Shown here one piece after another: positions 1-64,000 of a stretch of 64,000 bases of DNA. Source of the DNA: Heterodontus francisci. Taxonomy: Eukaryota. The first letter of the stretch is position 1, and the number at the start of each line of letters is the position of its first letter. The notes under the pieces were generated by a model. It did not search any database, had not been told where the DNA came from, and saw only the letters and a list, made by a program, of their open reading frames with translations. Both the position numbers and the translations under genes were made by a program. The DNA is taken from the NCBI RefSeq assembly GCF_036365525.1, contig NC_090374.1, positions 149,819,804 through 149,883,803 on the forward strand. The letters run 5' to 3'.

Positions 1-79
1 GAGGCTCGATGGTGTATGGCCCAAGCAGATAAACTTTCAATTGATATTAAAGGTAGATTATTCACCCTGCAGTGTGTTA

Positions 80-2525
80 TCCCAGATAAAACAATAACAA
101 CTGGCATTTATAAAACACCTTTAATGTAGAAAAAATCCCAAGGCGCTTGCTTCACAGAGGCATAATCAGACAAAAATGGACACTAAGCCAAAGATAGAGT
201 AACCAAAAACCTTTGTCAAAGGAGTGGGTTTTAAGGAGCATCTTAAAGGAGGAGAGGGAGGCAGAGGGGTTTAGGGAGGGAATTGCAGAGTATAGGGCCT
301 AGATGGCTGAAGGAAGAGGGTTGTGTACAAAAGACCAGTCAGAGGAGTAAACAGTTTGGAAGGGGTATTGTAAGGCTGGAGGAGGTTAAACACAAGGATG
401 AGAATTTAAATTGGAGGCATTTGGAGAGTAGGAGTAAATGTAGGTCAGTGAGCATAGGGGTAATGGGTGAGTGGGATGGTGCAGGTTAGGATATGGCAGA
501 GTATCGGGTGATCAGAAGTTTATGGAGGATTTGAGGCAGGCCAGAAGAGTATCGGGGTAGTTGAGTCTGCAGGTGACAAAGGGATGGATGAAGGTTTTGG
601 TAGCAGACGTTACAGTAGGTGATCTTTGTGATGAACTTGAGGTTCAAAGCTCAACCTAGGTTCAAATAGGATGCCAAGGTTGTGAACAGTCTGGTTCAGC
701 ATGAGACAGTGTCCAGGGAGTGGGGGGGGGGGGATGAAATCGGTCACGAGGAGTTTGTGGCACAGATTGAAGACAATCACTTCGACCTTCCAATGTTTAA
801 TCAGAGGAAATTACAGCTCATCCAGGACTGAATACCAGACAAGCAATCTGACATAAAGAGGTCCAGGGATCGAGAGAGATGGTTGTGGGGTAAAGCTGGG
901 TGTTATCAGCGTACATATGGAAGCTGACCTTGTGTTGATGTTCCCATGTAGATGAGTTAAAGGAGAGAGCCAAGATGCTCCAGCTAGGACTGGATAGATA
1001 AAAGGTCCACTGAACTGGACTTTGAAGGAGAGGCATTAGAGGAGGTATAGTGCACCGTGGTAATAGTCACAAAGGATGTCATTTGTGACTTTGATTCGAA
1101 CCATTTAAGTGCTGGGCTAGGGGCAGAAACCTGATTAGAGAGATTCAAGCATGCAATAGCAGGAAAGATGGGTATAGATTTTAGAGTTGACAAGATATTC
1201 AAGGACCTTGGAGAGGAAAGGGAGTTTGGAGATGGGGTGATAGTTTGCAAGGACAGAGAGGTTGAAGGTTTTTTTTTCAGGAGTGGGCTGATGACAGAGA
1301 TTTTGAGGAGTATTTGAGGAGAGGAATAGAAGTTGAGAGGTTAGCACTTTAGTGGGAATGGGGTCAAGGGAGCAAGAAGTGGGACTCATGGACAAAATGA
1401 GTTTTTGAGAGAGCATGAGTGTTGATAGGGAAGCTATAGAAAGTTATTAGTTCAAGGCTAAAGCTAGGGGAAACCTTGGGTGAAGCTTGGCTTGTTGGAC
1501 AGGATGAAGGGCAGCAGAGGCAGCTGAACCGATGATTTCGATCTTAATGATAAAGATGTCCGCAGGCTTCTCATAAGTTGTTATAGGTGTTGGTGGAGGT
1601 GGTAGATGAGAGGGGTTTCAGGCGATGGTTAGTAGTGGAGAAAAGATGCCATGAGCTATCTTTGTTCTGCAGCAGGGATCGCTGACCTTTTCCTGAGTGT
1701 GAGCTACTTCTGATAATGGAAAAAAACACGTTTACTGACAACTGCCCCCACTAGGTGGCACACTATTCGCACATACACAAATGACCGAAACATCCTTGAC
1801 GTCTCAGGCAGCTGCCAGTAATAAAGATGGTGCTGCTCAATTTGGCATAAAAGGCTCTTCCCCCATGGCCGCTTCTCTTCGCCTCTCCCCCCACCCCACT
1901 CCAGCCTGCTCGCCGCCCCCCCTCGCCAGTCGCTGCTCATGCCCCCCCACCCCTGCTGCTTGCTGCTGACTGCTTCCCGCTTGCCACTCGAATGCACACT
2001 CGCCGTTCGCCACTCGCTCACTGCACCACCCCTGGCTCCTTCACCGCTCCGCCTTCCCCCTCCACTGCTCCAACCCCCACTCGCCACTCCCTTGCTGCTG
2101 GGCTCGCCATTCGGAACCCCACTTTCTTGCTCGCATCCCCAACATTTGCGGTTGGGCCACCCGCTCTCCGCTTGCTCCCCCAACATTCACCACTGAGCCC
2201 CCTGCTTGCTGCTCACTTCCCGAACGGCCGCTCCCTCGGTGTTCGCTGCTGTCCACCGCTCACTGTTCCCATTGTGACATCAGTACATGGTGATGTCAGT
2301 ACACAGTGACATCAGGATGCACATGCCCGGATTAATGCTGGCAGGATGACGTGAGCGATCAGGAGAATTTTGTGAGCTACTCAAAGGCTGACACGAGCTA
2401 CTGGTAGTTCACGATCGACGTGTTGGCGACCCCTGCTCTGCAGGGTGATCTTGGAGTAATGGGTGGTTTTGGCAGGGGAAAGTGTGGCCTGGTAGCGGTT
2501 GATGTGGTCACTCCAGATCTGGTGG
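80..2525 (-). mobile_element. Decayed L2-clade LINE (RT fragments), interrupted by a hAT MITE
   Basis: Minus-strand fragments SCSLDPIPTKVL, NYHPISKLPFLSKVLE and FHMYADNTQLY (YADD-like) are typical of L2/CR1-group RT; many frameshifts; ends approximate. Confidence 0.7.
1673..2435. mobile_element. Non-autonomous hAT (Charlie-like) DNA transposon/MITE
   Basis: Imperfect TIRs CAGGGATCGCTGAC (1673) and GTTGGCGACCCCTG (ends 2435); 8-bp TSD TTCTGCAG (1665-1672) / CTCTGCAG (2436-2443). Confidence 0.75.
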
Positions 2526-2529
2526 TGGA

Positions 2530-2820
2530 TGGCTGAACCAATTGTGTGCCAGATATCTCAAGTCTGCACCTCTTGGATTTGAGGGACTGAAGATGAAACC
2601 CATACGAGGGAGAAATGATCAGAAGTGTGAAGAGATAGATTTTGGTAGTAAGAAAGAGGGGAGACAATATAAACTAAATGGTATTTTAAAGGGGTGCAGT
2701 AACAGAGACAACTGGAACTGCATGTACACAAGTCTTTGAAGGTGGCAGAACAAGTTGAGAAGGCTGTTAAAGAAGCATACAGGATTGGTGGCTTTGTAAA
2801 TAGAGGCATAGAGCACAAAA
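2530..2820 (+). mobile_element. Old CR1 LINE fragment
   Basis: Degenerate EKCE.I.FG.K...QYKLNG..LK and VKEAYR..GFVNRGIEHK match CR1 ORF2 copies elsewhere in the window. Confidence 0.6.
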
Positions 2821-3339
2821 TTGGACTTCTATAGTGCCATTGCTGCCAGCATAATGGAAGCTCTGAAGCAAGAAAAGGGCGCTGCTGCACATCCAGCATG
2901 ACCCACGCCATGCCTATGCTGGGAACGGCACTAGTGCAGATGTGCCATGCGCCGGAAGGGTCAGGAGTAATGCTGTCATGATGTCAAACAGCTGTTCTGG
3001 CAAAGTTTTAGGAACTTTGTCTGCATAGTGCCAATGAAAACCTATGCTGATCACTCCTAGCTGCATGAGGGGCCCCCCAACAGTGCCATTGAAAGAGCCA
3101 AAACATCAGCTTGCAGCTGAGATGCTTTTGACTTACCTCTGCATAGGCTGAGTTTGTGGAACTACTGTGCTGCATTTTTGGAGGTGTTTTGGAGATCTAG
3201 TGCTTATAAACCAGGGAGGATATAGAACTTGATGAACAAAGTATGGAGGCTGTGGTTGCAGTGCCTCTTGGTCTGCAACTTGACCATCAAATGGAATGAA
3301 GGCTGCAGAGAGGAGAAGCTCTGTGAAGAGGGGGCTCTC

Positions 3340-4100
3340 CACAGAAGGCCTTACCCAACAAGGGTTTTACAGGAACAGTTCACTTACCTCCACCTAACCC
3401 AGGAGCAATGCCTAAGGCCACTCAGGGTCTATTATATCTCATGGTTGTTTTCTGGTTCCCATATGTTGGAAATAATCACACTTTAGACTTGGAAAGGCTG
3501 GAGTTCCTTGTTTATTCCATTCAGCATTCATGCTCTTTGGTATAAGACTGCCTTAGGCTGGTGTCCTGTAACACATCACATGACTTTCTAGTGCCGCTGT
3601 GAATGTGCCCCCAGAACACTGACACATAACAATTAGTTCCTAGCTAATTAGTTCCTAGCACTTTACAGATTGTACAATATATAACAGGTTCATCAAGGAT
3701 GTGCTGACTAAACTGTGCCACCTCCTTCAACCCAACTTTGAGCCTTGCACTAGGACAAGGCAGCCCTGCCATTCAGTGTCAATGTCACAATGGCATTGAA
3801 CTTTTATATGTTCGGGTCTTTCCATGCGGGAACAGGCGACATCTCAGGCATTTCCCTGTACGCCATCCATTGAAGCATCCCAGAAGTTAGGGAGGCTATC
3901 TATTCCAGAAGGGCTTTCTCCCTCAACAGAGAGAAGCAGGATGATAGGCCACATGACTTAGCCAGGATAGCGGGATTCCTAATAGTGCATAATGCCATTG
4001 ACTCTGCGGGCCCTCCATGTCAATGGGAAAAGGTGCAGGAACCTCAAGGGCCACCATTCTATAAACGTGCAGTTGGTGTGCGACCACTCCCAATACATCA
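3340..4100 (+). pseudogene. PIF/Harbinger transposase (HARBI1-like) remnant, split by a solo LTR
   Basis: RRPYPTRV..QFTYLHLTQEQCLR.LR continues after the LTR as FIKDVLTKLCHLL...VTMALNFY.FGSF..GTGDISGIS; homologous to the 61063-61728 ORF. Confidence 0.7.
3430..3686 (-). mobile_element. Solo LTR (Gypsy), same family as the LTR at 20135-20395
   Basis: Starts TATTA (decayed TGTTA) and ends TATAACA; shares GAAATAATCACACTTTA and ACAATTAGTTCCTAGCTAAT with 20135-20395; TSD GGGTC/GGTTC. Confidence 0.75.
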
Positions 4101-5009
4101 TGTTGGTGAATGGTGCACTGCTTCCACTACAGCACTGAGACATTGGGTACCTTCAACCTGTGCTTCAGTGAAAACTGAGACGCTGCTTTGTGGTTGGGTC
4201 CTGTAGTGTTGTTATGGAGTTGGCCATCACTTCCACTGTAGAAAGGATAGGCTCCAAGCTCTGCACGATGCCCTATGCCACGTTGCAGCCAGACTCCTTG
4301 ATGCTCTTTGACAGTGAAAAAGCCAATGCACCAAACATCTCGGTGTGCATCATCATCAGCATTCTCCTGTATTTCACCTCATTGAGTCATCTGCAGCAAA
4401 ATCCATGTGCGACATTGTCCTCCGGAGAGCTGGCATACATGCTACCCTTTCCCCTAGACTGGCTGCAGTCCATTTTTGCCCAGTGACTCACCACATGCTG
4501 ATCCACACTCTGTACGAGCCTCTAAGGCACGCGCAGTGCCAGTATCTGAGCTGGTGGCTGCGGGTGTCAGATCAAGTAACGGTGCTTCCTCACCAGTAGT
4601 GTGGGGTTGCTTTTTGTTTTCATCCTGGGTATGCTTTGGCTGACCAAGTGGCAGTTCTTGGGTATCTGAAAACGTAAAATCTAAAGGAGAGGGTTGGGGT
4701 GAGGGTGGGAGTTGGTCGTGAGATGGAAAGCAAGAGGTCACATCAGCTGCAGTCTGCACATTATGCCAGATAACTGGTTGAGTTGGGAATTGAGAAGGAC
4801 CATAAAGCAGTAGCAATATGCCATCATCAATGTCTCGGTGACATTGGATGCTGTAGGTTCCGTTGTAGCCAAGCCCATGATTCGGAGCACCATCTCCTCT
4901 GCCGGGCTTACTGGATGAATGTGTACCTGGCCTCAGTGTTCTCTGCTGCTCTCTTCTATTGTGTGACATCTTGTCCTACAAGAGGGAAGGCAGAATGTCA
5001 GGGATCAGT

Positions 5010-7250
5010 AGGAGGTATTAGAAAGGCTGGGCTGAACTTAAAGTTGATAAGTCACCAGGTCCAGATGGGATGCATCAGAGGATACTGAGGGAAGTAAGGG
5101 AGGAAATTGTGGAGGCACTGGCCATAATCTTCCAATCCTCCTTAGATACAGGGATGGTGCCAGAGGACTGGAGAATTGCAAATGTTACACCTGTGTTCAA
5201 AAAAGGGCGTAAGGATAAACCCAGTAACTACACAGTGGCGCAGTGGTTAGCACCGCAGCCTCACAGCTCCAGGAACCTGGGTTCGATTCTGGGTGCTGCC
5301 TGTGTGGAGTTTGCAAGTTCTCCCTGTGTCTGCGTGGGTTTCCTCCGGGTGCTCCGGTTTCCTCCCACATGCCAAAGACTTGCAGGTTGATAGGTTAATT
5401 GGCCATTATAAATTGCCCCTAGTATAGGTAGGTGGTAGGGAAATATATAGGGACAGGTGGGGATGTGATAGGAATATGGGATTAGTGTAGGATTAGTATG
5501 AATGGGTGGTTGATGGTCGGCACAGACTCGGTGGGCCGAAGGGCCTGTTTCAGTGCTGTATCTCTAAACTAAAACTAAACTAAACTACAGGTCAGTGAGT
5601 CTAACCTTAGTGGTGAGAAAGCTTTTAGAAATGATAATCCAGGACAAAATTAACAGTCACTAGAGCAAGTATGGAAAAGCCAACATGGATTTGTTAAAAG
5701 TAAATCATGTTTAGCTAACTTGATTAAGATTTTTGATGAGGTAACAAAGAAGGTTGATAAGAGCAATGCAGTTGATGTGATGCACATGGATTTCCAAAAG
5801 GCGTTTGATAAAGTACTACAAACTAGGCTTGCCAGCAAAGTTGAAGCTCATGGAATAAAAGGGACAGGGGCAGCATGGATACAAAGTTGGCTGAGTGACA
5901 GGAAACAGAGAGTAGTGGTGAACAGTTGTTTTTTTGGACTGGAGGAAAGTATACAATGGGGTTCTCCAGGGATTGGTACCAGAACCATTGCTTTTCTTGA
6001 TATATATTAATGACCTAGACTTGGGTGTGCAGGGCACACTTTCAAAATTTGCAGATGACACAAAACCTGGAAGTCATAGAGTCATTCACAGCACAGAAGG
6101 AGGTCATTTGGTTTATCGAGTCCATGCCAGCTCTCCACGGAGCTATCCAGTCAGTCGCACTCCCCTGCTCGATCCCTGTAGCCCTGGAAGTTTATTTCCT
6201 TCAAGTGGCCATTCAATTTCCTTTTGAAGTCATTGATTGTCTCCACTTCTACCAATCTTGTGAGCAGAGAGTTCCAGGTCATTACCACCCACTGCGTAAA
6301 AAAGTTCTTCCTTATATTCCCCCTGCATCTCTTGCCAAAACCTTCAAAATGTACCACTGGTAAATGGGAACAGTGTTTCCTTGTCTAACTTATCTAAGCC
6401 TTATCTTGTACACTTGTATCAAATCTCTCCTCAATCTCCTTTATTCTAAGAAGCATTGTGAACTGTAAGGAGGATGCTAATAAGACTTCAAGAGGACATA
6501 GACTGGTAATGGGTGGACAGTGTGAAGTGATACATTTGGTAGGAAGAATGAGGAGAGACAATTTAAAATAAAGGGTGCAATTCTAAAGTGGGTGCAGGAA
6601 CAGAGAGACCTGGTGGTATATGCACAAATCGTGGAAGGTTGAGAAAATGGTTAAAAAGGCATATGAGATCCTCGGCTTTATAAAGAGAGGCATAGAGTAC
6701 AAAAACTGGAGTATTATGTCTAATTCTGGGCACTACACTTTAGGAAGCATGTAAAGACTTTAGAGAGGGCACAGAAAAGATTTACAAGAATGGTTCCAGG
6801 GATGAGAGACTTCAGTTACGTGGACAGATTATTGAGGCTGGGACTGTTCTCCATAGAGAGGAGCAGCTTAAAAGGAGATTTGATAGAGGGGTTCATTATG
6901 AGGGGTCTAGACAGAGTAGATAGAGAGAAATTTTTTCCATTGACAGAAGGGTTGAGAACCAGAGGACACTAATATAAGGTGAATTGCAAAAGAACCAATG
7001 GCGACATGAGGAAAAAAGTTTTTACGCAGTATGTGGTTAGGATCTGGAATGCACTGCCTGAGAGTGTAGTGGAGGCAGATTCAATCGCGGCTTTCAAAAG
7101 GGAATTGAATAAGTATCTGAAGAGAAAATTTTTCAGGGCTGCAGGGTAAGTACAGGGGAGTAGGAGCTGATTTGTTCTTGCAGAAAGCTGGCATGGGCAC
7201 AGTGGGCCAAATGGCTTCTTTCTAGCTGTAACCATTCTGTGATTCTATGA
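5010..7250 (+). mobile_element. 5'-truncated decayed CR1 LINE, with nested SINE (5231-5585) and an antisense CR1 3' fragment (~6075-6450)
   Basis: KSPGPDG-like, VPEDWRIANVTPVFKKG, MDFQKAFDKV, SKFADDTK motifs; 3' ATTCTGTGATTCTATGA tail. Confidence 0.85.
5231..5585 (+). mobile_element. tRNA-derived SINE (HE1/V-SINE-like)
   Basis: A box TGGCGCAGTGG, B box GGTTCGATTC, core TGTGTGGAGTTTGCAAGTTCTCCC, (CTAAA)n tail; further copies at 22811, 44864, 63309. Confidence 0.85.
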
Positions 7251-7641
7251 TTGTACAGCACTGTGTTTGGGTGATATGCCTGCCATAGCTGAATAGCGGG
7301 AGATATATTGAGCCAGCTAGTGGTGGGTGTGAGGCTGCATTCAGTGGAAGGTGCGTGACAGTGAAGTGGATTATGTGAATGTTAAGCATGAGTCCTGAGT
7401 GCTAAGGACTGTTGCTGAATGAGTGATGGGGTTGTGGTGCATTGAGCAGCGTGTGAAGTTGGTGGTGTGGTGGGTAGGAGATGTTATGTGCAGATGCATT
7501 CACTGACCTGACCACCGCATGGAGTCATTAAATTCTTCCAGCACTGCTGTCAGGTCCTTGGGGCCAGACTGCTGGAATTGACCTCCATGGCAACATGCTC
7601 TCACTCCCTTCGGAGGGTGTTCCTTGAGGGCCTTTTGGCCC

Positions 7642-7898
7642 TGTTATGTGATCGCCTTTAAGAGTGATGTCCCTTTAAGAGCTTAGTATGCTAATGAGCC
7701 AAATACCAGGATGCAGTCATGTGACTCAGAGACAGAGTCACTCTGCAACTGTAACACCCAGAGTAAGGTTCTGTAAATAGTTCGCTCAGTACTGTCTAAT
7801 AGTTTAACTGTTTAATTAACCTGTTTGAGATCTTCAACAACCTGGACTCCATGCATCTCAATTATGTTGCATCAGTCAACATAAAAGAACTCATTATA
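7642..7898 (+). repeat. 5' LTR of the myc-bearing element
   Basis: TG start; direct repeat of 10453-10710; followed immediately by the PBS. Confidence 0.92.
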
Positions 7899-7913
7899 TG
7901 GTGGCAGCTGTGG
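7899..7913 (+). promoter_or_regulatory. Primer binding site, tRNA-Leu type
   Basis: TGGTGGCAGCTGTGG matches the complement of the vertebrate tRNA-Leu(AAG) 3' end, TGGTGGCAGCGGTGG, at 14/15 positions. Confidence 0.8.
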
Positions 7914-8592
7914 TGAAAAGACAAAGTCTAAGATTGAAGACCACAGGTAAAACAGCTGTAAAAACTAGCCTTCCTACAACCAAAAGAGAGAAAGTTCCAC
8001 AAAAATACTAGCCCAAACAGTAGAAAGAAAAAAGGAACTTGCCTCCAGCTGTAGAAGACAGAGGACAGAATGACAGGCTGCAAGTAAATTGGGTGAGTTG
8101 TTGTGCCAACTGGCTTAAAAAAAAGCTTTGAAGTCCTTCAAAAGATTGCCTTTTTCTAAAAGCTCTGTGTAAAAATAAACAGGGAAGATCTGACTCCTCT
8201 GCCAGGCTGATCAAGGTCGGCGGCATTACAGGAGACGCCCGATTTCAAAAAGCACGGGAAAACCATATCATTGCAGAACATCATCCACGCAACCAAAGTT
8301 AAAAAAACATTAAACTACTTGAGCATGAATAAGAGCTTCCATTCATGAAGCCACAGTAAAAAGACCCATTAAAACAACTCAAGCATGAAGAACATAAACA
8401 AACTCTAGCAGCTAATGAGCAGCTGTGTAAACAAAACAGGCTTAAATGCTGGATGCAGGATAAACACACAACATGAGCAAACACCTCCTCTGAATCAAAG
8501 CTGGTATAAATAACAGTATCTTAAAGAGGAAACCATGCAGAGTCATAGAATAAGTCTTAAAGCAAGTTTTAAAGCAAAAGAAAAGCAGAAAT

Positions 8593-9300
8593 ATGGATAT
8601 CAAATTTCCCAGCATGAACTGGAAGGCCTTGGATATCCTATCCGAGTTCCAACTGTTCAAACAAAGAATGCAGTTATTCTGCACAGACCAAATAATTGTA
8701 GAACCAGAAAAACAGGCTGTAAAAATACTAATAGCAGTTAGAAATGAGAGATTACACAGAATCAACACCTCTGGACAATCTTACGAGGACCAGAAAGATC
8801 CCGCAAAGATATGGAAAGTGCTAGAAGATCAGCTCCGATTGCGAATGAATTTTAGAATTCACCGCCTGGAATTGATGTCCTACAGGCAACAGCCACAGAA
8901 ATCAATAGACCAGTTCATCAGTAGATGCCGTAGTAAGGGCAATGAATGCAACTTCTCAGAAACTGAGCTGTCGGACTGAATAATAGAACTAGTTATTGTA
9001 TCAACACCCATTGAAGCATTTCAGAAAGACCTCTTGGGGCAAAAGAACGGTCACAGCATTGGTGCGCTGCTGGAAGATGGCAGGAAATATGAAGCCATTG
9101 TAGCTGGACAACAGCACCTGTAAGCACCAGCTGCAGCCAACAGAATCTGCACCATAACCAGGTCGAAAAAAGCAAGCAAGCTGTGTGGTAAGTGCAGTCA
9201 CAGTGAAATTGCCCTGCATTTCGTGACCTGTGCAAGGCGTGCAGTGCAAAAGGACACCGGGCTCGCCTATGCAAGAAATCTGGCTCCAAAGACACAGCCA
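8593..9300 (+). pseudogene. Gypsy gag (decayed) with CCHC zinc knuckle
   Basis: ORF 8593-8979 MNWKALDILSEFQLFKQRMQLF...YRQQPQKSIDQFISRCR; downstream CKACSAKGHRARLC (CX2CX4HX4C) at 9231-9272; internal stops. Confidence 0.85.
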
Positions 9301-9455
9301 GAAGTCACAATAGGAAACAGACAGACAACAGGTGCAGCAACAGAGCAAGGAGAACACCAGAGTCCTGCATAAACGTAAGCATACACAAAGTCCACATCAA
9401 AACAGACCTGAAACAAGACTCAACGAGGAGTAATTCTCAGCCAGAAGACAAACAG

Positions 9456-9840
9456 GTGTTCCACATTGTGAACCTGACACATCACATTGATGAAGTCAAA
9501 CAACTGGAAGCTTTCACCACTATTAACATCAAGTGCCCAAAGAAAGCTGGCAAACATACATTCTGGGTCAAGTCTGACATAGGCGCTAGCGCAAATATCC
9601 TATCAGTCCGAATACTCAAAGATATGTACCAGAATCATTGGAAATCAATGATACAACTGACAACTGCCAAGTTATCTGCATACAATGGGTCACCCATTCC
9701 TTGCAGTGGCACATTAACAATGAAATACAGCTATGGGAAACCACAGGTATTCTACCTAGTAGATACAAGCAGACCAGCAGTGGCAGCATTATTAGCGTGT
9801 AAGGACCTCAACATCATAACTATCCACGAGAGCATTGCCA
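9456..9840 (+). pseudogene. Retropepsin-type aspartic protease (degenerate active site), N-terminal part of ORF 9456-9977
   Basis: VKSDIGASANIL (D-T-G-A like), LSAYNGSPIPCSG, FYLVDT, ACKDLNII. Confidence 0.8.
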
Positions 9841-9879
9841 AAGGAAAATCTCCAAGGACTGGGACCCACTTGCAGACTC

Positions 9880-10295
9880 TGACCAGCATCAAACGGTGCA
9901 TTCTGGAAATCCAGCAACAGCATAACTATGCCGCGCCTTCACTTCTGCTCTCTAGAGAACCGCCAGCACCACAATGAGCCAGACGGACAGGTACCTCCAT
10001 GAGGGCAAGTACTCCTCCCCCAACAAGTCCTCAACCTTGAACCCAAGACCTTCAGGTACGGAGGATGAGGAGAGGTGATGGACACGCAATGTCCAGAGGA
10101 GGCAGAGGAGGAATGAGTTGAAGCATTGTTAATTGGTTCTTCGAGATGAGGTGCTGGAACTCTCCAAGGTCTCAAAAGTGGTCATCTTGAGAAAAGCAAC
10201 AGAGTTTGTTAGCAGGCTGAAGGCAGAGCAACAGAAACTGAATGCAGAGAGGGAGAAACTTCAGAAAGAACAGCAACAGATGAGAAGCAAATTCT
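9880..10295 (+). pseudogene. MYC-family: Captured Myc-family C-terminal fragment (Myc box IV, NLS-like motif, bHLH-LZ), decayed
   Basis: KRCILEIQQQHNYAAP (9891-9938) vs c-Myc KRCHVSTHQHNYAAP; after a frameshift near 9983: [82 protein letters not shown] vs c-Myc [69 protein letters not shown]. Confidence 0.92.
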
Positions 10296-10438
10296 CCGAC
10301 CAAGAGTTGTCAAACCACCAAGACGATATATGGACCTTTGAGCCTCTATACTTGTAAAGTTCACAATATCTATACCTGTGTAAATAATTTTGATGTTATC
10401 TAATTTTATGTGTTTTTACTTTTAGCATACGAGTCTTT

Positions 10439-10452
10439 GGAAAGAACGGAGA
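10439..10452 (+). promoter_or_regulatory. Polypurine tract
   Basis: GGAAAGAACGGAGA immediately before the 3' LTR. Confidence 0.7.
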
Positions 10453-10710
10453 TGGTGTATAATCACCTTTCAAGAGTGATGTCCCTTTAAGATCTTAGAA
10501 TGATAATGACCCAAGTACCAGGACGCAGTCATGTGACTCGGAGCCAGAGTCACTCTGCTACAGTAACACCTAGAGTCAGGTTCTGTAAATAGTTAGCTCT
10601 GTACTGTATAATAGTTGAGCTGTTTAATAAACCTGTTTGAGATCTTCAACAACCTAGACTCCACACATCTCATTTATGTTGCATCAGACAACATAAAAGA
10701 ACTCATTACT
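10453..10710 (+). repeat. 3' LTR of the myc-bearing element
   Basis: Direct repeat of 7642-7898; contains AATAAA; followed by TSD GGCCC. Confidence 0.92.
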
Positions 10711-10929
10711 GGCCCCCCACAGAAATATGGCCTCCCTCCTCCTGTCCACCTCCTGTCCACCTCCATGACAAGGGCCTCCAGCACAACATCCTCAAACCAC
10801 GAAGCCCTCTCTCTGCCCTGGTGATCCATCTCCCTTGGTTGCAATTGCATCAGCAGTATTCAATAGCAGTCTCCTGTGAATCAGTACAGCTTCCCTTTAA
10901 GAGTGACAGTCTGCCTTTAAGAGCTGGAG

Positions 10930-11510
10930 GCGAGCTAGAACACAAAAGCAAGGAAGTTATACTAAACTGTTATAAAATACTAGTAAGGCCCCAGCTGGAG
11001 TATTGCGGCAAATTCTGCGTATTAAGAAAGATGTCAAGCCCTTACAGAAAGTGCAGATGTGACAGGTATGAAGAATTTTAGTTTTGTGAAGAGACGAGAG
11101 AAACTGGGGTTGTTCTCTTTAGAGCAGAAAAAGTTAAGGGAATATTTGATGGAGGTGTTCAAAAATCGTGTAGGGTTTTGATAGAGTAAATAAAGAAAAA
11201 CTGTTTCCAATGGCAGAAGGGTCAGTAACCTAAGGACATAGATTTAAGGTAACTGGCAAAAGAACCAGAGGCGACATAACAAACTTTTTTTTTAAGGAGC
11301 AAGTTGTTATGATCTGGAATGCACTGCCTGTAGAGGAGTTGGAAGCATATTCAATAATAACTTTCAAAAGGGAATTGGATAAATACCTGAAGGGAAGAAA
11401 ACTTACAAGGCTATGCGGAAAGAGCAGAGGAGTGGGACTAATCGGATAGCTCTACCAAAAAGCTGGCACAGGCACGATGGGTCAAATAGTCTACTTCATT
11501 CTATGATTTT
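10930..11510 (+). mobile_element. CR1 LINE 3' fragment
   Basis: KSKEVILNCYKILVRPQLEYC, IWNALP and ATTCTATGATT tail. Confidence 0.8.
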
Positions 11511-13209
11511 ATGATGGGAGAGAGTAAATGTTTGGCCAAGGATAAGGACATCAAAGGTGGAGTGAGTGAACGTTTGATCAGATCGTTGGCTGCAGAAGTA
11601 TTGTGATTGAAGGACAAAAGACAAAGGCAGCTTGAAAGTAATTGATTTGGGGAGAGCTTTACTAGGTTCAACATATAATAAAGTGGGGTTGGAATGGGTC
11701 AGGGGAATAAGGGGGTACAAAAAAGTGATCAATGACGGTCTCACCTGTGATCAAGACTATGGGAGTAGAGAGACAATGTGAGGTGGATAGGTCGAGGGGA
11801 TGCCTGTGTATATGGGCTGGAGAGTGGGAGAAGGCTCCTGTGGAGTATAAACACTGGCATATACCAGTTTGGGCAAATGGCCTGTTTCTGCGCTATATTC
11901 TACATAGTTCTTTTGACCTTTTTCATAAAAGATCGTAGGGCCAGTCAGTATTGTACCCACATTTTTTCTATACAAATTAAAAGAGCAAGCATGCATGAGA
12001 GCTATAGCAGAGCTAATAAGGATCCAAAACTGTAACAGTAACTATTAATATTATCTGTATGTGGTCTTGATTTGTTTTTCTCTACATGGCTTGGAACAAG
12101 TCACAGAGGTAGACTTTTTTAACCGCCCTGTGACAAATATTATGTTTATTTTCTTCAGGTTGTCCTGGTTCTGGATTTGAATAGAGGTGGTCCAATTGGA
12201 AATGTTAAAGCATCTTCTGCTCTGCTAATTGTTTCCATTAAAATTTTTACACAATTAAAAACATTAAAAATTATTTCATAATTACACTTAATCAGTGCTG
12301 AGCTGAAAAGGCTAACAATTGTGCAGATGTTTATTGTGTTTCACTATTTCCCAGGAGATATCATCTTATGTCTTGGAGGATGGAAATGGTTAATGGTAGT
12401 GACTCTTTAATTCACAGCTTACGGGAAATAAACTTTCGAAAACAAAAGTCACTTTTGATTTCAGTGCTAGAAATACTATAGCAGCTCTCAGAGGATTAAT
12501 GGTTGCTGAGTTTTTTGGTCCCATGTCCTGAATATGCGTGCGATATTTGGATGAGGAATTAAGCTTTGGAAGTCTTGTTGCGCTCTTAACAATAGAATAG
12601 GGGTGGCCCGATAGCTCAAGCAGTTAAATGCTTGACTCACAACTAAAAGGTTGTCAGCCCAATTCTCGGGGCAGGCTGTCATTCACACTGATCTGCCTCA
12701 GTATCATCAGATTGTTGGCTTGAGCCCTGGGCAGCAGTGAAATGTTCTATTTAAGGAAAAGGAAAAAGGGTCGTTGTTCAGTTCGTCACAATTCAATTGC
12801 ATCTCCAGCAAGCTGGTCATAAGCATTACTGATGAGGATTATGATTAAGTCTCTGCCCTGGAAGTCTCTAAACATCTCTACACACCAAATTTAAGCAGCA
12901 AGAAGAGAACATATAGACAAAAAAGGGACGCGGAGATAAAAGAGCAGTGATATTAAATCTGTTAAATGTTCAAAGTGCATTTCAAATATTCGGTGCAATG
13001 TAGCATCAACATTCTATTTACAGTAAAATTATTGATTAAACAAAGTGACATTTCAATGTACTGCACTTATACACAATTGTGACAATCCCATGGGTATGTA
13101 GGAGAACAGCAGGACAGTACGATGCAACCACAAGAGCAGGCACACTGATTGGAGGATTTAATCTATGTTTTGTACCTCAATCAAGCTGCTTGCTGCTGTC
13201 TCAAACCTA

Positions 13210-13585
13210 CTTTTTTTTATTTGTTTGTGGGATGTGGCTAGGCCAGCATTTATTGCTCATCCCTAATTGCCCTTGAACTGAGTGGCTTGCTGGGCCATTT
13301 CAGAGGGCATTTAAAAGTCAACCACATTGCTGTGGGTCTGGAGTCACATGGAGGCCAGACCAGGTAAGGACAGCAGATTTTCTTCCCTAAAGGACATTAG
13401 TGAACCAAATGGGTTTTTACAACAATCAACAATGGTCATCATTAGATGAGCTTTCAATTCCAGATATTTCTTAAATTCAAATTTCACCATCTGCCGTGGT
13501 GGGATCTGAACCCATGACCCCAGGGCATTAGCTTAGACTTTGGAGTACTAGTCCAGTGACTACACCACTACGCCATCACCTCCCG
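13210..13585 (-). mobile_element. tRNA-headed SINE with LINE-derived tail
   Basis: Minus strand begins GGGAGGTGATGGCGTAGTGG (A box) ... GGTTCAGATCC (B box); tail CAAGGGCAATTAGGGATGAGCAATAAATGCTGGC is shared with LINE 3' ends at ~34815 and ~56370. Confidence 0.7.
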
Positions 13586-15598
13586 ACTGTTTACTATTAT
13601 TTAATTGTCTAGATATATTCTCAAGAATATTGACTGTGGCACAAACAAACTCAAAGGGGGGAATTTTAACCCGCAAAAACAGGTGCGTTTGGGTTGGGTG
13701 GGATGTTAAATGTAGGAACAACAGGGATCAGATGACAACAAAAGTAGATGGTGGAATCTTCTGCACTTGTAAAATATTCAGCCAACTAGCAGGCCGTGTT
13801 TGGTGTCCTTAAGAATACATGAGGGTCAATGGGAGGACCTGCAGGAATGTCCAGCCAGCAGTCCCACCAGGAGAGGTGAGTGCTGCTAAAGAAGAGGGAG
13901 ATCCAAGGGGGCACCTCAAAATGGAGGCACTAACGAAAGGCTCCAAAGTCAGTTTAAAAAACAAGGCCCAGAACTGTGAGGGGCCTCAGAGAGGAGGAGG
14001 AACCCCTCCACAGGTATGCCTGCGGCCACAATTAGACCTCTTTTGAGCCTTGTGGCTCCCTGACACTGGCATTTCATTCAACCTTAGATGGCCCTCCAAC
14101 CTCACACTGAGAGACCACCCCCCAAGTGTTGCTGGGCTACCGACACATAGGGGGGCCCGTGCGACGCCAGGAAAATTCCATTCAGATCAGAAAATGGTCC
14201 TTGATTGAGCCTTAATTAAGCTGATTTTCTGTCAGCCCTTTCTCCATTCCCATGTGGGCTTCATGTATCTTCTGATGAAGTTCTTCCTGCATTGTTTTGG
14301 GTAAGATTATTCTGGATCCGGCTAGCAGAATATCATCTTCTAATGAAATATCATCTCTAAGAGACCAGTACTGCCGTATTGCTGGCTGTATTTGCTGTAT
14401 TTTATCAGGCCATCCCTGGATTACTTGCTGAGAGAGTATCTGCAACTCCTTGTCTTTACTGGTCTCATCGCTAATTTGACTCAGTTTTGGTGGTGTTATG
14501 TTCACCAGGTGATGAATCTTTATACCCAGATCTTCTATCTCGTGTTTCCCCTGTGGCGACAACTGAGATAGGGTGTCTGCCAGCACCATTTCTCTTTCTG
14601 GCTTGTATTTCAGAGTGAAATCATAACTCTGAAGCCTCAAGTCTTGCTGGTGTTTTACATAGATTTTTCTTGTAGATCTGCTCCAGTGAACGATGATCAG
14701 CCTCCACTATGATCTTTCTCCCACTGAGTTATGTATGGAATTTCTCACATCCATACACGACTGCCAAAAGCTCTCTTTCTAAGTTGGCATATCTGGTCTC
14801 ACCTGAGGTTAGGGCTTTGGATACGAATGTTATTGGCATTTCCTCTTGTACCAGAGCTGCTCTCAGTCCTTTTGTAGAAGCATCTACTTGCAGGATGACA
14901 GGTTTCTTTCTGTCACAGTATGACCAACTTGTCTCCTTACATACTACCTTTTTGAGTTTGATGAAACTCCTTTTGTATGACTCTGACCCCTGGTACTCGA
15001 CATGTTCTTTCATCAGCTCCTGCATGTTTGCTGTCTGTTCCGACATATGCGGTATGAAGTAGCACATGTATTGGATCAAGCCAAGGCAACTTCTCAACTC
15101 TCTCTTATCTCTTGGGGCTTCCACCCCCGAGATAACTGAGATTCTTTCAGGACTTTGCTTTACTCCGTAAGGTGTGTACACCATTCCAAAGAACTGGCAT
15201 TCTGCTACTTTCACAATGCATTTGTCTGCATTTAGCTTGATCCCAGCTTTCCTTGTTCTCTCCACGGCTTCATTTAGATGGTAGATATGATCTTTTCCGT
15301 CTACACCATATATCTGGCTATCATCAGCTATGCTGACTGCTCCTTTACATCTCCTGTATGTCTCGTCTACTTTCTGTTGGAACACATCCTGGCTCACTTG
15401 AAGGCTAAAAGGTAGACACAAGAATTTGTACCACCCGAAGGGTGTGTTGAATGTTGTCAACAGCAAAGATTCCTCATCAAGCTTCACATTCCAGTAGCTA
15501 TTTCTAGCATCAAACTTGCTTAAAGCTTTTGCCCCTGCTAGTGCTGGTGCCATCTCTTCCAGTGTTGGAATAGGGTAATGATTCCTCTTTATTGCTTG

Positions 15599-16609
15599 TG
15601 TTACAACCAAGACAGGAGGAGTGCACTGTTCATTCTAGTCTCACTTTTCCACAGGTCACAATATATATTTAAATTTTCCCATTTACTGACACGGTCAATC
15701 ATATACTCTATTTCTCCCAGAATAAAACACACTAACCAGGTTTCTTTAGTAAACAACAAAATTATGAGTTTATTATAAAACAAGTCTTAACCAGTAATGA
15801 AGTAAAGCATAAACACACAGATTGAAATATTAAAGTTCCCTTTGTACCTTAGCCCCTCACACTCACACATGCATACACCGGTTAACCAGGAAAAAAAAGG
15901 GATTTTTGTTTTTAGAGCTCTATTACAGATAAATAAACCCACTTGGGCTGAATACTTGCTCATTCTTGAAGAAACAGCAGATGAGATACGTTGTGTTCCA
16001 AAACTGGCACACAGGCTGGCATCCGAGTACACATAGAGGGGTGACTGGGATCTTTTAGGACAGTTCTTTTCAGGTGGTGTTGAGAATTAATTTAGCAGGC
16101 TTTTCTTCAAAGACAGGAGATGAGATGAGTTAAAGTAGATTTCTCGGGTCTTTTAGAGAGGTGCTGGAAAGCTGAGCTGGGTTGTGGCCTTCTCTCCTTC
16201 CTTGGGAATTCTTTTCTCTCCTTGGAAGTTCTCTCTCTCCTTGGAAGTGCTCTCCCTTTTTATACAGTTCAATGCCAACTCAAAACAATTCAAAAAAGAA
16301 ACAGGAGGTCAACCTTTTGACCTTTATCAATCTTAACCTGTCACTTCTTTGTAAACAATTTCTCCAGGCATCCAAAGTTCTCTGCTGTTTATTGAGCTGG
16401 ATGTCGGGTGGTTTCCCGGAAAGGCTTGTTTTCCTCACAAGACCTCTCAGTGCCCCTTTAAAAAAGCATTTCCAGGGACTGTTTTTCAAAGTCAAGTGGC
16501 CTTTATGTGACCCCCCTTTGAAAGCCCCAAAGTTTAACATTTCTTCAATCTTTCAAAAATGAATCCTCAAAAAATATATTTAACAAACACAGACAACACT
16601 TTCGTAACA
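15599..16609 (-). mobile_element. Solo LTR nested in the Gypsy RT
   Basis: TGTTAC...GTAACA termini; perfect 4-bp TSD CTTG (15595-15598, 16610-16613); excision restores DLNQAIKR; orientation inferred from TTTATT. Confidence 0.85.
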
Positions 16610-17150
16610 CTTGATTAAGGTCTTTTGGATCCTGGCAAATTCTTAGAAGTCCGTTTGGCTTCTCTCTCACCACGATGGAATTTACCCAATCCGTAGGCTC
16701 TGTGACTCTGGCAATCACCTTCTTTTCTTCCATCTTTTGAAGCTCTCTTTCAAGCTTTCCTTTTAGTTCTATGGGTACTTATCATGGGGGATGAATCACT
16801 GGTTTTATTGCTGGGTCAATAGTGACGCGATACTCAAAATCTTCAAAGCATTCAAGCATCTCATCAAAACACTCTGAGTACATTTGTACCAGATCATCTT
16901 TGCTTCTGATTGGAGGGCACTCTCCAGCCCTCAGTGTTGCCTCCTTCACCTCATGGTTTACTGAGATAATCTGCAGCTCTTTGAAACAGCTGAACTCCAG
17001 GATAGCAGGACTATCTGTTTCAGTGATGTAGAACATACAGTTAACATCCTTTCCTTTGTATGCCCCTCTGAATTGGGTTGTTCCTAGCAGTCGAATCTCA
17101 ATTCTCCCGTATGCTGTTAGCACAACATTGTTTGGTTTCAGAACACCTTT

Positions 17151-18100
17151 TGTTACGACCGAGTGAAGAAGGGGTCTCTGGCTCCCCTCTCAGCCTTTTC
17201 CTGGTTTGGCCATAACAGTGTTTAACTTTTAAAACACAGTGTTTTTAGCTTCCCCTCAGCGAGTCCTTGCTCACTGCTTTCTAATTGTAATTGCAAAGAA
17301 ATCAACCAGACAAGTTTTCTCAGATTTAAACAAGAAAGGAGTAAGCTTATTAACCTTAAAACTCTAACTCAGTTAAAACTACTAAAAATATGTGATGCGA
17401 CCATGCTAGCATGCATATGTGATAAACACACACATATAGAGACAGAGGAGGAGAAAGAATTAAAGGGGAAAGGTTTGAAGTAATAGATGGAGTTCAGTTA
17501 CTGATTTTGGGTTGGATGTAAAGTCTTTGATTGCAGTTCTCATTGGGGCCCAGTGCACACTTTCAAACTTGTTTCGCTGGTCTTCTGTCTTGAGGCTTAA
17601 GTTACTTCCGTGGGTCCCTGGAACTTTGCGTGTGAGAGAGAGAGAGAGAGAGAGACAGAGACAGAGAGAGGGAGTGCTCTCCTTGAAGTTCAATTGCAGT
17701 CTCCCCTTTCTGTGTCAGGCACAATTCAAAAAACCCCAGGTTGGCCAGCAGTTTAGTCATGTGACTAGCTCCCTGTTTGAAACCTCCTGTCCTGTGAGGT
17801 TTGTGGATTCCTCCAAGCTTACCAGACACTCTCGGTGGGGGGTGGAATACTCGCCCTTACACAGTCAATGACTCTCAATGTCTTTTGATCATCACTATTG
17901 ACAAAACCCATTTGGCTAATTGGATCAGGGAGTACTCCCATGCAACTGTCTTTTAGAATGCAAATGTGCAGCCATGTTTTCAGCCACTGTTCTTTGGTCT
18001 TTTTAAACAAGTTTGTTCAATGTCCAGTAACAGTTCAAAAATAATGTTCCATATGATGAAATTAATATGTTTCATTTTGGCAGGTGAGGTTTTCGTCACA
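17151..18100 (-). mobile_element. Solo LTR nested in the Gypsy protease region
   Basis: TGTTACG...CGTCACA termini; TSD CTTT/ATTT; left end is the reverse complement of the end of 18893-19752. Confidence 0.8.
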
Positions 18101-18892
18101 ATTTCCTTGGATAACCATTTTCTTCCAAATTTTCAGGAAAGATCTTCTGGTATAGTGTGAGTGGGATAATGTTACACTGCACTCCAGTTTCAATCTTCAC
18201 CTTCAGATTTATCGTTGTGGGCTTATTTCTCACCCTCTTCCTGATATGAATGGTTGTGTGAATTTATTTTCTCTGGGAACTGTCGCTTCCAGACATTTCA
18301 TGCAGTTGTATGGTTTCTATTTCATCCAGGGTGTGGATGTTTTGGTTTCTTTTCCTACTCATTCACCCTGTTGCTCTGGCTCTGGTGACTCCTCTACCAC
18401 CTTTTTCCTTTGTTCTGCACATCTTTTCCCAGTAATTTGCCTTTCTGTAAGCTCTGCAGATAGATCCATATGCAGGACAATTCCTTCTATCTGTGAATTC
18501 ATGTGGTCGTCCACAGGTCCTGCATGTCTTTCTCTCTGTCTGGTGTACATTCTTTTGTTGCTGTTTCACTTTGTCAACCCTGCTGCCTTTCTCTTGGCTT
18601 AACTGAAGGCTAGCCATTTGGATAGTGAATGTCTTCATTTATCTGCTCAAGGCTTCATGTGCTCTGGCAATGCCTGCAGCCTCCAATATCGTGAGCTTGA
18701 ACCTTCCAATTAGAGCTTTTTTGTACTTCAGGGTGTGCAGAACCCCAAATTAGCTGATCTATCAGCTTTTCATCTGTGTCTTTAAATTTACATTTTCTGG
18801 CTGCTGGTCACAAAATTGTCAATGGGCTCACCTGTTAATGACTGAGGCCTTGAGATTCATATCGGTTGATCCAATGATTTGATTTTGACTGG

Positions 18893-19752
18893 TGTCATGC
18901 AGGCCCCCACCAGCCAAGAATGAGGCCCATTAATTTCGCAACATGGACATTAAAATTCAAATTGTTGCTGGGAAGAAGAGAAGGCCTGATACAAGGAATT
19001 GCCAGGCCTGGCCGGAAGGACATTTTTTGCATAGTAGCAGACACTGCTTGTAACAAAGGACCAGTCCCTGCTCCCAATACACAGAACAGACGTGGTCAGA
19101 CCAGTTTAGTCAAATGACTAACTGACTGTTGCAGAGTTTGAACTGAGAGTATTAAATTAGAGAAACAGTGTTTTGAAGACAGAAAGCTCTTGGCTCCTGG
19201 ACTGAAGCAGACCTCCTCTCCTCCAGTCTGCTCCAATCTCTTTCTCACCAGCTTCAGAATCCATTGAAGACACATGAACCCCAAGAGAGAAAAGTCTCCT
19301 ACAGTGAACAAGGTTTAAGAAGAATACTGGGCCCCAACGAAAAGCAAGAATTACCTACAAGCAAGGACTCTACAGTGAGCTCGAAGAACCGTAACAACAA
19401 CTCTTCAGATATTGTCTCAAACCTTTCCACTTTATTTTTTCTTCTACTCTTTTCTGTCCCTATTTGCATGTGTGTATCACATATGCATGCTAGCGTGGGA
19501 CGTGGCGTGTATCCATATGCGTTAATCGAAATAGAGTTTTAAGTTGAAGTTTTAATAAATTTCACATTTCCTCTTTAAACCTAAGAAAGCCTGTACGTGC
19601 TCGTTTCTTTGCTTTAAAATTGGAAAGCGGTGAACAAGGATTCACCAAGGGGGAGCTCAAAACACGGTGTGTTTAAAATTAAACCCTGTTACAGTAAGAC
19701 CAGGTGAAGGCTGAGAGGGAACCCTAGACTTCATTCTCACCTGGTCGTAACA
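18893..19752 (+). mobile_element. Solo LTR nested in Gypsy gag
   Basis: TGTCATG...CGTAACA termini; perfect TSD CTGG (18889-18892, 19753-19756); AATAAA near 19554. Confidence 0.85.
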
Positions 19753-21289
19753 CTGGAGATGCGTGCTGAATTTTCCAAAAATTTTGTCTGGTTTTCTGCT
19801 GTCTTCTTCACTCAGCTCCCAGCCATGAAACAAATTTAATCCTTTATCTCTAGCCCCCAGAAGGATATAGTTGACCCGCTCCTCTTCACTAGAGTCTTTA
19901 AGAAAAGTACTGAATGCCAATCTGCACTTTTGTTTAAACTTCTGAAATGCCTCTATGACATCATCAGCTTCCCAGTTCATTATGGGCTGGAGTTGTGCAT
20001 TCATTGCTGTGCCGGCAGTCATTTTTGTTTTCATGCACTTTACTCAGTTTCTCTCGCTCTCTCTCTGGCACTAATTTAGGGCATTAAATTTGTTTAAAAT
20101 GTTTAGGATTACTTCCAGACACCTGCTGCCAACATATTACGTCTTCTGGTGGTCATCTGGTCCCCATAAGTTAGAAATAATCACACTTTAAACTTAAAAA
20201 TACTGGAACTCTTTGTTTATTTCATTCAACTTCCATGCTGCCTGGTAAGGACCTGCCCTAGAGCGTTGTAGTGTTACACATCAATAGGACTGCAGTGCAG
20301 CAGTGAATGTGGCTCCCTTGGAACACACTTACACCTAACAATTAGTTCCTAGCTAATAGGTTCCTATTATAGGAATGATATAACGATATATAACAAAGCC
20401 TATTGTCAGAGGCCAACTGGAATTTTCCAGTAGGCCTCCAGGTCCCTTGAGGTGTCAGGGAACTGTATAGCTGCCTGGAGTTGGCTTTCAGACAGCAGAC
20501 CAGGGGGCCAGCATTCCAGGCAGGCTTAGATGACTTCAGCTGCAGCCACGGGCTGTTCTGAGGTGGTGACCCGGCTGCTGAGGTCAGCTTTTAATTTAAA
20601 GTTAAAAAGGTTGGGGAGAGGGCACCACCACCTTGCAGTGCCCTCTCTCACACTTACCTGAAAAAGCAGCCCACTGCTTCTTCAGTGCTTGGAGGGCCTC
20701 ATATTGGCCCTCCAGCTTCAAGAGCCTGCCCGCCGTCCTTAATTAGATGGCGAGCCTACCCTCTGCCCATTAGTTGACCAATTTGAAGAGAATCACAGCC
20801 AGGTGACTGTTCCCCACATAGTGCATGCTTCTGACCCCCCCATTTGACCATGACGGCAGGGTTTCAAAGTCCATGGGGGAAATCCTGCTCCTAATTGCAT
20901 TTTTTATCACAATCTCATGTCTTATTGAATAGCTTTTAATTCAGTTAACTTTAATTAATTAACTTTAAATTTCAAATCAGCTACAAAATTGACTAAAGGT
21001 AGTTGCAGGTCTGCAGAAAATAAGGAACTTGTAAAAATGTTTTGTACTGCAATGAGAGACTACTTTCAAACAACTTTATAAATCGATTAAAACTTTACTG
21101 CAGTGAAAAGAACTTAGAAAAATACCGTCACATTCAACCCAACTGGATATGTGACTCAGTTGAAAGTAAATTGCAAAGTTTTTTGAACTTGGAGGCTGAG
21201 ATAACTAGTTAGTTTATTCTCCACTGACAGCTTAAGAGAGTTACTCCATCAGTTTATCCAAAAAACATAAATTTGACTTGTATTCCCTA

Positions 21290-21630
21290 GAAATAAAGCA
21301 CATCCAAAGTGCTTCACAGCCAATGAAGCACTTTTGAAATGTAGTCACGATTGTAATGTAGGGAACACAGCAGCCAATTTGCACGCAGTAAGATCCCAAA
21401 AGCAGCAATGAGGTAATGACCAGATAACTTTGTTTCAGTGTGTTGGCTGAGTGAATAAATATTGGTCAGGACAACAGGAAGAACTCCCCTGCTCTTCTTT
21501 GAATAGTACCATGGGATATTTTATGCTCACCTCAGAGGGAAGACAGATCCTTGGTTTGAGGTTACATCTAAAAGACAGCACCTCTGACAGTGTAGCACTC
21601 CTTAGTACTGCACTGAGCCAAGGCTGACAC
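21290..21630 (-). mobile_element. DeuSINE/SacSINE1-like SINE remnant
   Basis: AAGTGCTTCACAGCCAATGAAG..., ATAAATATTGGTCAGGAC..., AAAGACAGCACCTCTGACAGTGTAGCACTCC; related pieces at ~34590, ~37050 and ~45560; family name from recall. Confidence 0.6.
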
Positions 21631-22237
21631 CTCATTACAATGAGCTCATAATGGTAAAGAAAATCAGTCAGGGTGTAAAACTGGCGGCCGATTCACTATG
21701 ACTCCGTTTTCTGCTGCCAAGCAAGACTAATTTCACCCCTGTTCTGATGAAAGGACATAGACATAAAATGTTGGGCTGAATCTTGTGTTCGTCCAGATGG
21801 CGGGTTTTGTGGCGGGGAGGATGCCAGAGAATTGGAGCGGAACTACCCGCCATGGAACCCAACGCCAGGATTCCCGGTTCCAATCTTCCCGGGGGCGGGA
21901 TAGGCCGGCGATGAACTTCCTGCCCAGAGGCCAACTGAGGCCCTTAAGTGGCCTATTAATGACCAATTAAGGGCCTGTTCCCACCACCGCTGGGATCTTA
22001 CCAGCAGCTGATGGGGGGGGGGGATCCTCTGCCGCTCAGGCTTGTAAAACAAGGTGCCCTCCCTGTGGGCATGTGGGGCGTCCCTCCTTCGTTGGCAATT
22101 TTTGGCCCATGGAGGAGCTCTCGAACAACTGTACCCCCAGGATCTCCCTCCTTCTGGACTGAATGACCACCCCCCACCTCATGCTGCCTCGCCAGAGCAT
22201 TCCGGACAGACTCCGGTGACTCCGCCTCACCTCCCTG

Positions 22238-22294
22238 TTTTTTTTTTTTCTTTTTTTTTTCTTTTTTTTTTCTTTTTTTTTTTTCTTTTTTTTT
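22238..22294 (+). repeat. T-rich low-complexity tract, (T)nC pattern
   Basis: Runs of about 10 T separated by single C. Confidence 0.9.
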
Positions 22295-22810
22295 TGTGGC
22301 AGCTTAAATACTCAGAAATCTTTTTTAAACCAGTGTGTCACTGGTGATGTGATGATTCTGTCTCATGATATATAAATAGAGAAAACAACTCTGTATCTAA
22401 CCTTGTTTTTTTTATTTTTGCAGTTTAGAAGGTTGTGAGGTAATTTTATTGAAATATATAAGATTCTGGGGGGTGGGGGGATTAACAGGGTAGATACCAG
22501 GAGGATGTTTCCCCTCATGCCTCACCTCCCTGTGTTCCAGGGTTCCAGCGCTGGGCCTGGGTCCGAGGCCTCTGCAGTACTGGCAGTGGCCACCGCTCCC
22601 AGTGCCGCTGCTGATACTGCTGTGCTGCCGGCACTCTGATTGGCCGGCAGCTTTTGGAGGTGAGATGCCAGTCCCTTTGAGGGGGATCCCGCCTCCTAAA
22701 GGTTTGACCCCAAAAGACCGGATCACTCTGGGGCTGATAAAATGCAGAGGTGGGGATTCCATCCCCCCCTCCCTCCTGCCCAAATGCAGCCTGTTTCTCT
22801 TGCCATACAT

Positions 22811-23158
22811 GGCAGCACAGTGGCGCAGTAGTTAGCACCGCAGTAGTTAGCACCGCAGCCTCGCAGCTCCAGCGACCTGGGTTCAATTCTGGGTACTGCC
22901 TGTGCAGAGTTTGCAAGTTCTCCCTGTGACTGTGTGGGTTTTTGCCGGGTGCTCCGGTTTCTTCCCACAGCCAAAGACTTGCAGGTTGCTAGGTAAATTG
23001 GCCATTATAAATTGCCCGTAGTACAGGTAGGGGGAAGGTGGGGATGGGGTAGGAATATGGGATTAATGTAGGATTAGTATAATGGGTGGTTGATGGTCGG
23101 CACAGACTTGGTGGGCCGAAGGGCCTGTTTCAATGCTGTATCTCTAAAATAAAAAAAA
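22811..23158 (+). mobile_element. Full-length HE1/V-SINE-like SINE about 450 bp upstream of the GRHPR ATG
   Basis: GGCAGCACAGTGGCGCAG head with a 15-bp internal duplication GCAGTAGTTAGCACC, B box GGTTCAATTC, A-rich tail. Confidence 0.85.
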
Positions 23159-23608
23159 TATGCTGCCAGATCTGCTGTGTATTTCCATCACTTTCTGTTT
23201 TTATTTCTAATGTCACCTCTGATCTGTTTCACTTCACACTGTGTATAAACTAATGAATGAAAATCAAACACTTTCCACAGAGCACATAAAACTATATGTG
23301 GAAATTTGAGGTGGGGGCTCCAGGTGGTTCTATTTGACCCTGAAACACCAGCGCCCCCTGGTAAGACTTGTAATACAAAGCTGGCCCTTCTCCAGACAGT
23401 ATTCAGGATGGCCCGAGCTAAGCATTGGTCAAATTGGGAGCCTCCCCTTGTTTGAATGAACTCTAAAGCTCTGGAAAGGGTAGGAGTGAGCATCTCAAAG
23501 TCCCTGTTTGCATTGGCGATTTGAGCTATTAGCATGTGGCTGAAGGGCTTTAGCCGTGGCATACTGACACAACTGAGCCGAGCTGTGAGTAGTGAAGCGA
23601 GGCAAACC

Positions 23609-23694
23609 ATGCAGGGGAATCAGCAGCTGGCCCGGGTCTATGTGAGCCGGCGGATCCCGCAGGAAGCGCTGCGGCTGCTCCGGGACTCAGGCAT
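23609..23694 (+). CDS. GRHPR: Glyoxylate reductase/hydroxypyruvate reductase, coding exon 1
   Basis: Kozak-like AAACCATGC; MQGNQQLARVYVSRRIPQEALRLLRDSG resembles human MRPVRLMKVFVTRRIP; donor GTGAGT; phase 2 joins exon 2. Confidence 0.88.
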
Positions 23695-26600
23695 GTGAGT
23701 AAGGATAAGGGAACCAGGGAAAAGCTGAGAGGGCCAGTGCCTTCAGTCGTGCTGCAGGGAAATATTTCGAAACCACTTACAATTCAGATTCTTTCTAAAT
23801 TTCACTTGCCGAAATTAAGCCGTCAATCGCCAAGACTAAACATCTATTTAAGGCAATGAAACTTGAGGTAGTTTAAATTACAAGAAACCTACCACCTTGG
23901 TACTGGAGAGGTGTTGATCATCAGCCAGACTCAAAGCAAAAAGAGTTGGAGAGACCATGAGGGAGAGAATGACAAACTAATCCTGTTTACAGGGTATTTA
24001 ATACTCAAATTGTTTGTGTATTTGCTCTCCCATGAAGAGAATTCAGAGGATTTTAGCTCCTTTGTCCTTGTCCTTGCTCTCTGCAATCTGTTGAGTCCTT
24101 GCTGGAATTCCAATGGTACATGTACTGGATATCCTGCAGCTAATTCAAGAAAAGGAAAGCTGCAAATGCTGGAAATTGACAGCAGGTCAGCTGGGATCTG
24201 AAAGGGAAAAATTGGTTATGATGTATGAGGTCACTAACATCTTCCAGCACTTCTTTCAAGCATGCAACCTTGAGAGGAGTGGTAGCAGAGCCATAGGTGC
24301 ATTATAGCTGAGCCCAAAGATGTACACAGACAGACATATGGACATGCACAGACACTTACTTTCCTGGGGAGGGGTCTCTGAGGCTAATTAAAATCCATTA
24401 GGTACCTGAGCCATACAGACTGACCAGTATGATGAGTGTGCTGCAATTGGCCTCAGCATCACTGTGTTAGGGAGGTGAAAATCAGCCTGTGCTCCTGTCC
24501 CTGATCACTATCCAGTGATCCCTGCTGGAAGTGTGTGTGTGTGAACATTAGGTGAGGATAGGACTGGGCTTGGCTGTGATCTCCCTGACACCAAATAGCC
24601 TCCTGACAATAGCTGTCCAGATTCACACATGACTAATAGCCAGTTCGGCAAATACCAGAGAGCTGTCAGTACCGGAGGCCTGTATCCAGTGAGGAGGCGA
24701 TGCCTTAAGCTAAGTGAGAGAGGATCACAAATCTTTTTATAAAATATGAAGAAAAGTCATAACTGGTAATGTCGTGCTGCTGTGTCAGCTCTTCAGTCAT
24801 GATCTTACTCTAGTCTGTAAGAGCTAAATGAAGAAAGGCTATTTGGCTACTTTAAAGGGTCTATTCAATTCATTCGACCCAACTGGTTTACTCTCCTGAT
24901 GGAAAATTCTGGATGAATATTCACTGATTCCCAAACATGATCAAGCAAAATACTGTCATATTAATTCCCACATTTTCAATTATTTAAATTTGGCTTCCTG
25001 CCTTCCATAGACAACATGACACCAGTGCAGAGGACCCTGCGTACCATGAAGTATTTGGTTATCTCTATCCATGTGTATCAATATCACCATCAATACCATT
25101 CCCAGCCAGATATTTATTCAACTTCTTTTTCAAATATCTCCACCTCAATTGCTTTATGGAGACAACCCCAAAATATAATTTTGTGCAACATATGAGTAAT
25201 GTCAAAAGAGCAACCAAGCCAAAATTAGTTACCCCAATTCGAATGTTAAAACTCTGCATTGAAGGAAAATCATACAGTGCTCCTAAATATAGTGTTGAGT
25301 GCCAAATATTGAATACTACTTTCCACTGCTGTGCTTTGGAGATGGCTGCAGTACATCAGAAGTGTTGGTTCATGTGTTTGTGTCTTTTAATAATGCACTA
25401 CGGGATGACCACTGTGCACCAAGGACAACTCTTCTGGTTAACCTCTAGATTTTGCCTGCATAATAACTTCAAATTGTTTCATTGTGTTTGAAGTGCTTTG
25501 GGATATTTTTGAGTGATATGAGAAGGTGCTATATAAAAGCAAGGTTAACTTTGAAGAAAAAAAATCAATCTCCAGTGTGAGTTAACTCTAGTTCTTTTTT
25601 TTAATTAAAAGTATATAAAGATTCAGGGTGGCCTCGATCTTAACTAGCTTTTATGCTTTGTTACTGGGCAAAATTACATGGAGCTGTTTTAAGGGTCAGG
25701 CATGAACCTGACTGTTCGTGGATAAGTACAGAGTTATGTATGGCACACAGTTCCACAATACTTCCCCAAATAATGGCCCCTCCAGTGGTGCCCGCCAGTA
25801 ATGATGATTAAGATAATTTGGGCATTGTCGCTGGGGATTTACTCAAGACCTCCTTCCCTCCACTGCTGGAACTTTGGTGCAAATTCAATGAAAACCCAGT
25901 TTACGTGTACCAACGATTGAAAAGGGCCTGTGAAAATTCCCAGGGTGTGTTTGAACAGTCAGAAATTTGGTTCATTAGGAAACAAAGCCAAAAATGAAGT
26001 CCGAATTTTAGCAGCACTCATTCTCCTTAGCCTACAATGACACCTTCTTCATTATGGTATATACTGGTTTCAATGGATGCTAACAAATGCAGCTAAGCAT
26101 TAGCACCATTTTGAGCTGCAGATTAGATAAGCACAGACACAATGCAGGGTATTTCCCTCAGGGTCTCTCCAGCTCCAGTGCCATAACTTGGCAAATTTGG
26201 AATCTCCACATGCAAAGGGTTTTCTGCTGAACTTCCACCAAAGTTAAGCTGGTGGAGTGGGAGAAACTCCAAAGGAATTCACCCTTCCCCCATAGAAATT
26301 CTTTCCTTCATCCACTAGATGACTAGGATCACACAGACCTGCCCTTTTTCTCCTCTCCCCAACCCCCCAAAACAGAGGTACACTGTCAGCTGAGAGGTAA
26401 AAACTTATGTTTAACTGCAATATCCATAATATCCATTGTTGTGTAAACTACTGCAGAATTCTTGCAAGGAATGATTAACTTTTTACATTAAAATATTGAA
26501 GGTATTTATGTGAATCAATCGTGTTTCACATTGACAAAGCATTAAGCCAATCATGGCGTTTAGACAATAATGTTATAATTAGCCATGCACTGTAAAAAAA

Positions 26601-27621
26601 AATGATGTGGTTATCTGTTCTTGCTTTAACATTATAAAGAGGCAGGAAACCCTGAGTGCAAAGTGGCTATATCTGGGGGTGCAGAGCCAGCCCAGCTCGG
26701 TTTGTAACTCAGCTTATTGAAGCTCACATTCTTCCTCTCTGAAAGTTTTAAGTAATGAGAAAACTGAAGTGAAAGGCCAAAGCTTGGGCTGAAAAGAATA
26801 GAAGAGGTGAGGTAAATCGGGAAGTGACGTTGACAAGTTTGGGTTTTAAAAGCCTGAAGATTGTGGGAGGAAAGAAAGACTAAGGGAGGTGAAGTGAGAA
26901 GTTGTGTTTCGAGAAAGAGTGAGTTGGTAGGAGACTGTGTGGGTAGTGGTTTCAGCAGAGAGAGGGTGTGGGGCAGCATGTTTGGAGATGTGTTTAAATG
27001 TTGCTCTCTTCTGGAAAAGTAAATGATTCCTACAAAATATTCAACAGCAGCAGATTAAAATCTGGCCATGATAAAGAGAATCAAGTTCCAGAAATCTTTT
27101 TAGATGAAGGTCATCTTAAAATCTTTCATGGCCTGCGAATGAATTCTAGTAGAAAAGGTGCCCTCTTTTGTTATCTCCAAACTCTTATCAACCCTTTGGT
27201 AACTTGCAGTATACATAGCCACCTGCTTCCCACCACTGCCAGCCCCAACCCTACATCAACCCACGCTGTAATTTCAAATCTGAACTCAGGCGCCACTTAT
27301 CTGTTTCAATGGGACCAGTACAGAAATTTCCAGAAAACAAATGTGCACTCTTCACCACCAAAGACTGGAGTGGATCTGTCCCCACTCATGACAGAATATT
27401 AGATAGTCCTTTGAAAAGAAAATCACAGAATATAAGGTCCTTCATTCCCCTGCACCATTCCCTCAGTACTGCACTGAAGTTCCAGCCTAGATTATATGCT
27501 CAGGTCTCTGGAGGGGGGGTTTGAACCTATGGCCTCTGACTCAAAGATGAAAGTGCCACTACTGAGCCACAGCTGAGCCAGTGGGATTTGGATGATAGAA
27601 AGGAAATGGACGTTTCTGTCT

Positions 27622-30410
27622 GAACAAAGAACAAAGAACAGTACAGCACAGGAACAGGCCATTCGGCCCTCCAAGCCTGCACCGATCTTGATGCCTGCCT
27701 AAACTAAAACTTTCTGCATTTCCGGGGACCGTATCCCTCTATTCCCATCCTATTCATGTATTTGTCAAGACGTCTCTTAAACGTCGCTTTCGTATCTGCT
27801 TCCACCACCTCCCCCGGCAGCAAGTTCCAGGCACTCACCACCCTCTGTGTAAAGAACTTGCATCGCACATCCCCTCTAAACTTTGCCCCTCTCACCTTAA
27901 ACCTATGTCCCCTAGTAACTGACTCTTCCACCCTGGGAAAAAGCTTCTGACTATCCACTCTGTCCATGCCGCTCATAACTTTGTAAACCTCTACCATGTC
28001 ACCCCTCCACCTCCGTCGTTCCAGTGAAAACAATCCGAGTTTTTCCAACCTCTCCTCATAGCTAATGCCCTCCAGACCAGGCAACATCCTGGTAAACCTC
28101 TTCTGTACCCTCTCCAAAGCCTCCACGTCCTTCTGGTGGTGTGGCGACCAGAATTGCACGCAATATTCTAAGTGTAGCCTGACAGAAGTTCTGTACAGCT
28201 GCAGCATGACTTGCCAATTTTTATAATCTATGCCCCGACCTATGAAGGCAAGCATGCCGTATGCCTTCTTGACTACCTTATCCACCTGCGTTGCCACTTT
28301 CAGTGACCTGTGGACCTGTACGCCCAGATCTCTCTGCCTGTAAATACTCCTAAGGGTTCTGCCATTTACTGTATACTTCCCACCTGCATTAGATCTTCCA
28401 AAATGCATTACCTCACATTTGTCTGGATTAAACTCCATCTGCCATTTCTCCGCCCAAGTCTCCAACCGATCTATATCCTGCTGTATCCTCTGACAATCCT
28501 CATCACTATCCGCAACTCCATCAACCTTTGTGTTTTCCGCAAACTTACTAATCAGACCAGCTACACTTTCCTCCAAATCATTTATATATACTACAAAGAT
28601 CAAAGGTCCCAGCACTGATCCCTGCGGAACACCACTAGTCACATCCCTCCATTCAGAAAAGCACCCTTCCACTGCTACCCTTTGTCTTCTATGACACAGC
28701 CAGTTCTGTATCCATCTTGCCAGCTCACGTGTGACTTCACCTTTTGTACCAGTCTGCCATGAGGGACCTTGTCAAAGGCTTTACTGAAGTCCATATAGAT
28801 AACATCCACTGCCCTTCCTTCATCAATCATCTTTGTCACTTCCTCAAAAAACTCAATCAAATTAGTGAGACATGACCTCCCCTTCACAAAACCATGCTGC
28901 CTCTCGCTAATAAGTCCATTTGTTTCCAAATGGGAGTAAATCCTGTCCCGAAGAATCCTCTCTAATAATTTCCCAGCACTGATGTAAGGCTCACCGGCCT
29001 ATAATTTCCTGGATTATCCTTGCTACCCTTCTTAAACAAAGGAACAACATTGGCTATTCTCCAGTCCTCTGGGACCTCACCTGTAGCCAATGAGGATGCA
29101 AATATTTCTGTCAAGGCCCCAGCAATTTCTTCCCTTGCCTCCCTGAGTATTCTGGGGTAGATCCCATCAGGCCCTGGGGACTTATCTACCTTAATGCTTT
29201 GCAAGACACCCAACACCTCCTCCTTTTTGATAATGAGATGACTGAGACTATCTGCACTCCCTTCCCTAGGCTCATCATCCACCAAGTCCTTCTCTTTGGT
29301 GAATACTGATGCAAAGTACTCATTTAGTACCTCGCCCATTTCCTCTGGCTCCACACATAGATTCCCTTCTCTGTCCTTGAGCGGGCCAACCCTTTCCCTG
29401 GTTACCCTCTTGCTCTTTATATATGTATAAAAAGCCTTGGGATTATCCTTAATCCTGTTTGCCAATGACTTTTCATGACCCCTTTTCGTCCTCCTAACTC
29501 CTTGCTTAAGTTCCTTTCTACTGTCTTTATATTCCTCAAGGGATTCGTCTGTTCCTAGCCTACCAGCCCTTATGAATGCTTCCTTTTTCTTTTTGACTAG
29601 GCTCACAATATCCCGCGTTATCCAAGGTTCCCGAAACTTGCCAAACTTATCCTTCTTCCTCACAGGAACATGCTGGTCCTGGATTCTAATCAACTGACCT
29701 TTGAAAGACTCCCACATGTCAGATGTTGATTTACCCTCAAACAGCCGCCCCCAATCTAAATTCTTCAGTTCCTGCCTAATATTGTTATAATTAGCCTTCC
29801 CCCAATTTAGCACCTTCACCCGAGGACTACTCTTATCCTTATCCACAAGTACCTTAAAACTTATGGAATTATGGTCACTGTTCCCGAAATGCTCCCCTAC
29901 TGAAACTTCGTCCACCTGGCCGGGCTCATTCCCCAATACCAGGTCCACTACGGCCCCATCCCTAGTTGGACTATCTACATATTGTTTCAAGAAGCCCTCC
30001 TGGATGCTCCTTACAAATTCTGCCCCATCTAAGCCCCTAGCACTAAATGAGTCCCAGTCAATATAGGGGAAGTTAAAATCACCCACCACTACAACCCTGT
30101 TACTTTTACATCTTTCCAAAATCTGTCTACATATCTGCTCCTCTACCTCCCGCTGGCTGTTGGGAGGCCTGTAGTAAACCCCCAACATCGTGACTGCACC
30201 CTTCCTATTCCTGAGCTCCACCCATATTGCCTCGCTGCACGACCCCTCCGAGGTGTCCTCCTGCAGTACAGCTGTGATATTTTCCTGAACAAGTAATTCA
30301 ACTCCCCCACCCCTTTTACATCCCCCTCTATCCCGCCTGAAGCTTCTAAATCTTGGAACATTCAGCTGCCAATCCTGTCTTTCCCTCAACCAAGTCTCTG
30401 TAATAGCAAC
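27622..30410 (-). mobile_element. Young 5'-truncated CR1 LINE (APE endonuclease part plus RT, two frameshifts)
   Basis: ORFs 28962-30389, 28675-28929 and 27704-28672 with GDFNFP, SDHN, KSPGPDG, GVPQGSVLGP; (GAACAAA)n tail; TSD GTCT at 27618-27621 and 30411-30414. Confidence 0.95.
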
Positions 30411-31338
30411 GTCTTGTGACGGACTGTGTGAGGGTGTGGACAGGAGAACAGGCAGGTGTAGGGGGACTTTATTTGGTCAGTCAACCTTTACTTATTGTAA
30501 GTTCAGGGCTCTCAGTTGTGCTGTCTGTGCCCTTGTTGCCGGCTGTCCTCTCCATGCCTATAGTCTGCTTTATTATACTAGTTGTGGTTGCATGGGCCTC
30601 TTAAATCAGTCCTCTCCATCTGTCTGTGGATGCCTCACCTAAGGTCATCAGCCAGGAACGGTCACTAATTAACTACCCTGAGACATGGATTTGAGTTATT
30701 AGAGCTGGAATGGTGGATTGCTGAATGACGGATGAGTTATGGCAGCTCCCCGGGTATCTGGCACTTTGTGATCAGATGATCAGCATTGCACATTAGCTGC
30801 ACATTCCTGGGGATGAAAGGCCTTTCTGCTCATAAAGTAGAGAGGGTTTTCATATGGCTTTGAGCAGCATTTGAGTTCCACTGATTGCTCCCTGTGACTC
30901 CCTGACTGGAGAGCGCTCTCTCTCTCTCTTTCTCTGTCTCTTTGGTTCTCTGGTTCCATTGGGAAGGAAATGAATTGTGTAGCTCTCCTAAAGAGAGCAT
31001 CAGTGGCTTTCTTGCTACAGCGGTGAGCTGCTGACTGGCTGATGAAGCATAGACTGCTGGATGTTGCCTGGTTTACATTGAGGCAGTGGAGAATTTGAGT
31101 AGTGCAGCCAATGCTGTACTCCTTGTGGAAGAGGGCTACGGGTTTTCAGCCAGCATAGAATCATAACAGCACGAAAGGAGTTAACTTATTTCCTCAATAG
31201 CCTGCAGCGTGAAACACAGCCTTCTGAGACACTGACATTCAGGAACGTCTAAATAAGACCTTTTAGGTTACAGTGTACACACAGAGAGAAAAGCCTCCAA
31301 TCTGGCCTCTTACTTGTCCTCAACCTCTTCATAGTATA

Positions 31339-32935
31339 TAAGTAAAGCTCATCGGCAGCTGTCCCTCGATTCAAGGATGATGTTTACTCAGGGTTGCGAG
31401 TTTCTGCTATGGGTTTGCAGGTGACTGAACAGGCTGATTCTTGACCCACAGACCTTTGGGCACATGGGGCAGGACGTCCCACGAAGTAGTGGGATCTGGA
31501 GTGCAGGATTTGCTTCCTTTTCTTTCCTTCTCTGCTGCCGCTCTGCCTCAACATTAAGGCGTTTGGACTCAAAGTATGATGCAGCTTCATGGACAAGTCG
31601 TCGCCACTTTGAACGATTGGTAGCAAACTCCTCCCAGTCCTCAATGTCAATGCTGCTGTGCTTCAAAGAGAGCTTCAGAGTGTCTTTTAAGTGTTTTTTT
31701 GTCCTCCCATGGAACGCTGGCCATTTGCAAGTTGAGAAAACAGGACCTGGCGGGGGAGGCAGTGCAGTTTTTGGCCATCAAAGTTGATTTTGCTGGAGTT
31801 TCACCTGAAGACTTCTGAAGCTGGCTTCAAGAAGGACACTAGTGTTTGTTCAGTCCTCCCATTGAATCTGGAGGATGTGGTGGAGGCATTGCTGATGGAA
31901 TTTCTCTAGCACTCTTATGTGTCGCTGATACACGGTCCAGGTCTCACTGCAGTACAGGAGTGTGGTGACAACAACTTCTCTGTACACTTGGACGTTTGTT
32001 GACTTGCAGAGGTCTTTGTTGTCAAACGCTTGCTGCTGTAGTTTGTAGAAGGCTGAGTTGGCGCAACTGATCTGGCGTTGGATCTCCAATGGTGACCTTT
32101 TGAGAGAGGTGGCTGCCAAGGTATGGGAAATATTCAACATATTCCAGAGTCTTGCCTTCAACATATATGGGAGGTGGAATATTTGGCTGACCAGGTGTGG
32201 GTTGACAAATGAGTTTTGTTTTGACAGCATTCAAGGACAGGCCCAGTCTCTTGTATGAAGATTTGAAGAGATCAAGAGTGGCTTGCTAATCTGTTGCAGA
32301 ATGGACAACGACACTTCAAACTGCAGATCATGTATGTTTTATGGTGGTCAGTTTAGTTTTGGCACGGAGGCGACTGAGTTTGAAGAGTTTTCCATCTAGA
32401 CAGTATTTAATACTCACACCAGAGGGCAGTTGATCTTTGATGGGTGAATGGCCACCATCAGATGGATTGTGAATACTATGGGGGCTATCACACAGCCTTG
32501 CTTGACCCCAGTCCGGATTTTAAAGGCATCTGTTTCAGATCTCCCACTCAAGACAGTTGCAGTCATATCAACATTGCAATTGCAGGATAACGTTTCTTGG
32601 ACATCCAAATCTTTACAGCACAATCCACAGAACCTTGTGATTTACTGAGTCAAATGCTTTGGTCAGGTCAATGAATGCAATGAAGAGTTCCTGATGTTGT
32701 TCTCGACATTTTCTTGAATTTGTCTGGCAACAAAGACCATGTCAGAGGTTCCTCTGCAAGGTCTAACGCCATACTGTGTGTCTCTGTGATGATTTTCTCA
32801 GCCACAGGAAGTAGGTGATTCAGGAGAATGTGTATCAGGATTTTCCCTACCATGGACAAGAGAGAAGTACCTAGATAGTTTTCACAGTGTGATTTATCTC
32901 CCTTCTTGAAGATAGTTATAATTGTTGCATAGGGA
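31339..32935 (-). mobile_element. RTE-clade (BovB-like) LINE 3' portion, decayed
   Basis: IFKKGDKSHCENY.G.SLLS..GKIL, GVKQGCVIAP, LLYCSETWTVY and C-terminal CPMCPKVCGSRISLFSHLQTH zinc finger. Confidence 0.85.
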
Positions 32936-35763
32936 AACCCATGCCTAGAGTGCTGAGCAGCACTTTGAGAAAAGCTAAGTAAAAGTAACAGCAAAAGACT
33001 GAATCATACCCCGAACTAATTTAAAGGACTCTATGTAAGCGGGGCAACACCAATCTTCAGAATGAACACACAAAATGGCTTCTTCCTAGCTGCCTCAGGG
33101 CTACCTACTGCAGCTTCTATCACCATATTTAGTAGCATTAATCATTTGAGAGGAAATGAAAGGAAATGGATCGGAGGGTTCTGGCCACACTGTCCTAATT
33201 CATGGATTATAATCCTAAAGCGCAGCAGGAATTGAGTGGGAAGGTGGTTCAAATGGCCGTCGAGCACTTACCACTGCATTCCCAAGCTGTTTGTGTCCAC
33301 CACCATTTTAACCTCTTCAATTCCTGTTGTGGGGAAGTCGCCCTCCAGAGTCTGATGGTGTCGTTTGGACCCTGATTCAATATTAATTACCGAGTATGCA
33401 GAGATGCCCATTGCTGGAGGTGCTAGTGAATGCCGGTGGGAGGCAGGATCGGCTGCAGAAGAGCCCTTGGTCGGTATTTACCATTTTTAAAAGTGTCCTT
33501 GTGGTCCAGGAGGAACAGGAGATCTTCTCTTATCCCAAACTTCCCTCCTCCCCTGATAACGATTGCCTGTGTAGAACGTCTCCTCAAGTTCCCGGCAGCG
33601 ATCCCATGACATGTGCCATTCTGCTCCCATCCATTGGCCACATTGTCATTCCCGCTGGATTCAGGCAGGAGGATGGTAATGAGGTCAGCATGCTAAAATA
33701 GCTCAGGCCTTGCGCTGGTGCTGTCATGGTCTCTTCCTGTAGGCTCGGGGTTTCCCATGCTGCCTTCCTGCTCAGACTTAAAATTGGGGCTAGTACTTCA
33801 GTGTGCAGTACTTGAGCATTATCAGTCTAGTGTCAGTCTCTGCACTGTACCTGAACATACTGATTTTGTCCCCTGTCAGACTCTGCAATGTATCTGAATT
33901 GTGCTGAACCAGTCCTTTTAAATGCTTGTTGCCAAGACTGGTTACAAAAGAGCTTTATTCCGAGCAATGACATCCCTCGCCTTGATGGACATAAATACAA
34001 TTTATAAAATATATAAAATAGACAAATGTATCTCCATATATTAAACTTCTACAGAAAAAACATAAAAGCCAATGTAAATTTATCATTTATGTTTAATATA
34101 TGTACTTAATACCCAGCTATTCCCATTCATTCAACTCTATCCATTAAATAGGTCCTGGAATACCACTTACTAATAGATCAGACATCGAGCTTTTATGAAA
34201 TGTCAACTAAAGGTTGCAGGCTTTGAACAAATTATTTATTTTATTGGATGGAAGGATGATTCCCAAATGTATTATCTAATACAAGATACAAGGTCACTCT
34301 TTGAATATGTCTTGTTTTGACTTTGTTTGCTGGATAAACCAATGCTTTCGCCCCAAAAGCTGTTTTGTTTTGCACCAGGGGTTTAGCAGCAGTGGTGTGG
34401 TATTGATGACTAACTCCAACATGTCTGTCTTTTGCTGCAGTTTTGTTCCTACAAAAAGAGATGTTTATTTGTAAAATACAAAGAGACATGGGCAATGTGC
34501 CACACTGGACTAGCCGTGCACCCAGTTTGCAACAGCAGGCTGACTGACACAAACAAATAACTAGATCAAAATTCTGGCTCACAGTTCACTGTCCCACTGA
34601 GGGAGTGCTGCATTATCAGAGGTGCTGCCTTTCATGTGAGATGTTAAGCAAGGCACCATCTCCCAGTTCAGATGAATGTAAATACATCCTGATGTCCTGA
34701 TCAACATTCCTTCGTTAACCAAAGCAAAGTACCTTGTCATTTATCTCATTACTGTTTGAGGGACCTTCTCATATTTGCTGAGAAAGCAGTCGTGGGTATA
34801 CTTCAGAAGTAATTTTTAAAAAATTAATTCTTGGAATATGGGCATCACTGGAAAGGCTGGCATTTATTACTCATCCCTAGTTGCCCTTGAGAAGGTGGTG
34901 GTGAGCTGCCTTTTTGAACTGCTGCAATCTATGTGGTGATGGGAAGGAAGATCCAGGATTTTGACCAGTGACACTGAAGGAACGATGATGGATGTCCAAG
35001 TCACGGTAGTGTATCATTTGAAGGAGAACACGAAGATGTTGATGTTCCCATTTTCCTGCTGTCCTTAGTCCTTCTAGGTGGTAGAGGTTGCAGATTTGGA
35101 GGGTGCTGCCAAAAATAGTCTTGGTGAGCTGCTGTTGTGCATCCTGTAGATACTACACAGTGCAGCCATGGTGTGTTGATGTAATTCATCAGTCATAAAG
35201 TGTTTTGGGATATCCTCACCATATGAAATTCAATATATAAATGCAATTTCTTTCTTCACTAAAAGCTACATTTCCACTAGGGGTAAATGCTGTCTATCCC
35301 TGTGTGTAGCAGTTGCAGTCTGATTGTCTTCTCCATAAAGGGACTCATGGACACTCACTGTTTGAGGCCCATTTAATCAGTGATGAAGCCAGAGTGGGAA
35401 GTTACGCCCCTCCTGCAATCAATTGGAGGTCACCCAAAACCAACTGCAAATAATTTACTCCCTTAACTTTTAAATTCCCAAAACATTGCGGATTTGAGCC
35501 TGCCGCAAATGGCAAAGTGACATTAGATGAGACAGATTAGATGGGACAGATCAGCCATGATCTTATTGAATGGCAGGGCAGGCTTGAGGGGCTGAATGGC
35601 CTACTCCTGCTCCTATTTCTTATGTCATCATGGGCACACCGTGCTAAGTCAGGCACATCTGGACGTCGACCCCTCCCCCAATCGTTCGAACTTCGCATTG
35701 CTCCTACTTTTAGTACAGCGTTTAGAGGAACCTTGGGAGCAGGGTAGCAGTATCTCAGACAAT

Positions 35764-35946
35764 AATAAATAAAAACAGAAAGTGCTGGAAATGCTCAGCA
35801 GATCACCCATTCTGATGAAAGATCACAGACCTTAACCATTAACTCTGCTTCTCTCTCCACAGATGTTGCCTGACCTGCTGAGTATTTACAGCACTTTCTG
35901 TTTTTATTTCAGATTACCAGCATCTGCAGTATTTTGCTCTTATTTT
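35764..35946. mobile_element. Short Penelope-like fold-back element
   Basis: Inverted arms AATAAAAACAGAAAGTGCTG..CTCAGCAG / CTGCTGAG..CAGCACTTTCTGTTTTTATT; 15-bp TSD AGTATC(T/G)CAGACAAT at 35749-35763 and 35947-35961; family assignment from recall. Confidence 0.65.
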
Positions 35947-38900
35947 AGTATCGCAGACAATCTCTTTTGCTTGTTGATTCAAGGTCTATGTTTCAGCCAC
36001 TGCATCGCTCCTTATTTACACAAGATGAGAAAGGGTTCTCAGAATGGGAAGCTTGTACATTATGCATGCAGAATCCTATTTTGCAATTTTTTACAAACGG
36101 ACTTGCATTCATATAGTGCCATGGCAGATCTCTCAAACTATTCCAAAATTCTTCAAATACCATGAGTTATCTGGAAGCGTAGAGATTACTGTTATGTGGG
36201 CAAACACATCAGCTATTTGTACACTGCAATACCTCTCAAACAGCAATGGTGCTCCTTTAACCTGTGTATTCTAGTTCCACTGATAGAGGTGAAATTCCTT
36301 CTTGTTCATTTAAAGGAAGAGATTTCCTCCATAATTAAGAACCTTTAGAAATTTTGCGTTACAAAGCCAAGCATTCCTGTAATTTCATTAGTGAGTTGGC
36401 ACATTATGAAGAAAACATGCATTCTCCCATTTTTCATAAGGAGTATTCCATTTTCATTATTCACCACAGTTAATCAATGACAGTTCTGTTAACGAGTTGT
36501 TTCAGTTCAAAGTGCTTTAGATGAACTTTGATCTTTTTCCAAAAGTGCTATTTGCTGCCAATTTGAAACATAGTAATAGATTTAATTTTCTGTCTTTCGG
36601 ATTAAAAGTTAAACCTCAGGTAGACATAAACCAGTGTAATCCCATTCGTAAGCCACCAGCCACATGTGGTTAATTAGGAATCCAGATGTGGCTAATTGAA
36701 TTTCGAATTAGTGGATAAAAAATGAGTAGTAGGCACTGTTGTTGGGCATGTGGTCTCAATGCTGATTCACATGGAGCATGCATGTGAACTTTAGCCTTTT
36801 TTCATCTGTTAGCAAAATGGTGAGACAAAAAGCACTGTGCAAGAGCTTTTGATCATTGCTTTACTTCCTTAGTTACTGGATGATGGTAGGTGTTTTTTAA
36901 GTAAACATACATGTACACAATCACAAAAATATACTACACAAGGTTTTAAATAAAATAGTGCATGTGGCTAAGATGGTATCATCATAGTCTCACCTGTGGC
37001 TAGTCTGTGATTTCTACTGGACAGGGCTGACAGAAGAGATCCCACGGGACTGTTTGAAGAGCAAAGGACTTTCCCTGATGTCCTGGCCAATGTTTATCCC
37101 TCAACCAACATCATTAAACCGGATTGTTTGGTCATTATCTCATTGCTGTTTATGGGATCTGTCTGTGTGTAATTTGGCTACCATGTTTTTCTACATTATA
37201 ATAGTGACTACACTTCAAAAATGTACTTCATTGGCTGTGAAGCATTTTTTGACATCCTGAGGATGTGAAAGGAACTATATAAATGCAACTTTGTCTTTTT
37301 GTCAAACTGGAAATTTAAATGTTTAATAACGCTTGAAAAAAAATGAAACACAGCCCTCTTGTGTCAGCCTGATGTTGTGCTATGATTTATGTAATGCAGC
37401 CTTCTCTGAAAAGCTTAAAAATCCTTCAAGATTTTTGTGGTTGAGGTGATTTTTCTCTCCCTATGAAAGAGCTGGAAGATGGGAATCTTGCACATCCCTT
37501 ATTAGCCACTTCAAGAGAAGCATTGATGAGGTGGAAATACCTTATTTTTAATGCATTTGTTCAATTACAATTGACTCCATACATTGTTAAATTGTATACA
37601 GCATATACAATGCATTGTGAGTGTGTTAGTTCTACTTACATGTCCCTGGGTGGTTTACTACACATGCCCTCAGTTCCATTGTCTGGCCTGCCACTGGTGT
37701 CTTTAGGGTTTTCTGTAGTTGGTCAGTTTGATCTTTGCCCTCTAGATCAGTGCCTGCACTGTGTTAGGGCTGCGATTGATGCCTTGACGTCAAGTAAGGC
37801 CTTTGGACCTCAACTGAAATTGGTAAGGTCCTGGCAGGCGAGCTGTGCTTGGAGGGTGGGGAGGGTAGTGGTGTGGTGAGGGGCTTGATTGGAGCCTGCA
37901 TCTTACAGGGATTACGATGATGAGGCCCAAGGAAGACTTTGATTTGGTTCACGGGCCTCTCCAGTGCTGCACACCACAAGAATCGTGGGTGCAATGAAAG
38001 GTTTAGATTTCTTTTATGTCCTAATGCTGTTCAAATGCATTTTAAATACACAGCTCTGTCATCCCCTACTGGGAATAGGGCAGTTCAACAAGGTCCACTT
38101 AGGCTACCCTGACCCTGCAGTATAAAGCAGCTTTGGAGACTCGCACGCCACCAACATTCACCCTTGCTGCCAGGAAAAGTGACAAAATCTCAAGGCCAAT
38201 AATGACCAGGATGATGATCTTATTTCCCCCCTCCCGATGGATGCAAGGTGCCAGAGGTTCAACAGAATTTCCCAGCACAGTTTGCAAACCGTCTCAGCAC
38301 TGCTGCATCTCCGATAGAGGCTTGCACTGTGACCAGAGGGCAGAACCAGGAGAGCTGTGTTCCTGACCACTGGATGGAAAGACCCAAGTTCCATAAATCT
38401 TACTGGGGGAGGGAATAACTTTCAACCATTAATCTTCGGGCTGGTCCTGGGACTCCCATGGACCCTCTGGTCCTGGCACCTGCTTTTTTTTCCCTCTTCG
38501 TGTAAGTCAGAGGAATGTGAGGCAGGACCTCTGGAACAGCTGCCTCCTGCCTGGACTGCAGTGTTACAGTCGGCCTACATCTACCCTAGGCTCAACCCCA
38601 GAAAGTACTGGAAATAGCAAGGCATCAACGACCAGTCGGGAGAAATCCCAAAGAAATTCCTGACTAGGATTTCATGCAGCGGCATGTGGGATTGTGTGCT
38701 GTGCTGCCACCATCCAGCAGAGGGAGCCACACTTCACTACAGCAGTAAATTGATCATGAATAACTAAAACAGCTAATTTTTACACTTACGATACTGGAAA
38801 TACACTACAGGACCGTCTACATCTAGAAAGAGAAAGAGAGGCTAACTTTCCATGTGGAAAATGTTCATCAGAACTGGAAGATAAGCTTAAACTCTTCAAC

Positions 38901-39787
38901 AATAGAATATATGGCTCAAGGGGCTCAAATAGAACAAAACAGAAGGGAAGTGGTTGAAAGAACAATAGGTGAAAGTTACAATTGCTGACTTGTCCCACAG
39001 AGAGAGGAGTAAAAAAGCAACTTTTTGTTTTCGGAAAGAGGTGAACAGCAGTAGATAGTACCAAGATTGTCTCAGTGGAGGAACGAATAGACATTAAAGG
39101 AACAAAATTTGGAATCAAATGTTGGTAGGTAAAATATCAGGGATAGGCACCAACTTGTTGCACCACAGACATTTGACGAAATTATTGACTCAGCCACGAA
39201 CATAGGGGCGATTAATCTGTATATAAAGTATATATCCAATCTAATGCCATTGAAACTGAGTCCAATTTAAAACACATTTCTCCCTATAAATAAAGTAGCT
39301 AAGCATACATATATCAATGGAGAGCAGAATGACTGTATTAGCTAACTAGCAAGCAAAATAGTATGCAATGCCAATGTGAATTATTTTTGCAATTACTTTT
39401 GCTGCTAGGTTATTTTAAAACACAAGGTTAAAGGCTTGAAGCAGGGGTGCCCAACATTTTTGCATGGGGTGGGGGGGGGGGGGCGGGGGTGTGGTGCCAC
39501 TTGACAGTTTTTGTCTTACATGGGGCTGGTGAGACAATTTCAGAAAGATGGAGGCATTAAAAATGTATCTTATTATTAATCAGAACAACAACAAAGGTGC
39601 ATTTTTTTGAAGAAGCTTTAAATGAGAAGACTAATTTATTGACATACTTTCTGATCACTATGTTGGACACTGATTTAGTGAGACACCAGCCATTTTTTTG
39701 CTTGCATACGTAGTCAATGTTTGCCTGCACACTTGCTGTAGCAATGCGGAGTACTCCAGATAGATGTCCATTGTCAGGAGTGATCTT

Positions 39788-39821
<34 letters not shown>

Positions 39822-40249
39822 TCCTCCCTCCAACCCTCCAATTGGACAAGTTCATGGTTTTCCGGCAGTCTTTTAAAACAGGTCGGAACCCACTGGAAAA
39901 CCCTGAACTTGTCCAAATTGGAAGCAGCTGTTCCCACTCTGAGCATGTCAGCTGTGAAACTGAAACTGATGGCTGCAGGTTTTTTTTAAATGGACTGGTT
40001 GAAAGTAGAAGTCAATGGGAATCTTCTCATGCCTGAAATTAGCAGTAACGGACATCAAGATTTTTACCACAGACAGTGGTGTCCATGTTCGGACACTTTG
40101 CCGACCCCTGTAAAATAGTAACTGAGCAATGACAGTTCTTCAAAGCGGAGGTAGTTTGAGTACAGACAAGACACATTATCCCGAGAGACAAAGGAAAGGC
40201 ATCCAAAGCTTGAGTTCTCTGGGTGACTAAAGATATACAAATAAAAATT

Positions 40250-43200
40250 AAGCAGAAAAAAAGGCTTATTATAAATGCCAAGTTCATCATTCACTAGAGA
40301 ATCAAACTGAATACAGAAAGTCCAGAGGATAAATGAAAAAGAAAGTAAGAGGGGTAAAGAGAGTATATGAGAATAAATTAGTGACTAACATAAAAGGGAA
40401 CTCAAAATCCTTTTATAAACATAAATAGTAAATGGAAGGATGGGCCCAATTAGGGAACAAAAAGGAGATCTTATGGAGGCAGAGAGCATGACTGAGGTAC
40501 TAAATGAGTACTTTGCATCTGTCTTCACTAAAGAAGAGAATGCTGCCAATGTCACAGCAAAGGAGAAGGTAGCAGAGAAATTGGATAGGATAAAGATAGA
40601 TAAAGAGGCAGTACTTAAAAAGGTTGGCAGCACTCAAAGTAGAAAAATCACCTGGTCCAGATGGAATGCATCCTAAGTTGCTGAAGGAAGTAAGGGTGCA
40701 AATAGTGAGGCTCTGGCCACAATCTACTGATCCTCCTTGGATATGGGAGTGGTGCCAGAGGACTGAAGTATTGAAAATATTATAGCTGTGTTCAAATAAA
40801 AAGTGTATGGGATAAACTCGAGAATTACAGGCCAGTCAGCCAAATGACGGTGGTGGGAAAACTTTCAGAGACAGTAATCTGAAACAATATTTATTGTCAC
40901 TTGGAAAAATATGGGTTAATGAATGAATGAGAATCAGCACAGATTTGTTAAAGGCAAATTATGTTTGACTGACTATTACTTCAAAGAACTTGATCAAGTT
41001 CGAGAGGGTACTGCAGCTGTTGTGTATATATGGAGTTTCAAAAATGTTTCATAAAGTACCACATAATAGTCTTGTTAGCAAAATTGAAGCCCATGGGCTT
41101 AAAGGAGCAATGGCTGCATGGATACAAAATTGGTTAAGGAACAGAAATTGGTGGGTAGTGGTGAACATAAGAAATAGGAGCAGGAGTTGGCTATATGGCC
41201 CCTCGAGCCTGCTTTGCCATTCAATAAGATCATGGCTGATCTTCGACCTTAACTCCACTTTCTCGCCAGATCCCCACATCCCTTGATTCCCTTGGAGTTC
41301 AATAATCTATCCGCCTCAGGCTTGAATGTACTTAATGACTGAGCGTCTACAGCCCTCTGAATTTTCTACCCCAAAGATTCACTACCTTTTGAGTGAAGAA
41401 ATTTTTGCTCATCTTTGAATGGCTGACCCATTATCCTGAGACTCCCTAGTTCTAGATTCTCCAGACAGTGGGAACAGCTTCTCAGTATCTACCCTGTCAA
41501 ACCCACTCAGAATCTTATATGTTTCAATAAGGATCACCTTTCATTCTTCTAAACTCCAGAGAGTGTAGCACGAGTTTACTCAATCTCTCCTTATAGGATA
41601 ATGCTCTCATCTCTGGAATCAATCTAATAAATCTTAATTGCACCCCCTCTAAGGCAAGTATATCTTTCCTTAGGTATGGAGACCACATTTATCCACAGTA
41701 CTCCAGATGTGTTCTCACCAAAGCCCAGTACAATTACAGCAAGACTTCCTCACTGTTAAGAACTACGAACATCCGAATTAGGAGCAGGAGTAGGCCACTC
41801 TGCCCTTCGAGCCTGCTCCGCCATTCAATAAGTTCATGGCTGAACTGATTATTTCACATTTCCACCTGCCCCTGATAACCTTCACCCCCTTGCTTATGAA
41901 GAATCTATCTATCTCTGCCTTAAAAATATTCAAAGACTCTGTGTCCACCGTCTTTTGAGGAAGAGAATTCCAAACACGACCCACTGAGAGAAAAAATTTC
42001 TCCTCCTCTCTGTTTTAAATGGGCGACCCCTTATTTTTAAACAGTGACCCCTAGTTCTAGATTCTCCCACAAGGGCAAACATCCTTTCCACATCCACCCT
42101 GTCAAGACCCTTCAGGATCTTATATGTTTCAATCAAGTCGCCTTTTACTCTTCTAAATTCCAGCAGATACAAGCCTAGCCAATCTTTCCTCATAAGACAG
42201 CCGCCCATTCCAGGTATTAGTCTAGTAAACCTTCTCTGAACTGCTTCCAACGCATTTACATCCTTCCTTAAATAAGGAGACCAATACTATACACAGTACT
42301 CCAGATGTGGTCTCACCAATGCCCTGTATAACTGAAGCATACCCTCCCTAATTTTGTATTCCATTCCCCTTGTGATAAAAGATAACATTCTATTAGCTTT
42401 CCTAATTACATGCTGTACCTGCATACTAACCTTTTGCGATTCATGCACTAGTACATCCAGATCCCTCTGCATCTCAGAGCTCTGCAATCTCTCACCATTT
42501 TGATAATATGCTTCTTTATTATTCTTCCTGCCAAAGTGGACAATTTCCCACTTTCCCACATTATACTCCATTTGCCAGGTCTTTGCCCACTCACTTAACC
42601 TATCTATATCCCTTTGTAGCTCCCTTATGTCCTCTTCACAAGTTACTTTCCTACCAATCTTTGTGTCATCAGCAAATTTAGCAACCATACCTTCAGCTGC
42701 TTCATCTAAGTCATTTATATAAATTGTAAAAAGTTGAGGCCCCAGCATTGATCCCTGTGACACATCACTCGTTACATTTTGCCAACCAGAAAATGACCCA
42801 TTTATGCCCACTGTCTGTTTCCTGTTAGCTAGCCAGGCTTCTATCCATACCAATAAGTTACCCCCTACACCATGAGTTTTTATTTTCTGCAAGAACCTTT
42901 GATGTGGCACCTTATCAAATGCCTTCTGGAAATCTAAGTACAATACATCCACCGGTTGTATTCCAACCCTTTGCAGTAAAGGCCAACATACAATTGCTTT
43001 CTTTATTGCTTGCTGTACCTGCATGTTAACTTTGTGTGTTTTGTATACATTGGCTCCCAAATCCCACTGAACACCAACATTAAATTGTTTCTCACCATTT
43101 AAAAAATATTCTGTTTTTCTATTCTTGCCAAAGTGAATAACCTCACTTCGTTTGCACATTATACTACAGCAGTTGTTCTTTCAGACTGGAGGGAAATGTA

Positions 43201-45340
43201 CAGTGATGTTCCCCAGTGGTTGGTATTTGGACCACTGCCCTTTTTGATCTACGTTAATGACCTGGACTTAAGTACAAAGGGCCTGATTTCAAAGTTTGCA
43301 GATGGCATGAAACTCAGAAACTAGTAAGCAGTCAAGAGGATAGGAACAAATTTCAGTTGTCATGTGTCTGCCCATATCACCAGTCTTTCTATGCCCTCCT
43401 GAAATCTAACACTGTGAAGTGGAGGTGTATTTTTATAGGAAGAATAAGGAGAGGCAATATAAACCAAATGGTACAATTTTAAAGGAGGTACAGGAACAGA
43501 GAGACCTGGAGGTATATGTACACAAATCTTTGAAGGAGTAAGGACAATTTTGGAAGGCTGATAAGACTTACAGGATCCTTGGCTTTATAAATCAAGGCAT
43601 AAGAGTAAAAAAAGGAAGAAGTTATGCTAAAGCTTTCCTGTCCAGCCATTCAATATGATCATGGCTGATCATCCACTTCATGCCTTTTTCACACATTATC
43701 CTCATATCCCCTTATTTCATTGGTATTTAGAAATCTGTCAATGTCTGCTTTAAACATACTCAATGACTGAGCTTCCACAGCCCTCTGGGGTATAGAATTC
43801 CAAAGATTCACAATCCTCTGAGTAAAGAAATTTCTCCTCATCTTTGTCCTAAATGGCTTCCCCCTTATTTTGAAATTGTGTCCCCTGATTCTAGATTCCC
43901 CAACCAGGGAAAACATCTTAGCTGCACTTACCCTGTCTATCCCTTTAAGTATTTTGTAGGTTTCAATGAGATCACCTCTCATTCTTCAAAACTATAGAGA
44001 ATACAGGCCCAGTTTCCCCAATCTCTCTTCATAGGACAGTCCTGCCATCCCAGGAACAAGACTGGTGAACCTTCGTTGCACTGTCTCTATGGCAACAATA
44101 TCCTTCTTAAGGTAAGGGGACCAAAACTGCACACAGTACTCCGGGTGTGATCTAACCAAGGTTCTATACAATTGAAGCAAGACTTCACTACTACTGTACT
44201 CAAATCCTCTTGCTATAAAGGCTGACATACCATTAGCCTTCCTAATTGCTTGCTGCAACCTGCATGTTAGCTTTCAGTGACTTATTGACAAGGAAATCCA
44301 GGTACATATACCTTTTGCACATATACACTTCCTAATCTCTTACCATTTAAGAAATACTCTGCACATCTGTTCCTCCTACCAAAGTGAATAACCTCACATT
44401 TTTTCACATTATATTCCATCTGCCACATTCTTGCCCACTTACTAAGTCTTTCCAAATCCCCTTGAAGCTGCTTTGCATCTTCCTCACAACACACATTCCC
44501 ACCAGGGGTTAGACCCCAACTGGAGTACAGCAGCCAATTCTGGGCACTGCACTTTAGGAAGGATGTCAAGGCCTTAGAGGAGATTTACTAGAATAGTACC
44601 AGGGATGAGAGACTTCAGTTATGTGAAAGGACTGGAGAAGCTGGAGTTCTCCTTGGAGTAGAGCAAGTGAAGAGGAGATTTGGGAGACGTACCTAAAATC
44701 ATGAATGGTTTTGACAGTTTCTCCTTTACTCTATCTCCAGTAGCAGAAGGGTTGGTAACTAGAGGACATAGATTTAAGGTAATTGGCAAAACAACCAGAG
44801 GTGACATGAGAGAAGGAAAATATGCACAGCGAGTTGTTATGATCTGGAATGCACTGCCTGAAAGGCCCACCGTGTCTGTGCCGACCATCAACCACCCATT
44901 TAGACTAATCCTACACTAATTCCATATTCCTATCACATCCACACCTGTCCCTATATTTCCCTACTACCTACCTATACTAGGGGCAATTTATAATGGCCAA
45001 TTTACCTATCAACCTGCAAGTCTTTGGCATGTGGGAGGAAACTGGAGCACCCGGAGGAAACCCATGCAGACACAGGGAGAACTTGTAAACTCCACACAGG
45101 CAGTACCCAGAATTGAACCCGGGTCGCTGGAGCTGCGGTGCTAGCCACTGCACCACTGTGGAAGCAGATTTCAATAATAACTTTCAAAAGGAAATTGGAT
45201 AAGTACTTGAAGAGGAAGATTTGCAGGGATATGGGGAAAGGGCAGGAGAGTAGAATGAATTGGATAATTCTTTCAAAGAGCCACCACGGGAACAATGGGC
45301 TGAATGGCCTACTTTGATGCTGTATTGTTCTATGATTCTA
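40250..45340. mobile_element. Nested CR1 cluster: old + strand CR1 interrupted by antisense CR1s (~41164-43160 with a further nested 41758-42955; ~43636-44500) and a SINE
   Basis: + fragments EVLNEYFASVFTKE, FHKVPH, ISKFADG and IWNALP are colinear across the gaps; - fragments DFQKAFDKVPH, KFADDTK, LVRPHLEYCV with their own 3' tails. Confidence 0.85.
44864..45160 (-). mobile_element. HE1/V-SINE-like SINE
   Basis: Reverse complement of the SINE at 5231-5585. Confidence 0.85.
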
Positions 45341-45559
45341 TGAAAAGGGTGTGGAACCAGCTATAAAGAGGGCAGTAAAAATGCAGGAGGCAGGGCACGC
45401 ACACAGCAATAATGAAGTAGGAAAAATAAAAAGAAGGAGAATTGTAAGTGCAGAAAATCTGAGATAAAAACTGGAAATGTTGGAAACTCATCACAATTCT
45501 GTCAACACCTGTCAGGCACAACGCTCAAGCACTCACCCTTTCTGAAGTCATCCTCCGAT

Positions 45560-46010
45560 AGTGTTAGCTTTTCATTAACAAAGCATCTTTCTCAACCTCA
45601 GGTATTCCCAAAGCACTTCACAGCCAATGGAGTATTTTTGAAATGTAGTCACTTGTAATATAGGAAACAATTTGTACATAGCAATGTTCCACAAGCAACA
45701 ATGAGATAATGACTAGATAATTTGTTTTTAGGTGTTGGTTGAGGGATAAATATTGGCCAGAACTCTGAGAATTCAAATGGTGCCATGGGATCTTTTACAT
45801 CCACCTGAGAGGGCAGAAAGGGCCTCGATTTAACATCTCATCCAAAAGATGCCACCTCCAACAATGCAGCACTCCCTCAATACCACATTAAAGTGTCAGC
45901 ATATATTATGTGCTCAAGAACCTGGAGTGGACTTGAGCCCACAATCTTCAAAGGCAGATCTTCACAATCTGTTCAGAGGCAAAAGTGCTACCCCTGAATC
46001 ACTGTTGACA
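45560..46010 (-). mobile_element. DeuSINE/SacSINE1-like SINE abutting the GRHPR exon 2 acceptor
   Basis: Homologous to 21290-21630 (AAGCACTTCACAGCCAATG, GATAAATATTGGCCAG, CACCTGAGAGGGCAGA). Confidence 0.6.
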
Positions 46011-46048
46011 CCTAATGAGTCCATTTTGTTTTTTTCCCTTTGTTTCAG

Positions 46049-46179
46049 CTGTGATATTACACAATGGGATTCTGATGACCCTGTCCCTCGTTCAGATTTG
46101 CTGAAAGGAGTTGCTGGAGCAGATGGATTGTACTGTTTATTGACTGAGAAAATAGATGAAGAACTTTTAGAGGCAGCAG
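46049..46179 (+). CDS. GRHPR: GRHPR coding exon 2 (131 nt)
   Basis: Polypyrimidine tract plus CAG acceptor, GT donor; CDITQWDSDDPVPRSDLLKGVAGADGLYCLLTEKIDEELLEAA resembles human [43 protein letters not shown]. Confidence 0.95.
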
Positions 46180-46270
46180 GTACAATTATACAGCCTTTTT
46201 ACTGAGGTGCTTTGTGATTGTAAAATTTCAAAATCTGAGGTGTGTAATGATGTCTTTTATTTGCAACAAG

Positions 46271-46858
46271 CACATAAGAATGTAAGAACATAACAAATAG
46301 GAATAGACCTTATGGCCCATTGAGCCTGCTCCGCCATTCAGTACCATCATGGCTGATCTTCAGCTTCAAATCCACTTTCCCACCGACTCCCCCTGTCCCT
46401 TGATTCCCTGAGAGACTAAAAATCTGTTCATCTCAACCTCAAATATATTCAACGCTGAAGCATCCACAACTCTCTGGGGTAGAGAATTCCAAAGATTCAC
46501 AATCCTTTGAGTGAAGAAATTTCTCTTCATCTCAGTCCTAAATGATTTGCCAATTATCCTGAGACTGTGCCCCCGTGTTCTAGATTACCTGACCAGCGGA
46601 AACAACCTCTCAGTGTCTACGCTGTCAAGCCCCTTCAGAATCTTGTATGTTTCAATGAGATCACCTCTCTTTCTTCTAAACTCCAGAGAATATAGAGCCA
46701 ATTTACACAGCCTCTCATCATAGGACAACTCTCTCATCTCAGGGATCAATCTACTGAACTTTTGCTGTATCACTTCCAATGCAAGTATATCCTTCCTTGT
46801 ATATCGAGACCAAAACTGCGTACAGTACTCCAGGTGTGGTCTCAACAAGGCCCTAGAA
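46271..46858 (-). mobile_element. CR1 3' fragment
   Basis: LRPHLEYCTQFWS...GDLIETYKIL; (CATAAGAA)n tail. Confidence 0.8.
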
Positions 46859-46861
46859 CAA

Positions 46862-49650
46862 TTAGAGTCATAGAGTTTTACAGCACAGAAACAGGCCCTT
46901 CAGCCCAACATGCCTGCACCGACCATCAAGCACCCGTCCTAACTGATCCCATTTTCCCGCACTTGGCCCATAGCCTTGTATGTTATGGTGTTTCAAGTGC
47001 TCATCTAAATATTTCTTGAATGTTGTGACTGTTCCTGCCTCTACCACCTCTTCAGACAGTGTGTTCCAGATTCCAACCAACCTCTGGGTGAAAAAATTCC
47101 TCCTCAACTCCCCTCTAAACCTCCTGCCCCTTACCTTCAATCTACGCCCCCTAGTTATTGACCTCTCCACTAAGGGAAAAAGTTTCTTCCTATTTATCCT
47201 ATCAATGCCCCTCATAATTTTGTATACCTCAATCAGGTCCCCCCTCAGCCTTCTCCGCTCCAAGGAAGCAACCGCAGTCTATCTAGCCTGTCTTCATAGC
47301 TGAAATGCTCCAGCCCAGGCAACATCCTGGTGAATCTCCTCTGCACCCTCTCCATTGCAATCACCTCCTTCCTATAGTGTGGTGACCAGAACTGTACACT
47401 GTACTCCAACTGTGGCCTAACTAGCGTTTTATACAGCTCCATCATAACCCCCCTGCTCTTATATTCTGTGCCTCAGCCAATAAAAGCAAGTATCCCATAT
47501 GCCTTCCTAACCACCTTATCTACCTGTGCTGCTGCCTTCAGTGATCTTTGGACAAGCACCTCAAGGTCTCTCTGACCCTCTGTACTCCCTAGGGTCCTAC
47601 CATCCATTGTATATTCCACTGCCTTGTTAGACCTCCCAAAGTGCATCACCTCACACTTCTCAGGATTAAACTCCATTTGCCACCGCTCCGCCCATCTTAC
47701 CAGCCCATCTATATCGTCCTGTAATCTAAGGCTTTCCACCACACTATTTATGACACCACCAATTTTCATGTCGTCTGCGAACTTACTGATCATACCCCCT
47801 ATATTTACGTCTAAATCATTAATGTACACTACAAACAGCAAGTGTCCCAGCACCGATCCCTGCGGTACACCACTGGTCACAGGCTTCCACTCGCAGAAAC
47901 AACCCTCTACCATCACCCTCTGCCTCCTGCCACTAAGCCAATTTTCAGTCCAATTTGCCAAATTACCCTGGATCCCATGGGCCTTTACTTTCTTAACCAA
48001 TCTCCCATGCGGGACCTTATCAACAGCCTTACTGAAGTCCATGTAGACTACATCAACTGCTTTATCCTCATCTACACCTCTAGTCACCTCCTTGAAAAAT
48101 TCAATCAAATTTGTTAGACATGATCGCCCCCTGACAAAGCCAAGCTGACCGTCGCTGATTAATCCCTGCCTCTTCAAGTGGAGATTAATCCTGTCTCTCA
48201 GAATTTTTTCCAGTAATTTCCCTACCACTGATGTTAGACTCACCGGCCTGTAATTGACTGGTTCATCCCTGCTACCCTTCCTAAATAATGGTACCACATT
48301 CGCTGTCCTCCAATCCTCTGGTACCTCTCCTGTGGCCAGAGAGGATTTGAAAATTTGTGTCAGAGCACCCGCTATCTCCTCCCTTGCCTCACGTAGCAGC
48401 CTGGGATACATCTCATCTGGGCCTGGGGATTTATCCACCTTCAAGCCCGCTAATACTTCCTCCTTTTCAATGCTAATTTGATCAAGTATATCACAATCCC
48501 CTTCCCTGATCACTACACCTACATCTTTCCTCTCCATAGTGAACACAGATGAAAAATAATCGTTCAAAACCTCCCCTATGTCCTCCGGCTCCGCACACAG
48601 ATTGCCTCAATGATCCCTAATGGGCCCCACTTTTTCCCTGGTTATCCTCTTGCCCCCAGCATACTTATAAAACACCTTGGGATTTTCCTTAATCTTGTCT
48701 GCCAGTGATTTTTCATGCCCCCTTTTCGCTCTCCTAATTACTTTTTGAAGTATTCCCCTACACTTTCTATACTCCCCTAGGGACTCTGCTGTTTTCAGCA
48801 CTCTGAATCTGCCATACGCCACCTTTTTTTTCCTTATCCAATCCTCTATATCCCTTGACATCCAGGGTTTCCTTGACCTGTTGGTCCTACTCTTCACCTT
48901 TACAGGAACATGCTGCACCTGAACCCTCACAATTTCCCTTCTAAATGACTCCCACTGGTCTGATGTTGACTTTCCTGTAAGAAGCTGCTCCCAGTTCACT
49001 TTGGCCAGATCCTGTTTTATCATATTGAAATCTGCTTTCCCCCAATTCAGTACTCTTATTTCCGGTCCCTCTATGTCCTTTTCCATAACAATCTTAAATC
49101 TTACGGAGTTATAGTCACTATCCTGGAAATGCTCCCCCACTGCCACTTCTAACACTTGTCCGGCTTCATTCCCTAGGATTAACACCAGTACCGCTCCTCC
49201 TCTTGTAGGACTCTCTACGTGCTGACTCAAAAAGCTCTCCTGAATACACTTGAAGAATTCTGCCCCCTTTAAGCTTTTTGCTCTGAGACTATCCCCTCTA
49301 ATATAGGGAAAGTTGAAATCCCCTACCATTATTGCCCTATTATTTTTCCACCTCTCTGAGATTTGCCTACATATCTGCTCCTCTATCACTGCCTGACTGT
49401 TTGGAGGTCTGTAGTACACTCCCAGCCAAGTGACTGCCCCCTTTTTGTTTTTAAGTTCTACCCATATGGCCTCATTAGAGGAGCCTTCCAGGATATCATC
49501 CCTCCTTACTGCAGTAATTGACTCCTTAATCAACAGTGCAATGCCACCTCCTCTTTTACCCCCTCCCCTGTCACGTCTGAAGATTCTATACCCTGGAATA
49601 TTAAGCTGCCAGTCCTGCTCTTCCCTCAACCATGTCTCAGTAATAGCAAT
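46862..49650 (-). mobile_element. 5'-truncated CR1 LINE (endonuclease part plus RT, frameshifted)
   Basis: ORFs 48607-49629, 47473-48567, 47245-47445 and 46868-47263 with GDFNFP, KSPGPD, GVPQGSVLG, KFADD. Confidence 0.95.
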
Positions 49651-50421
49651 AAAACAGTACGTCTCATCGGATGGTGATTGGCAGCTGACTTTCCCCTACG
49701 TGGTGCATAGGGCACTGAGGCTAATTGTAGGGCTCCTACCATTGCCAAATGAAGATTAGTTAACAGGGTGTGGAACCTGAATCCATTTGGGTCTGTACGG
49801 TTCAGTTACACATTGGCTTCACCAAATGGGGGAAAAGTTAGTTCTTGTTATTAATAAGGCTGTACACACTGCGATTGTAGCTAACTATTGTCATCAAAGT
49901 GGGATGTTACTAGTCAGATCTGACCTTTGTGTCCTTTGGTGGGCCTTCTCTGTGCCTAATGGCGCATGAGGCAACCCATTTTCTCCACTGTTTTTACATC
50001 CAGCAGATCGTGCTCTGGGTTGTTCCTGTAACAAAGGAAACAGGTTGTTAGCCTGACTCTCAACTCACTGCCAGGAAAAACAGCTAGATGTGATGGAGAC
50101 ATTGCCACTCCACACCCATTGTACCTAACTACCCCACTGGATGGCAACCCAATACTTGGAGACTAGAATGCTCATCTCCAGAACTGTCTGGAGTGGGTCT
50201 CAAATGCATAACCTTCCAACTCCGAGGCAGAAATTCTGCCGCTGAACAAAGGCTCACTTTGGCCTTCAGTTAGAAGCTTGAAATTTATAACAACTCCCAT
50301 CATTAGTAATAGAATTCTATCTAGTAAAAGATGAAAACTCTTTAATTCTGAGGTTAAGTTTAACATTGTGCCAAAATGCTAAGTTAACTTGGTTTCATTT
50401 CGAGATTTTTTTCTGATACAG

Positions 50422-50494
50422 GTCCGAACCTGAAAGTTATCAGTACCATGTCTGTGGGGTTTGATCATCTCTCTCTAAAAGAAATAAAAAAAAG
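50422..50494 (+). CDS. GRHPR: GRHPR coding exon 3 (73 nt)
   Basis: ACAG acceptor, GTTAAG donor; [25 protein letters not shown] vs human [25 protein letters not shown]. Confidence 0.95.
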
Positions 50495-50770
50495 GTTAAG
50501 TATTTTAAAATAAAATTCAGTATTATTGATTTCATACACTAAGAGACCCTGATGCTCTATGTTATAGCCTTATTAACTTAACTATTTGTTACAGATTGTA
50601 GTATTTAACAAACTATGCTGCAATGTGCAATCCTTGTTGTCGGAAGACAGTTTTCCTTATTTAGAAATATTGGTATCTGATATCTACACTCCTAGCAAAT
50701 ATATAATTTTGGAACTGAGTAATGCAGTGGATTAGACCCTCACCTTTCTCCTCTGGGACTTGATGCATTA

Positions 50771-52242
50771 TTGGTTACCTTTCAAACTTCTATAGATTCT
50801 GGAAGGGTTCCTGCCGACTGGAAAGTAGCAAATGTAACCCCACTATTTAAGAAAGGAGTGAGAGAGAAAATGGAGAAATACAAACCTGTTAGTTTGACAT
50901 CAGTAGTAGGGAAAATGTTAGAATCTATTATAAATGATGTGATAACTGGACACTTGGAAAATAATGATATGATTGGGCAGAGCCAACATGGATTTATGAA
51001 AGGAAAATCATGTTTGACAAGATTTAAGATTGTTATGGAAACGATTTTTGAGGATGTTACATGTAGCATAAAGGAGAACCAGTGGATGTGGTGTATTTGA
51101 ATTTTCAGAAGGCTTTTGATAAGGTCCCACACAGCGGGTTAGTAAACAATTTTAGAGCACATGTGATTGAGGGTAATATACTGCAATGGATTAAGAATTG
51201 GTTAACAGACAGAAAACAGAGAGTGAGAATAAACGGGTCATTTTCAGGATGGTAGGTCGTTATTAGTGGGGTACCACAAGGATCAGTGCTGACGCCACAG
51301 CTGTTCACAATCTATATAAATTATTTGGATGTGGGGGCCAAATGTAATATATCCAAATTTGCTGATGACACAAAACTAGGAGGGAATGTAAGTTGTGAGG
51401 AGGATGCAAGGAGGCTTCAAGGGGATTTGGACAGGTTAAGTGAATGGGCAAGATCATGCCGGATGGACTATAATGTGAATAAGTGCGAAGTGATCCACTT
51501 TGGTAGAAAAAACAGAAAAGCAGAGTATTTATTAAATGTTGAGAGGTTGGGAAGTGTTGATGTCCAAAGGGACCTGTGTCCTCGTTCATGAATCACTAAA
51601 AGCTAGTATACAGGTGCAGCAAGCAATTTGGAAGGCAAATGGTATTTTGGCCTTCATTGCAAGGGGATTTGAGTACAGGAGCAAAGATGTCTTGCTGCAA
51701 TTATATAGATCCTTGGTGGGACTGTACCTGGGGTGCAGCTTTGGTCTCCTTATCTAAGGAAGGAAATACTTGCCATAGAGGGAGTGCAGTGGAGCTCACC
51801 AGACTAATCCCTGGGATGGCGGATTGTCTTATGAGGAGAGATTGCAGAAACTGGGCCTGTATTTGCTAGAGTTTCGAAGAATGAGGTGAACTCATTGAAA
51901 CTTACAAAATTAAGATGTGGATAGGATGTTTCCTCTGGCTGGTGAGTCTAGAACCAAGTCTCAGAATAAGGGGTAGGCCATTTAAAACTGAGATGAGGAG
52001 GAATTTCTTTACTCAGAGGGTGGTGAATCTTTGGAATTCTCTACCGTAGAGGGCAGTGGAAGCTCAATCATTGAGTATGTTCAAGACAGAAATCGATAGA
52101 TTTCTGGATCCTCATGACATCAAGGGATATGGGGATACTGGGGGAAAATGGCATGGAGGTAGATGATCTGTTTGAATGGTGGAGCAAGCTCAATGGGCCG
52201 AATGGCCTACTTCTGCTCCTATTTCCTATGTTCGTATGTTCT
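50771..52242 (+). mobile_element. Decayed 5'-truncated CR1 LINE
   Basis: VPADWKVANVTPLFKKG, QHGFMKGKSCLT, ISKFADDTKLGG; TATGTTCGTATGTTC tail. Confidence 0.85.
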
Positions 52243-53133
52243 AAAGAACACCTGATGACTAGCACATAAAGGGCTTGTGGTACATTTAAAGAAATGTTTT
52301 CACTTCATTGCTGTACTCTGTGTCCCCTTTAATTCTGAGGCTGCATCTTCTCAGATTTCTGTTCTTGCAGAAAACCGGACCCTTGGGACTCCCCAGATTT
52401 TAGTTTGCTAGTGCCAATTGCACTGTTTCTTCAATTCTAGTTGTTCCAGATGACACTAATACCAACACCGCAAAATAAAATTAACTTGAAATAAAGCACA
52501 TACAGAATGGCACAGTTCTATATAATGGCTGCTAAATGCCCACATCTAAGATGATGCACTCTGTCCCTTCAGGAGTTTCTGACCTTTTCTATCAGAAGCC
52601 TCATTTATCACAGAGACTCTCGGTCATGTCCCTTTTTTTCTCGCACTCATTGTGGCAGCCCCACAATCACCCCTGTTTATATATCCTTTTTCTCTTTGAT
52701 TTGTCCAGATATCATTGTGAGTTCAATGAGATGAGAAACTGTGAATCTGTGTTTCAGTGTCTTATTTACTCATCTGTCTCTGGTAATGTGCCAAGTTTTC
52801 AAGCAGATAGAATAGGTGTTGCTCACAGCTCAAGAATGGGGTCTGCTTGATGTGATTAGAACGTCAAAACAGTCTGAGGATAACAAACAAAGGATAATTC
52901 CTGCAGTAAAAACAAGAAATGATGGAACCACTCAGCAGGTCTGGCAGCATCTCTGCAGCATTCCTGCAGTGCTGATTGGTTGGTCTCTGGTTTCCAGGCA
53001 TGAGACAGACCCTTCCTTTAGCTTTAAATTTATACAAAAAAATTTCAAGACAATTTTTAAATTTATACAGTGACCTGAGCACTGGGCCTGTTGCACAGTT
53101 GAATACTAATTACCATATTTCCTGTGTTTGAAG

Positions 53134-53250
53134 GGGAATCCGAGTGGGCTACACCCCAGATGTCCTGACCAATGCCACTGCAGAACTCACCGTGGCCTTG
53201 CTCCTGGCAACAGCTCGTCGACTGATGGAGGCAGTAGCTGAAGCCAAAAA
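53134..53250 (+). CDS. GRHPR: GRHPR coding exon 4 (117 nt)
   Basis: AAG acceptor, GTAAAC donor; [38 protein letters not shown] vs human [38 protein letters not shown]. Confidence 0.95.
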
Positions 53251-53697
53251 GTAAACTCACTTTTGTTTTTTTGCCTTTTTTAGAATTGGCATTTCTGAAA
53301 TGTATCACTTAATATTTAAAGCAAAGGTGATTGGATTCAGTCTTGTGCAGTTATAGTGTTACTTGTATCCTAACATGTACCCACTTCAGAAAAGAGATTT
53401 GACTTTATCCTTTGATGTATTATAGATTTTAGATGGAAAAGCATTGATTTAACTCCAGTATTTAATGTTTATATTAATGTCAAGTATATAAAGTGTTACA
53501 AAACAGATACGCATTTATTTTGAAATCTGGTTCAGTCTGCGGTTTCCCCTCTGAATAACATATACACTTGCCAAGTCTTGTGAAAGCAAAATCTAATTTG
53601 GACATGGATCACTGATCCTTCATTGTTGCTGGATCAAAATCCTGGAATTCCTACCTAACTGTATCGTGGGAGCACCTTCACTACACAGACTGCAGTG

Positions 53698-56337
53698 AAC
53701 ATAGAACATAGAACATAGAACATACAGCACAGAACAGGCCCTTCGGCCCACAATGTTGTGCCGATCCTTTGTCCTCTGTCAAGGACAATTTAATCTATAC
53801 CCCATCATTCTCCTTTATCCATATACCTATCCAAAAGCCTTTTGAAAGTCCCTAAAGTTTCTGACTCAACAACTTCCCCGGGCAAGGCATTCCATGCCTC
53901 GACCACTCTCTGGGTAAAGAACCTTCCCCTGACATCCCCCTTATATCTCCCACCCTTCACCTTAAATTTATGACCCCTTGTAACGCTTTGCTCCACCCGG
54001 GGAAAAAGTTTCTGACTGTCTACCCTATCTATTCCCCTGATCATCTTATAAACCTCTATCATGTCACCCCTCATCCTTCTCCTTTCTAATGAGAAGAGGC
54101 CTAGAATGTTCAGCCTTTCCTCGTAAGACTTATTCTCCATTCCAGGCAACATCCTGGTAAATCTCCTCTGCACCCTCTCCAAGGCTTCCACATCCTTCCT
54201 AAAATGAGGCGACCAGAACTGCACACAGTACTCCAAATGAGGCCTTACCAAGGTCCTGTACAGCTGCATCATCACCTCACGGCTCTTAAATTCAATCCCT
54301 CTGCTAATGAACGCTAACACCCCATATGCCTTCTTCACAGCCCTATCCACTTGAGTTGCAACTTTCAATGATCTATGCACATAGACCCCAAGGTCTCTCT
54401 GCTCCTCCACATGCCCAAGAACCCTACCGTTAACCCAGTATTTTGCATTCATGTTTGTCCTTCCAAAATGGACGACCTCACACTTTTCAGGGTTAAACTC
54501 CATCTGCCACTTTTCAGCCCAGCACTGCAACCTATCCAAGTCCCTTTGCAGACGACAATAGCCCTCCTCGGTATCCACAACTCCACCAACCTTTGTATCA
54601 TCTGCAAATTTACTGACCCACCCTTCGACTTCCTCATCCAAGTCGTTAATAAAAATCACAAACAGGAGAGGACCCAGAACTGATCCCTGCGGCACGCCAC
54701 TGGTAACTGGGCTCCAGGCTGAGTATTTACCATCTAAGACCACTCTCTGCCTTCTATCAGTTAGCCAATTCTTAATCCAACTGGCCACATTCCCCACTAT
54801 CCCATGCCTCCTGACTTTCTCCATAAGTCTACCATGGGGGACCTTATCAAATGCCTTACTAAAATCCATGTACACCACATCCACTGGTTTACCCTCATCC
54901 ACTTGCTTGGTCACCTGCTCAAAGAATTCAATCAGGCTTGTGAGGCAAGACCTACCCCTCACAAAACCGTGCTGACTGTCCCGAATCAAGCAGTGTCTTT
55001 CCAGATGCTCAGAAATCCTATCCCTCAGCACCTTTTCCATCAACTTGCCTACCACCGAAGTAAGACTAACTGGCCTGTAATTCCCAGGGTTGTTCCTATT
55101 CCCTTTCTTGAACAGGGGCACAACATTTGCCACCCTCCAATCACCTGGTACCACCCCCGTCAACAGAGAAGATGAAAAGATCATTGCCAGCGGCTCTGCA
55201 ATTTCATCCCTTGCTTCCCATAACATCCTTGGATATACCCCGTCAGGCCCGGGAGACTTGTCTATCTTCAAGTTATTCAAAAACCCCAACACATCTTCCC
55301 TCCTAACGAGCACTTCCTCGAGCTTACCAGTCTGTTTCACACCGTCCTCTTCAGTAATACACCCCTTCTCATTCGTAAATACCGAAGAGAAGTACTCATT
55401 CAAAACCTCACTTATCTCTTCCGGCTCAACACACAGTCTCCCGCTATTGTCCTTGACCGGACCTATGGTCCCCCTAGTCATCCTCATATTTCTGACATAC
55501 GCGTAAAAGGCCTTGGGGTTTTCTTTTATCCTACCCGCCAAGCATTTTTCATGCCCTCTCTTAGCTCTCCTAATCCCTTTCTTCAGATCCTTCCTGGCCA
55601 TCTTGTATCCCTCCAGAGCTATGCCTGTGCCCTTTTTCCTCAACTTTATATACGCATCCTTCTTCTTCCTAACAAGACTCTCAACCTCTCTTGTCAACCA
55701 CGGTTCCCTCACATGACCATCCCTTCCCTGTCTGACAGGGACATGCTTATCAATGGCCCCTACTATCTGCTCCTTGAAAAAGTTCCACATTTCGACCGTG
55801 CCCTTCCCTGCCAGCATATGCTCCCAACTTATGCTCCTCAGTTCCTGCCTGACAGCATCATATCTACCCTTCCCCCAATTGTAAACCTTGCCCTGTTGCA
55901 CATACCTATCCCTCTCCATTACCACAGTGAATGCTACAGAATTGTGATCACTATCTCCAAAGTGCTCGCCCACCAACAGCTCTATCACTTGCCCTGGTTC
56001 ATTACCTAGTACCAAATCCAATATTGCCTCCCCTCTGGTCGGGCAGTCTACATACTGAGTCAGAAAAGCTTCCTGGACATACTGCACAAACACTACCCCA
56101 TCCAAACTATTCGATCTAAAGAGTTGCCAATCAATATTTGGGAAGTTGAAATCCCCCATAATTACTACCCTGTGACTTCTGCTCCTTTCCAAAATCTGTT
56201 TCCCAATCTGCTCTTCCACCTCCCTGCTGCTATTGGGGGGCCTATAGAAAACTCCCATCAAGGTGACTGCTCCTTTCCTGTTCCTGACCTCAACCCACAG
56301 TGCCTCAGTCGGCAGATGCTCCTCGAAAATTCTTTCA
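53698..56337 (-). mobile_element. Young 5'-truncated CR1 LINE with an uninterrupted 818-aa ORF2 segment
   Basis: ORF 53805-56261 with GDFNFP, SDHN, KSPGPDG, QGSVLGP, KFADDTK; (GAACATA)n tail; TSD GCAGTG at 53692-53697 and 56338-56343; splits an older LINE 3' end. Confidence 0.96.
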
Positions 56338-58397
56338 GCAGTGGTTTAAGAAAGTCCACTATCGCCTTCTCAGGGTAACTGGGGATGGGCAATAAAATCC
56401 AGCATTGCCAGCAACACCCACATCCCAAGAATGAATATAAAATATACAATACATAGACCTGCCATCATTCCTGTTTCTCCAAATTGATTCAGTTGAAGTA
56501 GGCTTGTAATATCTCCTCTTGGATTACAAAGCAAGGTTGGAGTATATATTCAGTTATTAGACCAACCTGTGTTCACTAGTGTATCCCTGTTATAAGAGGC
56601 TGTTTGAGCTTCTAGTCCAGAACAGAACAAGCAGCCACATACTTCCTCTAGAATCTCTCTCAGGTCAGTGCTTCTGAGGTATGTTTGAAGATGTGTCTCG
56701 TTTAGTCTCTCCCCTTTCTTTGGCCCTCCCCTTCTACTTGTTCTACATATATTTTTCACTCCCTTTTGGTTCCTCGCATTTCGTGTACCAGTCTCCTACA
56801 AGAAAGGGGTCTGGCTAAGGGGCAGCCAGATAATACAATTGCATTTGGAACTGCATAGTTCTTTGTGAGAATATTGCACCTTATAACCTCAGTGTCTAGG
56901 ATAGTGTGGCTAAAAAGGGCTTTTATTTCTTGTCCTGGAGCACTGAGGAATTCTGTGTGAACCCAATTAGGACCAATGACTTTAGCAAGGCCTTCGACCA
57001 AACCTGAAGTTGCCAAATTTATTTAATGGGACTCTGCTGCAGCAAGCAAAACAGAAAGACATTTTCAAAGAGGTACGGTAGTTGCCCCTTCATGCCTTAA
57101 GTCTGCCTAAGTACTCAGGAGTATTGATTTTATTTGTAGTTTCCTACAATTCTGCAATAATTATGTATGATACGTTAAAACATTCACTTTTGCATAAGAG
57201 GAAAATGGTGTGATATTGAAAATCCTCACAAATTGAATGGTGGCTTAATATCTGTGACTAAAATCAGGGCTTGACAGGAGAGATACATAGAAGTAACAAC
57301 ACAGTAACAGGCCATTCAGCCCAACCAATTTATGACAGTGTTCATTCTTCCCATGAACAAATCGTCTAACCATATGTACTCACTCATTTCCCAATGATTG
57401 TTGATTCGACAGCCTGCTTCATTTCAGGAGACATTGCTGTCAACCTAGCAAAAAACGGGAAAACAAACAGTTGAAGTAAAGAGTAAGAAGCAAACAGAGT
57501 TATATAAAGATCGTTTGCCGCTTCCTGCCTCTGCAAACCCATCTTCTTCCTCCATGTCACAGAAAGACAGAATATCTAATTCCACAGGTGTCCTCTTCAA
57601 CTCAATAGAGCTGTTCTGGTGGACATTGAGCAGTGAGCAAGGCCCTGGTGTGAAGTCCAACCCAAGCTGCCTCATTTACCACCTGAAAATGGCTTACCAC
57701 CCCGCTTATGTTGGAGCTCTGGCTGCTGCCGTACTCAAAGGGACCTTCCACTAGGCAGTCAAAGCCCCGCCTGTTGAGGGAAGTAGGCCCTTTTAATTAG
57801 TAAATTGAGGTCCAAAGATGTACATGGGATCCTAGCTGCCATTTGATAGACAGCTGGGTGGTGCATGCAGAGTGAAGGCTCCACCCAGTTTTACCTGGTG
57901 GTACCACAGAAGAAGCCCCAAGAAGGTAATTTTAAAGTATTTTTGTGGAATCAGGAGGAGCAAGGTCTGCACAAAAGTAACGTGGGCCACTGCTGATGTG
58001 GTTCCACCTTAGATGGCATCCTTCACCCGCCCTGCCATACCTACCATCCTGTTGGCTGGTTCGGTCTCCATCCAGCCTGATATTATGCCATCTCAGAGCC
58101 CGTGAGCTGCAGCATAGTGCCCACTTGGTGCACACAGCTCACTAGATAATAAAGCTCAGCACCTCAAAATGGTCCAGACCTCCTGTCAGCAATATCGAGT
58201 GGCTGACAGTTAAAATCTAACTTTAAATCTACTTTAGTTGCCAGAATGGTAATCCTGCACTAATGGATAGTCCTCTGGCTGGGAGGTCTCAAGGTCTAAT
58301 ATGAACCTACTTATTGGAAACACTGATGCACTGAGCTGTATAGAAACACTGTTGGGTGGAAATTTGCCCTTGCTGTGCCCATTATGCCTAAATCAGA

Positions 58398-59130
58398 AAT
58401 TAAAACAAAAAGTGCTGGAAAATACTCAGCTGTTCTGGCAGCATCTGTGGAGAGAGAAGCAAAGTTAACTTTTCAGGTCAGTGACCTTTCATCAGAACTG
58501 GCAAAGATTAGAAATGTAATAGGTTTTAAGCAAATAAAGTAGGGTGGGGCAAAAGAGAACAAAAGAGAAGGTGTTGATCGGACATAGGGTCAAAGATGGG
58601 GCAAAGGCAAAGACTGTGTTAAAACTAAAAATAAAAAAGGGGGAGGGGACAGTCATGCTCTGAAACAAGTTTTTAGTTTTACTTTTTATTTCATTTTATT
58701 TTAGTTTGTTTCAATCAATCAAATTTTTTTACCATGTGCCTACCCATTTTTTTTTTCATGTTTGTGCTTTTGGCTAGGGCTTTCATTTCTCTGTCATTTA
58801 ACACCCCCTCTGCACTAACGCTTTGTCTTTCTCCACACCATTAATACACTCTTTGTCTTTGCCTTTGCCCCATGACCATCTTGTCAGTTATTTTCTGTGA
58901 CCCTATGTTCGATCAATACCTCTTTTGTTCTCTTTTGCCCCACCCCCACTTTATTTGCTTAAAACCTATTACATTTCTAACCTTTGCCAGTTCTGATGAA
59001 AGGTCATTGACCTGAAATGTTAACTTTGCTTCTTTCTCCACAGATGGTGCTAGACCTGCTGAGTATTTTCCAGCACTTTTTGTTTTCATTTCAGATTTCC
59101 AGCATCTGCAATATTTTGCTTTTATTATAT
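58398..59130. mobile_element. Penelope-like fold-back element with ~190-bp inverted arms
   Basis: 58402-58592 is the reverse complement of ~58898-59087; perfect 13-bp TSD TGCCTAAATCAGA at 58385-58397 and 59131-59143; family assignment from recall. Confidence 0.75.
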
Positions 59131-59605
59131 TGCCTAAATCAGACTCTGCTAAATTAGATGTCGCAAAGCAAAGCAGGAGTTGGGGCTATTCCACCTGGAT
59201 TGAAAAGAACTCTCTGTGGAGCCAGCAGGGGTACTCCCCTATAACTAACCTAGGTCTGATGATTGGGCCCCCTGTTACTGTTCCATCCTATACTGGGAAT
59301 TACCTTGGAGCCACTGCCAATGAGGCAAGTGCCTGATATTCAGCAGTGCTTCTAAATAATGTAAATGAGGACCAAGGCTCAATCTCAGGCTTGCCTCGGG
59401 TTTACCTATTGAGGTGTGCACTGCCTGTGATCAAAAATGGGTCAGAACTAGTTTCTAGGGCTGTGTATTTTTATAGCTCAGCAGGTTTGTATGTTAGAAT
59501 GGTTCTTTAATCTTTGTTTCAAAATGTTTGATTTGAAAAATGGGTTCAAGTTGACTTTGGTCCAGGCTGTGATGTTCCTGTAACCTGAAACCTTTCTATT
59601 TCCAG

Positions 59606-59694
59606 TGGTGGCTGGGGCACGTGGAAACCCATGTGGCTTTGTGGCTATGGACTGTCTGACAGCACCGTGGGGATCGTGGGACTGGGAAGAATAG
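59606..59694 (+). CDS. GRHPR: GRHPR coding exon 5 (89 nt), includes the NAD(P) Rossmann GxGxxG motif
   Basis: TTTCCAG acceptor, GTGAGT donor; [29 protein letters not shown] vs human [29 protein letters not shown]. Confidence 0.95.
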
Positions 59695-59823
59695 GTGAGT
59701 CATTCGTCACAAGATAATTATGGACAAGAAAGACTATTCTGCTCATCTTAATCCATCCTCACAGAAAGGGAAAGAAAATCCGAGGAAGAATCACCTTGAG
59801 CTTCTTTCAAGCTTCCATTGGTT

Positions 59824-60056
59824 GGGCACAGGGCAGCATTGCTGAGGGGATGGGCACAGGGCAGCATTGCTGGGGGGATGGGCACAGGGCAGCATTGCTG
59901 GGAGGATGGGCACAGGGCAGCATTGCTGGGAGGATGGGCACAGGGCAGTGTTGCTGGGAGGATGGGCACAGGGCAGCATTGCTGGGGGGATGGGCACAGG
60001 GCAGCATTGCTGGGGGGATGGGCACAGGGCAGCATTGCTGGGAGGATGGGCACAGG
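59824..60056 (+). repeat. 28-bp G-rich minisatellite, about 8.3 copies
   Basis: Unit GGGCACAGGGCAGCATTGCTGGG(A/G)GGAT, head to tail. Confidence 0.95.
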
Positions 60057-61062
60057 TCTCCTTCCCATTCTCTGGGCATGGAATGGTGGATGACACAGAG
60101 AGAAAAGAGCAAGTCTCAAGCTAAAAACAAAATATTTAATCAGGAAGGAATAACGAATTCCAACTGGAAATTCAGTTGGGAGGTGGGGGAAAATCTTTGT
60201 TTATAAAGTACATGCGTTTTTACCTCCCTGTACACAAGCTCATTGAAAGGTTCCATTTAAAAAATATAAACATCCGGGAAGGTGCCTTACTGCTGTTGAT
60301 GTCACTTAAGAACCAAGGTTTCAAGTGCAATGTGCAGGCTGCACTCCTCTCAAGTTCCAGTCCCATCTATCTACACTTCACTGAGATACCTCCAGATTCA
60401 GATGAATGTGGTAGCAAAGTTGATTGTCAGATCTGCGTGTAGTCTTGGTTTGTATCGCATTCACTGATACTTTCAAGGAGCTCTGCGGAACTGTGCTGAG
60501 ACTGAACTCTGCTGTATTTTGTGCCAATATAATACTGACAGATTTTCAGATTTGGATGCTTTTACTGCTTGATTTTAATGGTGGAGGGGGACACTAAATT
60601 GGGCTGTATAGCACCTTCTTTTTGGGCATTCCCGGGACATTGAACACCCATGACGTCTAAAATGTCCACGCATTCTGACAGGAAGTACGCAGGACGTCAT
60701 CTTGGCAAGGTGGTTTGCACTTGCAGATCAGGCAGATTAAAATGTCGGTCAGTCTGCAGTGCTATTTTGATGCCATTGCTGCCATTTTTGACGTTTGCAC
60801 GCTCCAACAACATTCTAACTTAACCTCCCACATCTGACCATGACATTAAATGGCATGAAAGAACCTCACACCCCAACCCACTGCCCAACAGTGCTACTTA
60901 GTCACAGGTTAGCTGTTGGATTATTTCTTCTGGCTTCAGATGCAATTTTACACACTTTTGGAGCTTTCCTATACTTGGCTAAAGTTTGATTAGTGCACAG
61001 GGAGTGGTCTGGCTGGTGCTGACGTACTTTTCTGTTCATTTAAAAGCTAATGCTTTAAAAAG

Positions 61063-62030
61063 TTGCTTCCAGTCATGAGTGGCCGGGTAGGGCTTCCTCT
61101 GGAAATTGAGCATGACTGGGAGAATGAAGAGAGTCCATGCAGAGCAGGACAAGCTGCTAGAAGAGGGAGGAGGAGGAGGGAGCGAAGGGCTCTCAGTGGG
61201 AAGCCATGTCTGCTGAGGATCTTGGGGGAGCAATTCTCTTACCTCAACTTCAGCGAGGACCCTTGTATCAGATGTCTTTACTTCGCTAAAGACGTCCTGA
61301 CTGAAATCTCCCAACTGCTGCAATCACTACTGCCACCTCAAAGCAGGGCAAGGATAGCATTGCCTGTGGCTGTGAAGCAGACAGTGGCTCTTAACCTTTA
61401 CTCGTCTGGTTCTTTTCAGGCGGCTGTTACTGGAGATATAAGGAATGTCTCACAGTTGGCAGTACATTGCTGCATAAAGGAGGTCACTGACGCTCTGTAT
61501 ACTCAGAGACAGCTTCATCTCATTTCCTCTTGCCGGAGACAAGCAGGAAGAGCATCTACAAGGGTTTGCACAGATTATAGGCTTCCCAGGGTGCAGGATG
61601 CAGTTGGCTGCACGCACATTGTCTTGCATGTGCATCATGTGAACTTGGCCATTTTCATGAACCAAAAGGAATTCCACACCCTCAGAGTGCATCTGGTGTG
61701 TGTCCACAGACTGCATCATGCCTGTTAACCTGGCGATTTCTTCATTCTGTGGCAGTCCTCTGTGCTGCCTGAATTTGACCCACCAGGGCAAGTCAAAGGC
61801 CAGCTGCTGGCAACAAGGGTTATCCACTCATGACATGGTTCATGACTTCAGTTCAGAATCCATGCACACATACACAGGAGGCCTACAAGGAGAGCCATGC
61901 TGCCACAACGAACATTATAGAGCACACTAGCCACATTTCGATTGCCTGGACCAGTCTGGAACACCCCTGTAGTACTCAGCTGAGCGGCTATTGAGATTTT
62001 CTGGTTGTATGTTGCACAACCTCGCCATTA
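61063..62030 (+). pseudogene. PIF/Harbinger transposase remnant (element about 60590-62110)
   Basis: FSYLNFSEDPCIRCLYF, LPVAVKQTVALNLYSSGSFQ, PRVQDAVGCTHI (GAIDCTH-like), FMNQKEFHTLRVHLVC, and later CMLHNLAI. Confidence 0.8.
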
Positions 62031-62129
62031 TGGGAGAAGAGGGAGAACAGCCCTTACTACCACCCATCAGGCGAGAAGCTGAGGAGCAGGCACACACGGA
62101 AGAGGAAGTTTGATAAAGTGCTATATAAT

Positions 62130-63250
62130 AGGCTTTCCAGTAAATTTGAAGCCCATGAATAAAAGGGACAGTGGCAGCATGAATACAATGTTGGCTGAGT
62201 GACAGGAAACAGAGAGTGAATGTTTTTTTTCAGACTGGACTATACAGTGGGGTTTCCCAAGGGTCTGTACAAGGACCACTGCTTTGCTTGATCTATATTT
62301 ATGACTAGACTGGGGGTATGGGCACAATTTCAAAATTTGCAGATGACAAAAAACTTCAAATTCTTGTGAACTGTGAGGAGGATAGTGATAGACTTCAAGA
62401 GAACACAGGCTGGTGGATTGAGCAGGTGAAACTTACTGCAGAGAAGTGTGAAGTAATACATTTTGGTCAGAAGAATGAGGAGAGGCAATATAAAATAAAG
62501 GGTACAATTCTAAAGGGGGTGCAGGAACAGAGGGACTGGGGGTATAAGTGCACAACTCATTAAAGGCAGCAGGGCAGGTTGAGAAAGTGGTTAAAAAGGC
62601 AGACAGGATCTTTAGCTTTATAAATAGAGGCATCGAATACAAAAGCAAGGAAGTTATGATGAACCTTCATAAAATACTGGTTCGGCCTTAACTGGAGTAT
62701 CCTGTCCAATTCTGGTCACCACACTTTAGGAAGGATGTGAAGACATTAGAGAGAGTGCAGAAAAGATTGACGGGAATGGTTCCAGGGATGAGGGACTTCA
62801 GTTGTGTGGATAGATTGGAGAAGCTAGGGTTGTTCTCCTTAGAGAAGAGAAGGTTGAGAGGAGATTTGATAGAGGTGCTCAAAATCATAAGGGGTCTGGA
62901 TAGAGAGAATCTGTTCCCATTAGCAGAAAGGCCAAGAACCAGAGGACACCAATTTAAGGTCATTGGTAAAAGAACCAAAGGTGACATGAGGAAAACATTT
63001 TTTTTATGCAGTGAGTGGTTAGGACCTGGAATGCACTGCCTGAGAGTGTGGTGGATGCAGAGTCAATCGTGGCTTTCAAAAGGGAATTGGATAAGCACCT
63101 GAAGAGAAAAAAAATTCAGGACGACAGGGAAAAGGCAGGGGAGTGGGACTAGCTAAATTGCTTCTGGTGAGAGCCAGCACAGAGTCAATGGACTGAATGG
63201 CGTCCTTCCATGCTGTAACCATTCTGTGCTGTAACTGTTCTATGATTCTA
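62130..63250 (+). mobile_element. Decayed CR1 LINE 3' half
   Basis: ISKFADDKKL, EKCEVIHFG, LERVQKR, RRLRGDLIEV; TTCTATGATTCTAT tail. Confidence 0.85.
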
Positions 63251-63308
63251 TATAACGTAGACAGCCCTTTCTGCTGAGGCTCTACATGAGCTTTTTAGAT
63301 TTTTTCTT

Positions 63309-63672
63309 AAAAAAAAAGATTAGATTACAGATACAGCACTGAAACAGGCCCTTCGGCCCACCGAGTCTGTGCCGAACATCAACCACCCATTTTTACTAAT
63401 ACTACACTAATCCCATATTGCTACCAAACATCCCCACCTGTCCCTATATTTTCCTACCACCTACCTACCTACACTAGTGACAATTTATAATGGCCAATTT
63501 ACCTATCAACCTGCAAGTCTTTTGGCTTGTGGGAGGAAACCGGAGCACCCGGAGAAAACCCACACAGACACAGGGAGAACTTGCAAACTCCACACAGGCA
63601 GTACCTGGAATCGAACCCGGGTGCCTGTAGCTGTGAGGCTGCGGTGCTAACCACTGCGCCACTGTGCCGCCC
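63309..63672 (-). mobile_element. Full-length HE1/V-SINE-like SINE
   Basis: Minus strand begins GGGCGGCACAGTGGCGCAGTGG; B box GGTTCGATTCC. Confidence 0.88.
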
Positions 63673-63764
63673 TCATAATGAATGATACCAGTAAACTCAA
63701 CCACACCTCCCCATTAACCAACAGTCCCACAGCCCTTACCTTTCCTCTATCACTGACCATTACA

Positions 63765-64000
63765 AACAAGAACAAGAACAAAGAACAATAAGGCACAGGA
63801 ACAGGCCATTCGGCCCTCCAAGCCTGCGCCGATCTTGATGCCTGCCTAAACTAAAACCTTCTGCACTTCCAGGGTCCGTATCCCTCTATTCCCATCCTAT
63901 TCATGTATTTGTCAAGATGCCTCTTAAACGTCTCTATGGTACCTGCTTCCACCACCTCCGGCAACAAGTTCCAGGCACTCACCACCCTCTGTGTAAAGAA
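63765..64000 (-). mobile_element. 3' end of a young CR1 (same subfamily as 27622-30410), runs off the window
   Basis: (GAACAAA)n tail and near identity to 27622-27856. Confidence 0.9.

What the first reader, a model, noticed from the sequence alone, without database searches (positions are those of the whole stretch)
7642..10710. LTR retrotransposon that has transduced a Myc oncogene fragment in place of its RT/integrase
Seen in sequence: paired LTRs, GGCCC TSD, tRNA-Leu PBS, PPT, gag with CCHC knuckle and protease, but no RT, RNaseH or integrase core. Instead about 410 bp encode Myc box IV (KRC..QQHNYAAP), an NLS-like PAPQ*AR and the Myc bHLH-LZ ([24 protein letters not shown], heptad L-L-L-M). 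Established: this is the C-terminal, exon-3-like part of Myc proteins, and avian retroviruses such as MC29 arose when myc replaced replication genes, giving helper-dependent gag-myc fusions. Inference: the intact TSD and LTR pair around the cargo suggest the chimera was reverse-transcribed and integrated as a unit. That would make it a helper-dependent myc-carrying Gypsy family in a shark-like genome. I do not know of a described case but cannot search. This copy is dead: stops at 9975, 10076 and 10130, one frameshift, and basic-region His and Glu changed to Arg.
Basis: partly seen in the sequence, partly recalled or inferred. Interest (0 to 1): 0.92.

Follow-up and report, generated by a model that had tools for sequence, protein, structure and literature searches.

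The report
Shark retrotransposon family carrying truncated myc
An old shark retrotransposon swapped its replication genes for a spliced, front-truncated piece of a host myc-family gene and was then copied hundreds to thousands of times; this mirrors how tumour viruses capture oncogenes, but the captured piece lacks myc's activating part and appears to have travelled as a passenger.

Summary
Observation confirmed. 7642-10710 is a decayed LTR element (GGCCC target duplication, tRNA-Leu primer site, gag, protease, polypurine tract) with 464 bp of Myc C-terminus where pol should be. The donor is not MYC or MYCN but the host mych gene (87% nt). It is one copy of a large family: 626 places match the myc/integrase-tail junction motif (rough estimate about 2,500), at separate sites with different target duplications. 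Longer copies join mych exon 2 exactly to exon 3, so spliced mRNA was captured. Both junctions lie at 6-7 nt microhomology with an RT-bearing parent family in the same genome. One capture, in frame at both ends, was followed by deletions. Against the oncogene reading: Myc boxes I and II were never captured, the E-box-reading Glu is replaced in 90% of copies, and the cargo shows no detectable purifying selection while gag and protease do. Best reading: a helper-dependent Gypsy derivative with a mostly passive cargo. The mechanism is known (LTR-mediated retrocopies); the cargo and the copy number are unusual. No prior description was found in three direct paper searches. This scan noted a similar capture (CLIP1) in another shark genome.

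The parts
7637..7641 (.). 5' target-site duplication GGCCC
7642..7898 (+). 5' LTR; holds GTCATGTGAC (CATGTG-type E-box/M-box) at 7716
   Evidence: CATGTG in 49 of 57 LTRs of myc-carrying copies and 18 of 22 parent LTRs
7899..7913 (+). Primer-binding site for tRNA-Leu
   Evidence: 14 of 15 letters complementary
8593..9272 (+). Broken gag (capsid region and zinc knuckles; stops 8977 and 9121, frame change near 9200)
   Evidence: 48% aa to sea-urchin P0244 residues 3-248; 79-84% nt to most parent copies
9498..9829 (+). Aspartic protease (catalytic motif DIGAS at 9576), in frame with the myc piece
9830..10293 (+). Captured mych cDNA, exon-3 part only in this copy: box IV, NLS region, basic-HLH-leucine zipper; stops 9975, 10076, 10130, one 1-nt loss; NLS Lys (9972), basic His (10085) and Glu (10097) positions changed
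   Evidence: 87.3% nt to host mych exon 3, G000:C16
10294..10341 (+). Remnant of the integrase C-terminal tail of the parent element
10439..10452 (+). Polypurine tract
10453..10710 (+). 3' LTR
10711..10715 (.). 3' target-site duplication GGCCC

Best explanation
A non-autonomous Ty3/Gypsy derivative made by a double template switch. In a particle of an active Gypsy family, reverse transcriptase jumped from the element RNA onto co-packaged, spliced mych mRNA and back, at 6-7 nt microhomologies. This replaced about 2,184 nt of pol (RT, RNase H, integrase core) with about 714 nt of mych (roughly residues 115-353 of 361). The product kept LTRs, PBS, PPT, gag and protease, so parent elements could copy and integrate it in trans. 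Shorter deletion forms (B, and the window's form C) arose later and spread. The mych piece rode along without detectable selection on its amino acids; what seems to have been kept is an open frame running on from the protease. Shown: structure, donor, intron loss, microhomology, shared 3' junction, amplification, parent family, selection contrast. Inferred: the template-switch step itself, trans-mobilisation, the order A then B and C, and the passenger status.
For: Exon 2 is joined to exon 3 with the 1,707-nt intron gone in 25 of 47 copies first fetched and 33 of 60 motif-picked copies. Microhomology GGATGCA at the 5' and CAAATT at the 3' junction between parent copies and host mych. All three forms share the 3' junction. 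626 genome places match the 26-nt chimeric junction motif, control 0; 813 match the parent form of the site. Exact and all-different 5-bp TSDs in 9 of 22 two-LTR copies. RT-bearing copies with the same LTR, gag, protease and tail (RVT_1 then Integrase_H2C2); LTR divergence overlaps (median K2P 0.114, n=22, vs 0.122, n=9). Lineage-level variants are depleted of amino-acid changes in gag (transitions N:S 6:25 vs 223:122, p 1e-6) and protease (6:10 vs 131:64, p 0.03) but not clearly in the cargo (13:14 vs 245:143, p 0.15; p 0.32 and 0.77 at other thresholds). Invariant Myc residues are hit as often as variable ones (median 0.117 vs 0.110).
Against: All three 5' junctions are in frame with the protease (commonest spacing 195 nt in 9 of 23 A, 93 in 18 of 30 B, 48 in 31 of 36 C copies) and the founding 3' junction is in frame with the integrase tail; four of four in frame has a chance near 1%. 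Counting all substitution types, the cargo does show a mild deficit of amino-acid changes (exon 2 p 0.01, exon 3 p 0.06 at the 15% threshold), though this test is biased by the transition-rich make-up of common variants. Power is low (27 common cargo variants). The purifying signal in gag and protease could be inherited by recombination with parent lineages. The myc form reached about the copy number of its parent, which a pure passenger need not do.
Confidence: 0.62

Rival explanations
1. Same origin, but the cargo mattered. The Gag-protease-mych fusion released a Myc fragment with no activation domain that could still pair with Max. It acted as a dominant-negative or decoy in early embryos or germ cells, and lineages that lost nuclear import and E-box reading were favoured, either because the intact fragment was toxic or because a pure Max sponge helped the element.
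For: The top element-lineage change is the invariant E-box-reading Glu (differs in 90% of 97 copies), with the basic His (60% of 96) close behind. The losses are graded by form: Glu kept in 4 of 11 A, 0 of 20 B, 0 of 15 C; NLS Lys kept in 8 of 11 A, 3 of 18 B, 1 of 14 C; neighbouring Leu and Arg residues are kept in 84-100%. Frames are preserved at the 5' junctions. The LTR holds a CATGTG E-box-type site. Zebrafish mych is broadly expressed just after the mid-blastula transition (PMC3958507, passages). The roles of His, Glu and the NLS Lys are recalled.
Against: Enrichment of lineage-level changes at invariant residues is not significant (3 of 9 vs 33 of 149, p 0.43). The HLH-zipper, which a Max decoy would need, shows no purifying selection (3:3 vs 71:47, p 0.68). 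The LTR site is also in the parent family, so it predates the capture. The residues were singled out after looking.
Confidence: 0.22
2. MC29-like oncogenic transduction: the cargo drove proliferation of the cells that expressed it and so favoured spread of the element.
For: In-frame gag-protease-myc fusion replacing replication genes, helper dependence and very high copy number.
Against: Boxes I and II lie upstream of the 5' junction and are absent from every copy examined (earliest start host position about 3689); the N-terminal region holds the transactivation domain (PMC7780693, passages). DNA-reading residues are lost in most copies. No purifying selection on the cargo. No env was seen between integrase tail and PPT in parent copies.
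Confidence: 0.05
3. The frame was kept for the RNA or the particle, not for Myc function: translation running to near the 3' end protects the RNA from nonsense-mediated decay, or the zipper helps the protease pair up. The cargo is a structural spacer.
For: All forms end their frame close to the PPT, even where the 3' deletion shifts off the integrase frame; 5' junctions in frame; amino acids free to change.
Against: No direct test; the zipper is not conserved more than the rest. Largely a refinement of the best explanation.
Confidence: 0.1

Closest known systems
LTR-mediated retrocopies of animals (Tan et al. 2016, PMC5131818; passages and section 10 read), including maize Bs1 and human HERV-K/FAM8A1 as cited there
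   Same: Partial spliced mRNA inside an LTR element, microsimilarity at both switch points, no poly(A) or own TSD, further rounds of retroposition with shared switch points.
   Different: The copy numbers I saw in that paper are small (Bs1 1-5; two Drosophila cases with more than one site); here at least 626 sites. The cargo is a Myc-family transcription factor fused in frame between protease and integrase tail, with three structural forms. I did not read the supplements, which list the zebrafish, chicken and mouse cases.
CrocERV29 KIT-ligand and CrocERV31 nectin3 captures (PMC4299795; passages read)
   Same: Germline LTR elements of a vertebrate that captured a host mRNA, one of them growth-related, and spread with it.
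   Different: Those are endogenous retroviruses; KIT-ligand is a whole soluble-form ORF in nine copies under purifying selection and no viral domain was lost. Here a Gypsy element lost pol and the truncated cargo shows no clear selection.
Avian acute leukaemia viruses with v-myc (MC29 and relatives; recalled, not from a call)
   Same: myc cDNA replaces replication genes, in-frame gag fusion, helper dependence.
   Different: Those are enveloped retroviruses selected in tumours and keep the transactivation domain and DNA binding; this element is Gypsy-type, germline-amplified, carries mych and lacks both functions.
Sea-urchin-type Gypsy elements (nearest database relative P0244, Diadema antillarum; Mag/SURL lineage by recall)
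   Same: Gag about 50-60% and RT 60-68% identical at the protein level; single gag-pol layout; tRNA-Leu primer; 5-bp TSD.
   Different: Clade name not tested by a tree with reference elements; P0244 carries no host cargo.
CLIP1-carrying shark LTR family
   Same: Pol replaced by an intron-free host fragment in an amplified shark Gypsy family.
   Different: Other genome and other cargo; I did not check it.

Membership tests
Ty3/Gypsy LTR retrotransposon (parent family) | Paired LTRs with target-site duplication, tRNA primer site and PPT | tested here: met
Ty3/Gypsy LTR retrotransposon (parent family) | Domain order gag-protease-RT-(RNase H)-integrase | tested here: met
   Parent copies: gag, protease, RT in order; RVT_1 then Integrase_H2C2 and weak rve in L083. 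RNase H gave no Pfam hit in the broken L083 pieces; it is present in the relative P0244.
Ty3/Gypsy LTR retrotransposon (parent family) | RT falls in a named Gypsy clade (Mag/SURL) | not tested
   No reference set on hand; only likeness to a sea-urchin protein
LTR-mediated retrocopy (Tan et al. 2016) | Host sequence is partial, spliced mRNA flanked by element sequence | tested here: met
   Exon 2-exon 3 join at the exact splice sites
LTR-mediated retrocopy (Tan et al. 2016) | Microsimilarity at both switch points; no poly(A) or own TSD | tested here: met
   7 nt and 6 nt shared; significance not simulated
LTR-mediated retrocopy (Tan et al. 2016) | Further retroposition as a non-autonomous element | tested here: met
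   626 motif sites; different TSDs
LTR-mediated retrocopy (Tan et al. 2016) | Transcribed from the LTR in sense | tested here: inconclusive
   Contigs of two runs guessed to be RNA bridge the 5' junction (records 7 and 22); no strand, and DNA cannot be excluded
Acutely transforming myc retroviruses (MC29 type) | In-frame fusion of myc to gag-region protein with loss of replication genes | tested here: met
Acutely transforming myc retroviruses (MC29 type) | Myc transactivation domain (boxes I and II) retained | tested here: not met
   Cargo starts downstream of both in all copies examined
Acutely transforming myc retroviruses (MC29 type) | Intact, conserved DNA-binding basic region | tested here: not met
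   Glu differs in 90% of 97, His in 60% of 96 copies
Acutely transforming myc retroviruses (MC29 type) | Retrovirus with an env-bearing helper | tested here: not met
   Parent is Gypsy-type; the integrase tail runs directly to the PPT and LTR
Acutely transforming myc retroviruses (MC29 type) | Transforms cells | not testable with these tools
   Needs experiment
mych (fourth vertebrate myc paralogue) as donor | Cargo closer to host mych than to MYC or MYCN, and nested among mych orthologues | tested here: met
   Only the C16 gene aligns at DNA level; it equals P0124 'myelocytomatosis oncogene homolog'; six element-derived proteins group with it, 96/96

The most novel reading that the evidence does not exclude
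The family is a germline record of a retrotransposon that carried an active Myc-network protein. The founding Gag-protease-mych fusion gave a Max-binding fragment without an activation domain, and selection among element lineages then removed its nuclear-import lysine and its E-box-reading residues step by step. That would be either natural disarming of a captured proto-oncogene or the evolution of a Max sponge that changed the element's own expression through the E-box-type site in its LTR.
Probability: 0.2. Interest if true: 0.9.

Novelty: new variant of a known kind. Interest (0 to 1): 0.68.

Why it matters
Oncogene capture by retroviruses founded cancer genetics, yet its natural frequency and fate in germlines are poorly known. 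Here a non-enveloped Gypsy element captured a myc-family cDNA by the same route and amplified it to about the copy number of its parent, leaving hundreds to thousands of dated copies. That makes it directly testable whether a captured proto-oncogene fragment is kept, ignored or purged during germline spread. It also matters in practice: seven database proteins of this shark named 'N-myc-like' or 'myc-like' are close to mych (78-93% aa) and at least six are pieces of this family, so myc gene counts and short-read mapping to mych in this genome are unsafe.

Tried and rejected
Single-copy chimera or later insertion of a myc retrocopy: rejected. Donor MYC or MYCN: rejected, no DNA match. DNA-level capture with the intron: rejected. 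The LTR motif as a CpG-decayed CACGTG: rejected, CACGTG in 1 of 57 and no CACATG. A B-type subfamily with a shared frameshift (spacing 524 in 4 copies): rejected, the breaks lie at different places. The first protease test in myc-carrying and parent copies used a wrong frame and was repeated; only one search counts. Gag-to-protease frame could not be read: spacings were scattered. Singleton N/S equal to its own expectation (3.26) is partly circular and carries little weight. Absolute dating: the epaulette-shark rate (7e-10 per generation, PMC10587355, passages) gives no usable age in years; only relative limits are given. Expression: no RNA holder listed on record; depth is not evidence of expression. 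A first attempt to map the parent's 3' junction failed and was redone. Fused gag-myc proteins were not among the best 120 longer hits, which is weak evidence. No structure or complex job was run, since a Myc-Max pair would pass by likeness to solved structures. Paper searches aimed at prior descriptions (also 31) gave nothing relevant in the listings; subscription journals and repeat libraries (Repbase, Dfam) were not searched.

Full report
Observation. The stretch 7642-10710 is as described. LTRs lie at 7642-7898 and 10453-10710 (88.6% identical, K2P 0.124), between GGCCC duplications. The primer site at 7899-7913 complements host tRNA-Leu(TAG) at 14 of 15 letters. Gag starts at 8593 and is broken; the protease motif is at 9576. 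Read with X at stops, 9956-10354 hits Pfam HLH, and all 4 PDB hits are Myc. The three stops and the 1-nt loss are confirmed.

Donor. A Myc_N search of the own genome (6.01 Gb) gave 118 matches among 119 scored of 1,624 candidates. Three places had both an exon-2-type and an exon-3-type match close together and were read as host genes (C5, C3, C16). Only the C16 gene aligns to the cargo as DNA: 87.3% over window 9830-10293. Its exon-3 product is identical to P0124, labelled 'myelocytomatosis oncogene homolog' of Heterodontus francisci, i.e. mych. In a protein tree, six annotated element-derived proteins group with this gene (96/96) apart from the mych of six other sharks and rays' lineages sampled, so the capture postdates the split from those species. 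No element-like myc protein of another species was among the best 120 hits of either search.

Family. The 621-nt stretch across both junctions gave 3,883 candidates; all 40 scored matched nearly full length, 39 of them at 86-88%. A 26-nt motif across the myc/integrase-tail junction matches 626 places with at most one mismatch, control 0. Of 47 copies fetched by other means, 12 match that motif, which gives a rough total near 2,500; the sample favours well-kept copies. The parent form of the same site matches 813 places, with 5 of 15 sampled parents matching, a similar total. Among 22 two-LTR copies, 9 have exact, all-different 5-bp duplications (a tenth needed shifted ends and is not counted); among motif-picked copies 10 of 20 have at most one mismatch. 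LTR-pair divergence has medians 0.114 (n=22) and 0.149 (n=23), overlapping the parent's 0.122 (n=9). No copy seen is young. Contigs from coded organisms B and C cover the whole element, and a contig of organism C bridges the 3' junction (record 31), so the family is shared with relatives.

Capture. Longer copies carry the 3' end of mych exon 2 joined at the exact splice sites to exon 3, without the 1,707-nt intron. Among 60 motif-picked copies, 11 are form A (exon 2 from host position about 3689), 22 form B (from about 3726), 15 form C (the window's; exon 3 only) and 12 could not be classed. RT-bearing elements with the same LTR, gag, protease and tail are abundant, with RT followed by integrase. 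Comparing them with host mych shows GGATGCA shared at the 5' switch and CAAATT at the 3' switch. About 2,184 nt of pol (3 of 7 parents measured; the others have insertions or deletions) were replaced by about 714 nt of cDNA. All forms share the 3' switch, so one capture followed by deletions is the simplest account; form B's junction also lies at an 8-of-9 match and could be an independent 5' switch. This fits the double template-switch model of Tan et al. 2016 (PMC5131818; passages and section 10 read, supplements not read).

Frame and selection. The commonest protease-to-cargo spacings are multiples of three in all forms (9 of 23 A, 18 of 30 B, 31 of 36 C copies), and the longest A copies run in frame into the integrase tail. 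Later 3' deletions mostly leave that frame but stop near the PPT. Variants shared by at least 15% of copies, taken as lineage-level changes, were compared with rarer ones, CpG sites excluded. For transitions, gag gives 6:25 against 223:122 (p 1e-6) and protease 6:10 against 131:64 (p 0.03); the cargo gives 13:14 against 245:143 (p 0.15), and p 0.32 and 0.77 at thresholds of 10% and 25%. With all substitutions the cargo shows a mild deficit (exon 2 p 0.01, exon 3 p 0.06), so weak selection is not excluded. Invariant Myc residues are no better kept than variable ones.

What the cargo could do. It begins downstream of boxes I and II in every copy examined; the N-terminal region holds the transactivation domain (PMC7780693, passages). 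The invariant basic-region Glu differs from the host in 90% of 97 copies and the His in 60% of 96; their role in reading the E-box is recalled. Retention falls from form A to C: Glu 4 of 11, 0 of 20, 0 of 15; NLS Lys 8 of 11, 3 of 18, 1 of 14. This looks like stepwise disarming, but invariant residues are not significantly enriched among frequent changes (3 of 9 vs 33 of 149, p 0.43) and the zipper is not conserved. The LTR has a CATGTG site, also present in the parent. Zebrafish mych is switched on broadly after the mid-blastula transition and is not maternal (PMC3958507, passages), which offers a time when its mRNA could meet an active element; this is inference for sharks. Two contigs from runs guessed to be RNA bridge the 5' junction; that does not show transcription.

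Comparison and novelty. The mechanism is known: LTR-mediated retrocopies (PMC5131818) and crocodilian ERV captures of KIT-ligand and nectin3 (PMC4299795, passages). It resembles MC29-type viruses in layout (recalled) but fails three of their defining features. What differs from the cases I read is a Myc-family cargo in a Gypsy element and amplification to hundreds or thousands of sites. Searches for a prior description (listings and abstract starts only) showed none; (Heterodontus + myc + retrotransposon) returned 0 papers. Subscription journals and repeat libraries were not searched. This scan has an unchecked note of a CLIP1-carrying family in another shark genome, so such captures may recur in sharks; nothing on myc was on file for this genome.

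Verdict. Real, amplified and well supported as a structure; a new variant of a known kind. Passenger cargo 0.62, selected decoy or disarming 0.22, frame-only spacer 0.10, oncogenic drive 0.05. Interest 0.68.

Noticed in passing
P0004-P0009, P0129: Seven database proteins of this species named 'N-myc-like' or 'myc-like' are 78-93% identical to mych exon 3; their sequences show element protease-linker or integrase-tail residues, so they are mis-named pieces of this family.
   Followed up: partly
P0244 vs parent copies: The parent family's RT is 60-68% and gag about 50-60% identical to a sea-urchin protein, high for that distance; a horizontal origin is possible.
   Followed up: no
window 6700-7212, 10940-11490, 27707-30476, 42290-43180, 47476-49695, 53808-56345: Many CR1/LINE-like fragments, including an 846-codon open frame on the minus strand at 53808-56345; family label recalled.
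   Followed up: no
window 14732-15634 (-): A 301-codon frame with RT-like motifs of another Gypsy-type element, not matching this family at DNA level.
   Followed up: no
window 10880-10935: A short stretch with two CTTTAAGAG repeats resembling the start of this family's LTR lies 170 bp behind the element; no BLAST hit at E 1e-4.
   Followed up: partly
G000:C34:18727275-19004145: A tandem array of about 80 units of 3,050 bp, each with tRNA-Leu(TAG) and, in the unit checked, tRNA-Ile(AAT).
   Followed up: partly
L054 (G000:C2:8890207 and 8892881): A parent-type integrase site and a myc-type junction lie 2.7 kb apart on the same strand, with no 5' LTR found: a possible tandem or recombinant copy.
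   Followed up: no
P0126: The Scyliorhinus torazame mych model has a 21-residue internal duplication before the basic region, perhaps an assembly artefact.
   Followed up: no
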